From the NCBI GenBank assembly GCA_964556185.1, contig CAZKVI010000005.1, positions 1-53,936 on the forward strand: a stretch of DNA of 53,936 bases. The letters are read 5' to 3'. Below, in pieces: positions 1 to 53,936 of the stretch. Made by a program: the position numbers and the translations under genes. Position 1 is the stretch's first letter. Every line of letters starts with the position of its first letter. Under the pieces are notes generated by a model, which ran no database searches, was not told the origin of the DNA, and was given only the letters and a program-made list of their open reading frames with translations. This DNA is from an uncultured Methanosarcinales archaeon. Its GTDB lineage: Archaea > Nanobdellota > Nanobdellia > Woesearchaeales > DSVV01.

Positions 1-130
1 ATATGTTGTTTACCGAAGAAAGTATGCAAATGGGTCCTCTTTTGAGTGGGAATTGTATTCCTACGACGATTTGGAGATACTCTTGCATATAACAGCCCGA
101 CACGAGAGTACTCAATGGAGCGGTCGCTAA
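1..130 (+). CDS. 3' end of an unidentified CDS entering from the left edge (frame 2, stop TAA 128-130)
   Basis: There are 42 stop-free codons (...FEWELYSYDDLEILLHITARHESTQWSGR*) in an AT-rich genome. GC is visibly higher than in the following spacer. T-runs follow at 176-181 and 196-200. No family was recognised. Confidence 0.3.
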   Translation, partial: YVVYRRKYANGSSFEWELYSYDDLEILLHITARHESTQWSGR

Positions 131-468
131 ATGCAAGCAATGAGCTTGGGAGTTAGTGTTTCGGGCAACAAACCCTTTTTTAAGGGAAACAAGGCTTTTT
201 AGGCCTTAAATGAGTAAAACAAGTTAAAATCATAATTAATAGGATAAGATTCCAATCATCATTTCACAATTCAAATTTGGGCAATTTGCCTTATAGTATA
301 AGTAAAGTAATTAAGTTAGTTAAGTAGAAATTGATGAAAAGAGAGTCTTGTTCTAGATAAAATAAGAAGTATAGAAGTAGGTTACAATCATGTTCATCCA
401 TTCACTAAAAATAAAGTTGATTAAAGAAATTGATGAGATTGAACTACTTCTACACATCTAAATAGGAG

Positions 469-1746
469 ATGAAGAAAATGGGTAAAATTAGTCCTGTAAG
501 TGCAAAATATATTATTCACGCTACAATTCAAATTGAAGGAGTAGTAGACAGACCAGATGTTATTGGTGCTATTTTTGGTCAAACAGAGGGTTTATTAGGT
601 GCGGATTTAGAATTAAGAGAACTTCAAAGATCAGGAAGAATTGGTAGAATTGAAGTTAGTGCTGATACTAGATCTGGGAAAACACAAGGTACAATACTTA
701 TTCCATCTAGCTTAGATAAAGCAGAAACATCTATTGTTGGGGCTGCTTTAGAAGTGATTCAAAGGATTGGTCCATGTAATGCTAAGATTAAAGTTGGTTC
801 AATTGAAGATGTTAGAGTTTCAAAAAGACAATTTGTCATTGATAGAGCAAAAGAGCTTCTTAAGGAAATGATAGATTCTGTTATGCCTGATTCTCAAGAA
901 TTAGCAGATGAAGTAGCTCATTCTGTTAGGGTAATGGAAATTCAAGAATATGGTAAAGATAGATTACCTGCTGGTCCTAATATAGAGGATTCTGATGAAA
1001 TCCTTATTGTAGAAGGAAGAGCAGATGTTCTTAATTTACTAAAATATGGAATTAAGAATGCAGTTGCAATTAATGGTACATCTATTCCAGAAACAATAGT
1101 TGAACTTTGTAATAGAAAAATCGTTACAATGTTTGTTGATGGCGATAGGGGTGGAGATTTAATTATCAAAGAACTAACAGGTAGAGCTGAAGTTGACTTT
1201 GTAACTAAAGCTCCAGATGGTAAAGAAGTTGAAGAGATTACAAAAAAAGAAATCCATAAAGCTTTGAGGGCAAGAGTAAGTCCTGAACAAGCAAAAGATG
1301 TAAATGGAAACACTGAAAACAAGGAACGTGTTGTTAAAAAACCTGTTTCTTCTCCAACATATCAAAAGCCTGCACCAAGGGCGCCTCCACAAAGAAGGCC
1401 TGCACCAAGTGCACCACCAAGGAGAGTTGCACCAAGTGCTCCAGCACCAAAGATTTCTGCTGATGAGAAAAAGAAATTTGGTAAAATGCTTGAAGATTTA
1501 ATTGGAACAAGAGGAGCATATATCTTAGATAACAAATTAAGTATTCTAGGAAAAGTTCCATTTACAGAACTTGTTTCAACAATGAAAAGTCTAAGCACTG
1601 GTGTTTATGCTGTTGTCTTTGACGGTGATGCAGATGCAGATGTTTTAGGAGCTGCAGATAAGATTGGTGTTTCATTTGTCATTGGAATGGGTAGTAAAGT
1701 TAAACCAATGGGAAAAGTAAGTGTGCTTACTGTTGACGACTTGTAA
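469..1746 (+). CDS. dnaG: Archaeal DnaG-type primase (TOPRIM domain)
   Basis: The N-terminus KYIIHATIQIEGVVDRPDVIGAIFGQTEGLLG...LQRSGRIGRIEV is typical of archaeal DnaG. The TOPRIM core is ILIVEGRADVLNL...FVDGDRGGD. A second ATG at 478 is an alternative start. Confidence 0.9.
   Translation: MKKMGKISPVSAKYIIHATIQIEGVVDRPDVIGAIFGQTEGLLGADLELRELQRSGRIGRIEVSADTRSGKTQGTILIPSSLDKAETSIVGAALEVIQRIGPCNAKIKVGSIEDVRVSKRQFVIDRAKELLKEMIDSVMPDSQELADEVAHSVRVMEIQEYGKDRLPAGPNIEDSDEILIVEGRADVLNLLKYGIKNAVAINGTSIPETIVELCNRKIVTMFVDGDRGGDLIIKELTGRAEVDFVTKAPDGKEVEEITKKEIHKALRARVSPEQAKDVNGNTENKERVVKKPVSSPTYQKPAPRAPPQRRPAPSAPPRRVAPSAPAPKISADEKKKFGKMLEDLIGTRGAYILDNKLSILGKVPFTELVSTMKSLSTGVYAVVFDGDADADVLGAADKIGVSFVIGMGSKVKPMGKVSVLTVDDL
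1369..1452 (+). repeat. Imperfect 30-nt tandem repeat (about 2.8 units) inside dnaG, encoding a Pro/Ala/Arg-rich linker
   Basis: Unit 1 (1369-1398) is cctgcaccaagggcgcctccacaaagaagg. Unit 2 (1399-1428) is cctgcaccaagtgcaccaccaaggagagtt. A partial unit 3 covers 1429-1452. Together they encode PAPRAPPQRR/PAPSAPPRRV/APSAPAPK. The stretch is a local GC-rich island. Confidence 0.7.
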
Positions 1747-1750
1747 ATTA

Positions 1751-1770
1751 TTTTTTATTTATCTTTTTTT
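1751..1770 (+). terminator. Oligo-T tracts downstream of dnaG (candidate archaeal termination signals)
   Basis: A T6 run at 1751-1756 and a T7 run at 1764-1770 follow the dnaG stop (1744-1746). The region is a convergent gene junction. Confidence 0.35.
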
Positions 1771-1836
1771 CTTATTATTTCTAGCTTACTCTAATTATTT
1801 GTTAATAAAATAAAGAAAATAGAAAAAATAAGAGGA

Positions 1837-3366
1837 TTAAACCTCTTCTAATAATGTTTCAATGACTTGTCTGAATTCAGCTTCTTCTGCTGCTAAGTCT
1901 CCTGCGCTTTCATAGCCATTTCCAATTCTTGAATATTTACATCCAAAAACAAATGTTGGAATTGAACCACGTGGATTGAATTCTTGGTAAATAGCTAGGT
2001 GTTCTTGAGGAACTTCGCCTTCTTCTTCTGCAGTCATTGTGTCGTCGTTAATATCAATTTCCCAATGATAAGCTACAATATCTCCAGAATCAACATATTC
2101 TTGAGCAGTGCTTTCAAAGGTTTCAGTAATCCATTTACAGTGTGGGCACCATGTTGTACTGAAAAGATATACTACTGGTTTTCCATCTTCTGTACAGATT
2201 TCTGCGTCTTCTTTAACTGAGAATGTGCTTGAAGTTGTTGTTTGTGTTGTATCTGTTGCGGTTGTTGTGTCTATAGTAGTTGTATCTGTTGTAGTGTCTG
2301 CTGTTTGTTCAACATATTCAATTGTTGCAGTTGCTTCTAATCCTGCGATGTAATCTTCTAAAGCTGTTTGAAGTTCTTGATTTTCAAGAGTTTCTTTAAG
2401 TTCTTCTTCAAAATCTTCAAAACTATCTTTTTTGTCATTTAAGATTATGACGTGATAACCAAAGTCAGTTTCAACTTGTTCAGAAATTTCTCCGACATTT
2501 AAAGCAGCTGTAGCTTCTTCAAATTCAGGTACCATTTGTCCTTGTCCAAACCATCCAAGTTCTCCACCTACGCTTGCAGATGGTCCATCAGAGTATTCTT
2601 CTGCTAAAGATGCAAAGTCTTCTCCAAGATCAAGTTCTGTTTGAATTTCTGCGACAATAGCTTCAGCTTCTTCTTGTGTTCTTTCTTGAGTACAAGATGT
2701 TTTTCCTTCCCAACAAACTAAAATATGAGAAGCATGATATTGAATTAATGAGTCACTATTTTCATTAAAATAAGCTTCAACATCTTCATCTGTTACTTCT
2801 ACTTGAACTTCTTGTTCAGCTAATTTGTTGACAATTAAAGTTGATTCTAAGTCTGCTTTAATATCATCAATTGTTTGACCATTAAGACTTAATTGTGCTT
2901 CAAAGTCTTCCATTGTTAATCCTGCTTCTACAAGTGCTTCTGCAATGTATTCATCAACTTCTGCATTTGTTAATGTAATTCCTTTTGCTTCTGCTTCTTG
3001 TAAAATTAATTCTTTTGCAATTAATTGTTCTAAGAGTGCACTTTGTAATTCCTCTTCACCTAATTGTTGATAAAATTCAGGAAGTTTTGCAATCTCGGCA
3101 GTTACTGTTGCTTTTGTAATTGCGACTCCATTTACATAGACAAGTGCATCATCATCTGATACAACATCATCTCCTCCTGGAAATAATTTATCAGCATTTG
3201 TTACTAGTAAAAAGATTGCAATGATTGCAACAACTACACCAATTGTAAGATAATGTTTAGAAAATGAACATGATTCACATTTTGGTGCTTTTTCTGAAGT
3301 TTCTGTTTTTTCTTCAGGTTTTTGTTTTTTGGTTTTATGGCTTTTATGTTTTTTTTCTTTAACCAT
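1837..3366 (-). CDS. Membrane-anchored parvulin-type peptidyl-prolyl isomerase fused to a C-terminal thioredoxin-fold domain
   Basis: The order is: Lys-rich N-terminus, one TM helix (LTIGVVVAIIAIFLLV), a SurA-N-like helical region, a parvulin core (HASHILV...GGELGWFGQGQMVPEFE...FGYHVIIL), a Thr-rich linker (TTDTTTIDTTTATDTTQTTTSS) and a WCPHCK thioredoxin motif. Confidence 0.8.
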   Translation of the reverse strand: MVKEKKHKSHKTKKQKPEEKTETSEKAPKCESCSFSKHYLTIGVVVAIIAIFLLVTNADKLFPGGDDVVSDDDALVYVNGVAITKATVTAEIAKLPEFYQQLGEEELQSALLEQLIAKELILQEAEAKGITLTNAEVDEYIAEALVEAGLTMEDFEAQLSLNGQTIDDIKADLESTLIVNKLAEQEVQVEVTDEDVEAYFNENSDSLIQYHASHILVCWEGKTSCTQERTQEEAEAIVAEIQTELDLGEDFASLAEEYSDGPSASVGGELGWFGQGQMVPEFEEATAALNVGEISEQVETDFGYHVIILNDKKDSFEDFEEELKETLENQELQTALEDYIAGLEATATIEYVEQTADTTTDTTTIDTTTATDTTQTTTSSTFSVKEDAEICTEDGKPVVYLFSTTWCPHCKWITETFESTAQEYVDSGDIVAYHWEIDINDDTMTAEEEGEVPQEHLAIYQEFNPRGSIPTFVFGCKYSRIGNGYESAGDLAAEEAEFRQVIETLLEEV

Positions 3367-3494
3367 TGAATATCACCCTGTTTAAGCTGAAAAGTGGATG
3401 TTATTTAAATATTGTGATTACTTTAATAGAATAAATTGTATACTTACTACTAGATGATGAAGGACATAAATAATGAATATTTGTTATGCCCTTC

Positions 3495-3547
3495 AAACAT
3501 TAGTAAGCGATTAAGTTTATTAGTTATTTTGTCGCTTACTAATGTTT
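3495..3547. promoter_or_regulatory. Perfect 16-bp inverted repeat with a 21-nt spacer in a divergent promoter region (candidate operator)
   Basis: aaacattagtaagcga (3495-3510) is the exact reverse complement of tcgcttactaatgttt (3532-3547). It ends 4 nt before the BRE/TATA-like element of the HerA-like gene. Confidence 0.5.
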
Positions 3548-3551
3548 CAAT

Positions 3552-3565
3552 AAATTTTTATATTT
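3552..3565 (+). promoter_or_regulatory. BRE/TATA-like box for the HerA-like ATPase gene (leaderless spacing)
   Basis: The sequence aaatttttatattt is centred about 25 nt upstream of ATG 3585. Confidence 0.45.
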
Positions 3566-3584
3566 GGGAAGTTTTGGATAGAAT

Positions 3585-4898
3585 ATGTATGAAATTATCT
3601 TAGGAAGGGGACAAAAAGATAAGGAAAAATTAGGTGACAAAGGAGCTGTTTTTCTAGGTAAACAATATGTAAAAATGGGTCAAACTACTTCATTATCTAA
3701 TGAAGTGTTCATGGATATGGTTAGAAGCCATGTTGTCTATATTTGCGGTAAAAGAGGTTCTGGAAAGTCTTATACAATGGGTGTTATGGCAGAAGGTATG
3801 GCAAGTTTGCCTCCTGAAGTTAAGAATAATCTTAGTATTATTCTTTTAGATACAATGGGAATTTATTGGACAATGAAATATGCAAATAAAAAAGAAGATT
3901 ATTTGCTTAAAGAATGGGGTATTGAAGCAAAACCTTTAGATGTTCAAATTTATACACCTCATCAATTTCATAAAGAGTATGCTGAAAAAGGTATTCCAAC
4001 TGATTTTCCATTTTCAATTAAACCAGCTGAGTTAAATCCTGCTGATTGGTGTTTGAGTTTTGAGGTTACTACAATGCATCCAATGGGTGTGTTAGTTGAA
4101 AGAGTAATAAATAGACTAAAAGAAAAAGGCGATGATTTTGATATTGATGATATTATAAAAGAAGTTCAACAAGATACAAAAAGTGAACAACATGTAAAAG
4201 ATGCAACTGAAAATAGATTTTTGAGTGCAAACTCTTGGGGAATTTTTTCAAAAGAAGGAACAGCATTAAAAGAGTTGTCTAAAGGTGGACAAGTTACTGT
4301 TTTAGATATGAGTTGTTATGCAACTAAAGCAGATGGATGGAAAATTAAGGCATTAGTTGTTGGTTTAATTGCAGAGAAATTATTTTTAGAAAGAATGGTT
4401 GCAAGAAAAGCAGAAGAATATGAAGATATTCATGAAGCTGTTCATTATTTTACAAGTACTGAGAAAAAAGAAAATTTTCCAATGGTTTGGTTGGTTTTAG
4501 ATGAAGCACATGAGTTATTGCCGCGCGAGGGAAAGACTGCTGCAACAGATGCATTAGTTACAATATTAAGAGAAGGTAGACAACCAGGTATAAGTTTAAT
4601 CTTGGCAACGCAGCAACCGGCTAAGATACATACAGATGTTATGACACAGGCAGATATTGTAATTAGTCATAGAATTACTGCAAGATTAGATACAGATGCA
4701 TTAGCAATGATAACACAAACATGGATGAGGGAGGGTTTGGATAAAGCTATGGAAATATTGCCGAGAGTAAAGGGTGCTGCAGTTGTATTTGATGATGTTA
4801 ATGAAAGAATTTATCCAATGAGAATAAGACCAAGGTTTACATGGCATGGTGGCGAAGCTCCTTTAGCAGTTAGTGAGAAAAAGAGTGAATTATTTTGA
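3585..4898 (+). CDS. HerA/FtsK-superfamily P-loop ATPase (DUF87/COG0433-like)
   Basis: Walker A is CGKRGSGKSYT and Walker B is MVWLVLDEAHELL. It also has ILATQQP and a C-terminal RPRFTWHGG tail, both typical of HerA-like ATPases. No NurA partner is seen nearby. Confidence 0.7.
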   Translation: MYEIILGRGQKDKEKLGDKGAVFLGKQYVKMGQTTSLSNEVFMDMVRSHVVYICGKRGSGKSYTMGVMAEGMASLPPEVKNNLSIILLDTMGIYWTMKYANKKEDYLLKEWGIEAKPLDVQIYTPHQFHKEYAEKGIPTDFPFSIKPAELNPADWCLSFEVTTMHPMGVLVERVINRLKEKGDDFDIDDIIKEVQQDTKSEQHVKDATENRFLSANSWGIFSKEGTALKELSKGGQVTVLDMSCYATKADGWKIKALVVGLIAEKLFLERMVARKAEEYEDIHEAVHYFTSTEKKENFPMVWLVLDEAHELLPREGKTAATDALVTILREGRQPGISLILATQQPAKIHTDVMTQADIVISHRITARLDTDALAMITQTWMREGLDKAMEILPRVKGAAVVFDDVNERIYPMRIRPRFTWHGGEAPLAVSEKKSELF

Positions 4899-4945
4899 TT
4901 AGAATTATGGCAACCTTTTAATAGTATTAAATTCTTAGGTATGTT

Positions 4946-5893
4946 ATGAAGCATTCGTTAAAGATAACATTGATCTTATTGTTTATTTTTTTATTAGCGC
5001 AATTTATTGGTTTATTAGTTGTTTCTCAATATATTGATATTGAAACATCTGCAATTAGTGGAGAAACTGTATTAAATGAAGAAACATATGATATAACTGG
5101 GATACAACCACCAGAGATTGAAAATGAATCACTTTCTTTTATTTATATTGCTATTGTTATAGGGACTGTGTTAATCTTATTGATAATCAAATATAAGAAA
5201 AGATATTTATGGAAGATTTGGTTTTTCTTGAGTGTGTTTATTTGTTTATTGATAAGTTTAAGTCCATTTGTTTATTTGTTATTATTGTATTTAGTTAGTG
5301 GGTTAGAGATTTTTGCTTATCCTGTTGCTTTTGTGTTGGCTGCAGTGTTTGCATGGATGAAAACTTGGAGAAATAATGTTTATGTTCATAATTTTACAGA
5401 ACTTTTTATTTATGGTGGTTTGGCTGCTGTTATTGTTCCTGTGTTGAATATGACTTCTGTAGTTATTATTATTGTTATAATTGCATTTTATGATATGTAT
5501 GCTGTTTGGAAAAGTAAACATATGGTTAAAATGGCTAAATTCCAAGCAAAAGAGAAATTATTTGCAGGATTGTATATTCCTTATAGTATTGGTAAAGAAG
5601 TTAAGGCGAAAGTTGGTAAGAAGATTGGAAAGATTAAGAAAGGAAAAAGTGTAAAGGTAAAAACTGGGTCTGCCATATTGGGTGGTGGAGATATTGCATT
5701 TCCTTTGTTGTTTTCTGGTGTGTTGTTTAAGACAACTGGAATGGTTTTTGCTCCTGTAATTACTTCAATAACTTCAATGTTGGCACTTGGTTTATTGTTT
5801 TTCTATAGCCAGAAAAAGAAATTCTATCCAGCAATGCCTTTTATTGCAACTGGGCTGTTTATTGGATATGGAATAGTATTATTGTTAATATAG
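4946..5893 (+). CDS. Presenilin/signal-peptide-peptidase-like intramembrane aspartyl protease (DUF1119-like)
   Basis: The protein is polytopic, with the catalytic-type motifs FYD (AFYDMYAV) and GGGD (ILGGGDIAFP), separated by a Lys-rich loop. A PAL-like YPAMPF lies in the last helices. Confidence 0.7.
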   Translation: MKHSLKITLILLFIFLLAQFIGLLVVSQYIDIETSAISGETVLNEETYDITGIQPPEIENESLSFIYIAIVIGTVLILLIIKYKKRYLWKIWFFLSVFICLLISLSPFVYLLLLYLVSGLEIFAYPVAFVLAAVFAWMKTWRNNVYVHNFTELFIYGGLAAVIVPVLNMTSVVIIIVIIAFYDMYAVWKSKHMVKMAKFQAKEKLFAGLYIPYSIGKEVKAKVGKKIGKIKKGKSVKVKTGSAILGGGDIAFPLLFSGVLFKTTGMVFAPVITSITSMLALGLLFFYSQKKKFYPAMPFIATGLFIGYGIVLLLI

Positions 5894-5915
5894 CAATATT
5901 GATCCATATATGAGT

Positions 5916-5929
5916 AAAAGTTATAAATT
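5916..5929 (+). promoter_or_regulatory. BRE/TATA-like box upstream of the pta operon
   Basis: The sequence is aaaagttataaatt. It is followed by an SD-like aaaggtga (5960-5967) 4 nt before ATG 5972. Confidence 0.4.
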
Positions 5930-5971
5930 CTAGTATATTAGTCTGTTTTATTGATAATTAAAGGTGATTAT

Positions 5972-6961
5972 ATGGTAGATCTATTAAAATTAGCTAAGAA
6001 AAAGGCAGTAGAAAAAGAACAAATTGTTATAATTCCAGAAGGTTGGGACGAAAGAGTGTTGAAAGCAGTTGATAAGGTGTTAAAGGAAGGTCTTTGTAAG
6101 GTTATTTTACTTGGAGATGAAGATGAGATTAAAGGGAAGTGTAAATCTGGTGGATTTGATATTGGCGATACAGAGATTTACAATCCAAAAACTTCAGAAT
6201 TAAGAGAAAAGTTTGCTCAAGTTTTGTTTGAGAAAAGAAAACATAAAGGAATGACATTGGAAAAAGCAACTAAGTTAATTAGAAATGAGAATTATTTTGC
6301 AATGGTTATGCTTGATCAAGGTTATGGTGGGGCAGTGGCTGGAAGTTGCATTTGTAGTACAGCGGATTTAATGAGGCCTGCATTACAAGTTATTGGAGCT
6401 AGAGAAAAAGGTAAATTAGTTACAAGTGCTTCTATTATGATTGATAAGGATAATAATAGAGTAATTGCAAGTGGTGATGATTCAATTGTTATTGATCCAA
6501 CACCAGAACAAAGAGCTGATATTGGTTTTGAGATTGCAAATATGGTAAAAGGGTTTGGAATTGATCCAAAAGTTGCATTTTTATCTCATTCTACAAATGG
6601 TTCTGGAGAACATCCAATTTTAGAACCGATTCGAGAAAGTATTAAGATTTTTAGAGAGAAGTGGCCAAAGATTCCTTGTGCAGAAATGGAAATGCAAGCA
6701 GATGCTGCAATTAATCCAGATGCATGTAAGAAAAAATGGCCAGAGAGTAAAGTTGTTCATGGAGATGCAAATGTATTAGTGTTTCCAAATATATTGGTGG
6801 GAAATGTTGTTGGACATTTGATGATGCAGTTAGTTGAGAGAGAATTTGTTTTTATGACTCTTGGAATGAGAAAACCTGTACAAGTAATGGGAAGAAGCTC
6901 TCCATGGGAAAGGATTTATGATGTTCTTATATTGGCAGCTGCACAAGCTAATATGGGATAA
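5972..6961 (+). CDS. pta: Phosphate acetyl/butyryl-transferase (PTA_PTB family)
   Basis: Full-length resemblance to short Pta: IIPEGWDERVLKA, RKHKGMT, YFAMVMLDQGYGGAVAGS, LMRPALQVIG, VAFLSHSTNGSG, QADAA, LVFPNILVGNV. The ORF track begins at TTG 5951, but ATG 5972 with an SD is preferred. Confidence 0.85.
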   Translation: MVDLLKLAKKKAVEKEQIVIIPEGWDERVLKAVDKVLKEGLCKVILLGDEDEIKGKCKSGGFDIGDTEIYNPKTSELREKFAQVLFEKRKHKGMTLEKATKLIRNENYFAMVMLDQGYGGAVAGSCICSTADLMRPALQVIGAREKGKLVTSASIMIDKDNNRVIASGDDSIVIDPTPEQRADIGFEIANMVKGFGIDPKVAFLSHSTNGSGEHPILEPIRESIKIFREKWPKIPCAEMEMQADAAINPDACKKKWPESKVVHGDANVLVFPNILVGNVVGHLMMQLVEREFVFMTLGMRKPVQVMGRSSPWERIYDVLILAAAQANMG

Positions 6962-6995
6962 GTGTGTATTGAATTAGTGTTTTAAGGAGATTGTA

Positions 6996-8471
6996 ATGGA
7001 ACAACGAATTTTAGAATTATTAAAGAAGAAATGGTATTTTCAAGGGTTTAATGGAACACCGGGATTATTAAATGGTGCTACATGGTCTGCTGTTAGAGAC
7101 ATGCATGAAGTTCTTGGTTATGGTTATAGTGCAATAATTACGTTTTATGAAGGAGATAAATGTTATTTTCTTTATGGTTGGGAAGATTTGTATGCAATAT
7201 TAGATAATTTGCTTAAGAAGGTTAGAAAAGATAGTGGATATCTTAAGTTTTTGCTTGATAAAGATGAAGAAATTTGTAAAGATGTTTTGGAATTTTATGA
7301 AAAGATTAATTGTGGTGGGTTGAGTAAGCTTAGTGATGAGGAAATTGGTGAGTTGTATAAAAAAGTTAATTTGAAGTATTCTTATTTACTTGGTGTTTCT
7401 CATATGATTGAAGGATTTACACAAACTACTGAAGATAAAATTAGAGAACTTGTCGAGAGAAATGAGAAGAAAAGTGGAAAAGAATTGATGAAAGTATTGA
7501 TTTCTCCTGTTAGTCATTCTTTTATGAGTATTGAACATAATAAATTGTATAAAATTGTTAATGAGGTAAAAAAGTTAGGCATCTCTGTTGTTGATGATAA
7601 AGTATTGGAGAATGTTGAAGTTAGGAAAATGATTGAAGATCACAGAGATTCTTATTATTGGAAGAATAATGGTTTTTCTTGTGTAAAAATTCTAGGCACT
7701 AGTGATTTTGTTAATGAGATCAATGAAATTATTGAAAAAGATGTTGATGTCGACGAGAAAATTAATGAGTTTGAAGCTATTAGTGGAAATAGTGATAGGA
7801 AAGAGAAAGTTTTGGAATTGGTTGGTGATAGTGAGTTAACTGAAATGATTGAGATTAATGATGTTATATTTAGAATTCATGATAGAAGAAAAGAACATAT
7901 GACTATTTCTCTTCATTATTTGAATTTATTACATGAAGAAGCTGCAAGGCGGTTTAATGTAGATGTTGAATTAGTGAGGTTTGCGAGAGTTGATGAGTTA
8001 GCTAAAGTTGGTGAGATGGTTGACGAATTAAAGCTACGGAGAGAGAAAAGTGTATTTGTGTTTTTTCCAGATAATGAATATGCTTTTACTGGTGATGTTG
8101 CAGATGAATATATTCGTGAATTAACTAAGCAAAGGGATGTTCAGATTGATGATGTAATAAAAGGTAATGGTGCATCGCTTGGGAAAGTTAAAGGTAAAGT
8201 TAAGATTTGTCGAGGAGTTGAAGAAATATCTAAAATGGAAGATGGTTGTGTTTTAGTAGCATGTATGACTCAACCTGAGTTTGTACCTGCGATGAAAAAA
8301 GCTGTTGCAGTTATTACAGACGAAGGTGGATTGACTTGTCATGCAGCTATAATTAGTAGGGAATTAGGAATTCCATGTGTTATTGGTACAAAAAATGCTA
8401 CACAAGTTTTAAAAGATGGTGAAATTGTTGAAGTAGATGCTGATAATGGTGTTGTGAAGGTATTAAAATGA
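6996..8471 (+). CDS. Paralogue 1: ~380-aa unassigned N-terminal domain plus a C-terminal PEP-utilising-enzyme mobile (swivel phospho-His) domain
   Basis: The C-terminus is CVLVACMTQPEFVPAMKKAVAVITDEGGLTCHAAIISRELGIPCVIGT. The N-terminal landmarks are KKWYFQG and YYWKNNGF. No GGKxxNL ATP-grasp opening motif or PEP/pyruvate TIM-barrel domain is visible. Confidence 0.8.
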   Translation: MEQRILELLKKKWYFQGFNGTPGLLNGATWSAVRDMHEVLGYGYSAIITFYEGDKCYFLYGWEDLYAILDNLLKKVRKDSGYLKFLLDKDEEICKDVLEFYEKINCGGLSKLSDEEIGELYKKVNLKYSYLLGVSHMIEGFTQTTEDKIRELVERNEKKSGKELMKVLISPVSHSFMSIEHNKLYKIVNEVKKLGISVVDDKVLENVEVRKMIEDHRDSYYWKNNGFSCVKILGTSDFVNEINEIIEKDVDVDEKINEFEAISGNSDRKEKVLELVGDSELTEMIEINDVIFRIHDRRKEHMTISLHYLNLLHEEAARRFNVDVELVRFARVDELAKVGEMVDELKLRREKSVFVFFPDNEYAFTGDVADEYIRELTKQRDVQIDDVIKGNGASLGKVKGKVKICRGVEEISKMEDGCVLVACMTQPEFVPAMKKAVAVITDEGGLTCHAAIISRELGIPCVIGTKNATQVLKDGEIVEVDADNGVVKVLK

Positions 8472-9934
8472 AAGAATACAATGAAATATTGGATATTTTG
8501 AAAAAAGAGAAGTTTTGGGGAGAAGGATGTCCTGTTAGATTACAATTATTCCATTATATAATGCAGTGTTTTGTAAATAATGAATCAATTTTAGGAAAGC
8601 CTGCTTTGACTTATTCATTTGATGGATATAAAGAAGGTGTTGTAGCTGAGATAACACCTTGGCAAGAGAAGTATGATTTATTTGAAGAGTTATTTGAGAA
8701 ATCTAAAAAAAATAATGATTATCTTAGGAAGTTTGTAAAACCATTCTGGAGATTGAAAGAAGAAGTAAGAGGGGTTCATGAAGAAACTATGAATGTTGAG
8801 TTGAGTGAACTCTCTGACGATGATTTAGCTAACTTATATAAGAAATTACATAAAGTTTTGTATGAGTTTGTGATTTATGGGACTTATTTTGAAATTGTTG
8901 ACCCATATTCTGAAACCATGGCTGAAAAATTGAAGAAAAAGTATGATTTAGAAGGTAAAGATGTTGCTGGAATGGTTGTAACATTGTCTACACCTGAAAA
9001 AAGGAGTTTTTTAACACAAGAAAAGATGGATTTTGCTAAACTGTGTTTAGGGAAAATTAGTGTTAGGGATTTTCATAAAAAATATTTCTGGATGGATTCC
9101 ACTTACAAAGATGCTCCTGAATTAACTCAAAATGAGATTAAAAAAAGGGTTGAGAAAGAGTTAAATGAGAAGAGTAAACTAGAGCTTGAGAATGAAATTA
9201 GAGGAACAATAAGATATGAATATGATTTAGTAAAGAAGAAAGAGGAAATAATTAATGAAATTGGTTTGGATGAAGATGATAAATTGTTATTTTCTTTGAT
9301 TGCGGAGCTTGGTAGATTAATTGATAAAAGAAAAGTTGGTATGATGACTGGAAATTATTCAAAATACCATATTATTGCAGAGATTGCTAGAAGAAAGGAG
9401 ATTGCATTGGATGATTTGATGTTTTTTACAGAAGAAGAGACAATTAAATTTTTGTTGAGTGGAGAAGTTGATATTAATGAGATTTTGAAACGTAAAGGAT
9501 TGTGTTTTATTTATAATGCACCAGGAGAAGAACAAATTTTTGTTGGTGATGAAGCTAAGGAATTGTATGAAGTATATATGAAGAACATTTTAGGAGAAGA
9601 TTTCAAGGGAAATGTTACATATGATCCAGGAGAAAAGGTTATAGGGAAAGTATGTAGAGTGATTAATACAAAAATTGATAAATTTGAGGAAGGGAGCATA
9701 TTAGTTACAACAATGACAAGACCTGATTTTATGCCTTTAATGAGAAAAGCTAAGGCTGTTATTACAGACGAAGGTGGATTGACTTGTCATGCAGCAATTG
9801 TTTCGAGGGAGATGAAGATTCCTTGTATTGTTGGAACAAAGATTGGAACTAAAATGCTTAAGACTGGAGACGTAGTTGAGATGAATTTTTGTTTAGGAAA
9901 AGTTCATAAAGTTAAAGGAAAAGATGAAGAATAA
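8468..9934 (+). CDS. Paralogue 2 of the swivel-His-domain family
   Basis: The C-terminus is ILVTTMTRPDFMPLMRKAKAVITDEGGLTCHAAIVSREMKIPCIVGT. The start overlaps the stop of paralogue 1 (ATGA at 8468-8471). Confidence 0.8.
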   Translation: MKEYNEILDILKKEKFWGEGCPVRLQLFHYIMQCFVNNESILGKPALTYSFDGYKEGVVAEITPWQEKYDLFEELFEKSKKNNDYLRKFVKPFWRLKEEVRGVHEETMNVELSELSDDDLANLYKKLHKVLYEFVIYGTYFEIVDPYSETMAEKLKKKYDLEGKDVAGMVVTLSTPEKRSFLTQEKMDFAKLCLGKISVRDFHKKYFWMDSTYKDAPELTQNEIKKRVEKELNEKSKLELENEIRGTIRYEYDLVKKKEEIINEIGLDEDDKLLFSLIAELGRLIDKRKVGMMTGNYSKYHIIAEIARRKEIALDDLMFFTEEETIKFLLSGEVDINEILKRKGLCFIYNAPGEEQIFVGDEAKELYEVYMKNILGEDFKGNVTYDPGEKVIGKVCRVINTKIDKFEEGSILVTTMTRPDFMPLMRKAKAVITDEGGLTCHAAIVSREMKIPCIVGTKIGTKMLKTGDVVEMNFCLGKVHKVKGKDEE

Positions 9935-9961
9935 ATTAAAGATTGATGGGGTTGATAAAAA

Positions 9962-11431
9962 ATGGTTATAGATTTACAAAAGTTTGCTAAAGAAAGATGG
10001 TATTTTCAAGGTATTAATGCAGTACCTGCATTTATTCATGCTGGGCCTGTTTCTGCAATATTTGTAATGAAAGACTCCCTTGGTTTTAATTATTCAAAGT
10101 TTATGCTAGTTTTCAAGAATGATTTTTGTGATTATGTGTACAATAGGGAAGATTTGCATAATGTAGCTGATAATATTGTTAAGAGATATAAAAAAGATAA
10201 AAATTATACAAAATTTCTTTTAGATAAAAGTCTTGAGGAGGCAAAACCATTTTTAGAACATATAAAAAAAGTGGTTCCAAAAATAAAAGAGATGACTGAT
10301 GAAGAATTATTGAATAATTATAAAGAATTCTCAGAAATATTTTATTCTATTTTTGGGGCCTCCCATAGTGTAGAAGGATTTTCTTTAACAAGCGATGTTT
10401 TAATTAAAGATATGTTAATGAAGACTTTACAGGAAAAAGGACTTGATGATAAATTTACTGAATATTTTAATTTATTAATGCAACCAACTAGGTCTACTTT
10501 TAATTTAGAATCAAATAATATGATGCATAGGATGATTGAATTGTATAAAGAGGACGAGAAGGGTAAAAAATTGGGGAAATTAATTGATAAGTATGTGGAA
10601 AAGTTTTATTGGATAAAATATTCTTGGATTGGTGGGGAAAGAATTACTAAAGAGAATGTTTTGGAAGAGATTAAAGAACATATTGAAAAGAATGATGAAA
10701 TTAAGCACATTGATGAGGAAGAATTACAAAAAAACAAAGAGAAAAAGAGAAAGCTTTGCAAGGAGCTGGATCTAAATGAAGAATTAATGATGTATTTAGA
10801 TATAACAGAATTTATGGCATATTGGCAAGATGATAGAAAGATAAATATTCTTATGGGTGTTTGTGTATTCCAAGATTATGTTGATGAGCTATCCAAAAGA
10901 AGCGGGATAAAAGGAGAGAATCTGAAATATATGCTCCCTGATGAAATTGAAAGTTTTGAAGACTTTGATGAGGAAGAACTTAAGTTGAGGAGAAAAGGTA
11001 GTGCTTTTTTATATGTTGATAGTGAAAGGGAAATTTTATCTGGGGAAAAGTTTGAAGATTTTGAAAAAATGCTAGCAAAGGAAGGAAAAGAAGATGATGT
11101 TAAAGAAGTATGTGGCATGTGTGCTTCTGTTGGGAAAGCAGTTGGTAAAGTAAAAGTTTGTTTAACAATGGATGATCTAAAAAAACTTGAAGAAGGAGAT
11201 GTTTTAGTTACAACAATGACAAGACCTGAATTTTTCCAAGCAATGAAAACTGCTGCTGCATTTGTTACAGACGAAGGAGGGTTGACTTGCCATGCAGCAA
11301 TTGTAGCTAGAGAATTTAATAAACCATGCATAATTGCGACTAAGAACGCCACTAAATTATTAAAAGATGGTGATTTAGTAGAAGTAAATGCTAATCATGG
11401 TGTTGTAAAAGTTATAAAGGATGAGGAATAA
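9962..11431 (+). CDS. Paralogue 3 of the swivel-His-domain family
   Basis: The C-terminus is VLVTTMTRPEFFQAMKTAAAFVTDEGGLTCHAAIVAREFNKPCIIAT. The N-terminal ERWYFQG aligns with paralogue 1. Confidence 0.8.
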   Translation: MVIDLQKFAKERWYFQGINAVPAFIHAGPVSAIFVMKDSLGFNYSKFMLVFKNDFCDYVYNREDLHNVADNIVKRYKKDKNYTKFLLDKSLEEAKPFLEHIKKVVPKIKEMTDEELLNNYKEFSEIFYSIFGASHSVEGFSLTSDVLIKDMLMKTLQEKGLDDKFTEYFNLLMQPTRSTFNLESNNMMHRMIELYKEDEKGKKLGKLIDKYVEKFYWIKYSWIGGERITKENVLEEIKEHIEKNDEIKHIDEEELQKNKEKKRKLCKELDLNEELMMYLDITEFMAYWQDDRKINILMGVCVFQDYVDELSKRSGIKGENLKYMLPDEIESFEDFDEEELKLRRKGSAFLYVDSEREILSGEKFEDFEKMLAKEGKEDDVKEVCGMCASVGKAVGKVKVCLTMDDLKKLEEGDVLVTTMTRPEFFQAMKTAAAFVTDEGGLTCHAAIVAREFNKPCIIATKNATKLLKDGDLVEVNANHGVVKVIKDEE

Positions 11432-11445
11432 GTTGAGGGAATTAA

Positions 11446-12903
11446 ATGAAGAAAGTCAATTGGTGGATCTGGGAAAGACCTGCATCATTATTCTGGACAT
11501 ATACTGCTGCATGTAGTGCAGCCTATCCTTTAGTTAAAATATACGGAACTTGTTATGCAGATAGAATCTATGGCTTTTTTAGGAATGGAATAGTTAGATG
11601 GATGTGTGATATGGATCAGTTGGTTGCAAATGGTAAAAAAGTTATTCCGGTTCTTAGTAAAGAAGAGGAGTTTGAGAAAAAAGAAGTTATTAGAAAAGAC
11701 TGGGAAGAAAAGTTAAAAGCATTTTATAGGGGAATTGAGAATGCGACGCTTGCTGAGATGGATGATGCTGAACTATTGAAACTTCTCAATGATTTTGATT
11801 ATACATATAGAGAATGGTGGGGAGTAACTCAAGTAGCTGAGCTAGTTGCTTATGGTGGGGAAGATATTCTTAAAGAAAGATTGACAGAAGACCAATTTAA
11901 AGAATATTTTAGTATTCTTGTTACACCAACAAAAAGATCATATACTAATGAAGAAGAGGATGAAATATTTGAAATAGTGAAACTAGCTAAAGAAAAAGGG
12001 ATTGATGAAGTTAAAAATGAGATAAAAAAGCATGCACGAAAATATTATTGGTTGCAGAATAATTTTCATGATACAAAAATATTAGATGATGGATATTTTA
12101 TTGATGTTGTGAAAAAACATTTAGAAAGTGGTGTTGACGTCGATAAATTAAGAGAAGATAATGAAAAAAGACTAGAAAGAGTGAAAAAAGAGAAAGAGGA
12201 AATAATGAATGAGTTAGATTTTGATGATAAGTTAAGAAAATTAGTGTGGTTAATTGATGAATTCTGTTATCTTCAGGATTTAAGAAAGTCAATTGACATG
12301 CAGGCAAATGGTTATTTTGCAGATATATGTAGAGAAGTTTCTATACGTAAAGAAATAGATTTTGATTTATTAAGATGTGCTGTACCTGATCAAATAAGAG
12401 CTCTTTTGTCTGGGAAAGACTTAGAAGAAGAAGTATTTAGAAAACAGAAAGAACATTGTGTAATTATATTCAATGATAAAGATTATAGCTCAGAAGTTTA
12501 TGGTGGAAAAGAAGCAGAAGAAAAGGAAAAAGAAATACTTGGAGAAGATATTGATTTAAGAGCAAAAACAGAGATAGAAGGAATGTGTGCAAGCACAGGA
12601 AGATATACTGGAAAAGTAAGAAAGATATTGAATGCAAGAGATGTAGGCAAATTACAAGAAGGTGAAGTTCTTGTTGCTACAATGACTTCTCCTGATTTAG
12701 TTACAGCTATGAAAAAAGCAGGTGCAATTGTAACAGATGAAGGTGGAATTACTTCTCATGCTGCAATTGTTAGTCGAGAATTAGGTATACCTTGTGTAAT
12801 TGGTACTAAAATTGCCACAAAGGTTTTAAAAGATGGTGATTTAGTTGAAATTAAGGCAAATCATGGACTTATAAAAATTATCCAGAAATGGGAAGGGGAT
12901 TAA
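11446..12903 (+). CDS. Paralogue 4 of the swivel-His-domain family (Ser replaces Cys before the His)
   Basis: The C-terminus is VLVATMTSPDLVTAMKKAGAIVTDEGGITSHAAIVSRELGIPCVIGT. The mid-protein KYYWLQNNF corresponds to the YYWKNN landmark. Confidence 0.8.
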   Translation: MKKVNWWIWERPASLFWTYTAACSAAYPLVKIYGTCYADRIYGFFRNGIVRWMCDMDQLVANGKKVIPVLSKEEEFEKKEVIRKDWEEKLKAFYRGIENATLAEMDDAELLKLLNDFDYTYREWWGVTQVAELVAYGGEDILKERLTEDQFKEYFSILVTPTKRSYTNEEEDEIFEIVKLAKEKGIDEVKNEIKKHARKYYWLQNNFHDTKILDDGYFIDVVKKHLESGVDVDKLREDNEKRLERVKKEKEEIMNELDFDDKLRKLVWLIDEFCYLQDLRKSIDMQANGYFADICREVSIRKEIDFDLLRCAVPDQIRALLSGKDLEEEVFRKQKEHCVIIFNDKDYSSEVYGGKEAEEKEKEILGEDIDLRAKTEIEGMCASTGRYTGKVRKILNARDVGKLQEGEVLVATMTSPDLVTAMKKAGAIVTDEGGITSHAAIVSRELGIPCVIGTKIATKVLKDGDLVEIKANHGLIKIIQKWEGD

Positions 12904-12904
12904 T

Positions 12905-14023
12905 ATGGTAAATAATATTAAGAAAGATATAAAGTTGTTTTTGAAGGATGTTAAAAAAGGACAGAATAAGAAAAGAGTTATTGAGTTTAAGGTGGATAAA
13001 GTTATGCATCCTAAAAATATGTTTCTTTGTTATTTTAGGAAGTTGTGTTTTATTGTTTTGGGTAAGGTTCCGCCAAGTAGAATCAAAAATAATATTACAA
13101 GAATGTTAGGGGTAAAGCTTGGAAAGGATGTTTGTTTACCAATGGATGTACTATTTGATCATGTTTATCCTGAGTTGATAAGTGTTAAAAAAGATACAAT
13201 AGTTGGTGGGTATTCTCAATTATGGGCACATGAGTTTAAGGATGGAAAGTTGAAGATTGGTAAAGTAGATGTTGGTAAAGAAGCATTAGTTTGTGGTGCA
13301 TGTACTGTGGCTCCTGGAGCAGAGATAGGTGATGGTGCTTTAATTGGTGGTTGGAGTTATATGGAAGGGAAAGCTAAGGCATATGAATTTTGGGGAGGTA
13401 CACCTTGTAGATTTCTAAAAAAATTACCAGAAGATTGGAATTATATTGATAGAAGCAATCCACGAAATTATTACAAAGAGAGTAGAAAAGTAATAAAAGA
13501 ATATATTGATGATCCAAAAAGAACAGAAACATTTCATGTTATGTATAAAGGTTCTAGAGGAAATGCTGGATGTGATTGGTATTTAGTTAGATCAACAACT
13601 CGAATTTGGCTAACTGCTGCATGGATTGAATTTTGTAACTTTTTTCCTGCTTGCGGATTGAAGAATTTCTTATTAAGGTTTACTGGTGTGAAAATAGGTA
13701 AAGGTGTAAAGATTCCAATTGGAGGAAGATTTGATCATATTTATCCAGAACTCATAACAATTGGAGATAATGTAGTAATTGAAAAGATGGCTTATGTTGG
13801 AAGTCATGATTTTACAAATAATAGATCAACTGTTGGAAGAATTAGTATTGGGAAGAATACAATAGTTGGTAGTGGAAGTGCTGTTCAAGCAGGCATAAGT
13901 GTTGGTGAGGATGTGATTATTGAACCACAAACATTTGTAAATAAAGATGTGCCTAGTAAAGCTTGTATCGGAGGTATACCTGGGAAAATAAAGAATCCTG
14001 AAGATGTTGAGACATCACTATAA
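12905..14023 (+). CDS. Internally duplicated left-handed beta-helix (hexapeptide-repeat, WcaF-like) acyltransferase
   Basis: There are two homologous halves: LGVKLGKDVCLPMDVLFDHVYPELISVKKDTIVGG and TGVKIGKGVKIPIGGRFDHIYPELITIGDNVVIEK. Each is followed by hexapeptide-like I/V-G-x repeats. The gene starts 1 nt after paralogue 4. Confidence 0.7.
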   Translation: MVNNIKKDIKLFLKDVKKGQNKKRVIEFKVDKVMHPKNMFLCYFRKLCFIVLGKVPPSRIKNNITRMLGVKLGKDVCLPMDVLFDHVYPELISVKKDTIVGGYSQLWAHEFKDGKLKIGKVDVGKEALVCGACTVAPGAEIGDGALIGGWSYMEGKAKAYEFWGGTPCRFLKKLPEDWNYIDRSNPRNYYKESRKVIKEYIDDPKRTETFHVMYKGSRGNAGCDWYLVRSTTRIWLTAAWIEFCNFFPACGLKNFLLRFTGVKIGKGVKIPIGGRFDHIYPELITIGDNVVIEKMAYVGSHDFTNNRSTVGRISIGKNTIVGSGSAVQAGISVGEDVIIEPQTFVNKDVPSKACIGGIPGKIKNPEDVETSL

Positions 14024-14090
14024 GATAAGTCATTAGTATATGTAATACAGGATAAACCACAGAAGCTAAAGCTTCTTGGTTTGCTAGCGC

Positions 14091-14102
14091 AAACTTTAAA
14101 AA
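14091..14102 (+). promoter_or_regulatory. TATA-like box for the 14125 gene (leaderless spacing)
   Basis: The sequence aaactttaaaaa lies about 25-30 nt upstream of ATG 14125. Confidence 0.4.
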
Positions 14103-14124
14103 CCCTGTTTTTCTATTTTTGTTT

Positions 14125-15099
14125 ATGAAATATATATTAAGTATTATTATGATTGTTATTTTTCTATTTTTAAGTAGTTTTGTTTGTGCAAAAAATATTG
14201 ATTTAAATAGAGATGATTGTGTAGATGATAATGATTTAGATATATTGATTGCTAATTATGCATCAGAAGATTACGAGACATTTGATTTAGATGAAGATGG
14301 TGAAATTGATATCAATGACCATAGAATTATAAATTCTTACAAAAAGAAAGGGTCTTCAAAAGGTGTTTATATTTGTAATGGATTTGAATGTCATGATGAA
14401 GTTTGTAATGGCGAAGATGATGATTGTGATCTTATTGTTGATGAGGGATGTGAAGAACCAGAGGAAACATATTGTGAAAAAACAGATGAAAAAGATGTAT
14501 ATGTAAAAGGAGATATTGAAAGTGATGAGTTTCAAGGAAATGATTTTTGTTTTCTTAGAAAAGACCTAGATAATGAGAAAGAAGAAACCCATAATTGTAA
14601 AGGGGAGAACTGTTTTTTAGTTGAATATGATTGTAATAATGAAAATGAAGTAGATGAATTTTTATATGAATGTGAATATGGTTGTTGGGAAGGTGCTTGT
14701 ATAAATGCAGAATGTGAAACATTAGATGACATAGAGGTTGACTTTTCAGAAGATCTTTGTGATTTTGCAATTGATGATTGTGGCTATTCATATGATTGGA
14801 TTAAAACAAGGTGTTGTGGTGATGATTCTAATGAATTTATTAGGTGTGATGAAACTGGTGAGTGTTTATGTTGTTTTAATCCAGAAGAAGAATATGTTAA
14901 TGGAAAATGTGATTTTATTGTAGAAGAAAGTGAAGAACAAAGTATAACAAAGAAATACAATGCTGATGTGCCCCTTATAATAGGTGCTGCATTATTATTG
15001 TTCGTGGTTGTTTTCTTAGCATTTATGGGCAAACCAAAAGATAAAGTTGTAAAGAAGAACGATAAAAGTAAGAAAAATACAAAGAAAGTAAAAAGTTAA
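14125..15099 (+). CDS. Secreted, C-terminally anchored cysteine-rich acidic protein with an N-terminal dockerin-like Ca-binding repeat pair
   Basis: The signal peptide is MKYILSIIMIVIFLFLSSFVCA. The dockerin/EF-hand-like repeats are DLNRDDCVDDNDLDIL and DLDEDGEIDINDHRII. Many Cys residues follow, then a C-terminal TM (LIIGAALLLFVVVFLAF) and a Lys-rich tail. The ORF track start at TTG 14119 was replaced by ATG 14125. Confidence 0.65.
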   Translation: MKYILSIIMIVIFLFLSSFVCAKNIDLNRDDCVDDNDLDILIANYASEDYETFDLDEDGEIDINDHRIINSYKKKGSSKGVYICNGFECHDEVCNGEDDDCDLIVDEGCEEPEETYCEKTDEKDVYVKGDIESDEFQGNDFCFLRKDLDNEKEETHNCKGENCFLVEYDCNNENEVDEFLYECEYGCWEGACINAECETLDDIEVDFSEDLCDFAIDDCGYSYDWIKTRCCGDDSNEFIRCDETGECLCCFNPEEEYVNGKCDFIVEESEEQSITKKYNADVPLIIGAALLLFVVVFLAFMGKPKDKVVKKNDKSKKNTKKVKS

Positions 15100-15118
15100 A
15101 ATAATAAGTAAAAGATAA

Positions 15119-15352
15119 TTATAAGAATTTCTTAGCTTCTTCTGGAGAATTTGCTCGTCCTATTTCTTTATCATCTTCTAGAAAAATTGCTGTTGGGGCA
15201 TTTTTTACACTATATCTCCTTGCCACATCTAAGCCTTCCGGGGTTGCTGCATCTACAAAATCGCCTTCCATCCCACATTCTTTCATAAATTCCTTCATTG
15301 CAGGGCAAGAAGGGCATGCTGGCATAGTTACTAGAATAAATTTCTTTGTCAT
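15119..15352 (-). CDS. Small thioredoxin/glutaredoxin-like redox protein
   Basis: It is 77 aa with an N-terminal CPSCP active-site-like motif (MPACPSCPAMK) in the usual position of a Trx fold. Confidence 0.7.
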   Translation of the reverse strand: MTKKFILVTMPACPSCPAMKEFMKECGMEGDFVDAATPEGLDVARRYSVKNAPTAIFLEDDKEIGRANSPEEAKKFL

Positions 15353-15364
15353 TGTATCACCTTT

Positions 15365-15820
15365 TTATTTACGTTTTATTAATTTAGATAATTCTTTTTC
15401 AAAACTTGATAAATCTGCAAATTCTCTATATACTGAAGCGAATCTTATGTATGCTACTTTATCTAGTTTTTTTAGTTTTTTCATAACTAGCTCCCCTACT
15501 GCCTTACTTGGTACTTCTGTAGAATCCATTTTTCTAATATCAGCTTCAATTTCATTTACAGTTGTTTCTATTTGATCCATTGTTATGTTTGTTTTTTCGC
15601 AGGCCCTTATAAATCCTTTTTTCAATTTATCTCTATCAAATTGTTCTCTTTTGCCATCTTTTTTAACAATAATAATATTAGAAGTTTCTACTCTTTCATA
15701 TGTTGTAAAACGTTTTTCACAATCAAGACATTCTCTTCTACGTCTAGTTACTACATAATCTTCTGTTTCTCTTTTATCAACAACTTTTGTACCTTGATTA
15801 CTACAATAAGGACATTTCAC
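15365..15820 (-). CDS. nrdR: NrdR-type transcriptional repressor (zinc ribbon plus ATP-cone)
   Basis: The zinc ribbon is MKCPYCS...RRRRECLDCEKRFTTYERVE. An ATP-cone follows: VKKDGKREQFDRDKLKKG...VAYIRFASVYREF. Confidence 0.9.
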   Translation of the reverse strand: MKCPYCSNQGTKVVDKRETEDYVVTRRRRECLDCEKRFTTYERVETSNIIIVKKDGKREQFDRDKLKKGFIRACEKTNITMDQIETTVNEIEADIRKMDSTEVPSKAVGELVMKKLKKLDKVAYIRFASVYREFADLSSFEKELSKLIKRK

Positions 15821-15824
15821 TTAA

Positions 15825-16511
15825 TCACCCTTTATTTTTAGATTTTTTGTAATTTAAATGTTTTCTCAAAAATAAACCAGTTCCTAAATAGAAAATTGCA
15901 CAGATTGATGAGTGGATAAATATTGATATTGTAAAGTCTTTGAAGAATTGTTCTGGATAGAGATTTATTAGATTATCTGTGTTTGGGTTTAAAAGCCAGA
16001 GATCGTTTGTGAAAAAGATTTTGTGGAATAAAAAGAATAACTTTGGGAAGATTGGTGAGAGTACTGCTGCTAAGGCCAGGAGTATTAGGATTGATGAACC
16101 TGTGTAGATTATGATTTTGCTTAGTTTTTGTATTCCATATAGTTTACAATAGATTATTGTTAGCATGGTTAGTAGAATTCCTATTATGTAGTATGTTAAG
16201 ATTGTTTTGTTTATTAGATTTCTTACATCGATCATGTGTAATTTGTCTTTTTCACTAAAAAAGTCTGTGCCTATTGTGTCTGTATTTGATTTCATGTAAT
16301 CCCACAATGCAAATGTGTTTTTCCAGGTTTCAAGTTTGTCAAATTTAGTGTAGATATTGTTTTTTTCATATTCATTGTTGTAAAAGTCGATGTCATATAT
16401 TAAAGATTTAAAATGGAATAGAAATGTTGAGATTATTAGAAGGATTACAATTGTTGTGAATAAGATTGTTTTGATTTTTGTGTTTTTTATTGCTTTTGTT
16501 TTTTTATGCAT
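15825..16511 (-). CDS. Integral membrane protein (DUF1461-like topology, function unknown)
   Basis: An N-terminal TM and a ~70-aa loop are followed by 3-4 further TM helices. The start overlaps the ABCE1 stop by 8 nt. Confidence 0.6.
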   Translation of the reverse strand: MHKKTKAIKNTKIKTILFTTIVILLIISTFLFHFKSLIYDIDFYNNEYEKNNIYTKFDKLETWKNTFALWDYMKSNTDTIGTDFFSEKDKLHMIDVRNLINKTILTYYIIGILLTMLTIIYCKLYGIQKLSKIIIYTGSSILILLALAAVLSPIFPKLFFLFHKIFFTNDLWLLNPNTDNLINLYPEQFFKDFTISIFIHSSICAIFYLGTGLFLRKHLNYKKSKNKG

Positions 16512-18264
16512 AGTAATATTTACCTGATTTTTTCTGTTCTTGGTCTTTTACAGAATCCGGTTTGTTAATTCTTGGTCTTCCTGAGAGTGAATCTCTTCGT
16601 AAGGTGATGTTTACATCTTTTAGTAATGAGTTCATTCCTTTTTCCATTGCAAATGGACCTTGTACAATTCCGTTTTTAGCTGGTTCCCCTGAGAAAACTA
16701 ATAATCTATCTGAGATGTAGTCTAAGAACAAGATGTCGTGGTCGACAACTAAAATTGTTTTATTGTGTGCGTATGCAATATTTGCAATGATTTTAGATAG
16801 TAGGAGACGCATTTCAATGTCAAGATAAGCAGATGGTTCATCTAATAGGATTAAATGAGTATCTTGGCTTAATGCTTTTGCAATTGAAACTCTTTGTAAT
16901 TCTCCACCTGAAAGAGTGTTTAGTGGTTTTGTTAATAATGGTTCTATGCTTAATGGGTCCATGACATCATTTTTGTGTTTTTCATATTTATCTCCTAGCA
17001 TGGAAGCGACTACTTCATCTGAATCACTTTCAAGATATTGTGGTTTATATGAAACTGTTACTTCTGTATCTATTTCTCCTGAATCTGGTTTTATTACTCC
17101 TGCTAAGAGTTTGACAAATGTTGTTTTTCCAATCCCATTTTCTCCTAATATTCCAACAACTTCTCCTCTGTAAACTTCACCTGGGTCTGTTTTTAATGTG
17201 AAAGCTTCGAATTTCTTTGTTAATTCTGGCCAAGAGGTGAGTTTGTGTATGTGTTTTTTTGTATCTGGTGGTTTTATTTCGAATTTTATTTCAGAATCTC
17301 TAAATCTTACATTTTCTTCTTTTAGAAAACCCTCTAAGAATGTATTTATTGCTTCTTTTGTTGCTCTTGGATGTGCTGCTACTCCAAAACAAGCTTGTTT
17401 CCCATACATTATATGAATTAAGTCAGTCATATAATCTAAAGCAACTAGATCGTGTTCAATAACTAAAACAGATGTATTGTCGTCAGGAAGTTCTCTTAAA
17501 ATGTTTGTTATTTTTAGACGTTGTTTTATATCGAGATAGGATGTTGGTTCGTCGAAGATATATAAGTTAGCTTTTTTTAGTAAAGTGGCTGCAATTGCAA
17601 CTCTTTGTAATTCTCCACCTGAAATATCTTTAATATTGTGGTCTAGGAATTTTGTAAGTTCTAGTTTTTCTGCGATTTCATTTAGTTTATTTTGTTCATC
17701 TACTTTTTCTAATAATTGTCTGACTTTTCCTTTTGTTGTTTTTGGTATTAAGTCTACATTTTGTGGTTTGTAAGATACTTTAATTTCTCCTTTGTTAACT
17801 TTTTCGAAAAATAGGTGTGCTTCTGTGCCTTTGAATCTATCTATTATTTCTTCAGTTGATGCATCTTTTTCAAGATTTCCAAGATTAGGGTTCAATATTC
17901 CTGCTAAGATTTTGAATGCGGTTGATTTTCCTATTCCATTAATTCCTAGTGTGCCAACTGTTTTTCCGAATATTGGAATCGGTAAAGAGAAAAGTTCAAA
18001 CATATTTTTTCCATATCTGTGGATTGGATCTTTTTCAAGTGCTTGAGGAAGGTTGATTATATCAATTGCATTGAAAGGACAAGTATTTGAGCAAATACCA
18101 CAACCAATGCATAAAGGTTCATCTATGCCTGCTTTTTGGCCTTCTGCTTTGTATATGCAGTTTTCTCCTTTTCTGTTTATAGGACAGTATTTAATGCATT
18201 TGTAGACTCCACAACTTTCTGGGTTACACCTATCTTTATGTATAATGGCTAGTCTTTTTGTCAT
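16504..18264 (-). CDS. abce1: ABCE1 / RNase L inhibitor-type ribosome-recycling ATPase
   Basis: The N-terminus has two 4Fe-4S cysteine clusters (CNPESCGVYKCIKYCP and CIGCGICSNTCP). Two ABC cassettes follow (GINGIGKST...LSGGELQRV...IFDEP and GENGIGKTT...LSGGELQRV...LLDEP). Confidence 0.95.
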   Translation of the reverse strand: MTKRLAIIHKDRCNPESCGVYKCIKYCPINRKGENCIYKAEGQKAGIDEPLCIGCGICSNTCPFNAIDIINLPQALEKDPIHRYGKNMFELFSLPIPIFGKTVGTLGINGIGKSTAFKILAGILNPNLGNLEKDASTEEIIDRFKGTEAHLFFEKVNKGEIKVSYKPQNVDLIPKTTKGKVRQLLEKVDEQNKLNEIAEKLELTKFLDHNIKDISGGELQRVAIAATLLKKANLYIFDEPTSYLDIKQRLKITNILRELPDDNTSVLVIEHDLVALDYMTDLIHIMYGKQACFGVAAHPRATKEAINTFLEGFLKEENVRFRDSEIKFEIKPPDTKKHIHKLTSWPELTKKFEAFTLKTDPGEVYRGEVVGILGENGIGKTTFVKLLAGVIKPDSGEIDTEVTVSYKPQYLESDSDEVVASMLGDKYEKHKNDVMDPLSIEPLLTKPLNTLSGGELQRVSIAKALSQDTHLILLDEPSAYLDIEMRLLLSKIIANIAYAHNKTILVVDHDILFLDYISDRLLVFSGEPAKNGIVQGPFAMEKGMNSLLKDVNITLRRDSLSGRPRINKPDSVKDQEQKKSGKYYYA

Positions 18265-18315
18265 GTTTTTAAAGAGAAAGCAGGATTTTATAAAGATTTC
18301 TAGTGGTTTTGGTGT

Positions 18316-19341
18316 TTATTCTTGTTCAAGAACCCAATCTGTTAGTTTTATTTTGACAATTTTGCCTTGTTTAGATATTGAAATTATTTTCTTTTTTTCT
18401 AAGCTTTGTAATAATCTTGATAAAGTTGTTCTTGGAATTCCCAGTTCATGTCTTATTTTAGATTGAAGTTCTGTGTTAGCTTCTCTATCTTTTAGTAAAG
18501 ATATTATTGATGATTCTTTTTGGTTTAATGTTTTTATTATGCTATCTAAGCGTTTTGATTGCTTTGGTGTGTTTTTTATTGTTTGTTGGATTCTTGATTG
18601 TTGTTGATCTTTTTTTGTTTCTTGTATTTGTTTTGATAGTTTTTTTGATTTGAAAAACATATATGTGCTTATTAGTATGATTAATATTAGTAGTAAGGCA
18701 ATTAGGAAAAATAGTGTGTTGTTTGAGTTATCCTCTAGAATTACACTACTATCTAATTTTATTTCAATATCTTGAAGATCTCCTTGTTCAAGGTTTATTG
18801 TAGTTGACCCAACACTGTTTCCAGAAGTTGCTCTCACTATACATTCTCCTGTTGGCATTGCTTCAATAAAGAAACTTCCAAATTCATCTGTTGATTCTGG
18901 TACATAGGTAGTTGGGTTGAGATTAGCACATTCGAATTTTAATTTTGCATCACCAACTATATTATCTAAAGAATCTTTGACTACTCCCCTTAAAGAGGAT
19001 GATGGATTAAGAAGGATTAAGTTAACTTGGCCTTCTTCAATACTTAAGGATGATGTGTAAACAACATTGTAATAATCAAAGCCTTGTGTATCCATTAAAT
19101 CAACTGTAATTTCAATTAATTCTGGTTCTTCTGTAAGTGATAAAGTTGTAGGATTATCTTCTGAAACATATTTGTTGTATACTTCTGTACCTGGGTTAAA
19201 ATAGGCAACACACCCACATACTGGTTCAAGAGTTTCAATAGATTGAAATTCAAAAGTATAATCTATTGCATAAGCTGAAGAAACCAAGGTTAATGTGATT
19301 AATAATATTAATAATGATAGTGTTACTCTTTTCAACATCAT
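18316..19341 (-). CDS. Single-pass membrane protein: extracytoplasmic beta-rich (CarboxypepD_reg-like) domain, TM helix, cytoplasmic winged-HTH
   Basis: The signal or anchor is LSLLILLITLTLVSSAYA and the TM is LFFLIALLLILIILISTYMFF, followed by KSKK. The C-terminal wHTH-like segment is IISLLKDREANTELQSKIRHELGIPRTTLSRLLQSLEKKKIISISKQGKIVKIKLT. Confidence 0.6.
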   Translation of the reverse strand: MMLKRVTLSLLILLITLTLVSSAYAIDYTFEFQSIETLEPVCGCVAYFNPGTEVYNKYVSEDNPTTLSLTEEPELIEITVDLMDTQGFDYYNVVYTSSLSIEEGQVNLILLNPSSSLRGVVKDSLDNIVGDAKLKFECANLNPTTYVPESTDEFGSFFIEAMPTGECIVRATSGNSVGSTTINLEQGDLQDIEIKLDSSVILEDNSNNTLFFLIALLLILIILISTYMFFKSKKLSKQIQETKKDQQQSRIQQTIKNTPKQSKRLDSIIKTLNQKESSIISLLKDREANTELQSKIRHELGIPRTTLSRLLQSLEKKKIISISKQGKIVKIKLTDWVLEQE

Positions 19342-19473
19342 AATCCCTTATCTTTTTGTCAATATACTTAAAGTCAGAATGTATCTGACTTTTGTATATG
19401 CAAAAGCCATTAATTAAAAATTAATGCCTTTAAGCATATTTAAAGTTTCTGTTGATTAACCCTTAGTCCTGTC

Positions 19474-19511
19474 AAAAAATAAAAAAACCAACCACTGTTG
19501 GAGGTGGTTGG
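19474..19511 (-). terminator. Hairpin plus T-run terminator-like element downstream of the 19544 gene
   Basis: An 8-bp stem, ccaaccac (19488-19495) with gtggttgg (19504-19511), encloses an 8-nt loop. On the minus strand it is followed by a T-rich run (plus-strand A-run 19474-19487). Confidence 0.5.
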
Positions 19512-19543
19512 CTAAAGAGGTGATAAGGGCTTATCTGTGAGTG

Positions 19544-21097
19544 TTAGTCTTCACCAAACAATCTGGAAAACCAATTAGATATTTTCTCCATCATTGATTT
19601 TGTTTCTTTCAATTGATTAGCTAAATCTTCACAATTTCCGCTTAAACAAGAATTGCTCTTGCATTCAAAATCATTTTGACAAGCTAGGTTTTCTTCTTTT
19701 TGTTCTAGTAAATCTCCTGAAAGACCACAATAGACAGGAACACCTGTGTCATCAATTAGTCTTAAACCAATTGTTAAGCAAGTATTGTCTGTAGTACAAC
19801 CATCGCATTCTTCGATAGTTGTTGTGACTGTAACTGGTGTTTCTACTGCTGTTATGACATTTGATGCTGTGTTGCTGTCTGCTGCAGCTTCCATTGCATC
19901 AATGAATTCATCATACATTCCATCAACATAAGTGTATTCATCAATTACAACATCTAGATAATACTCTGCTAAATCTTCTGCTTTATCGTCTTCGTCGTCA
20001 TCTAGATACTCTTCAATGTCTTCTTCTGCTTCTTCTAATTCTTCACCAAGTTCTTCAATGTGTTCTTCTAGTTTTTCTAGTTCTTCTTCAATTTCTTCTT
20101 CATCATTTTCAGAGACCAATGGTTCGAATTCTTCCCAAGCATCAAGAATATCTTCGTAGATTTCTTCGATTTCTTGGTAAAATTCTTGGATGTCATCTAA
20201 CCTGTAATCAACCATTGTACTTGAATAACTTGAGGAGGTTGTTGTGATTACATTTGTCTCTTCTATGGCATATATCTTATGATCTTCATCAACACAGTGT
20301 CCATCTGAACAAGTATAACCAGAAGGGCAATCATATACATGATATTGTTGCCAACTTCCTGTACAAGAATATTCTACTACTTTTCCTTCATTTGAACCAT
20401 AAGTTATACAATAATCTTCATTTTCCATGAATCCTACTGTTCCATAATTTCCTGTTGTGGTGCCTTTCTCGTATAAATCAATACCTCCGTCAGAGTCTGA
20501 GCAAGCTTGATCTTCTTCTATTTCTTCAACCACAACTTCAACTACTTCTTCTATTGGAACTTCACCTTCACCAATAAAAGCGCCGTCATAACAAACATAA
20601 CCTTCAGGTGGGTAAACATATAAAACTCTTAAATAACCATCATTACAATATAATTCACCAACTTGTCCTGTAGATTCAACGCAAAATTCATCTTTCTCAT
20701 AATATGCTCCATTTACTCCCATGATTCCAGAAACATGACTTTTTGTGTAATAATCTTTGCCACCATCAGTGTCTTCGCAGCCCACATAAATTGTTTCTTC
20801 TCTTTCTACGCAAACACCTTCATAACATTCATAATTTTCATCACATTCAATATCTATGCTTGTTCCTTGGCCTTGTTCATTACAGTAAGTCTCAGATACT
20901 GCTTCTAAACCTTTACAAGTATCTTTATGACTATCATCCCATCCATTATAATACCAGTTTCCTTCAACTACGCCGTGAGTATATACATCAATACCACCAT
21001 CACTATCTACACACTCTGTTGCATTTACTGAGAATGCAAAAGCGATTGTTAACATTAAGGTTAACATCAAATAACATATTGTTTTTGTTAAATTCAT
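19544..21097 (-). CDS. Secreted acidic protein with three cysteine-rich DxDxDG-type modules, an acidic coiled coil and a conserved Cys-rich C-terminal module
   Basis: The signal peptide ends AFAFSVNA. Three ~70-aa repeats begin C.DSDGGIDVY, CEDTDGGKDYY and CSDSDGGIDLY. An E/D-rich helical region follows. The C-terminus is CQNDFECKSNSCLSGNCEDL...ISNWFSRLFG. The SD GGAGGAAATTAAAATG is identical to that of the next gene. Confidence 0.7.
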   Translation of the reverse strand: MNLTKTICYLMLTLMLTIAFAFSVNATECVDSDGGIDVYTHGVVEGNWYYNGWDDSHKDTCKGLEAVSETYCNEQGQGTSIDIECDENYECYEGVCVEREETIYVGCEDTDGGKDYYTKSHVSGIMGVNGAYYEKDEFCVESTGQVGELYCNDGYLRVLYVYPPEGYVCYDGAFIGEGEVPIEEVVEVVVEEIEEDQACSDSDGGIDLYEKGTTTGNYGTVGFMENEDYCITYGSNEGKVVEYSCTGSWQQYHVYDCPSGYTCSDGHCVDEDHKIYAIEETNVITTTSSSYSSTMVDYRLDDIQEFYQEIEEIYEDILDAWEEFEPLVSENDEEEIEEELEKLEEHIEELGEELEEAEEDIEEYLDDDEDDKAEDLAEYYLDVVIDEYTYVDGMYDEFIDAMEAAADSNTASNVITAVETPVTVTTTIEECDGCTTDNTCLTIGLRLIDDTGVPVYCGLSGDLLEQKEENLACQNDFECKSNSCLSGNCEDLANQLKETKSMMEKISNWFSRLFGED

Positions 21098-21109
21098 TTT
21101 AATTTCCTC

Positions 21110-22006
21110 CTAATTTCCAAATAATTTTGAAAACCATTTTTTGATTTTTTGAAACATTGATTGGGTTTCTTCTAATTGTGCTTCTAAGTCTTGACATGTT
21201 CCACTTAAACATGAGTTTGTTAAACATTCAAAATCATTTTGACATTCTTCATCATTTTTCTTTTGTTCAACTAATTCACCTGCTAGATTACAATAAACAG
21301 AATCTTCACTTTCATCAGTAAGTCTGAAACCAAAATCTACGCAAGATTCACCAGAAAGACAACCTTTGCAAGTGGTTTCTGGTTCTACAGGAAGAACATC
21401 GATATCTTCAGGTTCTTCATCTAGTTCTAGTTCTGTTATTTCATCAGCTTCTTGCTCTTCTGCAACTTGTTCTGCTTCTAGTTCTAGTTCTGCTTGCTCT
21501 TGTGCATATTCTTCTTCTGCTTGTTTCATTTCGTCAACAAGTTCTTTTTTCATATCTTCCATATGATCTAAGAAATCTTCCATATCATCAACAAGTTCTT
21601 CTGCTTCTTCCATCATTTCATCATGATCATCTGTATCTGTTATTTCAGTACTTGATAATATTTTTTGAGCATTATCATATAATTCTTCATCTAAATCATT
21701 AATTTCTTTTATGATAGATCTTTGAGTAGAATCTGAGATAAGGGTGTTATAGTGATTCCAATTGCTTACAATTTCTTCATAAACAGCATCTGCTTCCCTA
21801 TAAACTTCTTCTGCTTTATCTAATTGATCTAGTGAATACATAAGTTTCTCTATACTTGTTTGTGGATTATCAACCACTTCTCTTGGTTCAAGTGGTTGTA
21901 TGTTCACAGCACCTGGTTGGTCTAAGTACTTTGCTGCATTTGCTGAAAAAGCAAAAGCCATTGTCAAAACCAATAATGTTATTAAAATTGTAAATGTTTT
22001 TTTCAT
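21110..22006 (-). CDS. Secreted acidic coiled-coil protein sharing signal peptide and C-terminal Cys-rich module with the 19544 gene
   Basis: The signal peptide is MKKTFTILITLLVLTMAFAFSANA. The C-terminus is CQNDFECLTNSCLSGTCQDL...IKKWFSKLFGN. The ORF track start is TTG 22021, but ATG 22006 with a GGAGG SD is preferred. Confidence 0.7.
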   Translation of the reverse strand: MKKTFTILITLLVLTMAFAFSANAAKYLDQPGAVNIQPLEPREVVDNPQTSIEKLMYSLDQLDKAEEVYREADAVYEEIVSNWNHYNTLISDSTQRSIIKEINDLDEELYDNAQKILSSTEITDTDDHDEMMEEAEELVDDMEDFLDHMEDMKKELVDEMKQAEEEYAQEQAELELEAEQVAEEQEADEITELELDEEPEDIDVLPVEPETTCKGCLSGESCVDFGFRLTDESEDSVYCNLAGELVEQKKNDEECQNDFECLTNSCLSGTCQDLEAQLEETQSMFQKIKKWFSKLFGN

Positions 22007-22021
22007 TTTAATTTCCTCCAA

Positions 22022-22687
22022 TTAAGCAACAGCATTCCATGCTGTTTCACTTGTTTCCTCATCAAGAGGATAACCTACAACATTAAGTACAACTCTCCCT
22101 AATTGAAAAGTTGAGAATTTTGTTACAATTAATCCGTCATTTCTAAAACAAAGTCCATTAAAGCTATAAGAATCTGCTGCTGTTTCCCCATATAAATAAC
22201 AAGTACTACCAAAATCTGTTTCAAAAGAAAAGACTTCTAGGTTATTTGTATCAATTTGTGAAAGTGCATCTTCTTTTAATTGATTATCTGTTATTACTTT
22301 GATTTCATAAGTACATTCTGATTCAGAGCCATCTTGTAAAGAAACAACAACACATTGCCATGTATTTCCTTCATAAGAATTTGTTGTTCTTTTAAGTTGG
22401 CCTAGGCCACTATAATCAGAAACATGTTCGTAGAAAAGTAGTTCTCCATTTTCAACAATAACAGAATAAGTTGAATCAGTACTTCCGCCCGAAGTAGATC
22501 CCCTGTATTCATAATTTACTGTATATGACTCTATATTTGTGTTTAATAGAGCAATAAGCTCTTCTTTTGCTGATAATTCAACATTGGTTTCTGTGGTTGT
22601 ATCTTTGTCTTGGACAACTTCGCTTGAGCATCCAACTAAGAATGTTGCCAAGGTCAATGTTATTAAATAAAATATTTTTAATTTCAT
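22022..22687 (-). CDS. Putative lipoprotein, function unknown
   Basis: A signal peptide with a lipobox-like LVGCSS is followed by a beta-rich body. The ORF track start is GTG 22693, but ATG 22687 is preferred. The stop abuts the SD of the next gene. Confidence 0.6.
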   Translation of the reverse strand: MKLKIFYLITLTLATFLVGCSSEVVQDKDTTTETNVELSAKEELIALLNTNIESYTVNYEYRGSTSGGSTDSTYSVIVENGELLFYEHVSDYSGLGQLKRTTNSYEGNTWQCVVVSLQDGSESECTYEIKVITDNQLKEDALSQIDTNNLEVFSFETDFGSTCYLYGETAADSYSFNGLCFRNDGLIVTKFSTFQLGRVVLNVVGYPLDEETSETAWNAVA

Positions 22688-22819
22688 AAACACTAGTAAA
22701 GCAATACAAATATATAAGTCTTGGGCGGGGAAAAGATGTTATTTGAGGCCTTAGGACTGTCCAGATGTTTTTGTATTGGTTGATTACTGCCCATTTTGGG
22801 AAAGAAGGGTTGAAGGGGC

Positions 22820-24685
22820 TTATCTTCTTGATTTGTTCTTGTAATAAGCTAGAACTGTAGCAATTGCTAGAAGTGCTATGAATGATCCTAAGACTATCAA
22901 TTCTCTGCCTAATTCACTATAAGGGATATGGAAGAATATGATTTTTCTAAAGAGGTTTTCGCCTACTAAGAGTGGATTTAGGTTAGCTAGATAAGCTGCT
23001 AGTTCTGGCATGATTTCTACTGGGAATATTACATCTGAGAATAGGAAAATACCCAGGGCAAGGAAAGTACACATGATTACTGAGCTTTGCCTAGTGGGGA
23101 TTATATAACCTAAAATCATACCAATAAGGACAAATACAGTAGTTACTAAGAACATTGCAAAGGCTAATTGTGGGAATATTGAGAATACATCAATATGGAA
23201 GTTGAAGTATGCTACCAGCAATAGAACAAATAGTTGGATTGCAATTACTATCATATTTGTTATGTATAATCCAATAATGAATACAAGGTTGTTTATTGGG
23301 AGTAAAAAGTTTCGGAAATACGCTGGATTGTGGATTTCATTTAATACAACCATATTTGAAAGTAGTATTGATATGAAGGTTATTACAAATACTAATAATA
23401 TTGGGAAAATTAAATGGATTTTTTCTAGATCTCCTAAAACTGGTGAGAATTCTGTATTAATTGGGTTTACTAGTTGTTCTGCACTTGATTCATCAAATTG
23501 AGAAAATTGTGTGATTGTTTTATCTATTTCTGCTGCTAATTTATTTATTTCGATAATTGCTTGGTCTAATTTTGGAAGAGTGGTGTCAATATATGTTATT
23601 GAATCATTTAAAAGATTGTGAACATTATCAAGTTCTACTACTATGTTGTCTATTTCATCCAGTAAATTGAGTGTTTGTTCAGAGGTTATTGTTGCTACAG
23701 AACCTGTTGTTTGTATTGCATCTATTGTTTCATCTATTAATAATTGTGTATCTGAAATTGTGAATAAAGTATCATCGTAAATTGTTGTATTAAGGTAGAG
23801 TTTTTCTAGATCTGCTATTGGGATTGGTGCGCCAATTAATATAACATAATCAATAAAGTCAGAAAGTCTGTCATTGTACTCTTCTGTATAATCTGTAAAA
23901 GATTCTTCATTGTCTAAGATAAATATGGTTAAAATGTCTAATTGATTTTGTATGTTTTCAAGATCATCTGTGATATTGTTTAGATTTTCTTGTGCTTCAA
24001 TAAAATCATTTAATATTTCTTGGTTTTTATTGATTTTATCTTGGAATCCCTTAATTTGAAGATATTTTGGTTCAAATGCGTCTTGTGTTTGTTGAAGTTG
24101 AACTTTTAGTTGTAGTAGTTCTAGACGCATTACTTGGACTTCTTTTCTTAGTTGAGTTAAATTTTGTTGGGCTGTTTGCATCTTTGCAACGAAATCTCCG
24201 ACGTCACTAAAAATAGCTTGAGTTGCTTCCAAAGTTATTGCTTGACTTGTAAGGGCAACTTTTTCATTAAGATAATCTAGAATATATTTTATTAGGTTGT
24301 ATCTTGAATTGTCATAGTAGAATATTATTTGACCAGAACCTGCATTGCCTGTTCTTACGTCGTATTCAAAATCTTGGGTAAATTCAACACAAAGGTGTGT
24401 TGTCGAGAGATTCATTGCTAAAATGCAACTATCTAGTGTTTTAAATTTATGAATTGTCATTTCTGGTGTTTGTAATTCTTGGAGTAATGGGTCTATTTTC
24501 TTATAATCTGTTGAATAAACACCCATGTTTATATCGTGTAATTCATCTCCTTGAAAAGCAAAGCCAAGGATGAGTATTAATAACATTGGACCAAGAATTA
24601 ACAATAATATAGATGTCCAACTTCTAAAAACTATTTTAAGGTTTTTTATTATTATGAATAATAGTCTTTTGCTGAATTTTAACAT
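22820..24685 (-). CDS. ABC-2-type permease with a very large extracytoplasmic coiled-coil loop (YhgE/Pip-like architecture)
   Basis: An N-terminal TM (ILLLILGPMLLILILGF) precedes a ~380-aa Q/L/E-rich helical region. Five C-terminal TM helices follow. Confidence 0.7.
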   Translation of the reverse strand: MLKFSKRLLFIIIKNLKIVFRSWTSILLLILGPMLLILILGFAFQGDELHDINMGVYSTDYKKIDPLLQELQTPEMTIHKFKTLDSCILAMNLSTTHLCVEFTQDFEYDVRTGNAGSGQIIFYYDNSRYNLIKYILDYLNEKVALTSQAITLEATQAIFSDVGDFVAKMQTAQQNLTQLRKEVQVMRLELLQLKVQLQQTQDAFEPKYLQIKGFQDKINKNQEILNDFIEAQENLNNITDDLENIQNQLDILTIFILDNEESFTDYTEEYNDRLSDFIDYVILIGAPIPIADLEKLYLNTTIYDDTLFTISDTQLLIDETIDAIQTTGSVATITSEQTLNLLDEIDNIVVELDNVHNLLNDSITYIDTTLPKLDQAIIEINKLAAEIDKTITQFSQFDESSAEQLVNPINTEFSPVLGDLEKIHLIFPILLVFVITFISILLSNMVVLNEIHNPAYFRNFLLPINNLVFIIGLYITNMIVIAIQLFVLLLVAYFNFHIDVFSIFPQLAFAMFLVTTVFVLIGMILGYIIPTRQSSVIMCTFLALGIFLFSDVIFPVEIMPELAAYLANLNPLLVGENLFRKIIFFHIPYSELGRELIVLGSFIALLAIATVLAYYKNKSRR

Positions 24686-25419
24686 TTCTTATCTCCTTTT
24701 ACTATTTTTTCAAATACTTCTGTGAAATTCTTTGTTTTTGGATATTTTTTTGAGATTTTTGTTGGAGATTCTGCTTTTAATAATCTGCCATGGTTTAGTA
24801 TCCCAACCCTATCGCAATGTTTTTCTATAAAATCTAAAAGATGAGAAGTTACAATTATTGTTTTGCCGTCATCTCTTATTTGTTCAATAAGTTTCCAGAT
24901 GCTTTTTCTTATAATTGGGTCTAGGCCTGTTGTTGGTTCATCTAAGATTAATATTTCTGGATCATGTATTAATGAGATTGCAAAATCTAAACGTCTTTTC
25001 ATTCCACCAGAGACTTTTTTTGCTAGTAAATTTTTTGATTTTTTTAGATCTGTTAAATCTAAAAGGTGGTTTACTTGTTCTTTGAGTTTTTTCCCTGGCA
25101 GATCATACATTCTTCCATAATAATTTAGATTTTCTTTGATAGTTAATTCTGGGTAAAAAGAGTTTTCCTGTGTGCAAAAGCCAACTATTTTTCTTATGAT
25201 ATGTTGTTTTTTTGTGACATCTTGAGATTTGTAGATAATTTTACCAGAATTGATTGGATGATAACCAATAAGAATTCTTAGAAGTGTGGTTTTTCCAGCT
25301 CCGCTTTTACCTATGAATCCATAGATTTCTTTTTCATAAAGATCCATATTTAGATTTTTGATGACTTTTACTTTACCAAAGCCTTTGTGAATGCCTTGAA
25401 AGCTGATTAATGGGCCCAT
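24679..25419 (-). CDS. ABC transporter ATP-binding protein
   Basis: Walker A is GKSGAGKTT, the signature is VSGGMKRRL and Walker B is ILILDEPTTGLD. The start is set at MGPLISF (ATG 25419). The 45-codon upstream extension in the ORF track overlaps tyrS and looks like translated spacer. Confidence 0.85.
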   Translation of the reverse strand: MGPLISFQGIHKGFGKVKVIKNLNMDLYEKEIYGFIGKSGAGKTTLLRILIGYHPINSGKIIYKSQDVTKKQHIIRKIVGFCTQENSFYPELTIKENLNYYGRMYDLPGKKLKEQVNHLLDLTDLKKSKNLLAKKVSGGMKRRLDFAISLIHDPEILILDEPTTGLDPIIRKSIWKLIEQIRDDGKTIIVTSHLLDFIEKHCDRVGILNHGRLLKAESPTKISKKYPKTKNFTEVFEKIVKGDKKC

Positions 25420-25501
25420 ATAGTATTTTGAGGTTCTGGACAATATAAAGTTAATGGTTAAGAGGGTTAAATTTAAATAGAAAATAAAGTTTAAGGTCAA
25501 T

Positions 25502-26578
25502 ATGGATATAGAAACAAAGATGGATCTAATAAGGCAAGTAGGAGAAGAGATCATAACAGAAGAAGATTTAAGGAATGTCTTAGAGACAAAGAAATCTCCT
25601 ATTACATATGATGGGTTTGAACCTTCTGGTGCAAATATCCATATTGCTCAAGGACTTCTTAGGGCAATAAATGTCAATAAGATGACTAAAGCAGGATGTA
25701 AATTCAATATCTTAGTAGCTGATTGGCATGCTTGGGCCAATAATAAGATGGGTGGAGACCTTGAAAAAATACAAAAAGTTGGTAAATATTTAATTGAAGT
25801 TTGGAAGGCTTGTGAGATGGACACAAGCAAAGTAAATTTCCTCTGGGCTTCTGATTTTGCAAAAGATACTAATTATTGGAAAAATGTAATGCAGGTTGCT
25901 AGGAATTCAACTGTAAAACGTATTTTAAGATGTTCTCAAATAATGGGAAGAAGTGAAGATGAGTCATTGCAAGCTTCTCAAATTCTTTATCCTTGTATGC
26001 AGTGTACAGATGTATTTTATCAAAAGTGTGATTTGGTGCAATTAGGAATGGATCAACGTAAGGTGAATATGTTAGCTAGAGAAATTGGACCAAAATTAGG
26101 TTATTGGAAACCAGTTGTTGTTAGCCACCATATGTTAATGGGTCTTGGAGAACCACCAAAGGCAGGTAATGCTGTTGAAAAAGCAATGAAAATGAAAATG
26201 TCTAAATCAAAACCAGACACTGCAATATTTATGACTGATTCTGAAGAAGAAGTTAAGAGAAAAATAAAAAAAGCTTATTGTCCAGAGGGGGTTGTTGAAG
26301 AGAACCCAATTTTGGAGTATTGTAAATTTATTTTGTTTGAGAAATTTGAAACATTGAAAGTAGAGAGGCCTGAGAAATTTGGTGGAAATGCTGAATTTAA
26401 TTCTTATGCAGAATTGGAGGCAAGTTTTGTTAAAAAAGATTTGCATCCAATGGATTTAAAACAGTGTGTGGGTAGTTCCTTGAATAAGTTGCTTGATCCA
26501 ATTAGAAAAAGATTGGAGAAGAATAAAGCAGCACAGAAATTAGCTAAAGAGATTGAATCTTTTGAAGTTACAAGATAA
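25502..26578 (+). CDS. tyrS: Tyrosyl-tRNA synthetase (archaeal type)
   Basis: It resembles archaeal TyrRS over its full length: YDGFEPSG..IHIAQG, LVADWHAW, ILYPCMQ, GMDQRK.NMLARE, KMSKSKP, KIKKAYCPEGVVEENPILEY, ERPEKFGG, LHPMDLK. Confidence 0.9.
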   Translation: MDIETKMDLIRQVGEEIITEEDLRNVLETKKSPITYDGFEPSGANIHIAQGLLRAINVNKMTKAGCKFNILVADWHAWANNKMGGDLEKIQKVGKYLIEVWKACEMDTSKVNFLWASDFAKDTNYWKNVMQVARNSTVKRILRCSQIMGRSEDESLQASQILYPCMQCTDVFYQKCDLVQLGMDQRKVNMLAREIGPKLGYWKPVVVSHHMLMGLGEPPKAGNAVEKAMKMKMSKSKPDTAIFMTDSEEEVKRKIKKAYCPEGVVEENPILEYCKFILFEKFETLKVERPEKFGGNAEFNSYAELEASFVKKDLHPMDLKQCVGSSLNKLLDPIRKRLEKNKAAQKLAKEIESFEVTR

Positions 26579-26596
26579 CTGAGTTGTTGATTAGTA

Positions 26597-27805
26597 TTAT
26601 TTCTTTTGTTCGATGCCCACTAAGCAGAATTCTTTTGTGAAGTATTTCTTTGCAACTCTTGCAATATCTTTTTCAGTGACTTTTTTTACTTTTCTCAAGA
26701 AAGATTGAAGGTTTTTAATGTTATTTTCTGCTTCCCATTCTGTTAATGTATCACAATAAGCTGAGTTGTCTTCAATTGATAATAGGAACTCCCCTTCAAG
26801 GAATGTTTTTGCATCTTTGAGGTCTTTTTTAGTTGTATTTTGTAGTTTTTCAAATTCTTTGAAGATTACTTTTTTTATTTGTTCTAATTTTGACTTATTG
26901 CAATTGAAAAAGATTGCAAAATTGCCTGTATCTATGCTCATTTTGTTATTAATTCCAATGTCGTAAACAAGGCCTCTTTTTGTTCTTACTTCATCAAATA
27001 ATCTACCTGATTGTCCTCTGCTTAGTATTGCATAAATGACTTCTAAAGCATGTGTATCTTTGTGGCCTTTAGGCACTGTTTTATAACCAAGAACATAGTA
27101 AGAATTGCCTGTGTCTTTTTTGACTTTTTTTATTGTCTTTTTTTGTTTTGGTTCTTTAATGGTTTTTCTTTTAGACACTTTGGTTTTTCTCATATCTCCA
27201 AAATATTTCTTGATTAATTTTGTAGGGTTGTTTGTGTTCCCTGAGATTGCAATAACCATGTTATTTGGGGCGTAATATCTATTGAAATAAGAAGTAAGTT
27301 TGTTTTTGGTCATAGATTTTACAACTTGTGTATCCCCATAAGGAGGATACCTTAGCATGTGTTTTTTGTAAAGAAACATATTGAATAAAATCCATTGATA
27401 AGCTCTTGGATCATCATTAATCATGTTTATTTCATCAACTATTATTTTTCTGTTTTTTAGTATTACATCTTGTTTGAATAAAGGATTTTTTATCATATCT
27501 GATAAGATATCCAAAGCTATTTCAAAATGTTTATTTAGGATTTTAATGTAAAAGTAAGTGGCTTCTGGTGTTGTTCCTGCATTAAAGTCTGCTCCATATT
27601 TCTCTATTTCATTAGAAATTTGTAATGTATCTGGTCGATTTTTAGTTCCTTCGAATAAAATATGTTCAAGAAAGTGTGAAATTCCTCTTTCGTTAGGTTT
27701 TTCATCTATAGATCCTACTTTAACACATACTTCAACTGCTACAGAAGCTGTATTTCTTTTTTCATATAGTATTGTTAGACCATTTCTAAGTGTGAATTTT
27801 TTCAT
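26597..27805 (-). CDS. M16-family (pitrilysin-like) zinc peptidase
   Basis: The inverted zinc motif HFLEH lies in GISHFLEHILFEGT. The downstream E is in ...YFYIK. The length and two-lobe organisation are typical of the family. Confidence 0.85.
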   Translation of the reverse strand: MKKFTLRNGLTILYEKRNTASVAVEVCVKVGSIDEKPNERGISHFLEHILFEGTKNRPDTLQISNEIEKYGADFNAGTTPEATYFYIKILNKHFEIALDILSDMIKNPLFKQDVILKNRKIIVDEINMINDDPRAYQWILFNMFLYKKHMLRYPPYGDTQVVKSMTKNKLTSYFNRYYAPNNMVIAISGNTNNPTKLIKKYFGDMRKTKVSKRKTIKEPKQKKTIKKVKKDTGNSYYVLGYKTVPKGHKDTHALEVIYAILSRGQSGRLFDEVRTKRGLVYDIGINNKMSIDTGNFAIFFNCNKSKLEQIKKVIFKEFEKLQNTTKKDLKDAKTFLEGEFLLSIEDNSAYCDTLTEWEAENNIKNLQSFLRKVKKVTEKDIARVAKKYFTKEFCLVGIEQKK

Positions 27806-27816
27806 AAGGCTAAATA

Positions 27817-27834
27817 GAAAGGATTATATATTTA
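27817..27834. promoter_or_regulatory. Single AT-rich TATA-like element shared by two divergent, closely spaced genes
   Basis: The sequence gaaaggattatatattta sits about 23 nt from ATG 27805 (minus) and about 19-25 nt from ATG 27847/27853 (plus). The whole spacer is only 41-47 nt. Confidence 0.45.
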
Positions 27835-27846
27835 AAGATTCTGGAT

Positions 27847-28905
27847 ATGTATATGAATAAAGAATTTGCTGATAGGGTGCAGAAGTTTCAGAAAGAACTT
27901 AGAAAGAAAAAGATTGATGTTGCTTTATTTGTTAATTTGAAAGATACTTGTTCAGGTGTTTTTTATTTTTCTGGAGTTGATGTAGAAGGAGTTTATTTAG
28001 TTATTCCGAAGAAAGGCAAGGCTGTTTTGTATTGTGTTGAGATGCAGTATGAAATGGTGAAGAAGAAAAGTGGAGTGAAAGTTGTTAAATTAAAGCAGCG
28101 GTTTTTGAAAGAATGTGGAAAGTTAAAAGGAAGAATTGGTGTGAATAAAGAAGTTTTGAGTGTTAAAGTGTTTGATAAATTGAAAAAAGAGATTAGAAAA
28201 AGTGTTAAAAAGGTTAGTTTTGTTGATGTTTCTGGTATTTTAGGAGAGTTAAGAAAAATTAAAACAAAAAAAGAGATTTTTTATGTGAAAAAAGCTTGCA
28301 AAATTGTTGATAAGATTTTTATGAAGTTGAGAAGAAGGTTTTCAAAGTTTAAGACTGAGATGGATGTTGTTGAGTTTATTGAAAATGAGGTTAAGAAGGA
28401 AGGTGTTGAGTTGGCTTTTCCTGTGATTGTTGCTTCTGGTAAAAATGCTTCTATGCCCCATTATTCTCCTAAAAAAGTTAAGCTTAGAAAGGGTTTTTGT
28501 GTAATTGATTTTGGAGTAAAGTACAAAGGATATTGTTGTGATATATCAAGAACTGTTTATATTGGAAAGCCCAGTAAGAAAGAAGTTAGTGTTTATGAAG
28601 CTGTTTTAGGTGTTCAGGAAGAGTGCATTAATAGGTTAAAAGTTGGAGTTAAATTTAAGTCTGTTGATAAGTTTTCTAGGTCTAAATGGAAGTATCCGCA
28701 TGCACTTGGTCATGGTGTTGGAATTGAGATCCATGAAAAACCAAAGTTTAATGGTTTGGATAAGGTTGAGAAAGGAATGGTTTTTGCAGTTGAGCCAGCT
28801 ATTTATAGATCTGGAAAATATGGTATTAGGATTGAGGATACTTGTGTTGTTGATAAAGGTTGTAAGGCCATTACAATGGCTTCTAAGAAGTTGTTTTGTG
28901 TTTGA
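27847..28905 (+). CDS. M24-family Xaa-Pro aminopeptidase/dipeptidase
   Basis: The pita-bread fold metal ligands are in DFGVKYKGYCCDISRT, HALGHGVGIEIHE and FAVEPAIY...IRIEDT. ATG 27853 is an alternative start. Confidence 0.85.
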   Translation: MYMNKEFADRVQKFQKELRKKKIDVALFVNLKDTCSGVFYFSGVDVEGVYLVIPKKGKAVLYCVEMQYEMVKKKSGVKVVKLKQRFLKECGKLKGRIGVNKEVLSVKVFDKLKKEIRKSVKKVSFVDVSGILGELRKIKTKKEIFYVKKACKIVDKIFMKLRRRFSKFKTEMDVVEFIENEVKKEGVELAFPVIVASGKNASMPHYSPKKVKLRKGFCVIDFGVKYKGYCCDISRTVYIGKPSKKEVSVYEAVLGVQEECINRLKVGVKFKSVDKFSRSKWKYPHALGHGVGIEIHEKPKFNGLDKVEKGMVFAVEPAIYRSGKYGIRIEDTCVVDKGCKAITMASKKLFCV

Positions 28906-28908
28906 GTA

Positions 28909-28930
28909 TATAGACTACATATAGTCTATA
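28909..28930 (+). terminator. 9-bp perfect hairpin immediately after the aminopeptidase stop
   Basis: The stem is tatagacta (28909-28917) with tagtctata (28922-28930), and the loop is cata. Only a weak T-run follows (gtttt). Confidence 0.3.
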
Positions 28931-29094
28931 GCGTAAGTTTTAGTGTTTCTAATGCTTTCTTTGTTATTGAGGTAAATGAATAGCTCCAAAATGAAGAAAA
29001 AAGTAGGAGAAGGGCTGTAAGGCCTGGATTTGTAGGATAGAGGTAACTATATATGTTAGATTGGTAGAATAACCACTCTAAAGTGATTAAAAAA

Positions 29095-29110
29095 CGAAAG
29101 GTTTATATAT
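29095..29110 (+). promoter_or_regulatory. BRE/TATA box of the large orphan gene
   Basis: The sequence cgaaaggtttatatat is near-identical to the PAN promoter element at 32122-32138. An SD-like gaggt (29135-29139) precedes ATG 29146. Confidence 0.5.
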
Positions 29111-29145
29111 GATTGAATATTTGCAATTCAAATAGAGGTAATATT

Positions 29146-32043
29146 ATGACTAAGAGTAATGTGACAGATTTTTTAAAGAGACACCCAAGAGGAGGTAGTT
29201 CTGAACCTGCTGAAACAAGTAGAGCGCCTGCTACTGTTGATAATCCTGCTTCTGAAGAAAGTGCTGAGCCTGCACAAGAAGAAGCACCATCCACATCTAC
29301 AGAAGGTGGATTAATATATCGTCTTCAAACATATCTTCATGAAAGAGTTGGTTTTGTTCCTGCGCCTGCTGGTTATGTTGCAGATGAAGAAGGGGAACTT
29401 GAAACTGCTGTTCAAACAGAAGGGAGTACACCTGGAGAAGCAGGTGGTGCAGGTAGGGGTGATGAAAATGGAGAAGCAACCACTACAACTGGAGAAGAGG
29501 TGGCAGCTGATGAACAACAAACTGATGTTGAAGAACCCTCTCCTGCTGCAAAAAAAAGAATTCCTGCTTTAGAAACAATAATTGGTGCAGGTCTTGCTCC
29601 ATCTATAGCAATAACATTAGCAGCTAATGCAGACCATGATAGATATTTATGTGAAAGATTTGGTGAAGCACTTGGATTGCCAGGTGAATTAATTTATGTT
29701 GGAAAACTTGCCACTGGTGCAGTTTATGGTGCAGTTGGAGGAGCACTATATCTTGGGTTAGATGGATTATATAATAAAGAATTTCCTGATTTTGGAAAAA
29801 ATAGAGTTAGTGAATATTTATTGAAATTTGATAAAGTAGGTAGTTTTGCTTCAGAAGTAATTGAACGTGGTGGAAGAGGCAGTATTTATGCAGCTAAATA
29901 TGGTGCAGCTGGTTTTGCTATTTCTCAATTAATTGGTTTGACTGGAGTGTATGGTTTTTGGACAACATTGGGTGTTGGTGCAGCAACATTAGGAGGAATG
30001 GCTACTGGAGCAGTGGTTGGTGCAGTTAAAAACCAAAATGTTCCTTGGGAAAATGAAGAGGGATATATAAAAAGAGAATGGCCGAAAGTTGCAAGCGGCG
30101 CTGGAAAAATATTAGCAGGTGTGGCTACTTTAGGTTTTATGTATTTGGCAGCTAAACAAGGTGCTGATTATTTATTGCCTGAAAATGGTGGGCCCCTTAA
30201 TGTTGGTAGAGCAGGTTTAGACTTTGTTTATACTCTTGCATTAGGTGGACTTGGTTATATTTCTGCTGTGACTTTATGGAATAAAGGAGAAGATCAAACT
30301 ATTGAAAACTCTGAGGAGAAAGAGAAAAAGGAAAGTGTTAAATTAGGATATAGTCCAGAAACCCATACATATTTCGGAAAAGTTGGTGATGGGCCAGTTA
30401 CTAAATTTGGTGTATTTTTGAGTCCTCTTTCCCAAGGTGGGACAGAAAGTTGTAGTGATGAGGAGTTCATAGAATCAGTTAGAGAAACAAATAGGGAAGA
30501 AGGCACAAGAGGGGGGGAGTTAAAGTTTGGGATTCCTGCATCTCAATTTAATGTATTAGAACATGAAGAAGAATATGATGGAAGAGTTAAAGAAGAAAGA
30601 GACCTTAAGTGGGTTGGAGAACCTGGAACTGAGAGGCCCCTTTATGAAGAAATTCCTAATGCTCCTGTGATTGATAGGGGATATGGTGCAGCAAGTATAG
30701 ATACTTTAATTTCTAATCCTGAAAAAACCACAGTTACAAGTGAAGGAGAATTATTAGGCCCAGGCACTGAAAGAGAGTATAGTTTATTTGTAACAGAATT
30801 AATCAGAGAACTTTTCTTTAGAGATGCAAGTACAAAGAGAACCAGAGATAGTTTCTTAGAACAACTTCTAGAAAGAGATGGAAAGATTGAAGAAGATGTG
30901 GGAAGAGGTTCAAAAGTAGATGTAGGAACTGGAAGAATTACACAAACTGTATATGATATTAATAAAAAAGGAGATACTAAGAATGATGAAGGACACTATA
31001 TTAATTTTGATGAGGCTGCAGAAGTCTATGTAGAAACTGATGTTAGTGGAAATAGAGAACACGCAAGCATTAAAGTTGAAGTAACAAATGGTAAAACAAT
31101 AGATAAAGAAGGGGAGTTAGAAGAACACTCAAAATATGCTGTTCAAATTGATATTGATAGCACATATGATCCAGAAAGAGTTATGGGCGCTGTTAAAACT
31201 GCTCTTGAAAAAGTCTATGAAAAAACAAGAGAAGAATTTGGAACAGTTGAAGTAAACGCAGGAAACAATTATTTTAGTGTAAAACCAGAAGAGGCCCCAG
31301 AATTAAAAAGAAAGGATTTAGTTAGAGGTAACATATTAAGTAAAATTTTGAGAGTTGCAAGTGTTCCTGCAATGGCTATTTGTTCATTAGTTGGTTTTGG
31401 TAGTATTGTTAGTACTGATCTTGGAACTTTTTATCATGGTGCTAGGTGCAGTGATATTGATGACATAATTGATGAAAGTGATGAGTGTTATTCTGTTGGT
31501 GAAGCAAGTGCCTTACTTAATAGTGGAAATTTAGAAGCAAGTAGAGGAGAATTGGGGGAATTTGTTAGTGAACACCCAGGAAGAAGTTATAGACCTGTAA
31601 CTGGTGTTCTTGAAGCAAGAGCTTATGTAGCTGAAGAAGCACAACTTGTAATGGTAGGAGAAATAGAAACTGCTGACTATAGTGATGAACTAACTAAAGT
31701 TAGAAGAGCAAAGAAAAAGGCATTGCCAGGCAGCAGAGTTAGAAGTCAAATTAAGAAATATCAAAGATCTTTAGAATTTGCTCAAGAACATCCTGATAGA
31801 GTGTATGTTATACAAAATGGAGACATCGATGGGGCAATTGATCCTGATACAATTGCAAATGATATCGCTGGAAACTTATTAGCAAGCCAAGATAGTAGAT
31901 ATATTATGAATAGCCAAACAGAATTAGCTCAAAAGATTAATGATGCTAATGATAATTTTAAAGTTGTTAGAGAAGGAGACTATTATACTAATGGTGTTGG
32001 TTTTGTTGTAGCATTACCTGTTTCTGACAACCCAGTAGAATAA
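29146..32043 (+). CDS. Large (966 aa) orphan membrane protein: acidic disordered N-terminus, glycine-zipper TM bundle, two soluble regions split by a further TM helix
   Basis: The ORF is long and uninterrupted. Its TM candidates are rich in GxxxG/A, for example GKLATGAVYGAVGGALYLGL, GLTGVYGFWTTLGVGAATLGGMATGAVVGAV, ILAGVATLGFMYLAA and LALGGLGYISAVTLW. A late TM is VASVPAMAICSLVGFGSIVS. No family was recognised. The ORF track start at 29113 was replaced by ATG 29146 with an SD. Confidence 0.7.
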   Translation: MTKSNVTDFLKRHPRGGSSEPAETSRAPATVDNPASEESAEPAQEEAPSTSTEGGLIYRLQTYLHERVGFVPAPAGYVADEEGELETAVQTEGSTPGEAGGAGRGDENGEATTTTGEEVAADEQQTDVEEPSPAAKKRIPALETIIGAGLAPSIAITLAANADHDRYLCERFGEALGLPGELIYVGKLATGAVYGAVGGALYLGLDGLYNKEFPDFGKNRVSEYLLKFDKVGSFASEVIERGGRGSIYAAKYGAAGFAISQLIGLTGVYGFWTTLGVGAATLGGMATGAVVGAVKNQNVPWENEEGYIKREWPKVASGAGKILAGVATLGFMYLAAKQGADYLLPENGGPLNVGRAGLDFVYTLALGGLGYISAVTLWNKGEDQTIENSEEKEKKESVKLGYSPETHTYFGKVGDGPVTKFGVFLSPLSQGGTESCSDEEFIESVRETNREEGTRGGELKFGIPASQFNVLEHEEEYDGRVKEERDLKWVGEPGTERPLYEEIPNAPVIDRGYGAASIDTLISNPEKTTVTSEGELLGPGTEREYSLFVTELIRELFFRDASTKRTRDSFLEQLLERDGKIEEDVGRGSKVDVGTGRITQTVYDINKKGDTKNDEGHYINFDEAAEVYVETDVSGNREHASIKVEVTNGKTIDKEGELEEHSKYAVQIDIDSTYDPERVMGAVKTALEKVYEKTREEFGTVEVNAGNNYFSVKPEEAPELKRKDLVRGNILSKILRVASVPAMAICSLVGFGSIVSTDLGTFYHGARCSDIDDIIDESDECYSVGEASALLNSGNLEASRGELGEFVSEHPGRSYRPVTGVLEARAYVAEEAQLVMVGEIETADYSDELTKVRRAKKKALPGSRVRSQIKKYQRSLEFAQEHPDRVYVIQNGDIDGAIDPDTIANDIAGNLLASQDSRYIMNSQTELAQKINDANDNFKVVREGDYYTNGVGFVVALPVSDNPVE

Positions 32044-32121
32044 GCATTTTCTTAATTGTAATAAGTTGCAGAGGCAAATAGAAATTATAACATTTAACTA
32101 TTGTGCCATTTGATTAATTTA

Positions 32122-32138
32122 CGAAAGCTTTATATATG
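32122..32138 (+). promoter_or_regulatory. BRE/TATA box of the PAN gene (leaderless spacing)
   Basis: The sequence cgaaagctttatatatg is centred about 25 nt upstream of ATG 32158. Confidence 0.5.
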
Positions 32139-32157
32139 CTGTAGTAGTCCCATACTT

Positions 32158-33300
32158 ATGACAACTGAATCTAAGAATGCATTAGAATCTGTAATGTTTA
32201 GTTATACTACTGACTCTGCTAGGATAGAAACAGAAAATAAATTATTAAAAGAAACAATTTCTCAATTGCAAAAAGAGATTAAAAGATTTAAAACTCCTGC
32301 ATTAATGGTTTGTGAAGTTGCTGATGTTATTGGAGAGAATGCAATTGTAAAAACACCAAATGGAAATAAATTCTTTGTTTCAATATCTCATGAATGTAAA
32401 AATCTTGAGCCTGGAGAGACTGTTTTGGCAGAGCAAAAAAATCTTACAATAATAAAAAAGATTGATAGTGATAAAAAGTTTGATGTTGAAAAGTTTGTTA
32501 TCATGGAAAAACCAAATTTAAAATGGAAGGATGTTGGTGGATTAGATAAACAAATACAAGAAATAAAAGAAGTTATTGAATTGCCATTAAAAAAACCTAA
32601 GTTGTTTGATAAAGTTGGTATTCAACCACCAAAAGGTATTTTATTATATGGTCCTCCTGGAACTGGAAAGACTATTTTGGCTAAAGCGGTTGCTGCATCT
32701 ACTAACTCAACATTTATTGAGATTGTTGGTTCAGAACTTGTCCAGAAATTTATTGGAGAAGGAGCTAAATTAGTTAAAGAAGTATTTCAACTTGCCAGAG
32801 AAAAGGCACCTGCAGTTGTATTTATAGATGAGATTGATGCATTGGCTGCAAAAAGAATCGAGATTGGTACTTCTGGTGAAAGAGAAGTACAAAGAACTTT
32901 TATGCAATTTTTAGCAGAATTAGATGGTTTCAAACCATTAGGGAATGTTAAAGTTATTGGGTGTACAAATAGAAAAGATATTTTAGATCCTGCTATTTTG
33001 AGGCCAGGTAGATTAGACAGATTAATTAAGGTGCCTTTACCAACAAAAGAAGGTATTGAAGAAGTATTTAAAATACACACAAGAAAGATGGCCATTGATA
33101 AAAAGATTAATATGAAGAAATTGTTTAAAGAGCTTGCTGGCTTTTCAGGAGCTGAAATAAAAGCTGTATGTACAGAAGCAGGATATTTTGCAATTAGGAA
33201 AAACAGAACAAAAATAAAAGAAAAAGATTTATTTGATGGCATTAAAAAAGTAAAGCAAAAAGAAGAAGAGAGTAAAGATTATATTAAGATGTTTGGCTAG
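32158..33300 (+). CDS. pan: Proteasome-activating nucleotidase (AAA+ ATPase)
   Basis: An N-terminal coiled coil and OB region precede Walker A GPPGTGKT and Walker B VVFIDEIDA. It also has the second region of homology and a hydrophobic-Tyr-X-like C-terminus. The ORF track start at TTG 32101 was replaced by ATG 32158. Confidence 0.9.
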   Translation: MTTESKNALESVMFSYTTDSARIETENKLLKETISQLQKEIKRFKTPALMVCEVADVIGENAIVKTPNGNKFFVSISHECKNLEPGETVLAEQKNLTIIKKIDSDKKFDVEKFVIMEKPNLKWKDVGGLDKQIQEIKEVIELPLKKPKLFDKVGIQPPKGILLYGPPGTGKTILAKAVAASTNSTFIEIVGSELVQKFIGEGAKLVKEVFQLAREKAPAVVFIDEIDALAAKRIEIGTSGEREVQRTFMQFLAELDGFKPLGNVKVIGCTNRKDILDPAILRPGRLDRLIKVPLPTKEGIEEVFKIHTRKMAIDKKINMKKLFKELAGFSGAEIKAVCTEAGYFAIRKNRTKIKEKDLFDGIKKVKQKEEESKDYIKMFG

Positions 33301-33358
33301 GTTAGGTTTGTTGTAGTTTATTATTTCTATGATGTGTTATAATTTAATTTAGAAAAGA

Positions 33359-33429
33359 GCATGCTCAGGAGTTACTTCCGTATTTCACTGGCCGGAGCCT
33401 CAATTGGTGTTCACTTCTTCACGGCATGC
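33359..33429 (-). ncRNA. Candidate structured small RNA with a C/D-box-like layout
   Basis: This is a GC-rich 71-nt island in an AT-rich spacer. The minus-strand reading is GCAUGCC-GUGAAGA-(12 nt)-UUGA-(11 nt)-GUGAAAU-(13 nt)-CUGA-GCAUGC. The terminal 6-bp stem is GCAUGC with GCAUGC. The C box has 1 mismatch, the D box is perfect, and C' and D' are degenerate. Confidence 0.35.
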
Positions 33430-33499
33430 AGTATTAAAGATAAGAAGAGAAGTATATAAGGGTTGTGGTCAATTTTAATAAATTAGTAAAGAATAGAAG

Positions 33500-34510
33500 T
33501 TATTTAGAAATCTCAAAATCAATACAAATCCTATATGTTTTTGGAGCAAGTTGCCCGCATTTAATGAAATTTAATAATTTAAGTTTCCAACCTAGTTTAT
33601 TTGTTAGTGCTTCTGTATTAGCCAGAACTTCATCAAATTTATCTTCTTCAGAAAATGCATAAAGATGAATTATTGTGCCGGGTTTTGCACATAAGAATGC
33701 TGTATCAAGGAATTCATTATAACTTTTAGGCAAAGGCATTACAATTCTATCAAATTTCTTATCTAGTGTTGGAATTATTTCGCGAACATCGCTGTTGAAA
33801 AGTTGGGCATTAGTTATTTTGTTTAGTTTTAAGTTTTCTAAACCATATTTGTGGCCGTCTGGGTTTATTTCTATCCCATAAACTTCTTTTGCTTCTGTGT
33901 TTTTTGCAAAAACACAAACATACGGTGCATTTCCTGAAAACATTACAAGAATAGATTCATTTGGTTTAATCTGTTGTGTAATTCTCTTACGCTCTGTTGA
34001 AAGTCTTGGAGAATAGTATACTTTTTCAATATCTAACTTTAGCCTTACATTATTTTCTTTGTGAATTGTTTCTTTTTTATCTTCTCCTGCTAAGACTATT
34101 ACATTTTGTGTTCGAAAAGTTCCGTGATGTGGTCCATGTTTTCTTACAACTGTTTTTATAGTTTTGTGGCTTTCTAATAAGGCTTGTGCAATTTGTGTTT
34201 CTTTTGATCTTAAGAAGGCATCAATTTCTAAGATTGCTATATCTCCAACAATATCAAATGCGGTTTTTACTTTTTCTAATTCCTCTTTAGTTAGGAAGGA
34301 TTTTAATTTCTCTTTAAATGGATCTTCTTTTTCATATCTTTTAAGGTCTTTATTTACTAGTTCATATTCTGTTGAAAATTCTTCATTTATTGGAATATAA
34401 ATGTGTGTAGAATCTGTTTCTACTTTGTATTGTTTATCAAAAAGATTTGCATCTATTAGAAATTCTTTAACTTCTTGTGCTTTTTCTAAAGGTACTTTAA
34501 TTGCTAACAT
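33500..34510 (-). CDS. trm5: Trm5/Taw22-type tRNA (guanine37-N1)-methyltransferase (Met-10+ family)
   Basis: An N-terminal D1-like domain precedes the Met-10+ core (AFDIVGDIAILEI...VYYSPRLSTER.RI...E.ILVMFSG.APY). The class I MTase C-terminus contains MPLPKS. Confidence 0.8.
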   Translation of the reverse strand: MLAIKVPLEKAQEVKEFLIDANLFDKQYKVETDSTHIYIPINEEFSTEYELVNKDLKRYEKEDPFKEKLKSFLTKEELEKVKTAFDIVGDIAILEIDAFLRSKETQIAQALLESHKTIKTVVRKHGPHHGTFRTQNVIVLAGEDKKETIHKENNVRLKLDIEKVYYSPRLSTERKRITQQIKPNESILVMFSGNAPYVCVFAKNTEAKEVYGIEINPDGHKYGLENLKLNKITNAQLFNSDVREIIPTLDKKFDRIVMPLPKSYNEFLDTAFLCAKPGTIIHLYAFSEEDKFDEVLANTEALTNKLGWKLKLLNFIKCGQLAPKTYRICIDFEISK

Positions 34511-34545
34511 AGAACTAAGGAATAATAAGAGGTTTAAAAAGCTTG

Positions 34546-35580
34546 CTAAAAGAAGTCTCCTAGGCCTTTTTGTTTCTGTGCTTGGGATAATTTTTCTAAT
34601 TTCTCTAATGTGTTATTTACTCTTTCCATAGAGAAATCATGTTTTTCTACAAGGAATTCTTTGATTTTTTCTGGCGAATATCTTTTAAATTTGATTTTAT
34701 AATCATCAGTAGTAGGCATCTTTTTGAAAGCATAATAAATTTCATTCCAATCATGATTGCAATGTTTTTCCCACTCAACTTTTTTGAAAAGGTTATCATA
34801 GTCGTCCCCATATTCCTTTACTAATTTTAAGGCAGTTTTTGGACCTATTCCTTTTACTCCTCCTCTGTTATAGTCTGTGCCAACAAGTAGTGCCAAAATT
34901 ATAAGTTGGTTATTGTCTAAACCAAGTTTGTTTAGTACATCTGAAAGAGCAATGACTTCTGGCTTAATTGTGTCATAAGCTAGTTTGCCGGCTCTTTTTC
35001 TTTTGCCTTCTAAAGAGAGATTTCTTACTAAAAGGGGCATTCCGTAGAGTAAGCTATCATAATCTTGGCTAACTCCATATGTTGCGTCTCCATTTTTAAC
35101 TATATTAGCAACTTGTGCTTCTCCTTCGCTCGGGGCCTGGATAACAGGTAAACCAAGAGCAGTAACAAGTTCTTTTGCATCTTCTATCATTTCAGGTGTT
35201 AATTTTGTGGTCCTTGATGCATATTTTCTCATTTCTACTAAGTCTTCACGTTGTTTGGCTGCTTCGTATGCTTTTTGCGCTTCTTGTTTTAATTCTTTTC
35301 TTCTTTCTCTTTCCTCTGTTTTTAATTTTGGAGGAGCGCCATCAAATACAAATGCTAAAGAAAGATTTTTCTGCATTAATTTTGTTGTTCTAGAAAACAA
35401 ACCAATAAGATGGCTAGTTACATTTCCATTAGAATCTGTAAGCAAAGAACCATCTCTTGATCTTATTGAAGAAAGAAATTGGTAAAGAAGATTAAAAGAA
35501 TCAACTACTAAGACTGAATTAGCAAGGCCTTTTACCTCAATAGTTTTTCCTTCAACAATCTCTCTAAACTGTAATCCCAT
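34546..35580 (-). CDS. fen1: Flap endonuclease 1
   Basis: The N-terminus is MGLQFREIV. The XPG-N and XPG-I motifs are VFDG.PP.LK and EGEAQ...SQDYDSLL.G. It has an H3TH motif (LVGTDYN.GGVKGIGPKTALKL) and a C-terminal PIP-like QKGLGDFF. Confidence 0.95.
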   Translation of the reverse strand: MGLQFREIVEGKTIEVKGLANSVLVVDSFNLLYQFLSSIRSRDGSLLTDSNGNVTSHLIGLFSRTTKLMQKNLSLAFVFDGAPPKLKTEERERRKELKQEAQKAYEAAKQREDLVEMRKYASRTTKLTPEMIEDAKELVTALGLPVIQAPSEGEAQVANIVKNGDATYGVSQDYDSLLYGMPLLVRNLSLEGKRKRAGKLAYDTIKPEVIALSDVLNKLGLDNNQLIILALLVGTDYNRGGVKGIGPKTALKLVKEYGDDYDNLFKKVEWEKHCNHDWNEIYYAFKKMPTTDDYKIKFKRYSPEKIKEFLVEKHDFSMERVNNTLEKLEKLSQAQKQKGLGDFF

Positions 35581-35612
35581 TTTCTTGTTTTTTTGGCGTC
35601 TTTTGAGCTAGT

Positions 35613-36344
35613 TTACTCTACTTTTGTTTTTACTGTGAACTCCACTATTTCGTGGGCTGTATTAAAGTCGTCTTCTTGGTAAGTTACAACAAATTCAAAA
35701 ACATAATTGCCTTCTTCTACTAAATCTCCATCTGAATTTTTTGTTTCGCCAATTGTTACTTTAAATGGAAATATTACTTGTTCTTGATCATCTAAGTAAT
35801 AAGCTTCAGTAAATCCTTCTATCCATTCAAGAACTGTTTCTTCCTCTACAAATTGTATCCCTGTTCCGCTTGCATATGTTGCCCTTCTAAATTCTGGTTT
35901 AATATCAAAATTATATGGCATTGATTTTGTGTTGGTAACTCCAAATCCTAGCACCATGCTCTCTCCTGGGACTAATTGAGGAGTGAAAGTTCTTGATACT
36001 GTTGCTTTTGTGTTTCTATTTAATCTGGTTTCCATGGCGTCTTGTTCATCGCTACTTAAAGTTAGCTCTCCTGTTGTTTCTGTATCTGTATTTGTGTCTT
36101 CTGTTGGTTGTTCTTGCTCTGTTGTTTCAGGTTCATTATTGTCTTCATTCATATATTCTTCAAGTGTCTCTTCTACTTCTTCTAATTCATCCACTGCTTC
36201 TTCAAGTTCGTCTAAGTGTTCTTCTAATTCATCTGGAAGATCATGTACTTGAATTTCTCCTTTGTCTTCTTTATCAGAACCACATCCTGCTACAAAAACA
36301 AGTAGCAAACATAAAACTAAAACTTTCATAAATTGTTGTTTCAT
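35613..36344 (-). CDS. Putative acidic lipoprotein, function unknown
   Basis: A signal peptide with a lipobox-like VAGCGS precedes an E/D/T-rich linker. A beta-rich C-terminal domain follows. Confidence 0.6.
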   Translation of the reverse strand: MKQQFMKVLVLCLLLVFVAGCGSDKEDKGEIQVHDLPDELEEHLDELEEAVDELEEVEETLEEYMNEDNNEPETTEQEQPTEDTNTDTETTGELTLSSDEQDAMETRLNRNTKATVSRTFTPQLVPGESMVLGFGVTNTKSMPYNFDIKPEFRRATYASGTGIQFVEEETVLEWIEGFTEAYYLDDQEQVIFPFKVTIGETKNSDGDLVEEGNYVFEFVVTYQEDDFNTAHEIVEFTVKTKVE

Positions 36345-36348
36345 ATTT

Positions 36349-37410
36349 TCACCCCAAATTTGCTAATTTTACATGTTTGAATTCTTTTTCAATCATTGAT
36401 TTTGCTTTTTTTGTTAAATCTCCTGTCATGATGTAAAGTATTGGAAGTTTTTTTGCTTGTGCTTGAATATATGCTGAAGCAAGATCTCCATCATTTGCTC
36501 TTTTCTTTTCTTTTACTTTACAATAATAAGTTATTTGCCCAACAGGAGAGGGAATCTGAACAATATAATCTATTTCTTTGTTCTTTCTAATTATATTGAT
36601 TTCTTTTATTAAAATACTTTTTGTTTTGAAAAAGATTTTGGTCTTTTTGTGTAATTTATCATCTGGTTCAACCAATTGTTGTGTTTGTTCTTCTGTTTCT
36701 TCAGGAAGTTGTTGTTTTGGTTTTTCTGGTTGTTTTTTTGTTAATTTTTTTTGAATAGATGGTTTTTGAAGTTTTATCTTCTTTTCTAAAGGTTTGCTTC
36801 TTGTTGTTTCTATTGCTTTCTTTTTAGTTGGTGAGGGGCGTGGAGTTAATTGTTTTGGTTTTTTAATAATTGGTTGTTTTTCTGTTTCTAATTTTGGTTT
36901 TTTTATTTCTCTAGGTTGGATGTTTGTTGTGGTTTTGGGGGAAGTTGGGTGTTTTATTGAATTTGTTTCTGGCAATAAAACATCTTTAATTTTATTTTCT
37001 GTATCTTCTGGAGAAAGCATATACCATTTCCAAAATATTTTTTTTGTGTTTTTGGATGTAGCTTCCAAGGGTTTTGCAAAATCTTTTATATTTCTCAATG
37101 AAACTCTTACTAAAGGGGTTTGTTCTGTGTCACTTAAAATTCTCCTCTCTTTTAAAAGCTCGTATGTTCTTTGGTCTTTTTCATTAAGGTGGTCTGAGAA
37201 TTCTTGCAATTTATCTTTATGTTCAGCCAAGTAATAAATTGGGCTTCCTCCCACCTTCATGTGGGAGATAATTATCTTTTTTTGTGCTGCTAATTCTGAA
37301 AGTGCTGCACCAATAAGTATTGTATTTACTCCAAGGTCTTTCATTAGGTCTTTTGGTAGAATTGGACCTTTTTCTTGCATAATAGTTAGAATTTTATCTT
37401 TGTCTACCAT
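36349..37410 (-). CDS. Winged-helix protein with a Lys/Pro-rich linker and a C-terminal restriction-endonuclease-like (Mrr-cat/PD-(D/E)xK-like) domain
   Basis: The N-terminal wH-like region is ILTIMQEKGPILPKDLMKDLGVNTILIGAALSELAAQKKIIISHMKVGGSPIYYL. A ~130-aa K/P/T-rich low-complexity segment follows. The C-terminus EIDYIVQ...YYCKVKEKK...ILYIMTGDLTKKA resembles a D...(E/C)xK nuclease fold. The assignment is tentative. Confidence 0.4.
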   Translation of the reverse strand: MVDKDKILTIMQEKGPILPKDLMKDLGVNTILIGAALSELAAQKKIIISHMKVGGSPIYYLAEHKDKLQEFSDHLNEKDQRTYELLKERRILSDTEQTPLVRVSLRNIKDFAKPLEATSKNTKKIFWKWYMLSPEDTENKIKDVLLPETNSIKHPTSPKTTTNIQPREIKKPKLETEKQPIIKKPKQLTPRPSPTKKKAIETTRSKPLEKKIKLQKPSIQKKLTKKQPEKPKQQLPEETEEQTQQLVEPDDKLHKKTKIFFKTKSILIKEINIIRKNKEIDYIVQIPSPVGQITYYCKVKEKKRANDGDLASAYIQAQAKKLPILYIMTGDLTKKAKSMIEKEFKHVKLANLG

Positions 37411-37485
37411 AAAAAATAGGGCTTGGTCTGTATATAAAAAGTTATTGAAAGAATAGTAGAATTGATTGTGTGGTATTGATGAGGA

Positions 37486-38019
37486 TTACGGTCGTGTCCA
37501 TCTTACTTCATAATATGTGACATCTGATTCATCATCAACTACACCAATCATTAGACGTTTTCTAGTGCTGTGGGCCACCCTATTTTTTGAGCTGAATTCT
37601 TGCCAAGTAAGTGTAGAACCTTCATGAACTGGAAAAACTACCCATTTTGCATGGTCTTCGCCAGGTTTTACTCCTCTGTCATATACCCTAAAATCTGCTC
37701 CAAATTTTAATGCTGTTTTGATGATGTATCCTCTATTTCTCATGTTTTTGAATACACAATACCTTGTCCAGAAATTTGGCTCTTGTTTTTTGGCTTTTTT
37801 TAGGAATTTTTCAGAAGAAATTTCTTTTTTTCTGCCATCGAGGACTTTGAGTCTGCCTTTTTCAAGTAAATAAAGTGCTTCTAAAAGAGAAAGTTGTACT
37901 TTGTCTCCTTGGATAGACCCATATCTACTCTGATTATAGAGTTCTTTTGCTGCATCACTATCCTCAGTAAGGACAACATCCTCAACTAATATAGATGTGA
38001 CAGTTGGTTTTGTCGGCAT
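37486..38019 (-). CDS. endA: tRNA-splicing endonuclease
   Basis: It has LSLLEALYL, FWTRYCVFKNMRNRGYIIKTALKFGADFRVY and the catalytic-region HAKWVV. The ~177-aa length fits the homotetramer type. Confidence 0.85.
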   Translation of the reverse strand: MPTKPTVTSILVEDVVLTEDSDAAKELYNQSRYGSIQGDKVQLSLLEALYLLEKGRLKVLDGRKKEISSEKFLKKAKKQEPNFWTRYCVFKNMRNRGYIIKTALKFGADFRVYDRGVKPGEDHAKWVVFPVHEGSTLTWQEFSSKNRVAHSTRKRLMIGVVDDESDVTYYEVRWTRP

Positions 38020-38067
38020 GATTGTAAGGCTCTAATTAGAGGTTAATAAGCTTTGCGTTTCATTTAT

Positions 38068-38089
38068 TTATTTTCTATATAGAAAATAA
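38068..38089. repeat. Perfect 22-bp palindrome ttattttctatatagaaaataa (copy 1 of 2)
   Basis: The sequence is self-complementary. It lies in the divergent endA/rnz spacer and is identical to 41499-41520. Confidence 0.9.
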
Positions 38090-38134
38090 TTTAGGCACTA
38101 TTGATTTTTGCCTTGATTTTGCATTAATTATACA

Positions 38135-38148
38135 ATAAGCTTATATAG
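38135..38148 (+). promoter_or_regulatory. BRE/TATA box of the RNase Z gene (leaderless spacing)
   Basis: The sequence ataagcttatatag is centred about 27 nt upstream of ATG 38171. Confidence 0.45.
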
Positions 38149-38170
38149 ATTGCAAAAATTTCTAAGAAGT

Positions 38171-39061
38171 ATGGAAGCAATATTTTTAGGTACTGGAGCA
38201 ATGGTTGCTACAAAAGACAGGAATCAATTAGGTGTATTTATACAACATAGTGGATTTGGTTTTTTAGTAGATTGTGGTGAAGCAACCCAAAGACAGTTTA
38301 GAATAGTGGGGAAAAGCCTACATAAGATTGATAAGATTCTTCTTACTCATTTACATGGAGACCATTGTTTGGGTTTACCAGGAATTTTACAGACACTTTC
38401 TGCTACAGATTATGAAAAAACATTATATATCTATGGGCCAGTTGGGACAAAAAAATTTGTTGATGGCATTCTTTCTACTTTTATTTTTGATAATGTTATT
38501 AAGTTGAAAATAGTTGAGATTAAATCTGGAAAAGTATTTGATAATGAAACATTAAGTGTTTTTAGTTTTCCATTAAATCATAAAACTCCTTGTTTGGCAT
38601 ATAGGTTTGTTGAAAAAGACAAAAGAAGGATTAATATGAAAAAAGCAAAAGATTTTGGCTTAAAAGCTGGGCCTGTTTTGGGAAAATTACAAAGAGGGGC
38701 AAGTGTTAAGTTTAAAGGTAAAAAAATTTTGCCAGATGATGTTACTTATGTTGTTAAAGGAAAAGTTTTGAGTCTTATTTTTGATACTTCTCTTAATGAA
38801 AATTGTATTAAAGTGGCAGAAGGAGCAGATGTTTTAATTTGTGAAGCAACTTACGAAGCAAAAGACGAAGAAAAGGCAATAGGCTACTTTCATTTGACTT
38901 CTGCGCAAGCTGCAACAATTGCTTCTCAAGCAGAAGTTGGGAAACTGTATCTTGCACATTTTTCTCAAAGATACAAAACATTAGAACAATTAGAAAAAGA
39001 TGCAAAGGATATTTTTCCAGAAACCCATATTGCACATGATTTTCTGAAAGTCAAATTATAA
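38171..39061 (+). CDS. rnz: Ribonuclease Z (tRNA 3' endonuclease, metallo-beta-lactamase fold)
   Basis: It has MEAIFLGTG, the HxHxDH motif (THLHGDHCLG), a flexible-arm region and a C-terminal HFS/H motif (AHFSQRY). The ORF track start at TTG 38150 was replaced by ATG 38171. Confidence 0.9.
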   Translation: MEAIFLGTGAMVATKDRNQLGVFIQHSGFGFLVDCGEATQRQFRIVGKSLHKIDKILLTHLHGDHCLGLPGILQTLSATDYEKTLYIYGPVGTKKFVDGILSTFIFDNVIKLKIVEIKSGKVFDNETLSVFSFPLNHKTPCLAYRFVEKDKRRINMKKAKDFGLKAGPVLGKLQRGASVKFKGKKILPDDVTYVVKGKVLSLIFDTSLNENCIKVAEGADVLICEATYEAKDEEKAIGYFHLTSAQAATIASQAEVGKLYLAHFSQRYKTLEQLEKDAKDIFPETHIAHDFLKVKL

Positions 39062-39090
39062 AAGCACCAATATCAAAATCTTGTTTTTTA

Positions 39091-39303
39091 TCAATAAGTT
39101 TTAGATGCTAGTTTTATATCTCCTGCTTTTACTGTTTTTCTTCCTGCATGAGATGCAAACTTCACTGCTTGTGAAGCTATTTCTTCTGCTTTGTCTTCTA
39201 CAACTGTTTTTAGTGCTGCCTTAGCTTTATCAGAAACTCTGTCTGCACCACTATTTTTTAGAATTTTTTCCATTGCTGCTAAAGGAATAAGTCTTTTTGC
39301 CAT
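39091..39303 (-). CDS. Archaeal histone (HMf family)
   Basis: The ~70-aa histone fold reads LPLAAMEKILKNSGADRVSDKAKAALKTVVEDKAEEIASQAVKFASHAGRKTVKAGDIKLA. The start is taken at MAKR (39303). The ORF track begins 3 codons earlier. Confidence 0.9.
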   Translation of the reverse strand: MAKRLIPLAAMEKILKNSGADRVSDKAKAALKTVVEDKAEEIASQAVKFASHAGRKTVKAGDIKLASKTY

Positions 39304-39430
39304 AATTATCACCTGTTTGTTTGAGCTTGTTTAAGGTTGTTGGGTGTTGTTTATATTTAAAAGTTTTGGAAAAGGTGTTGTTTGGTGGTTCTAAAAGGTT
39401 TTAAGATGTTTTAACGCTCTTTTAGCAGAA

Positions 39431-39449
39431 AAAAGGATATTTTTTATAG
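39431..39449 (+). promoter_or_regulatory. BRE/TATA box of hjc (leaderless spacing)
   Basis: The sequence aaaaggatattttttatag has its TATA centred about 27 nt upstream of ATG 39471. Confidence 0.45.
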
Positions 39450-39470
39450 AGTTTGGTCTTGGTGAAGATT

Positions 39471-39863
39471 ATGAATACAAAATCCAAAGGAACACAATTT
39501 GAAAGAGAACTAATACATTTATTTTGTACAAATAGTTGGTTTGCCATTAGGGCAGCAGGTTCAGGTTCAAGTAGATATCCTTCCCCAGATATCTTAGCAG
39601 GGAATTGCAGTAGAAAATTAGCAATAGAGTGTAAACGAATAAAAGGAAGGAATTTATATTTACCAAAAGGGGAAATTGATCAATTAAGGGAATTTTCTAA
39701 TGGGTTTGGTGCAGAGGCTTGGCTTGCTGTGCATTTTGGCAAAAAAGATCCTGTTTTTTTAATGTTAGAAGATATAAAGGAAACAGCTAAAGGTTATGGT
39801 GTTTCTGTTGATTTAGCAAGAACAAAGGGATTATTATTTGAAGAAGTGATTGAAGAAATTTAG
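39471..39863 (+). CDS. hjc: Holliday junction resolvase Hjc
   Basis: The sequence KGTQFERELIHLF...AIRAAGSG...PDILAG...LAIECK carries the PD-(D/E)xK Hjc signature. The ORF track start at TTG 39453 was replaced by ATG 39471. Confidence 0.9.
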   Translation: MNTKSKGTQFERELIHLFCTNSWFAIRAAGSGSSRYPSPDILAGNCSRKLAIECKRIKGRNLYLPKGEIDQLREFSNGFGAEAWLAVHFGKKDPVFLMLEDIKETAKGYGVSVDLARTKGLLFEEVIEEI

Positions 39864-39886
39864 TTGAGTTTGTTGGTGTTGGTGGA

Positions 39887-40834
39887 TTAGAACAACATTG
39901 TATAGGTTTTCTTGGTTTGTTTTATGAATTTTTTATGAGAGAAGCTTCCTAATTCTGAAATTATTCCTGTTGCATACTTTGCAGGAATTTCTTCAAAAGC
40001 TGGATTGAATATTTCAACTTTTTTTGGTGCTTCTGGCCATATTTCTTTTGGATCTCTTTGTTCTATTTTTTCGTGTTTGCCAAAATGAGGTTTTGGATCA
40101 TATTTCCATGAATCTGTACAAAAATAAATAGGAATTTTTCTTTTTGTGGCTACTTCACAAAACATTTCTGTGCCAATCTTATTGTAGAGATATTTATCTG
40201 TTATTGCGTCCATTCCAAAAAGAATTAAATCTGCATTTTCTATTGCTAATTTTGCTCCTGAATCTACATAATGTTTTACAGGAATATTGTGCTTGGCTAG
40301 AGATTTTGCAGTTTTTCTTCCTTGAAAGAGTGGCCTTGTTTCTGTGTTATGAACAATTATGTTTTTGCCTTGGAAATGTGCTTCTTTGATAATTGAAGTT
40401 ACAGTACTTGAATGGCAGTGGGTGTAAATAATGAATGGTTTTTTGTTTTTTGTTGATTTGGATTGTTTAATTAACTTTTGACCGTGGTGTGCAATAAGTT
40501 TTCTTGTTGATTGAAGATGGTTTAATGTATATTCTACGTTGTCTGCAATTTGTTTTTTTAGTTGTGGAATTTTGGTGGGTTTTGTTTTTGGAATATTATT
40601 TGTGATATATGAAAGTGCGTTTCTCATTGCTGGTTCTGTTGGTCTTGTTGCTTCTAAGTGTGTTTTAGCTTTTTTTAATTCGTGGAGAAGTGAAGTTTTA
40701 GTTAGTGCTTTAGATTTTTTGGCTTTTTGTGCTAGTGTTTTTACTGCAGCAATAGCTATGTTTTGTGCCCCTTGGATCTTCAAAGAGCGAATGTCTTTCA
40801 ATACTTGATTAAAATTAGAATAGTTAGATCTCAT
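39887..40834 (-). CDS. eIF-2B alpha/beta/delta-family protein (ribose-1,5-bisphosphate isomerase / aIF-2BII-like)
   Basis: It has IQGAQNIAIAAVKTL, I.THCHSSTV, VHNTETRPLFQGR.TA..L, GADLILFGMDAI and the family-typical length. Confidence 0.75.
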   Translation of the reverse strand: MRSNYSNFNQVLKDIRSLKIQGAQNIAIAAVKTLAQKAKKSKALTKTSLLHELKKAKTHLEATRPTEPAMRNALSYITNNIPKTKPTKIPQLKKQIADNVEYTLNHLQSTRKLIAHHGQKLIKQSKSTKNKKPFIIYTHCHSSTVTSIIKEAHFQGKNIIVHNTETRPLFQGRKTAKSLAKHNIPVKHYVDSGAKLAIENADLILFGMDAITDKYLYNKIGTEMFCEVATKRKIPIYFCTDSWKYDPKPHFGKHEKIEQRDPKEIWPEAPKKVEIFNPAFEEIPAKYATGIISELGSFSHKKFIKQTKKTYTMLF

Positions 40835-40876
40835 GATAATAAATAATAAAAGAAAGGAAATAAAAAGTTAATGAAT

Positions 40877-41155
40877 TTAACGTCTTTTTCTCTTAGTCTT
40901 TCTTTTTGTGGCTTTCTTTTTTGCTTTTGCTCTTTTTGGAGTACCTGAAAGCTTTTTTAGAATGACTGCTTCTTCTCTTTCGATTTTCATTTCTTCTTTT
41001 ACAATCCTTTGAGTGATTCTTTGGATATTTTCATCTACATTTGCAATCCTTCTTTCAAGAAGAACTAAAATCCTTAAGCTATACACTATTGCTGCCAATG
41101 TGCCTGCAATAATGGCAAGAATGATTACGTCCAATGATGCTCCTTCTGCTACCAT
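40877..41155 (-). CDS. Small single-TM protein with a coiled-coil and a poly-Lys/Arg tail
   Basis: The TM is VIILAIIAGTLAAIVYSL. A charged helix follows, then KRAKAKKKATKRKTKRKRR. The start is set at MVAEGAS (SD-like gaggtg upstream). The ORF track starts at 41236. Confidence 0.5.
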   Translation of the reverse strand: MVAEGASLDVIILAIIAGTLAAIVYSLRILVLLERRIANVDENIQRITQRIVKEEMKIEREEAVILKKLSGTPKRAKAKKKATKRKTKRKRR

Positions 41156-41374
41156 ACTAACACCTCTTTTTACTTTATTTATTATTTTAAGTTGGTTAAA
41201 TCCCCCTAACCTGATATATTCAAACCTATTTAACAAACTTCACGCTTTTCTCATATAAAAATGTTTCTTTTTACCTATTATTGATGACGAAAAACAGCAG
41301 AGGGAACGGTGTTTGATATATGGAAAGGTCTAATTAACTGTTGGGTGTGTGACCTTGGTTTCCTTTGGAGATTT

Positions 41375-41388
41375 ATTTCATGTGGAAG
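41375..41388 (-). repeat. ORB-like box, left (reads CTTCCACATGAAAT on the minus strand)
   Basis: It resembles the mini-ORB core TTCCAnTGGAAA. It matches the right box in 11 of 12 positions (TCCACATGAAAT vs TCCATATGAAAT) in inverted orientation. Confidence 0.5.
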
Positions 41389-41498
41389 TGTGGTGTATTT
41401 TTTTCTGCTTTAATATATAGAATTTGGTGGTTTTAGACCTTTTGGATTTTATGAAAAACTCTTTGATTGTTTTTTTCTGCTTTTGTTGTTTCTTTTCT

Positions 41499-41520
41499 TT
41501 ATTTTCTATATAGAAAATAA
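41499..41520. repeat. Perfect 22-bp palindrome ttattttctatatagaaaataa (copy 2 of 2), at the left edge of the DUE
   Basis: It is identical to 38068-38089. Confidence 0.9.
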
Positions 41521-41595
41521 ATATAATATAATAATATATAATATAACTATATTTATTATATTATATATTATATAAGTTAAATATAATATAATAAT
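41518..41595. repeat. DUE-internal repeat architecture: 18-bp direct repeats flanking a 16-bp perfect inverted repeat
   Basis: The direct repeat taaatataatataataat occurs at 41518-41535 and 41578-41595. The inverted repeat is ataatatataatataa (41531-41546) with ttatattatatattat (41556-41571), separated by a 9-nt spacer. Confidence 0.85.
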
Positions 41596-41737
41596 CAGTT
41601 AAATTATGGTGGTTTAGGTATGTGTTGGTGAAGGCTGTAGTAAATCATAATTAAATACCAATTCATTAATCTAATTTTTCAATTTATTTAAAAATAAACC
41701 CAAAAAAACACACCACGCCACCACCAAAACCCAAAAT

Positions 41738-41758
41738 CTCCATATGAAATGAAGGGGG
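41738..41758 (+). repeat. ORB-like box, right, with G-string (CTCCATATGAAATGAAGGGGG)
   Basis: A TCCAnnTGAAA core followed by GGGGG after 4 nt resembles long ORB elements of characterised archaeal origins. It lies 60 nt upstream of orc1/cdc6. Confidence 0.5.
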
Positions 41759-41776
41759 CAGGGTAGCGGTACAAAT

Positions 41777-41793
41777 GATAAAGTTTTTATACC
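41777..41793 (+). promoter_or_regulatory. BRE/TATA box of orc1/cdc6
   Basis: The sequence gataaagtttttatacc lies about 30 nt upstream of ATG 41818. Confidence 0.45.
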
Positions 41794-41817
41794 ATTGTTT
41801 CTTGTGGAAATAATCCA

Positions 41818-43023
41818 ATGGCTGAAAAAATAAACAAACTCTTTGAATCATTTCTAAATAAGGATTCCTTATTTACAGAAAAAAAAGTTTTACAAGCAAC
41901 ATACACCCCAGATACAATCTTACATAGAGATCAGGAGATTACTAACCTAGCTAATATCTTGGCTCCTTCTTTGAGGTTAGAAAAACCATCTAATGTTTTT
42001 CTATATGGAAAAACAGGCACAGGAAAAACATTGATAGCCCAATACACAACCCAAGAAATACAAAAGGTCGCAAAACAAAGAGATATTCCTATTGATGTTA
42101 TTTATCTTAATTGTAAATTAAGTAGGGTGGCAGATACAGAATATAGGCTTATTGCACAACTTGCAAGAGAGCTTGGAAAAGAAATTCCCCCAACAGGCTT
42201 ACCGACAGACGAAGTCTATAAAATATTTTATCAAGCAATAGATGATAAACAAAGAGTATTGATTTTAATTTTAGATGAAATAGATCAATTAGTAAGAAAA
42301 GCAGGAGATGAAATCATCTATAATTTAACAAGAATAAACTCAGATTTAAAAAATTGTCAAGTTACTCTACTTGGAATTTCAAATGATCTTATTTTTACAG
42401 ATAATTTAGATCCAAGAGTTAAATCTTCTTTAAGTGAAGAAGAAGTTGTTTTTCCACCGTATAATGCATTACAGTTGCAGGAGATTTTAAGGAAGAGATC
42501 ACTTGGCGCATTTAAGGAGGGTGTATTAAAACAAGGGGTAATTGAGAAATGTGCAGCATATGCTGCTAGAGAACATGGAGATGCCAGGCGAGCCCTTGAG
42601 TTATTAAGAGTAGCAGGAGAAGTTGCTGAAAGGGTTGGAGGAGACCAAGTAAAAATAGAACACATTGATCAAGCAGAAGAGAAAATCGAAAGAGATAGGG
42701 TTTTAGATATTGTGAAAACCCAACCAAAACAACAACAAGTAGCGTTACATTCTATATTAACTCTTTACAAAGATAGAAAAGATATAATATTTACAGGAGA
42801 GGTGTATGATTTATACAAGAATTTTTGTTCTCAGATTGGTTTAAGGCCTTTAACACAGAGAAGGGTTTCTGATGTTATTGGGGAACTAGATATGTTGGGA
42901 ATAATTAATGCAAAAGTTGTTTCAAAAGGTAGGTTTGGTAGAACAAGAGAAATAACTGTTGCAATTCCTCCTGCAGTAAAACCAAAAATTTTGGCAATTC
43001 TTGAGCAAAGTTTGGGGTTATAG
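41818..43023 (+). CDS. cdc6: Orc1/Cdc6 replication initiator
   Basis: It has the AAA+ Walker A GKTGTGKT, Walker B LILDEIDQL and sensor motifs. The C-terminal winged helix is LTQRRVSDVIGELDMLGII. Confidence 0.95.
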   Translation: MAEKINKLFESFLNKDSLFTEKKVLQATYTPDTILHRDQEITNLANILAPSLRLEKPSNVFLYGKTGTGKTLIAQYTTQEIQKVAKQRDIPIDVIYLNCKLSRVADTEYRLIAQLARELGKEIPPTGLPTDEVYKIFYQAIDDKQRVLILILDEIDQLVRKAGDEIIYNLTRINSDLKNCQVTLLGISNDLIFTDNLDPRVKSSLSEEEVVFPPYNALQLQEILRKRSLGAFKEGVLKQGVIEKCAAYAAREHGDARRALELLRVAGEVAERVGGDQVKIEHIDQAEEKIERDRVLDIVKTQPKQQQVALHSILTLYKDRKDIIFTGEVYDLYKNFCSQIGLRPLTQRRVSDVIGELDMLGIINAKVVSKGRFGRTREITVAIPPAVKPKILAILEQSLGL

Positions 43024-43024
43024 T

Positions 43025-44545
43025 ATGCAAGTTTCTTTAGAAAAAAAGAAAATAGTAGAAGATTTTTTGGAAAAAGGGATATTATTAGAAGAAGAATTTC
43101 TAGATGAATTAGGAGATGATTTTGATATTGATACATTTTATAGCAAATTACTAGAAAAAGGAGTTTTGGAAAGCGAAGTTATAGTTAATAATGAGTTAAA
43201 ACATTCTGTCTTATCGTCTTCTTTTGTGGGAGAAGGAGAAGAGGGAGAAGAAGGACTTGGAAGCGATGTAGAGAGGAATGAAGGGGTTGAAATTATTTCT
43301 TCTTATGAAAAAGTATCAGAGAAAAAAGCAGTAAAGGATTTTGTTACTTATTTTCACAAACGTTTTGATGCAATTGAAGGAATTCTTAGAGGGAGGCAAG
43401 AGTTACAAAATGTAAGATCTATCTCAAGGCTTCTTCAACAAGGAAACGGAAAAGAACAAGCGGCAATAATTGGACTTGTTAAAGAAATTTCTAAAACAAA
43501 AAACATGAATTATGTTTTGAAAGTAGAAGATAAAACAGGAGAAATAAGTGTTTTAATAAATAAAAATAAACCAGATTTATACAAACAAGCAACAACAATT
43601 GTTCCTGATGAAGTAATTGGGGTTGTCGGAACAGGAAGTCAAAATATTATCTTTGCAAATAATGTGATTTGGCCAGATGTTCCTTTATACAAAGAATTAA
43701 AAAAATCACCAGACGACGAATTCGCACTTTTTTTATCAGATATTCATGTTGGGTCAAATAATTTTTTACAAGAGGAGTTTGAGCGTTTTTTAAGTTGGTT
43801 GAATTTAGAAATTGGCACTGATGAACATAAAGAAGTAGTAAAGAAAATAAAATATATTTTTATTATTGGTGATTTAGTAGATGGTGTTGGAATTTACCCC
43901 GGACAAGAAGAAGAATTAACAATAAATGAAATCACAGAGCAGTATGATGAAGTGGCGAGATTTCTTAAGAAAATACCTACACGCATTAAAATTATAATTT
44001 GTCCAGGCAATCACGATGCTATGAGATTAGCAGAACCACAACTTCCTATCTATAAAGAGTTTGCATCTAGGTTGTATGACATGCCAAATGTTCAAATGGT
44101 TAGCAACCCTTCAATTGTCAATATTGCAAAAAAAGAAACCTTTCCTGGATTTGATGTTTTATTGTACCATGGTTATAGTTTTGATCATTATATAGCAAAT
44201 GTAGATGAGATTAGAAATAATGGGGGGTATGATAGGGCAGATTTAGTTATGAAGTTTCTTTTACAGAGAAGACACCTTGCTCCAACACATGCATCTTCAC
44301 TTTATATTCCAGACACAGAAGAAGACCCAATGATTATTAAGAAAATACCAGATATATTTTGTACTGGACATATTCACAAATCTTCTGTTTCACATTATAG
44401 AAATATTACTCTAATTTCAGGAAGCTGTTGGCAAGCAAAAACAGCGTTCCAAGAAAAAGTAGGGCATAAACCAGAACCTTGTAGGGTTCCTTTAGTAAAT
44501 TTAAAGACAAGGGATGTTAAAATTTTGAAATTTGGCCAGAATTAA
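43025..44545 (+). CDS. DNA polymerase D small subunit (DP1)
   Basis: The calcineurin-like phosphoesterase motifs are FLSDIHVGS, IGDLVDGVG, PGNHD and TGHIH. An OB region lies N-terminal to them. ATG 43025 follows the cdc6 stop by 1 nt. The ORF track start at TTG 43001 was rejected. Confidence 0.9.
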   Translation: MQVSLEKKKIVEDFLEKGILLEEEFLDELGDDFDIDTFYSKLLEKGVLESEVIVNNELKHSVLSSSFVGEGEEGEEGLGSDVERNEGVEIISSYEKVSEKKAVKDFVTYFHKRFDAIEGILRGRQELQNVRSISRLLQQGNGKEQAAIIGLVKEISKTKNMNYVLKVEDKTGEISVLINKNKPDLYKQATTIVPDEVIGVVGTGSQNIIFANNVIWPDVPLYKELKKSPDDEFALFLSDIHVGSNNFLQEEFERFLSWLNLEIGTDEHKEVVKKIKYIFIIGDLVDGVGIYPGQEEELTINEITEQYDEVARFLKKIPTRIKIIICPGNHDAMRLAEPQLPIYKEFASRLYDMPNVQMVSNPSIVNIAKKETFPGFDVLLYHGYSFDHYIANVDEIRNNGGYDRADLVMKFLLQRRHLAPTHASSLYIPDTEEDPMIIKKIPDIFCTGHIHKSSVSHYRNITLISGSCWQAKTAFQEKVGHKPEPCRVPLVNLKTRDVKILKFGQN

Positions 44546-44555
44546 GAACTGATGA

Positions 44556-47500
44556 ATGAAGAAGAGAGGAAGAAAAAAAATGACAGCATCAAGTCCAAGA
44601 ATGACAGCGTATTTTGAACAAATCGGAGATTCAGTTAAAGCGTGCTATAAAGTAGGAAATAAAGCAAGATCACTAGGATTTGATCCAGAGGATAAAGTAG
44701 ATATAAAATTAGCAAGAAATATGGCAGAGAGAGTAGAGGGATTAATTGGAGTAGTTGCTCCACAATTAATGGGTTCAGGTATGCAAGAAAGAATAATTGA
44801 ACTTGAAGAAGAATATTCTCCATTGGATTGGAGAGTCGCATTAAAAATTGCAGTTGAAGTAGCAGAAGAAAAGTTTTGTGTTTTTCCAGATAAAAAAACA
44901 GCATATGAGATGGGAATAAGAACAGGATTTGCGTATAGTACAGGAGGAATAGTTTCTGCACCTCTTGAGGGATTTATTGAATTAAGAATTAAAAAAACAA
45001 TGTCTGGCAAGGAGTATTTTGCACCAACTTATGCTGGTCCAATTAGGGGAGCAGGAGGTACAGCGGCAGCACTTTCTTTACTTATTACAGATTATGTACG
45101 AGTTAAAATGGGGTTTTCAAAATATGATCCAAATGAGGAGGAGATTGCAAGATATAAAACAGAAATTTATGATTATCATGAACGAATTACAAATTTGCAG
45201 TATCTGCCCTCTACAGACGAACTTGATTTTTTATTACATCATCTCCCAATTGAGATTGATGGAGAACCAACTGAGAAAATGGAAGTATCTAATCATAAAG
45301 ATCTGCCAAGAGTAGTCACTAATAGGATTAGGGGAGGAATTTGTCTTGTTTTAGCAGAAGGATTAAGTCAGAAAGCCCCAAAATTATGGAAACGTCTAGA
45401 AAAATGGGGAGAGGAGTTTGATTTGGAGTGGGAATTTTTAGGGGAATTTTTAAAATTGCAAAAACAAATTAAGGCAAAGACAAAAACAGAGTCAGAAAAA
45501 GGGAAACTGGCCCCAAATTATACATTTATTAAAGATTTAGTTGCAGGAAGGCCTGTTTTAACACACCCAATGGCTGCAGGAGGATTTAGATTAAGATACG
45601 GCAGAACAAGAATGAGTGGGTTTTCTGCAGCAGCAATAAATCCTGCCACAATGGTGTTGTTGAAAGGGTATGTTGCTACAGGAACACAACTTAAGGTTGA
45701 GCGTCCAGGGAAAGCAGCAGCAATAACTCCTTGTGAAAATATTCATGGCCCAATTGTTTTATTAAATAATGGTGCAGTTATAAAAATAGAGTCAGTTGAA
45801 GAAGCACATAAATATCTACCTGAAGTTAAAGAAATTCTTTTTTTAGGAGATATTGTTTTTAATTATGGTGATTTTAGTGAAAATGGACACATGTTAATTC
45901 CTTGCGGGTATAATGAAGAGTGGTGGTCGCTCCATGTTAAAAAAGCATTAACAGAAAAGTTTGGACACCATGAAATTAAAGAGAATATTAAAGATTTTGG
46001 TTTGGATGCAGAAAAGGAAGAGGAATTAATGCAAGTTTTTGATAATGTTTTTGTTTCAAAACCAAGTTTTTCTTTATGTGGGCAGCTTTCATCTAAGTTG
46101 GATGTTCCTTTACATCCTAGGTTTACTTATTATTGGAAATTAATTTCTGGCAAAGATCTGCTTAGGTTTTTCTCTTGGTTAGAAAAGATGAAGCTTGATA
46201 AAGATGAATCTGGTTTGGTTAGAAAAGTAATTCTTCCGAACTCTCCTGAAAAGAGGATACTGGAGTTAGTTGGGTTGCCCCATGTTATGCCGACAAAGGA
46301 GAATGTAGTTATTGAGAAAGAACATGCACAATCACTTCTTTTTTGTCTTAATTTAAAATCATATGAAGAAGTCCCTGGTGCGCTTTCTTTGATTGATGAT
46401 ACTGTAGATGCATTAGAAAATATCCAGAAAATTTCTCCTGTTAAAATTATGGATGTAGCAGGCACTTTTATTGGAGCAAGAATGGGAAGACCAGAAAAAG
46501 CAAAAATGAGAAAATTAACAGGTAGCCCCCAAGTTTTATTTCCAGTTGGAGAAGAAGGCGGAAGAATGCGTTCTTTTCAAGCAGCACTCGAATGTGGTAA
46601 AATAACTGCGGACTTTCCTTTGTATTGTTGTCCTTCTTGTAAAAAAGAACTTGTGCTTGCAGTTTGTCCAACTTGTAATGTTCGATCTGAAAAATTATAT
46701 TTTTGTCAATGTGGAAAATCAACAGAGAAGCAATGTGATCTTCATGGAGAAAAGAGCACATATAGCAAAATGTCAATTTCTGTTTCAGAACATTTTTATC
46801 CTGTTTTAAAGAAGTTGAGGATGACAGCTTATCCTGATTTAATAAAAGGAGTAAGGGGAACATCTAATAAAGATCATTTTCCAGAAAACTTAGCAAAAGG
46901 AATCCTTAGAGCAAAACATGAAGTTTATGTAAATAAAGACGGAACAATTAGGTTTGATATGAGCGAAATTCCTTTAACACATTTTACACCAAAAGAGATC
47001 GGTACAGATATTGAGAAGTTGAAAGAACTAGGATATGTTGAAGATATTAATGGAGAGGAGTTAGTGGATTCTGAACAAGTAGTGGAAATAATGCCACAAG
47101 ATGTAGTGCTTCCTTGTTCTACAGATGCTCTAGACCCACAAGCAGATATTGTTTTAACTAATGTTGCAAATTTTGTAGATGAACTCTTGATTAAATTATA
47201 TGGGCAAGAAGCATTTTATAACCTTAAAACTCCTAAAGATCTTGTTGGTCAACTTGTGTTAGGGCTGGCCCCACATATCTCTGCAGGCATGGTGGGTAGA
47301 ATAATTGGATTTTCTCATACTCAAGGACTATTAACGCACCCAATGTTTCATGCAGCTTTACGTAGGGACTGTGATGGAGACGAGGCATCTGTTTCATTAT
47401 TGATGGATGCAGTATTGAACTTTTCTAGTCAGTATTTACCAGACACAAGAGGAGCAAAAACAATGGATGCACCACTTGTTTTAACTTATTATCTAAATCC

Positions 47501-48122
47501 TAATGAAATAGATGATCAGGCACATGGTTTAGATACTGTTTGGGAATATCCTTTAGAACTATATGAATCTGCTTTAGAATTTAAACAACCATGGGATGTA
47601 AAAGTAGAACAAATAAAAGACAGATTAGGTAAAGAAAATCAATATGAAAAGATGGGATATACTATTCCAGTTAGTAGTGTTAATTCAGGGGGAGTTTGTT
47701 CTTCATATAAGGCCCTGCCTTCTATGGAAGAGAAATTAAAAGGGCAGATGGAAATTGCAGAAAAAGTAAGGGCAGTTAGTTCAGGAGACGTTGCAAGGCT
47801 TGTTATTGAAAAACATTTTATAAAAGACACAAAAGGAAATCTACGAAAGTTTTCTCAACAACAATTTAGGTGCGTTAAATGTAATGCAAAATATCGCCGA
47901 CCACCTTTAATTGGAAAATGTACAAAATGTAGTGGTAAAATTATTTTTACAATTTCAGAAGGGTCTGTAATCAAATATTTACAACCAAGTATTAGTTTAG
48001 CAGAGAAATATGATGTTCCACCTTATTTAAAACAATCATTGCACTTGTTACAACTGAGAGTAGAGAGTGTTTTTGGTAGAGAGAAAGAAAAGCAAACAGG
48101 ATTAGGGAGTTGGTTTGGGTAA
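44556..48122 (+). CDS. DNA polymerase D large subunit (DP2)
   Basis: It is ~1190 aa with DP2 landmarks: GRPVLTHPMAAGGFRLRYGRTR, GARMGRPEKA, LRRDCDGDE and a C-terminal Zn finger CVKCNAKYRRPP..GKCTKCSG. No intein-sized insertion is present. ATG 44580 is an alternative start. Confidence 0.95.
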   Translation: MKKRGRKKMTASSPRMTAYFEQIGDSVKACYKVGNKARSLGFDPEDKVDIKLARNMAERVEGLIGVVAPQLMGSGMQERIIELEEEYSPLDWRVALKIAVEVAEEKFCVFPDKKTAYEMGIRTGFAYSTGGIVSAPLEGFIELRIKKTMSGKEYFAPTYAGPIRGAGGTAAALSLLITDYVRVKMGFSKYDPNEEEIARYKTEIYDYHERITNLQYLPSTDELDFLLHHLPIEIDGEPTEKMEVSNHKDLPRVVTNRIRGGICLVLAEGLSQKAPKLWKRLEKWGEEFDLEWEFLGEFLKLQKQIKAKTKTESEKGKLAPNYTFIKDLVAGRPVLTHPMAAGGFRLRYGRTRMSGFSAAAINPATMVLLKGYVATGTQLKVERPGKAAAITPCENIHGPIVLLNNGAVIKIESVEEAHKYLPEVKEILFLGDIVFNYGDFSENGHMLIPCGYNEEWWSLHVKKALTEKFGHHEIKENIKDFGLDAEKEEELMQVFDNVFVSKPSFSLCGQLSSKLDVPLHPRFTYYWKLISGKDLLRFFSWLEKMKLDKDESGLVRKVILPNSPEKRILELVGLPHVMPTKENVVIEKEHAQSLLFCLNLKSYEEVPGALSLIDDTVDALENIQKISPVKIMDVAGTFIGARMGRPEKAKMRKLTGSPQVLFPVGEEGGRMRSFQAALECGKITADFPLYCCPSCKKELVLAVCPTCNVRSEKLYFCQCGKSTEKQCDLHGEKSTYSKMSISVSEHFYPVLKKLRMTAYPDLIKGVRGTSNKDHFPENLAKGILRAKHEVYVNKDGTIRFDMSEIPLTHFTPKEIGTDIEKLKELGYVEDINGEELVDSEQVVEIMPQDVVLPCSTDALDPQADIVLTNVANFVDELLIKLYGQEAFYNLKTPKDLVGQLVLGLAPHISAGMVGRIIGFSHTQGLLTHPMFHAALRRDCDGDEASVSLLMDAVLNFSSQYLPDTRGAKTMDAPLVLTYYLNPNEIDDQAHGLDTVWEYPLELYESALEFKQPWDVKVEQIKDRLGKENQYEKMGYTIPVSSVNSGGVCSSYKALPSMEEKLKGQMEIAEKVRAVSSGDVARLVIEKHFIKDTKGNLRKFSQQQFRCVKCNAKYRRPPLIGKCTKCSGKIIFTISEGSVIKYLQPSISLAEKYDVPPYLKQSLHLLQLRVESVFGREKEKQTGLGSWFG

Positions 48123-48127
48123 TTGTG

Positions 48128-48421
48128 TTATTCTTTAATTATTTCAGAATGAGGGATTCCTTGAACTACCAGTATGTTGTTTTCTGTGAGTAACTTAAGA
48201 TCTTTTAGTAGATTAATTGTTTCTTCACCTATTGCATGGATGATGTTGGCTTTTTTTATTTCTGCAACAGTTTCTTCTTTGTTCTTCTCCTCTCCTTTGT
48301 AGAATTCAGAAGTTAAATCAAGAATTTTATTATCTTCTTCAAATGTTTTGTTTAGTAAGTTTGAATCACAAATAGCTAGAACAATTCTTCCATCCTTTGT
48401 TAGGTGTTCTTTTACAATCAT
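48128..48421 (-). CDS. Small conserved archaeal protein (DUF424-like)
   Basis: It is 97 aa and begins MIVKEH...GRIVLAICDSNLL...FYKGEE. It sits next to aIF2-beta, as is often seen. The assignment is tentative. Confidence 0.45.
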   Translation of the reverse strand: MIVKEHLTKDGRIVLAICDSNLLNKTFEEDNKILDLTSEFYKGEEKNKEETVAEIKKANIIHAIGEETINLLKDLKLLTENNILVVQGIPHSEIIKE

Positions 48422-48444
48422 TTTGTTTACTTCATTAAGTATGA

Positions 48445-48855
48445 TTAAAATTTAGCTTTTACGCTTTGCTTTGCTCCACAAGCAAGACATTTTATGAATA
48501 AGAATCCAGCTTCTTTGCTAAGTTTAGTGTCTGGTTTTCCACATTCTTTACATAATACAAAAGTTTCAACATATTTCTCTATTTTTTCATTAATTCTAGA
48601 TGCAGGAACCTTGCTCCCTATAATGACTCCTTGTTTTTTCAGTTCTCCAGGAGTAGCTAATTCTTTTAGAATGAATTTTAGTAAATGTTCAGGAGTTCTT
48701 CTTAATGTTGCGGCAATTTGATAAAAATTACTTATGATTGTTCTATTTCCTTGGATGTGCCCCATAACTTTTGGAACTTCAAATCTTTCTTGCTTTTTCC
48801 CTGCTTCTGGTAGGGATTTATATGCACTATCCAGCATTTTTTCGTAATCTTCCAT
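48445..48855 (-). CDS. Translation initiation factor aIF2 beta subunit
   Basis: It has YE.MLD.AY..LP, GNRT.I.NF..IA..L.R.P.HL.KF...ELAT.G and the C4 zinc ribbon CKECGKPDT...CLACGA. Confidence 0.9.
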   Translation of the reverse strand: MEDYEKMLDSAYKSLPEAGKKQERFEVPKVMGHIQGNRTIISNFYQIAATLRRTPEHLLKFILKELATPGELKKQGVIIGSKVPASRINEKIEKYVETFVLCKECGKPDTKLSKEAGFLFIKCLACGAKQSVKAKF

Positions 48856-48952
48856 TTTTTCAAGAAAAGGAGGTTTATTTATAAATGTTACCTAAGGTAT
48901 TGGTTTGGGACAATTAAAAAAATTTAAATAGCCAGGTGTGCAAAATTTAAAT

Positions 48953-49819
48953 ATGGTTTTAGAAGCAATACTTAATCCAGTTGAAGCTGAGAAGCGGCCC
49001 TGGCAAATGTTTTTCTTAGGAATGCTGTTTTCTATTATTGGGATTTTCTTCTCTTTTATTATTTTTAGGGATCAAGCCTCTTTAGTAGCAGTATTTTTAA
49101 TTGTTTTATCTAGTATACCTATTATTTACAATACAATCAAGCTCGAGGAGTTAAAAGACGAGAAGACAAGATTATCTGAGAAAGGATTGTTAAGGGAGCA
49201 TGCTAAAGCACTTTCTGTGTTTATGTTTTTGTTTTTTGGAATTATGGTCTCTTTTGCTCTAGCTTATGTTTTTTTGCCTTTGGAGTTTGTAAATTCTTTG
49301 TTTTCATTACAAACAACCACAATAGAACAAATTAATAGTAATGTTGTTGGAAACTTTTTCTTAGAAGGAACATTAAGTTTTGATATGTTTATTGCTGTTT
49401 TTTTGAATAACTTGTGGGTTATGTCATTATGTGTTTTATTTGCATTTTTATATGGTGTTGGTGCGATTTTTATTTTAACATGGAATGCAACTGTTATTGG
49501 GGTTGCTATTGGTAGTTTTGTAAGGACCAATCTTGCAGAAGTAATGGCATCTATTGGGTTTATTAGTGCAGGCCAGTATTTTGGTATATTTTCGCTTGGG
49601 TTGCTTCGTTATTTAATTCATGGGGTTTTTGAAATATTGGCATATTTTGTTGCCGGATTAGCTGGAGGGATAATTTCAATTTCAATAATTCGACATGCTA
49701 TTGAAAAGCATAGGTTTAAAAGAGTTTTAATAGATGCTTCTGGTTTATTGTTGATAGCAGTAACTTTATTAGTGTTTGCAGCATTTATAGAAATATTCAT
49801 TAATCCTATTTTATTCTAG
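48953..49819 (+). CDS. Stage II sporulation protein M-like (DUF95) polytopic membrane protein
   Basis: It has about six TM helices and a NNLWV...F..G.......WN motif region. The ORF track start at GTG 48938 was replaced by ATG 48953. Confidence 0.5.
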   Translation: MVLEAILNPVEAEKRPWQMFFLGMLFSIIGIFFSFIIFRDQASLVAVFLIVLSSIPIIYNTIKLEELKDEKTRLSEKGLLREHAKALSVFMFLFFGIMVSFALAYVFLPLEFVNSLFSLQTTTIEQINSNVVGNFFLEGTLSFDMFIAVFLNNLWVMSLCVLFAFLYGVGAIFILTWNATVIGVAIGSFVRTNLAEVMASIGFISAGQYFGIFSLGLLRYLIHGVFEILAYFVAGLAGGIISISIIRHAIEKHRFKRVLIDASGLLLIAVTLLVFAAFIEIFINPILF

Positions 49820-50533
49820 AACTTTAACTCTTCCTGGTTTTATTTCAAAGATTTCTCCTTGTTCAAGAAGACTTTTAACTTGTTTTTCACTATTTTTTGA
49901 ATGTTGAGCAAGATCTTCAATAAATACTCCTTCTCCTTTGTCAAGTTTTCTTATTGTTTCGATAATATCTTCTTCGTTTTCTTGCGATTGAGTATTTTCT
50001 GTTGGGGTATTTAGGGGAGGGGTTTCTGTGTTAGATATTTCAATAACTTCTGTTTCCTCTGCAAATTCTTCTTGAGGTGTTGAGGTGTTTATTGTTGTTT
50101 TTGGTTGAGGCATTTTAGAAAGTAACACTTTTCTATGTTCTACCCATTCTGGATTTTGTATTTTTTTCATAATCTCTGGAACAAGATACATTTCAGAACC
50201 AAATTCTCTTGGTCTCCCTATTAATATGACGAGGTCACCTATTTGTATATTTTGAAAGAGTTCTTTGTCAAAGATTCTAGCAGATATTTTTGCAGTACCG
50301 TCGTCGACAATGAAAGATTTAAATGTTGGGTCTTCTGTAATTGATACAACTGCTGCAATAATGTTAATTCTAGATACATTTCTACCGTCTTGGAGAATTA
50401 CATAATTTGGTTCAAACTCCCCTGGACTTTTTTCATATTTGCCATTTTGTAGGCTTTCAGCTGTTACAACATATGCTGTTTGTCTTTCTCTAAATTTTGC
50501 TGATGAATCCACGTTTTGGTTCAAATAAATCAC
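49811..50533 (-). CDS. RPA32-like single-stranded-DNA-binding protein (OB fold plus C-terminal winged helix)
   Basis: The OB-like core is INIIAAVVSI...FIVDDGTAKISARIF...IQIGDLVILIGRPREF. An acidic linker follows, then the wH-like IIETIRKLDKGEGVFIEDLAQHS...VKSLLEQGEIFEIKPGRVKVL. Its 5' end overlaps the mcm 3' end by 44 nt. Confidence 0.6.
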   Translation of the reverse strand: MIYLNQNVDSSAKFRERQTAYVVTAESLQNGKYEKSPGEFEPNYVILQDGRNVSRINIIAAVVSITEDPTFKSFIVDDGTAKISARIFDKELFQNIQIGDLVILIGRPREFGSEMYLVPEIMKKIQNPEWVEHRKVLLSKMPQPKTTINTSTPQEEFAEETEVIEISNTETPPLNTPTENTQSQENEEDIIETIRKLDKGEGVFIEDLAQHSKNSEKQVKSLLEQGEIFEIKPGRVKVLE

Positions 50534-53500
50534 CTGATCGTTTTAGTTTTTCAATTGTTTCTACAATTTTCTCTTCATCGATCCCTCTTTCTTTTCCTTC
50601 TTTAATTACATCTTCTAATGGAATTGTTTTCCCTACTTTATCTTCTAATTCGTTAATAAGTTCTCTAACACCGACCATTTTTGATCTTTCTGTTGTTGTT
50701 ATTCCAGTAGAAATTCTATCAATGTCAATCTTACCTGTTTCTGGGTCTAATCCAACTTGTTCTAAACAATAGTGTAATAAGGAGATTGCTTTTCTAGCGT
50801 CTTTTTTTGTTATTTTATCACTTAATCTTACTTTTGCAGCAGCTTCACTTAATCTTATTAATGCTTCTAGTTGCCTTGGAGAGATTGGAATTGCTCTTAG
50901 TCCTCCATCTTCAGAACTTCCAGAAGACCTCATCTTAACATAATATGTTTTTAGTTCTTCTAGTGCTGCTTGTGTTAATAAGGGATTTATTCTAAGTCTC
51001 CCGTATGATAAATATTTTCTTAATAGGTCTGTTTCAATTGGCGCTTCTTCTGTTTCAGATTTCTTATGCATTGTAAGAATAAAGTTAGCCATTTTTTCAT
51101 CTTTGTCTGCATCTGGCATGTCTTTTATTGTGAAAATAAGATCAAATCTGTTAATTAGTGCAGGAGGAAGATCAATTTGTTTTGCAATTGTTTCATATGG
51201 ATCAAATCTTCCAAACTTTGGGTTTGCTGCAGCTAAAACTGTTGTTTCACATCTTAATGTTGCTTGGATGTTTGCTTTACTGATGCTTATGGATTGCTGT
51301 TCAAGACCTTCGTGCATAGCGCTTCTGTCATCATCACTCATTTTATCTAATTCATCAATCATTAAGATTCCTTTATTTGCTAAAACCATTGCACCCGCTT
51401 CTAGGCTCCAACCTTGTAAGAATTCATCTTTAACAACTGCTGCAGACAGTCCTGCTCCACTTACCCCTTTGCCAGACACATATCTTGATTTTGGGGCTAC
51501 AACAGATGCTCTTTTTAATAATTGGGAGTTGTGTACAATAAGGCCATTTGCTATGAAATTGTGTGTTTCATCAACTTCAATATCATAAATCCAAGGATTT
51601 TTTGTTTTAGTTTCTTTTATTTCTAAGATTCTATCCCAAAAAATATTGGCTTTTGATAACATATTTAATCTAGATATTAAAGAAGTTAAGTTTATATCTG
51701 TGAGAATATTGTTTATAATAAATTCTTTTGAAGCATTATCTATTTTTTTGTTTTTCTGAGATTTTAATTTATTTAATTCGTATTGAGAGATTAAAGTTTG
51801 TGAGCATTCACTAATCTTAGCTAAGTGTGTTTGGCTTAAGTTTAAGGTATTTCTTATCTCTTTTACAGTAAGGTTGTTGTTTGCTCCGAGGCGTTGTAGT
51901 TGTTTAAATCTTTGGTTTATTTGTTTTACAATTTTTTTTAAAGAGGTTTGAGAAGGATTTCTGTCTCCTCTTTCAAAATGTTGGTAAGTGGTTCTAGGGA
52001 CGCCCATATCAAATTGAGTCAAGAATAAGAATTTTCTTACTTTTTTTAGTGTTGTTTTTAAGTTAGGCACAACGTCCATGTTTGTATTTCTATTCTTTTT
52101 TGTTAACATGTTTAATCTGTCTTTTTTCCTTTTTGTAATAAAACCAATTTCTTTTTGGAAGCTGGTCAAGGAATCTGCTAAGATTGTTAATTTGTGGTAG
52201 GTTCTTCTTGTTTTGTTTTTTGTATTTGAAGCATATTTGATTGTAGGTCTTTGTGAGGAGAGAATTCCAAATCTTAGTAATAAGTATTGTATTTGTTCTA
52301 ACATTTCTTTGCTGGCAATAGTCATTTCTATTGTTTTTGTGTTAACATGGGCTTCAGCTTCAAAAAATGCTTTTAAGAAATGGCCAATTTCCAAATTAGA
52401 ACATTTGAATAACAAATCAGGTATTCTTTTGTGAAATGAAGTTGTTAATATTTTAGGTTCTAGATTTTTTAGGAAATTAGTTAGGTTTTTGGAGAAAATG
52501 TTTAATTTTTTTGAGTTTTCTTTTTTATACGCTTTTGGAGCGGTTTTGAATAATTTTTTTACAATAGAATTATAGTCATCTAATAATTCTTTTTCCGAAT
52601 TTATGAATTCAATAACCCCCTCTTTACAATATCCTTCTGAAAGAATATATGCAATAAATTTCCAGAACTCTTTTGATGTTTTTAGTGGTTTATTTATTTG
52701 TTTTTGTCTTGTTTTTAAGCTTGAGTGATATTGTTTTAGTGGTTGAGGGGCACCATCTACCTCTATTTTTCTAGTACATGCAATAAAATCTCCTTCTTTA
52801 ACTTTTTCGAGTTTTGTAGCTTTTACATATCCTTGTTTTTGAATAAATAATGGATTTGTTTTTGTGCATATAATCTCTTTTCCAAGGGCTGTTTTTACTT
52901 TAAACATTTTTTCAGCTCTTTTTTTCCATAGAACTTTGATATTCTTTTTCTCTTGTTTTCCTTGTTGGTTAAGGGATTTTACTCCATTTATTGTTTTGCA
53001 ATCATAATAATCATTATCTATATTTTTTGGGGTCTTTGAGATGTTGTCCTCGACAAGGTCTTTAATCTTTTTTAAGGATCCATCACACATAACTATTTTT
53101 GTATCACCATGGACTGTTTTTCCTGCACCTGGATCACCAATTAATAGAACATGGATATCTCCTCTAGTCATAACTCCATCATCTCTTAATTTCTTTACTC
53201 CTCCCATGAATTGCATTACTAATCCTTCTTTGATTTTATCATGACCGAAAATACCCGGAGCAAGACTTTTTGTTAATTTTTCATAAACTTTAGGATCTTG
53301 AGATATCTTTTTGATTTCTGCTTCTGTTTCTTCATCAATATCTATAGAAGAATAATCTTCTTCCATTGGCTCTATACCATTTGCATCAACAATAAGATCA
53401 AATTTAGTGCTTAATCCACCAGATCTAAGAATTATGGGAACTTCTTTTAAGATCCCAACTACCCTAATTGTAGATCCAGGATTTGTCTTTTTCTCTGTTA

Positions 53501-53936
53501 TTGGGCTTACAAGATCATTTTTTAGTAAGAGGTTTATCCTTTTTGGTTGTTCTCCTCCTTCTAAGTCTTTTGTTGCTTCTTCTAATACAATGCCTTGAGC
53601 ATCAACTAATTCTTTGCTTAATAAGCGGAACTTACCTTTTCTTCCACAACCACATCTGTTTGGTTCTTTGAACTTTTTATCAAGTTGTAATACTGGAATA
53701 ATATTTCCACAACTAGGACATTCAAATCTTGCAGAAGTTACTTGAGGCCTTACATCACTTTTTTGTCTTACTGTTCCTTCTAAGATTAATAATTTTCCAA
53801 GGTGTTGGCTTCTTATGTTTCTAATCATAATTCTTTGATTTTCTGGAGCATTGAATAATCTTAATTTGAATTCTTTGATTTCAACAGGAAGATCAATGTT
53901 TTTTATTGAGATCTCTGCAGCTTTAATTACTTCTTC
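50490..53936 (-). CDS. mcm: MCM replicative helicase, 5'-partial (runs off the right edge), interrupted by an intein
   Basis: The frame stays open to the window end (EEVIKAAEISIKNIDLPVEIKEFKLRLFNAPENQRIMIRNIRSQHLGKLL...). It has a Zn finger CPSCG...CGCG. Walker A GDPGAGK|...|SQLLK is split by the intein. Walker B is LMIDELDKM, the arginine finger region is SRFDLIF-like (NRFDLIF), and a C-terminal wH is present. Confidence 0.95.
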   Translation of the reverse strand, partial: EEVIKAAEISIKNIDLPVEIKEFKLRLFNAPENQRIMIRNIRSQHLGKLLILEGTVRQKSDVRPQVTSARFECPSCGNIIPVLQLDKKFKEPNRCGCGRKGKFRLLSKELVDAQGIVLEEATKDLEGGEQPKRINLLLKNDLVSPITEKKTNPGSTIRVVGILKEVPIILRSGGLSTKFDLIVDANGIEPMEEDYSSIDIDEETEAEIKKISQDPKVYEKLTKSLAPGIFGHDKIKEGLVMQFMGGVKKLRDDGVMTRGDIHVLLIGDPGAGKTVHGDTKIVMCDGSLKKIKDLVEDNISKTPKNIDNDYYDCKTINGVKSLNQQGKQEKKNIKVLWKKRAEKMFKVKTALGKEIICTKTNPLFIQKQGYVKATKLEKVKEGDFIACTRKIEVDGAPQPLKQYHSSLKTRQKQINKPLKTSKEFWKFIAYILSEGYCKEGVIEFINSEKELLDDYNSIVKKLFKTAPKAYKKENSKKLNIFSKNLTNFLKNLEPKILTTSFHKRIPDLLFKCSNLEIGHFLKAFFEAEAHVNTKTIEMTIASKEMLEQIQYLLLRFGILSSQRPTIKYASNTKNKTRRTYHKLTILADSLTSFQKEIGFITKRKKDRLNMLTKKNRNTNMDVVPNLKTTLKKVRKFLFLTQFDMGVPRTTYQHFERGDRNPSQTSLKKIVKQINQRFKQLQRLGANNNLTVKEIRNTLNLSQTHLAKISECSQTLISQYELNKLKSQKNKKIDNASKEFIINNILTDINLTSLISRLNMLSKANIFWDRILEIKETKTKNPWIYDIEVDETHNFIANGLIVHNSQLLKRASVVAPKSRYVSGKGVSGAGLSAAVVKDEFLQGWSLEAGAMVLANKGILMIDELDKMSDDDRSAMHEGLEQQSISISKANIQATLRCETTVLAAANPKFGRFDPYETIAKQIDLPPALINRFDLIFTIKDMPDADKDEKMANFILTMHKKSETEEAPIETDLLRKYLSYGRLRINPLLTQAALEELKTYYVKMRSSGSSEDGGLRAIPISPRQLEALIRLSEAAAKVRLSDKITKKDARKAISLLHYCLEQVGLDPETGKIDIDRISTGITTTERSKMVGVRELINELEDKVGKTIPLEDVIKEGKERGIDEEKIVETIEKLKRSGDLFEPKRGFISKI
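51528..53117 (-). mobile_element. 530-aa intein with a LAGLIDADG homing-endonuclease domain, inserted in the MCM P-loop
   Basis: The N-extein ends GDPGAGK. The intein begins TVHGDTKIVMCDGS and ends NPWIYDIEVDETHNFIANGLIVHN, with Ser at +1 (SQLLK). The LAGLIDADG-like motifs are FIAYILSEGY and FLKAFFEAEA. Two XRE-type HTH-like stretches are present. Confidence 0.85.

What the first reader, a model, noticed from the sequence alone, without database searches (positions are those of the whole stretch)
5951..14023. Operon of Pta, four tandem orphan swivel-His-domain paralogues and a duplicated hexapeptide acyltransferase
**Operon structure (seen).**
- Six co-oriented genes are packed with gaps of 34, -4 (ATGA overlap at 8468-8471), 27, 14 and 1 nt.
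- One BRE/TATA-like box precedes them and a hairpin-like element follows them.

**The four central paralogues (seen).**
- The four central proteins (485-491 aa) are full-length paralogues of each other.
- All end in a ~100-aa PEP-utilising-enzyme mobile domain with the phospho-histidine loop TDEGG(L/I)T(C/S)HAAI.
- They share an unassigned ~370-380-aa N-terminal region. Its landmarks are WYFQG, L(S/T)D(E/D)EL..LYK, (K/Y)YW..N and D.RK.
- The N-terminal regions are far more diverged than the swivel domains.

**Established background.**
- In PpsA, PPDK, PTS enzyme I and rifampin phosphotransferase, this swivel domain shuttles phosphate between an ATP-grasp domain and a second catalytic or substrate domain on the same polypeptide.

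**What is unusual (seen).**
- By eye, neither the GGK..NL-type ATP-grasp opening nor a PEP/pyruvate TIM-barrel is present.
- The phospho-carrier therefore appears four times without its usual donor.
- The flanking genes are Pta (acyl-CoA to acyl-phosphate) and an acyl-CoA-type LbH transferase with an internal duplication.

**Inference.** This may be a multi-substrate phosphotransfer or modification system. Each paralogue would carry a different substrate-binding module, comparable to an RPH lacking its ATP-grasp. The phosphoryl donor would be supplied in trans or through acyl-phosphate chemistry. I know of no characterised system with this gene set.
Basis: partly seen in the sequence, partly recalled or inferred. 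Interest (0 to 1): 0.8.

Follow-up and report, generated by a model that had tools for sequence, protein, structure and literature searches.

The report
Split dikinase array with Pta and acyltransferase
This archaeal operon encodes four different substrate-binding, phosphate-carrying halves of a split ATP-dependent kinase related to the rifampin-inactivating enzyme, and it belongs to a large uncharacterised family of such gene arrays found almost only in ultra-small symbiotic bacteria and archaea.

Summary
Six co-oriented genes lie exactly as described: a Pta-family gene, four 485-491-aa paralogues and an internally duplicated hexapeptide acyltransferase.

The "unassigned" N-terminal region of each paralogue is homologous to the rifampin-binding domain of rifampin phosphotransferase (RPH). 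Each paralogue is therefore RPH minus its ATP-grasp, the same layout as the HpeH/CreH/PpsA subunit of known two-component small-molecule dikinases. The catalytic His and an acceptor-site D-x-R-K motif are conserved.

The window has no ATP-grasp gene. In related genomes, one stand-alone ATP-grasp (PPDK_N) gene often caps such an array, there is never more than one, and ATP-grasp/unit fusions exist.

Across 81 loci from DPANN archaea and CPR bacteria, tandem arrays of up to 13 anciently diverged paralogues are the rule. Pta/Ptb-fold enzymes, LbH acyltransferases and HAD phosphatases recur beside them.

Most likely, one trans-encoded ATP-grasp subunit charges many substrate-specific carrier subunits. 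The substrates are unknown. The Pta lacks the canonical Ser309/Asp316 residues. I rate this a new variant of a known kind, widespread and not described in the papers I could search.

The parts
5914..5928 (+). BRE/TATA-like box (GTAAAA GTTATAAAT) upstream of pta
   Evidence: Read directly from the sequence. It lies about 45 nt upstream of the ATG at 5972. Not validated; the sigma-70 scan is uninformative for an archaeon.
5951..6961 (+). Pta-family phosphate acyltransferase; likely true start is the ATG at 5972, giving 329 aa
   Evidence: PF01515 E 1e-75. Full-length match to B. subtilis Pta 1td9, E 1e-55. Below the NCBIfam pta cut-offs (223 vs 311 bits). MtPta Ser309 is Gly and Asp316 is Arg here.
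6996..8471 (+). Paralogue 1 (491 aa): RPH-type substrate-binding domain (residues 1 to about 380) plus phospho-His swivel domain (about 385-491; His449)
   Evidence: PF00391 E 4e-27. AF2 model pLDDT 94, pTM 0.91. Foldseek top hits RPH-Lm 5fbt/5fbu/5hv1. Orthologues at 59% in L001, 55% in L007 and 46-49% in CPR loci.
8468..9934 (+). Paralogue 2 (488 aa), same architecture; ATGA overlap with paralogue 1
   Evidence: PF00391 E 1e-23. Motifs IDKRK and TDEGGLTCHAAI. Orthologues at 68% in L001 and 57% in L013.
9962..11431 (+). Paralogue 3 (489 aa), same architecture
   Evidence: PF00391 E 6e-25. Motifs QDDRK and TDEGGLTCHAAI. Orthologues at 74% in L001 and 57% in L013.
11446..12903 (+). Paralogue 4 (485 aa), same architecture
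   Evidence: PF00391 E 1e-25. The NCBIfam PigC model aligns over residues 214-478. Motifs QDLRK and TDEGGITSHAAI. Best relatives are in L041 (57%), L044 (55%) and L013 (51%), with none in L001.
12905..14023 (+). Tandem-duplicated left-handed beta-helix (hexapeptide) acyltransferase, 372 aa
   Evidence: Hexapep E 2e-11. NCBIfam best hit is heptaprenylglyceryl-phosphate O-acetyltransferase in two stretches, 150 bits against a cut-off of 300. The halves are 30% identical, E 2e-21. PDB hits are maltose/galactoside O-acetyltransferases and Vat. Relatives L012 and L018 have two separate genes of about 200 aa instead.
14061..14076 (.). Perfect 7-bp-stem hairpin after the last gene, followed by a T-rich tract (14105-14124)
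   Evidence: Sequence feature only.

Best explanation
The four paralogues are substrate-specific 'acceptor plus carrier' subunits of a split RPH-type small-molecule dikinase. They have the same layout as HpeH, CreH and PpsA.

Proposed steps:
1. A separate ATP-grasp subunit of about 310 aa (HpeI/PpsB-like, closest to the PEP synthase ATP-grasp) binds ATP.
2. It pyrophosphorylates the swivel His (His449 in paralogue 1). ATP ends up as AMP plus Pi, leaving His~P.
3. The swivel domain swings back onto its own N-terminal domain.
4. There the D-x-R-K site hands the phosphoryl group to a bound small molecule.

Each paralogue binds a different acceptor. One ATP-grasp subunit serves all of them. In this genome it must be encoded outside the 54-kb window.

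The Pta-fold enzyme and the duplicated LbH acyltransferase are accessory enzymes of the same pathway and act on the products or on acyl groups.

Shown here: the domain homology, the conserved catalytic residues, the array structure and the recurrent partners.
Inferred: the ATP-grasp partner in this genome, the ATP to AMP stoichiometry, distinct substrates, and the roles of Pta and LbH.
For: Architecture.
- The four-paralogue profile matches RPH over the rifampin-binding and swivel domains (E 3e-24).
- The high-confidence AF2 model (pLDDT 94) has RPH-Lm as its top Foldseek hits over about 475 columns.
- The family's D296-x-R298-K299 motif aligns with the RPH Arg666/Glu667/Lys670 block, which is needed for the second phosphotransfer (PMC4844700).
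- Conservation across 297 members: His449 296, D296 249, R298 262, K299 253.

ATP-grasp partner.
- A stand-alone PPDK_N gene lies in or at the edge of arrays in 27 non-redundant loci, always as a single copy.
- It is present in 8 of 16 multi-copy arrays that are bounded on both sides.
- Reciprocally, all 3 sampled archaeal PPDK_N genes are adjacent to arrays.
- Fused ORFs join the ATP-grasp to family units: L071 769 aa, L045 1166 aa, L065 1667 aa, L073 2374 aa.
- The closest reference-genome relative, L007, has the order paralogue, LbH, alpha/beta-hydrolase-like, DxDxT family, ATP-grasp.

Distinct specificities.
- Within-array identity has a median of 30%.
- Subfamilies defined at 40% identity or more almost always contribute one member per locus and are conserved across genomes and domains.
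- The swivel domain, which would dock on a shared partner, is conserved at 44-58%, against 21-28% for the N-domain.

Precedent. HpeHI, CreHI and PpsAB are biochemically characterised two-component dikinases with this split (PMC12167813).
Against: - No PPDK_N gene or remnant exists in the 54-kb window (tblastn E 0.12 or worse; hmmsearch E above 1). None is seen in the syntenic relative L001 either.
- Half of the bounded multi-copy arrays lack a local ATP-grasp gene, so a different donor cannot be excluded.
- No substrate is known for any member.
- The swivel domain is closer to PEP synthase than to RPH or HpeH. It keeps the PEPS-type Thr two residues before the His, where RPH and HpeH have Met (PMC12167813). 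This is therefore a separate branch, and its behaviour may differ.
- The Arg of D-x-R-K is offset by three positions from RPH Arg666 in the HMM alignment.
Confidence: 0.62

Rival explanations
1. The system works without an ATP-grasp. The swivel His would be charged by an acyl phosphate made by the Pta-family enzyme from acyl-CoA, or by another phospho-metabolite. Alternatively, the paralogues only shuttle phosphate between small molecules (X-P + Y gives X + Y-P) without ATP.
For: - No ATP-grasp in the window or in L001.
- Pta is the first gene of the operon, and Pta/Ptb-fold genes recur in arrays of both domains.
- HpeH alone catalyses phosphotransfer between two phenolic substrates (PMC12167813).
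Against: - Pta and the ATP-grasp gene co-occur in the same arrays (L012, L018, L086), so Pta does not replace it.
- Most arrays have no Pta.
- The array-linked Ptas lack Ser309 and mostly lack Asp316.
- ATP-grasp/unit fusions exist.
- From general bioenergetics, charging a His from acetyl phosphate is not favourable.
Confidence: 0.13
2. The mechanism is as in the best explanation, but the role is a xenobiotic or antibiotic inactivation battery. RPH-like kinases and a xenobiotic-acetyltransferase-like LbH enzyme would modify toxic small molecules from hosts or competitors.
For: - The closest solved relative is an antibiotic kinase.
- The LbH protein gives weak hits to Vat, CatB and xenobiotic acetyltransferases.
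- Large diversified arrays resemble detoxification gene families.
Against: - Paralogue subfamilies are old and conserved across domains rather than rapidly turning over.
- The recurrent partners are metabolic enzymes: phosphatases, Pta/Ptb, an OTCase-like protein, a malic enzyme and TrmB regulators.
- RIF-binding residues were not tested.
- The LbH best hits are sugar or lipid O-acetyltransferases, all below family cut-offs.
Confidence: 0.12
3. These are ordinary short PEP synthase/PPDK-like enzymes whose N-terminal region is a diverged ATP-grasp.
For: - Public annotations call homologues 'phosphoenolpyruvate synthase/pyruvate phosphate dikinase'.
- The swivel domain is most similar to that of archaeal PEP synthase.
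Against: - No PF01326 or PF02896 hit in any paralogue, even at E up to 1.
- The N-domain aligns to the RPH rifampin-binding domain, not to its ATP-grasp.
- The model is largely helical, with an alpha/beta arm, as in the RIF-binding domain.
- Real ATP-grasp genes are separate.
Confidence: 0.01
4. The paralogues are non-catalytic, for example regulatory or structural proteins that retain a swivel fold, like the extra C-terminal domain of some pyruvate kinases.
For: - Geobacillus and Staphylococcus pyruvate kinases carry a swivel-like domain (hits 2e28 and 3t05).
- No ATP-grasp lies nearby.
Against: - The His loop is almost invariant and the acceptor-site D-x-R-K is conserved across 297 diverse members.
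- The family is tightly linked to ATP-grasp genes.
Confidence: 0.03

Closest known systems
Two-component small-molecule dikinases: HpeHI (Rhodococcus), CreHI (Corynebacterium) and phenylphosphate synthase PpsAB (Thauera)
   Same: - Same split: one protein carries the RPH-type substrate-binding domain plus the C-terminal swivel His, and a separate protein of about 310-340 aa is the ATP-grasp (PMC12167813).
- The His loop is conserved.
   Different: - Those are one-to-one pairs, with H subunits of about 610-640 aa, acting in aromatic catabolism of free-living bacteria.
- Here the subunits are compact (about 490 aa) and occur as arrays of 2-13 anciently diverged paralogues per single ATP-grasp gene.
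- They are found in CPR bacteria and DPANN archaea, with Pta/Ptb-fold, LbH and HAD partners.
- The swivel and ATP-grasp are PEP-synthase-like (Thr two residues before the His; ATP-grasp 52-55% identical to that of archaeal PEP synthases).
- In this window the ATP-grasp gene is absent.
Rifampin phosphotransferase (RPH; PDB 5FBS/5FBT/5HV1)
   Same: - Closest solved structure over the whole protein, covering the rifampin-binding and swivel domains.
- The acceptor-site acidic/Lys block is conserved.
   Different: - RPH is a single chain of about 865 aa with a fused N-terminal ATP-grasp.
- Sequence identity is only about 15-18%.
- The substrate-binding domain here is about 50 aa shorter.
- Nothing here supports rifampin as a substrate.
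PigC/RedH prodigiosin ligases and other RPH-family enzymes
   Same: The NCBIfam PigC and RedH models align with paralogue 4 over residues 214-480, that is the substrate domain plus the swivel.
   Different: - They are single-chain enzymes with a fused ATP-grasp.
- All scores are far below the family cut-offs (89 vs 1300 bits).
PEP synthase / PPDK / PTS enzyme I
   Same: - The swivel phospho-His domain is shared; the best sequence match is archaeal PEP synthase 8a8e (E 5e-40 to 8.5e-50).
- One donor feeding many acceptor modules resembles PTS logic. This is an analogy only.
   Different: - No PEP/pyruvate TIM-barrel domain and no fused ATP-grasp.
- The acceptor domain has a different fold.
Fatty-acid kinase FakA/FakB with PlsX (analogy recalled from my own knowledge, not tested here)
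   Same: - One kinase module serves several substrate-binding proteins.
- The product is an acyl phosphate, which is handled by a phosphate acyltransferase of the Pta/PlsX superfamily.
   Different: - The kinase and binding proteins are unrelated folds.
- No evidence here shows that the substrates are carboxylates.

Membership tests
Two-component RPH-type small-molecule dikinase, H/A subunit (HpeH/CreH/PpsA-like) | C-terminal swivel phosphohistidine domain with the catalytic His in a GGxxxH loop | tested here: met
   PF00391 E 1e-23 to 4e-27 in all four paralogues. His449 is present in 296 of 297 family members.
Two-component RPH-type small-molecule dikinase, H/A subunit (HpeH/CreH/PpsA-like) | RIF-binding-domain-type substrate domain N-terminal to the swivel, with no ATP-grasp on the same chain | tested here: met
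   Profile vs PDB matches RPH 509-878 to query 122-482, E 3e-24. Foldseek top hit RPH-Lm, E 7.5e-13, 477 columns, TM 0.52-0.58. No PF01326 hit.
Two-component RPH-type small-molecule dikinase, H/A subunit (HpeH/CreH/PpsA-like) | Conserved phosphate-handling residues in the acceptor site (the RPH Arg666/Glu667/Lys670 block) | tested here: met
   D296 aligns with Glu667 and K299 with Lys670. R298 is invariant in the 91-sequence alignment but is offset from Arg666. Across 297 members the motif residues are 84-88% conserved. All four window paralogues have D-x-R-K.
Two-component RPH-type small-molecule dikinase, H/A subunit (HpeH/CreH/PpsA-like) | A cognate stand-alone ATP-grasp subunit (HpeI/CreI/PpsB-like) encoded in the genome | tested here: inconclusive
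   Absent from the 54-kb window. Present as a single gene in 27 related loci, and all 3 sampled ATP-grasp genes are array-adjacent. The rest of this genome is not available.
Two-component RPH-type small-molecule dikinase, H/A subunit (HpeH/CreH/PpsA-like) | ATP-dependent phosphorylation of a small molecule, with AMP and Pi as products | not testable with these tools
   Needs biochemistry.
PEP synthase / PPDK | N-terminal PPDK_N ATP-grasp and C-terminal PEP/pyruvate TIM barrel on the same chain | tested here: not met
   No PF01326 or PF02896 hit at E up to 1. The NCBIfam PEP_synth models align only to the swivel region, 97-135 bits against cut-offs of 598-740.
Rifampin phosphotransferase (single-chain RPH) | Fused N-terminal ATP-grasp domain, and score above the NCBIfam RPH cut-off | tested here: not met
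   NF041857 scores 46-70 bits against a cut-off of 999. No ATP-grasp domain.
Phosphate acetyltransferase (Pta, EC 2.3.1.8) | Full-length PTA_PTB fold | tested here: met
   PF01515 E 1e-75 over 15-330. Match to 1td9, E 1e-55, over 5-333.
Phosphate acetyltransferase (Pta, EC 2.3.1.8) | Score above the equivalog cut-off, and catalytic Ser309/Arg310/Asp316 (M. thermophila numbering; PMC9706017, PMC6461089) | tested here: not met
   TIGR00651 scores 223 bits against a cut-off of 311. Ser309 is Gly in all 9 array-linked Ptas. Arg310 is kept. Asp316 is Arg in the window and T/S/Q/I elsewhere; only L012 keeps Asp. Butyryl-specific PTB also lacks Asp316, so activity on another acyl group remains possible.
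Left-handed beta-helix (hexapeptide) acyltransferase | Hexapeptide repeats forming an LbH domain | tested here: met
   PF00132 E 2e-11 in 2 stretches. Two homologous halves. PDB hits are maltose/galactoside O-acetyltransferases. No specific NCBIfam family reaches its cut-off.
Known anti-phage defence systems (PADLOC) | Match of any operon protein to a defence-system model | tested here: not met
   No hits for the six operon proteins at E up to 0.01.

The most novel reading that the evidence does not exclude
The arrays would be a cross-domain scavenging hub of ultra-small symbionts. One ATP-grasp donor subunit, in a role like PTS enzyme I or FakA, charges many acceptor-specific carrier subunits. 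At least some of these convert scavenged carboxylates into acyl phosphates. The recurrent Pta/Ptb-fold enzymes turn those into CoA thioesters for LbH acyltransferases. This would be a previously unknown ATP-to-AMP route of carboxylate activation, spread between CPR bacteria and DPANN archaea by gene transfer.
Probability: 0.15. Interest if true: 0.85.

Novelty: new variant of a known kind. Interest (0 to 1): 0.62.

Why it matters
- **Large investment by small genomes.** CPR bacteria and DPANN archaea have genomes of roughly a megabase (from my own general knowledge) and very limited metabolism. Many still carry about 7-20 kb of tandem, anciently diverged dikinase subunits: the median is 5 units and the maximum 13 within the 20 kb fetched per locus.
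- **An unexplored biochemical question.** Finding out what these organisms phosphorylate could reveal how they capture or modify host-derived metabolites.
- **Misannotation affects metabolic models.** The genes are currently annotated as 'PEP synthase' or 'pyruvate, water dikinase', so gluconeogenesis may be wrongly inferred in metabolic reconstructions.
- **A new way to organise this enzyme class.** One ATP-grasp gene per many carrier genes would be a novel modular organisation.
- **Cross-domain exchange.** Fourteen paralogue subfamilies include both archaeal and bacterial loci, which documents gene flow between the two radiations.

Tried and rejected
1. **ATP-grasp in the window.** I ran tblastn with 24 stand-alone PPDK_N proteins and an unfiltered hmmsearch of a PPDK_N profile against all six frames. 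Nothing was found.
2. **UDP-GlcNAc 2-epimerase (PF02350) fusion as a substrate clue.** The 685-860-aa family members are simply two fused units. The PF02350 hits are below the cut-off and overlap the swivel domain, so they are spurious.
3. **Defence-system hypothesis.** No PADLOC match for any operon protein.
4. **Tracing the window's sample to find the partner gene.** The exact protein recurs in four metagenome contigs, always with pta upstream. That gives no route to the rest of the genome.
5. **Literature.** Five searches combining swivel or PF00391 terms with CPR/DPANN terms, or naming the dikinase families, found no description of these arrays. They returned only the RPH and HpeHI papers. 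The library lacks most subscription journals.
6. **Sigma-70 promoter scan.** Counts are at shuffle level (37 found vs 40.4 expected), and the scan is not appropriate for an archaeon.
7. **First iterated PPDK_N profile.** It picked up swivel domains through fused proteins and returned 410 hits. I rebuilt it from trimmed domains.

Full report
**1. Observation**

The intergenic distances are 34, -4, 27, 14 and 1 nt.

- Pfam gives PTA_PTB for the first ORF (E 1e-75). Each of the four central proteins has a single C-terminal PF00391 swivel domain (E 1e-23 to 4e-27). The last ORF has hexapeptide repeats.
- None of the four has a PPDK_N (PF01326) or PEP-utilizers_C (PF02896) hit, even at E up to 1.
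- The four proteins align end to end at 31-35% identity. The N-domain is 21-28% identical and the swivel domain 44-58%.
- The two halves of the LbH protein are homologous (30% identity, E 2e-21).
- A BRE/TATA-like AAAAGTTATAAAT (5916-5928) and a perfect hairpin (14061-14076) are present. These are sequence matches only.
- The pta start is more likely the ATG at 5972, preceded by GGTGA. Gene callers and homologues give 327-330 aa.
- The contig is archaeal: PolD DP1 and DP2, Orc1/Cdc6 and an archaeal MCM with an intein.

**2. What the paralogues are**

The "unassigned" N-terminal region is homologous to the rifampin-binding domain of rifampin phosphotransferase (RPH).

- A profile of the four paralogues matches the three RPH-Lm structures over query 122-482 and chain about 509-878 (E about 3e-24).
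- NCBIfam RPH, PigC and RedH models also align upstream of the swivel domain.
- An AlphaFold2 model of paralogue 1, built from 91 homologues, has mean pLDDT 94 and pTM 0.91.
- Its top six Foldseek hits in the PDB are RPH-Lm entries. The best three have E 7.5e-13 to 2.1e-12, 473-558 aligned columns and TM 0.52-0.58 normalised to the query. Every other hit covers only the swivel domain.

Each protein is therefore RPH without its ATP-grasp. This is the architecture of HpeH, CreH and PpsA, the larger subunits of characterised two-component small-molecule dikinases. In those systems a separate ATP-grasp protein (HpeI, CreI or PpsB) delivers the phosphoryl group (PMC12167813).

**3. Catalytic residues**

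- In the 91-sequence alignment the invariant residues are His449 with its loop, and D296, R298 and K299 in the N-domain.
- The HMM alignment to RPH places D296 on Glu667 and K299 on Lys670. Arg666, Glu667 and Lys670 form the phosphate-handling network of RPH. Arg666Ala and Glu667Ala abolish rifampin phosphorylation but not the ATP-side partial reaction (PMC4844700).
- Across 297 full-length members from 78 of the 81 non-redundant loci: His449 296/297, D296 249, R298 262, K299 253.
- All four window paralogues carry D-x-R-K and the His loop.
- The swivel domain is closer to archaeal PEP synthase (8a8e, E 5e-40 to 8.5e-50) than to RPH.
- The family keeps the PEPS-type Thr two residues before the His (263/297). 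HpeH and RPH have Met at that position (PMC12167813).

**4. The missing donor**

The window has no ATP-grasp gene or remnant. Related genomes do.

I scanned reference genomes with the four-paralogue alignment. With the loci fetched earlier, this gave 81 non-redundant loci. Almost all are titled as DPANN archaea or CPR/Patescibacteria. I mapped their genes with my own ORF and HMM pipeline.

- A stand-alone PPDK_N gene of about 310-330 aa lies in or at the edge of the array in 27 non-redundant loci. There is always exactly one.
- It is present in 8 of the 16 multi-copy arrays that are bounded on both sides within the fetched DNA.
- Examples: L009 has six units then the ATP-grasp gene. L025 has the ATP-grasp gene then seven units. 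L013 has six units in two blocks plus an end fragment, then LbH and the ATP-grasp gene. L018 has eight units, then Pta, the ATP-grasp gene and two LbH genes.
- L007, the closest reference-genome relative (55% identity), has the order paralogue, LbH, alpha/beta-hydrolase-like, DxDxT family, ATP-grasp gene.

The reciprocal test also holds. A search with the L013 ATP-grasp protein finds many such proteins of about 310 aa in Woesearchaeota and Nanoarchaeota. [quoted passage not shown] All three that I sampled on long contigs sit next to arrays. One of these is L086, a 1-Mb Woesearchaeota contig with the order unit, Pta, unit, unit, x, LMWPc, unit, unit, ATP-grasp.

Fused ORFs join the ATP-grasp to one or more family units. 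They are 769, 1166, 1667 and 2374 aa long.

The ATP-grasp and this family are therefore functionally linked. The window's array is one of the roughly half that lack a local copy.

**5. Array biology**

- Arrays are the rule. The median is 5 units per locus and the maximum 13. Of the 81 loci, 51 have at least 4 units and 21 have at least 8, within at most 20 kb of fetched flank.
- They are not recent duplications. Within-locus identity has a median of 30%, with a 90th percentile of 34%.
- The 297 proteins fall into 159 clusters at 40% identity or more. Clusters almost always contribute one member per locus, and 14 contain both archaeal and bacterial loci.
- Each window paralogue has closer relatives in other genomes than in its own operon:

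| Paralogue | Best relatives (identity) |
|---|---|
| 1 | L001 59%, L007 55%, CPR loci 46-49% |
| 2 | L001 68%, L013 57% |
| 3 | L001 74%, L013 57% |
| 4 | L041 57%, L044 55%, L013 51%; none in L001 |

- L001 has a different extra unit at the front of its array, so array composition shuffles.
- This pattern fits a battery of distinct, conserved specificities sharing one conserved docking domain.
- A search of 1.84 billion representative proteins with the N-domain alone finds 492 clusters. Nearly all are about 470-525 aa, with a few multi-unit fusions.

**6. Accessory genes**

- *Pta.* It lies in or next to arrays in 9 loci. Eight are archaeal and the ninth (L019) is titled Aminicenantes. It also occurs in L086.
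- *LbH.* It occurs in 13 loci, either as one fused gene or as two genes of about 200 aa.
- *Archaeal cassette.* The order LbH, alpha/beta-hydrolase-like (GHSxG), DxDxT phosphoserine-phosphatase-like gene recurs complete in L007, L014 and L030. It is followed by the ATP-grasp gene in L007 and by Pta in L014 and L030. Parts of it recur in L021, L058 and L029.
- *Phosphatases and regulators.* HAD phosphatases recur in 11 loci of both domains, and TrmB-type regulators in 12 archaeal loci.
- *CPR arrays.* A 281-aa family with no Pfam hit occurs in 7 loci. It is a Pta/Ptb-fold protein: hhalign against the Pta cluster gives 90.7% probability (E 1e-6), and its profile hits phosphate butyryltransferases and a branched-chain phosphotransacylase (E 5e-7 to 1e-5). 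An OTCase-like protein with a carbamoyl-phosphate-binding domain is in 6 CPR loci.
- *Meaning.* Enzymes that handle acyl phosphates therefore accompany the arrays in both domains, drawn from different branches of their superfamily.

The window's Pta is full length and similar to B. subtilis Pta (E 1e-55). It is nevertheless below the NCBIfam Pta cut-offs. All nine array-linked Ptas have Gly at M. thermophila Ser309. At the catalytic Asp316 position they vary, and the window has Arg (residue roles from PMC9706017 and PMC6461089). Butyryl-specific PTB also lacks Asp316 (PMC9706017). A different acyl specificity is therefore plausible, and a regulatory role cannot be excluded.

**7. Mechanism**

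*Best-supported model (confidence about 0.6).* A trans-encoded ATP-grasp subunit pyrophosphorylates the swivel His of each paralogue, with ATP converted to AMP and Pi. The swivel domain then returns to its own RPH-type domain. There the D-x-R-K site transfers the phosphoryl group to a paralogue-specific small molecule. Pta, LbH and, in relatives, HAD phosphatases process the products.

*What is shown and what is inferred.* Shown: the homology, the conserved residues and the genomic linkage. Inferred: the donor in this genome, the stoichiometry and the substrates.

*The acyl-phosphate-as-donor alternative.* It is disfavoured because Pta and the ATP-grasp gene co-occur (L012, L018, L086), most arrays lack Pta, and this Pta is atypical.

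*A more novel reading (about 0.15).* Some paralogues may phosphorylate carboxylates to acyl phosphates, which the Pta/Ptb-fold enzymes convert to CoA thioesters for the LbH transferase. This would be analogous to FakA/FakB with PlsX. It would explain the convergent Pta/Ptb association, but it is untested.

**8. Novelty and verdict**

Split RPH-type dikinases are known (PpsAB, CreHI, HpeHI). New here are:
- the many-to-one array organisation;
- the PEPS-like donor and carrier modules;
- the restriction to CPR and DPANN, with cross-domain sharing;
- the recurrent Pta/Ptb, LbH and HAD partners.

I found no description of this in the searchable literature, which is incomplete. Public annotations call these genes PEP synthase or pyruvate, water dikinase, and that is misleading.

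This is a new variant of a known kind, with interest about 0.6.

Noticed in passing
window 3585-4898 (+); L002, L005, L009, L033, L069: A HerA/DUF87-type ATPase lies two genes upstream of pta (Pfam DUF87 E 9e-17; PADLOC HerA/mad8 models). In five CPR loci a TraG/VirD4-like coupling ATPase sits directly upstream of the arrays. This could be coincidence or a real link to secretion or conjugation genes.
   Followed up: partly
window 50490-53828 (-): The archaeal MCM helicase gene is interrupted by an intein carrying LAGLIDADG and HTH_3 domains.
   Followed up: no
window 15365-15820 (-) and 15825-16511 (-): A bacterial-type NrdR repressor (Zn-ribbon plus ATP-cone) and a Lit lipoprotein intramolecular transacylase homologue lie on an archaeal contig. 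Both are conserved in the syntenic relative L001.
   Followed up: no
window 14119-15099 (+): A 326-aa Cys/Asp/Glu-rich protein with an N-terminal signal-like segment and a C-terminal hydrophobic segment, and no Pfam hit. A counterpart of 322 aa sits at the same position in L001.
   Followed up: no
L073:2691-9812, L065:3218-8218, L045:1-3498, L071:4934-7240; P0243 (1836 aa), P0301 (1500 aa): Giant uninterrupted ORFs fuse the ATP-grasp with several substrate-domain-plus-swivel units, up to 2374 aa with five swivel domains. They support the functional link. They may also be unusual multi-carrier enzymes.
   Followed up: partly
L046:12239-13081 and homologues in L033, L035, L051, L068, L074, L080: A 281-aa CPR family with no Pfam hit is a Pta/Ptb-fold protein. 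Its best PDB match is the uncharacterised 'methyltransferase' MTH_231 (9nzy, E 1.5e-20), followed by phosphate butyryltransferases.
   Followed up: yes
L027, L028, L041, L078, L079, L083; L009, L010, L039, L078, L081; L086:6572-7189 and 10942-12096: Other recurrent or notable array neighbours: an OTCase-like protein with a carbamoyl-phosphate-binding domain (6 CPR loci), a histidine-phosphatase-superfamily protein (5 CPR loci), and in L086 an LMW phosphatase-like gene plus a malic enzyme directly after the ATP-grasp gene.
   Followed up: partly
L007:3165-5065, L014:5520-7309, L030:14071-16063, L001:4966-6609: In archaeal arrays, LbH is typically followed by an alpha/beta-hydrolase-like protein (GHSxG; weak esterase/lipase hits) and a DxDxT protein weakly similar to phosphoserine phosphatase. 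The window lacks both.
   Followed up: partly
window 6001-14000: GC skew is unusually high (0.42-0.50) across the operon on the coding strand, against about 0-0.3 in most of the window. Regions 28-32 kb also reach 0.37-0.42. This probably reflects purine-rich codons for Lys/Glu/Asp-rich proteins.
   Followed up: no
window 10876-11352 (-): A 158-aa antisense ORF inside paralogue 3 is Ser-rich and low in complexity. It is most likely a shadow ORF.
   Followed up: no
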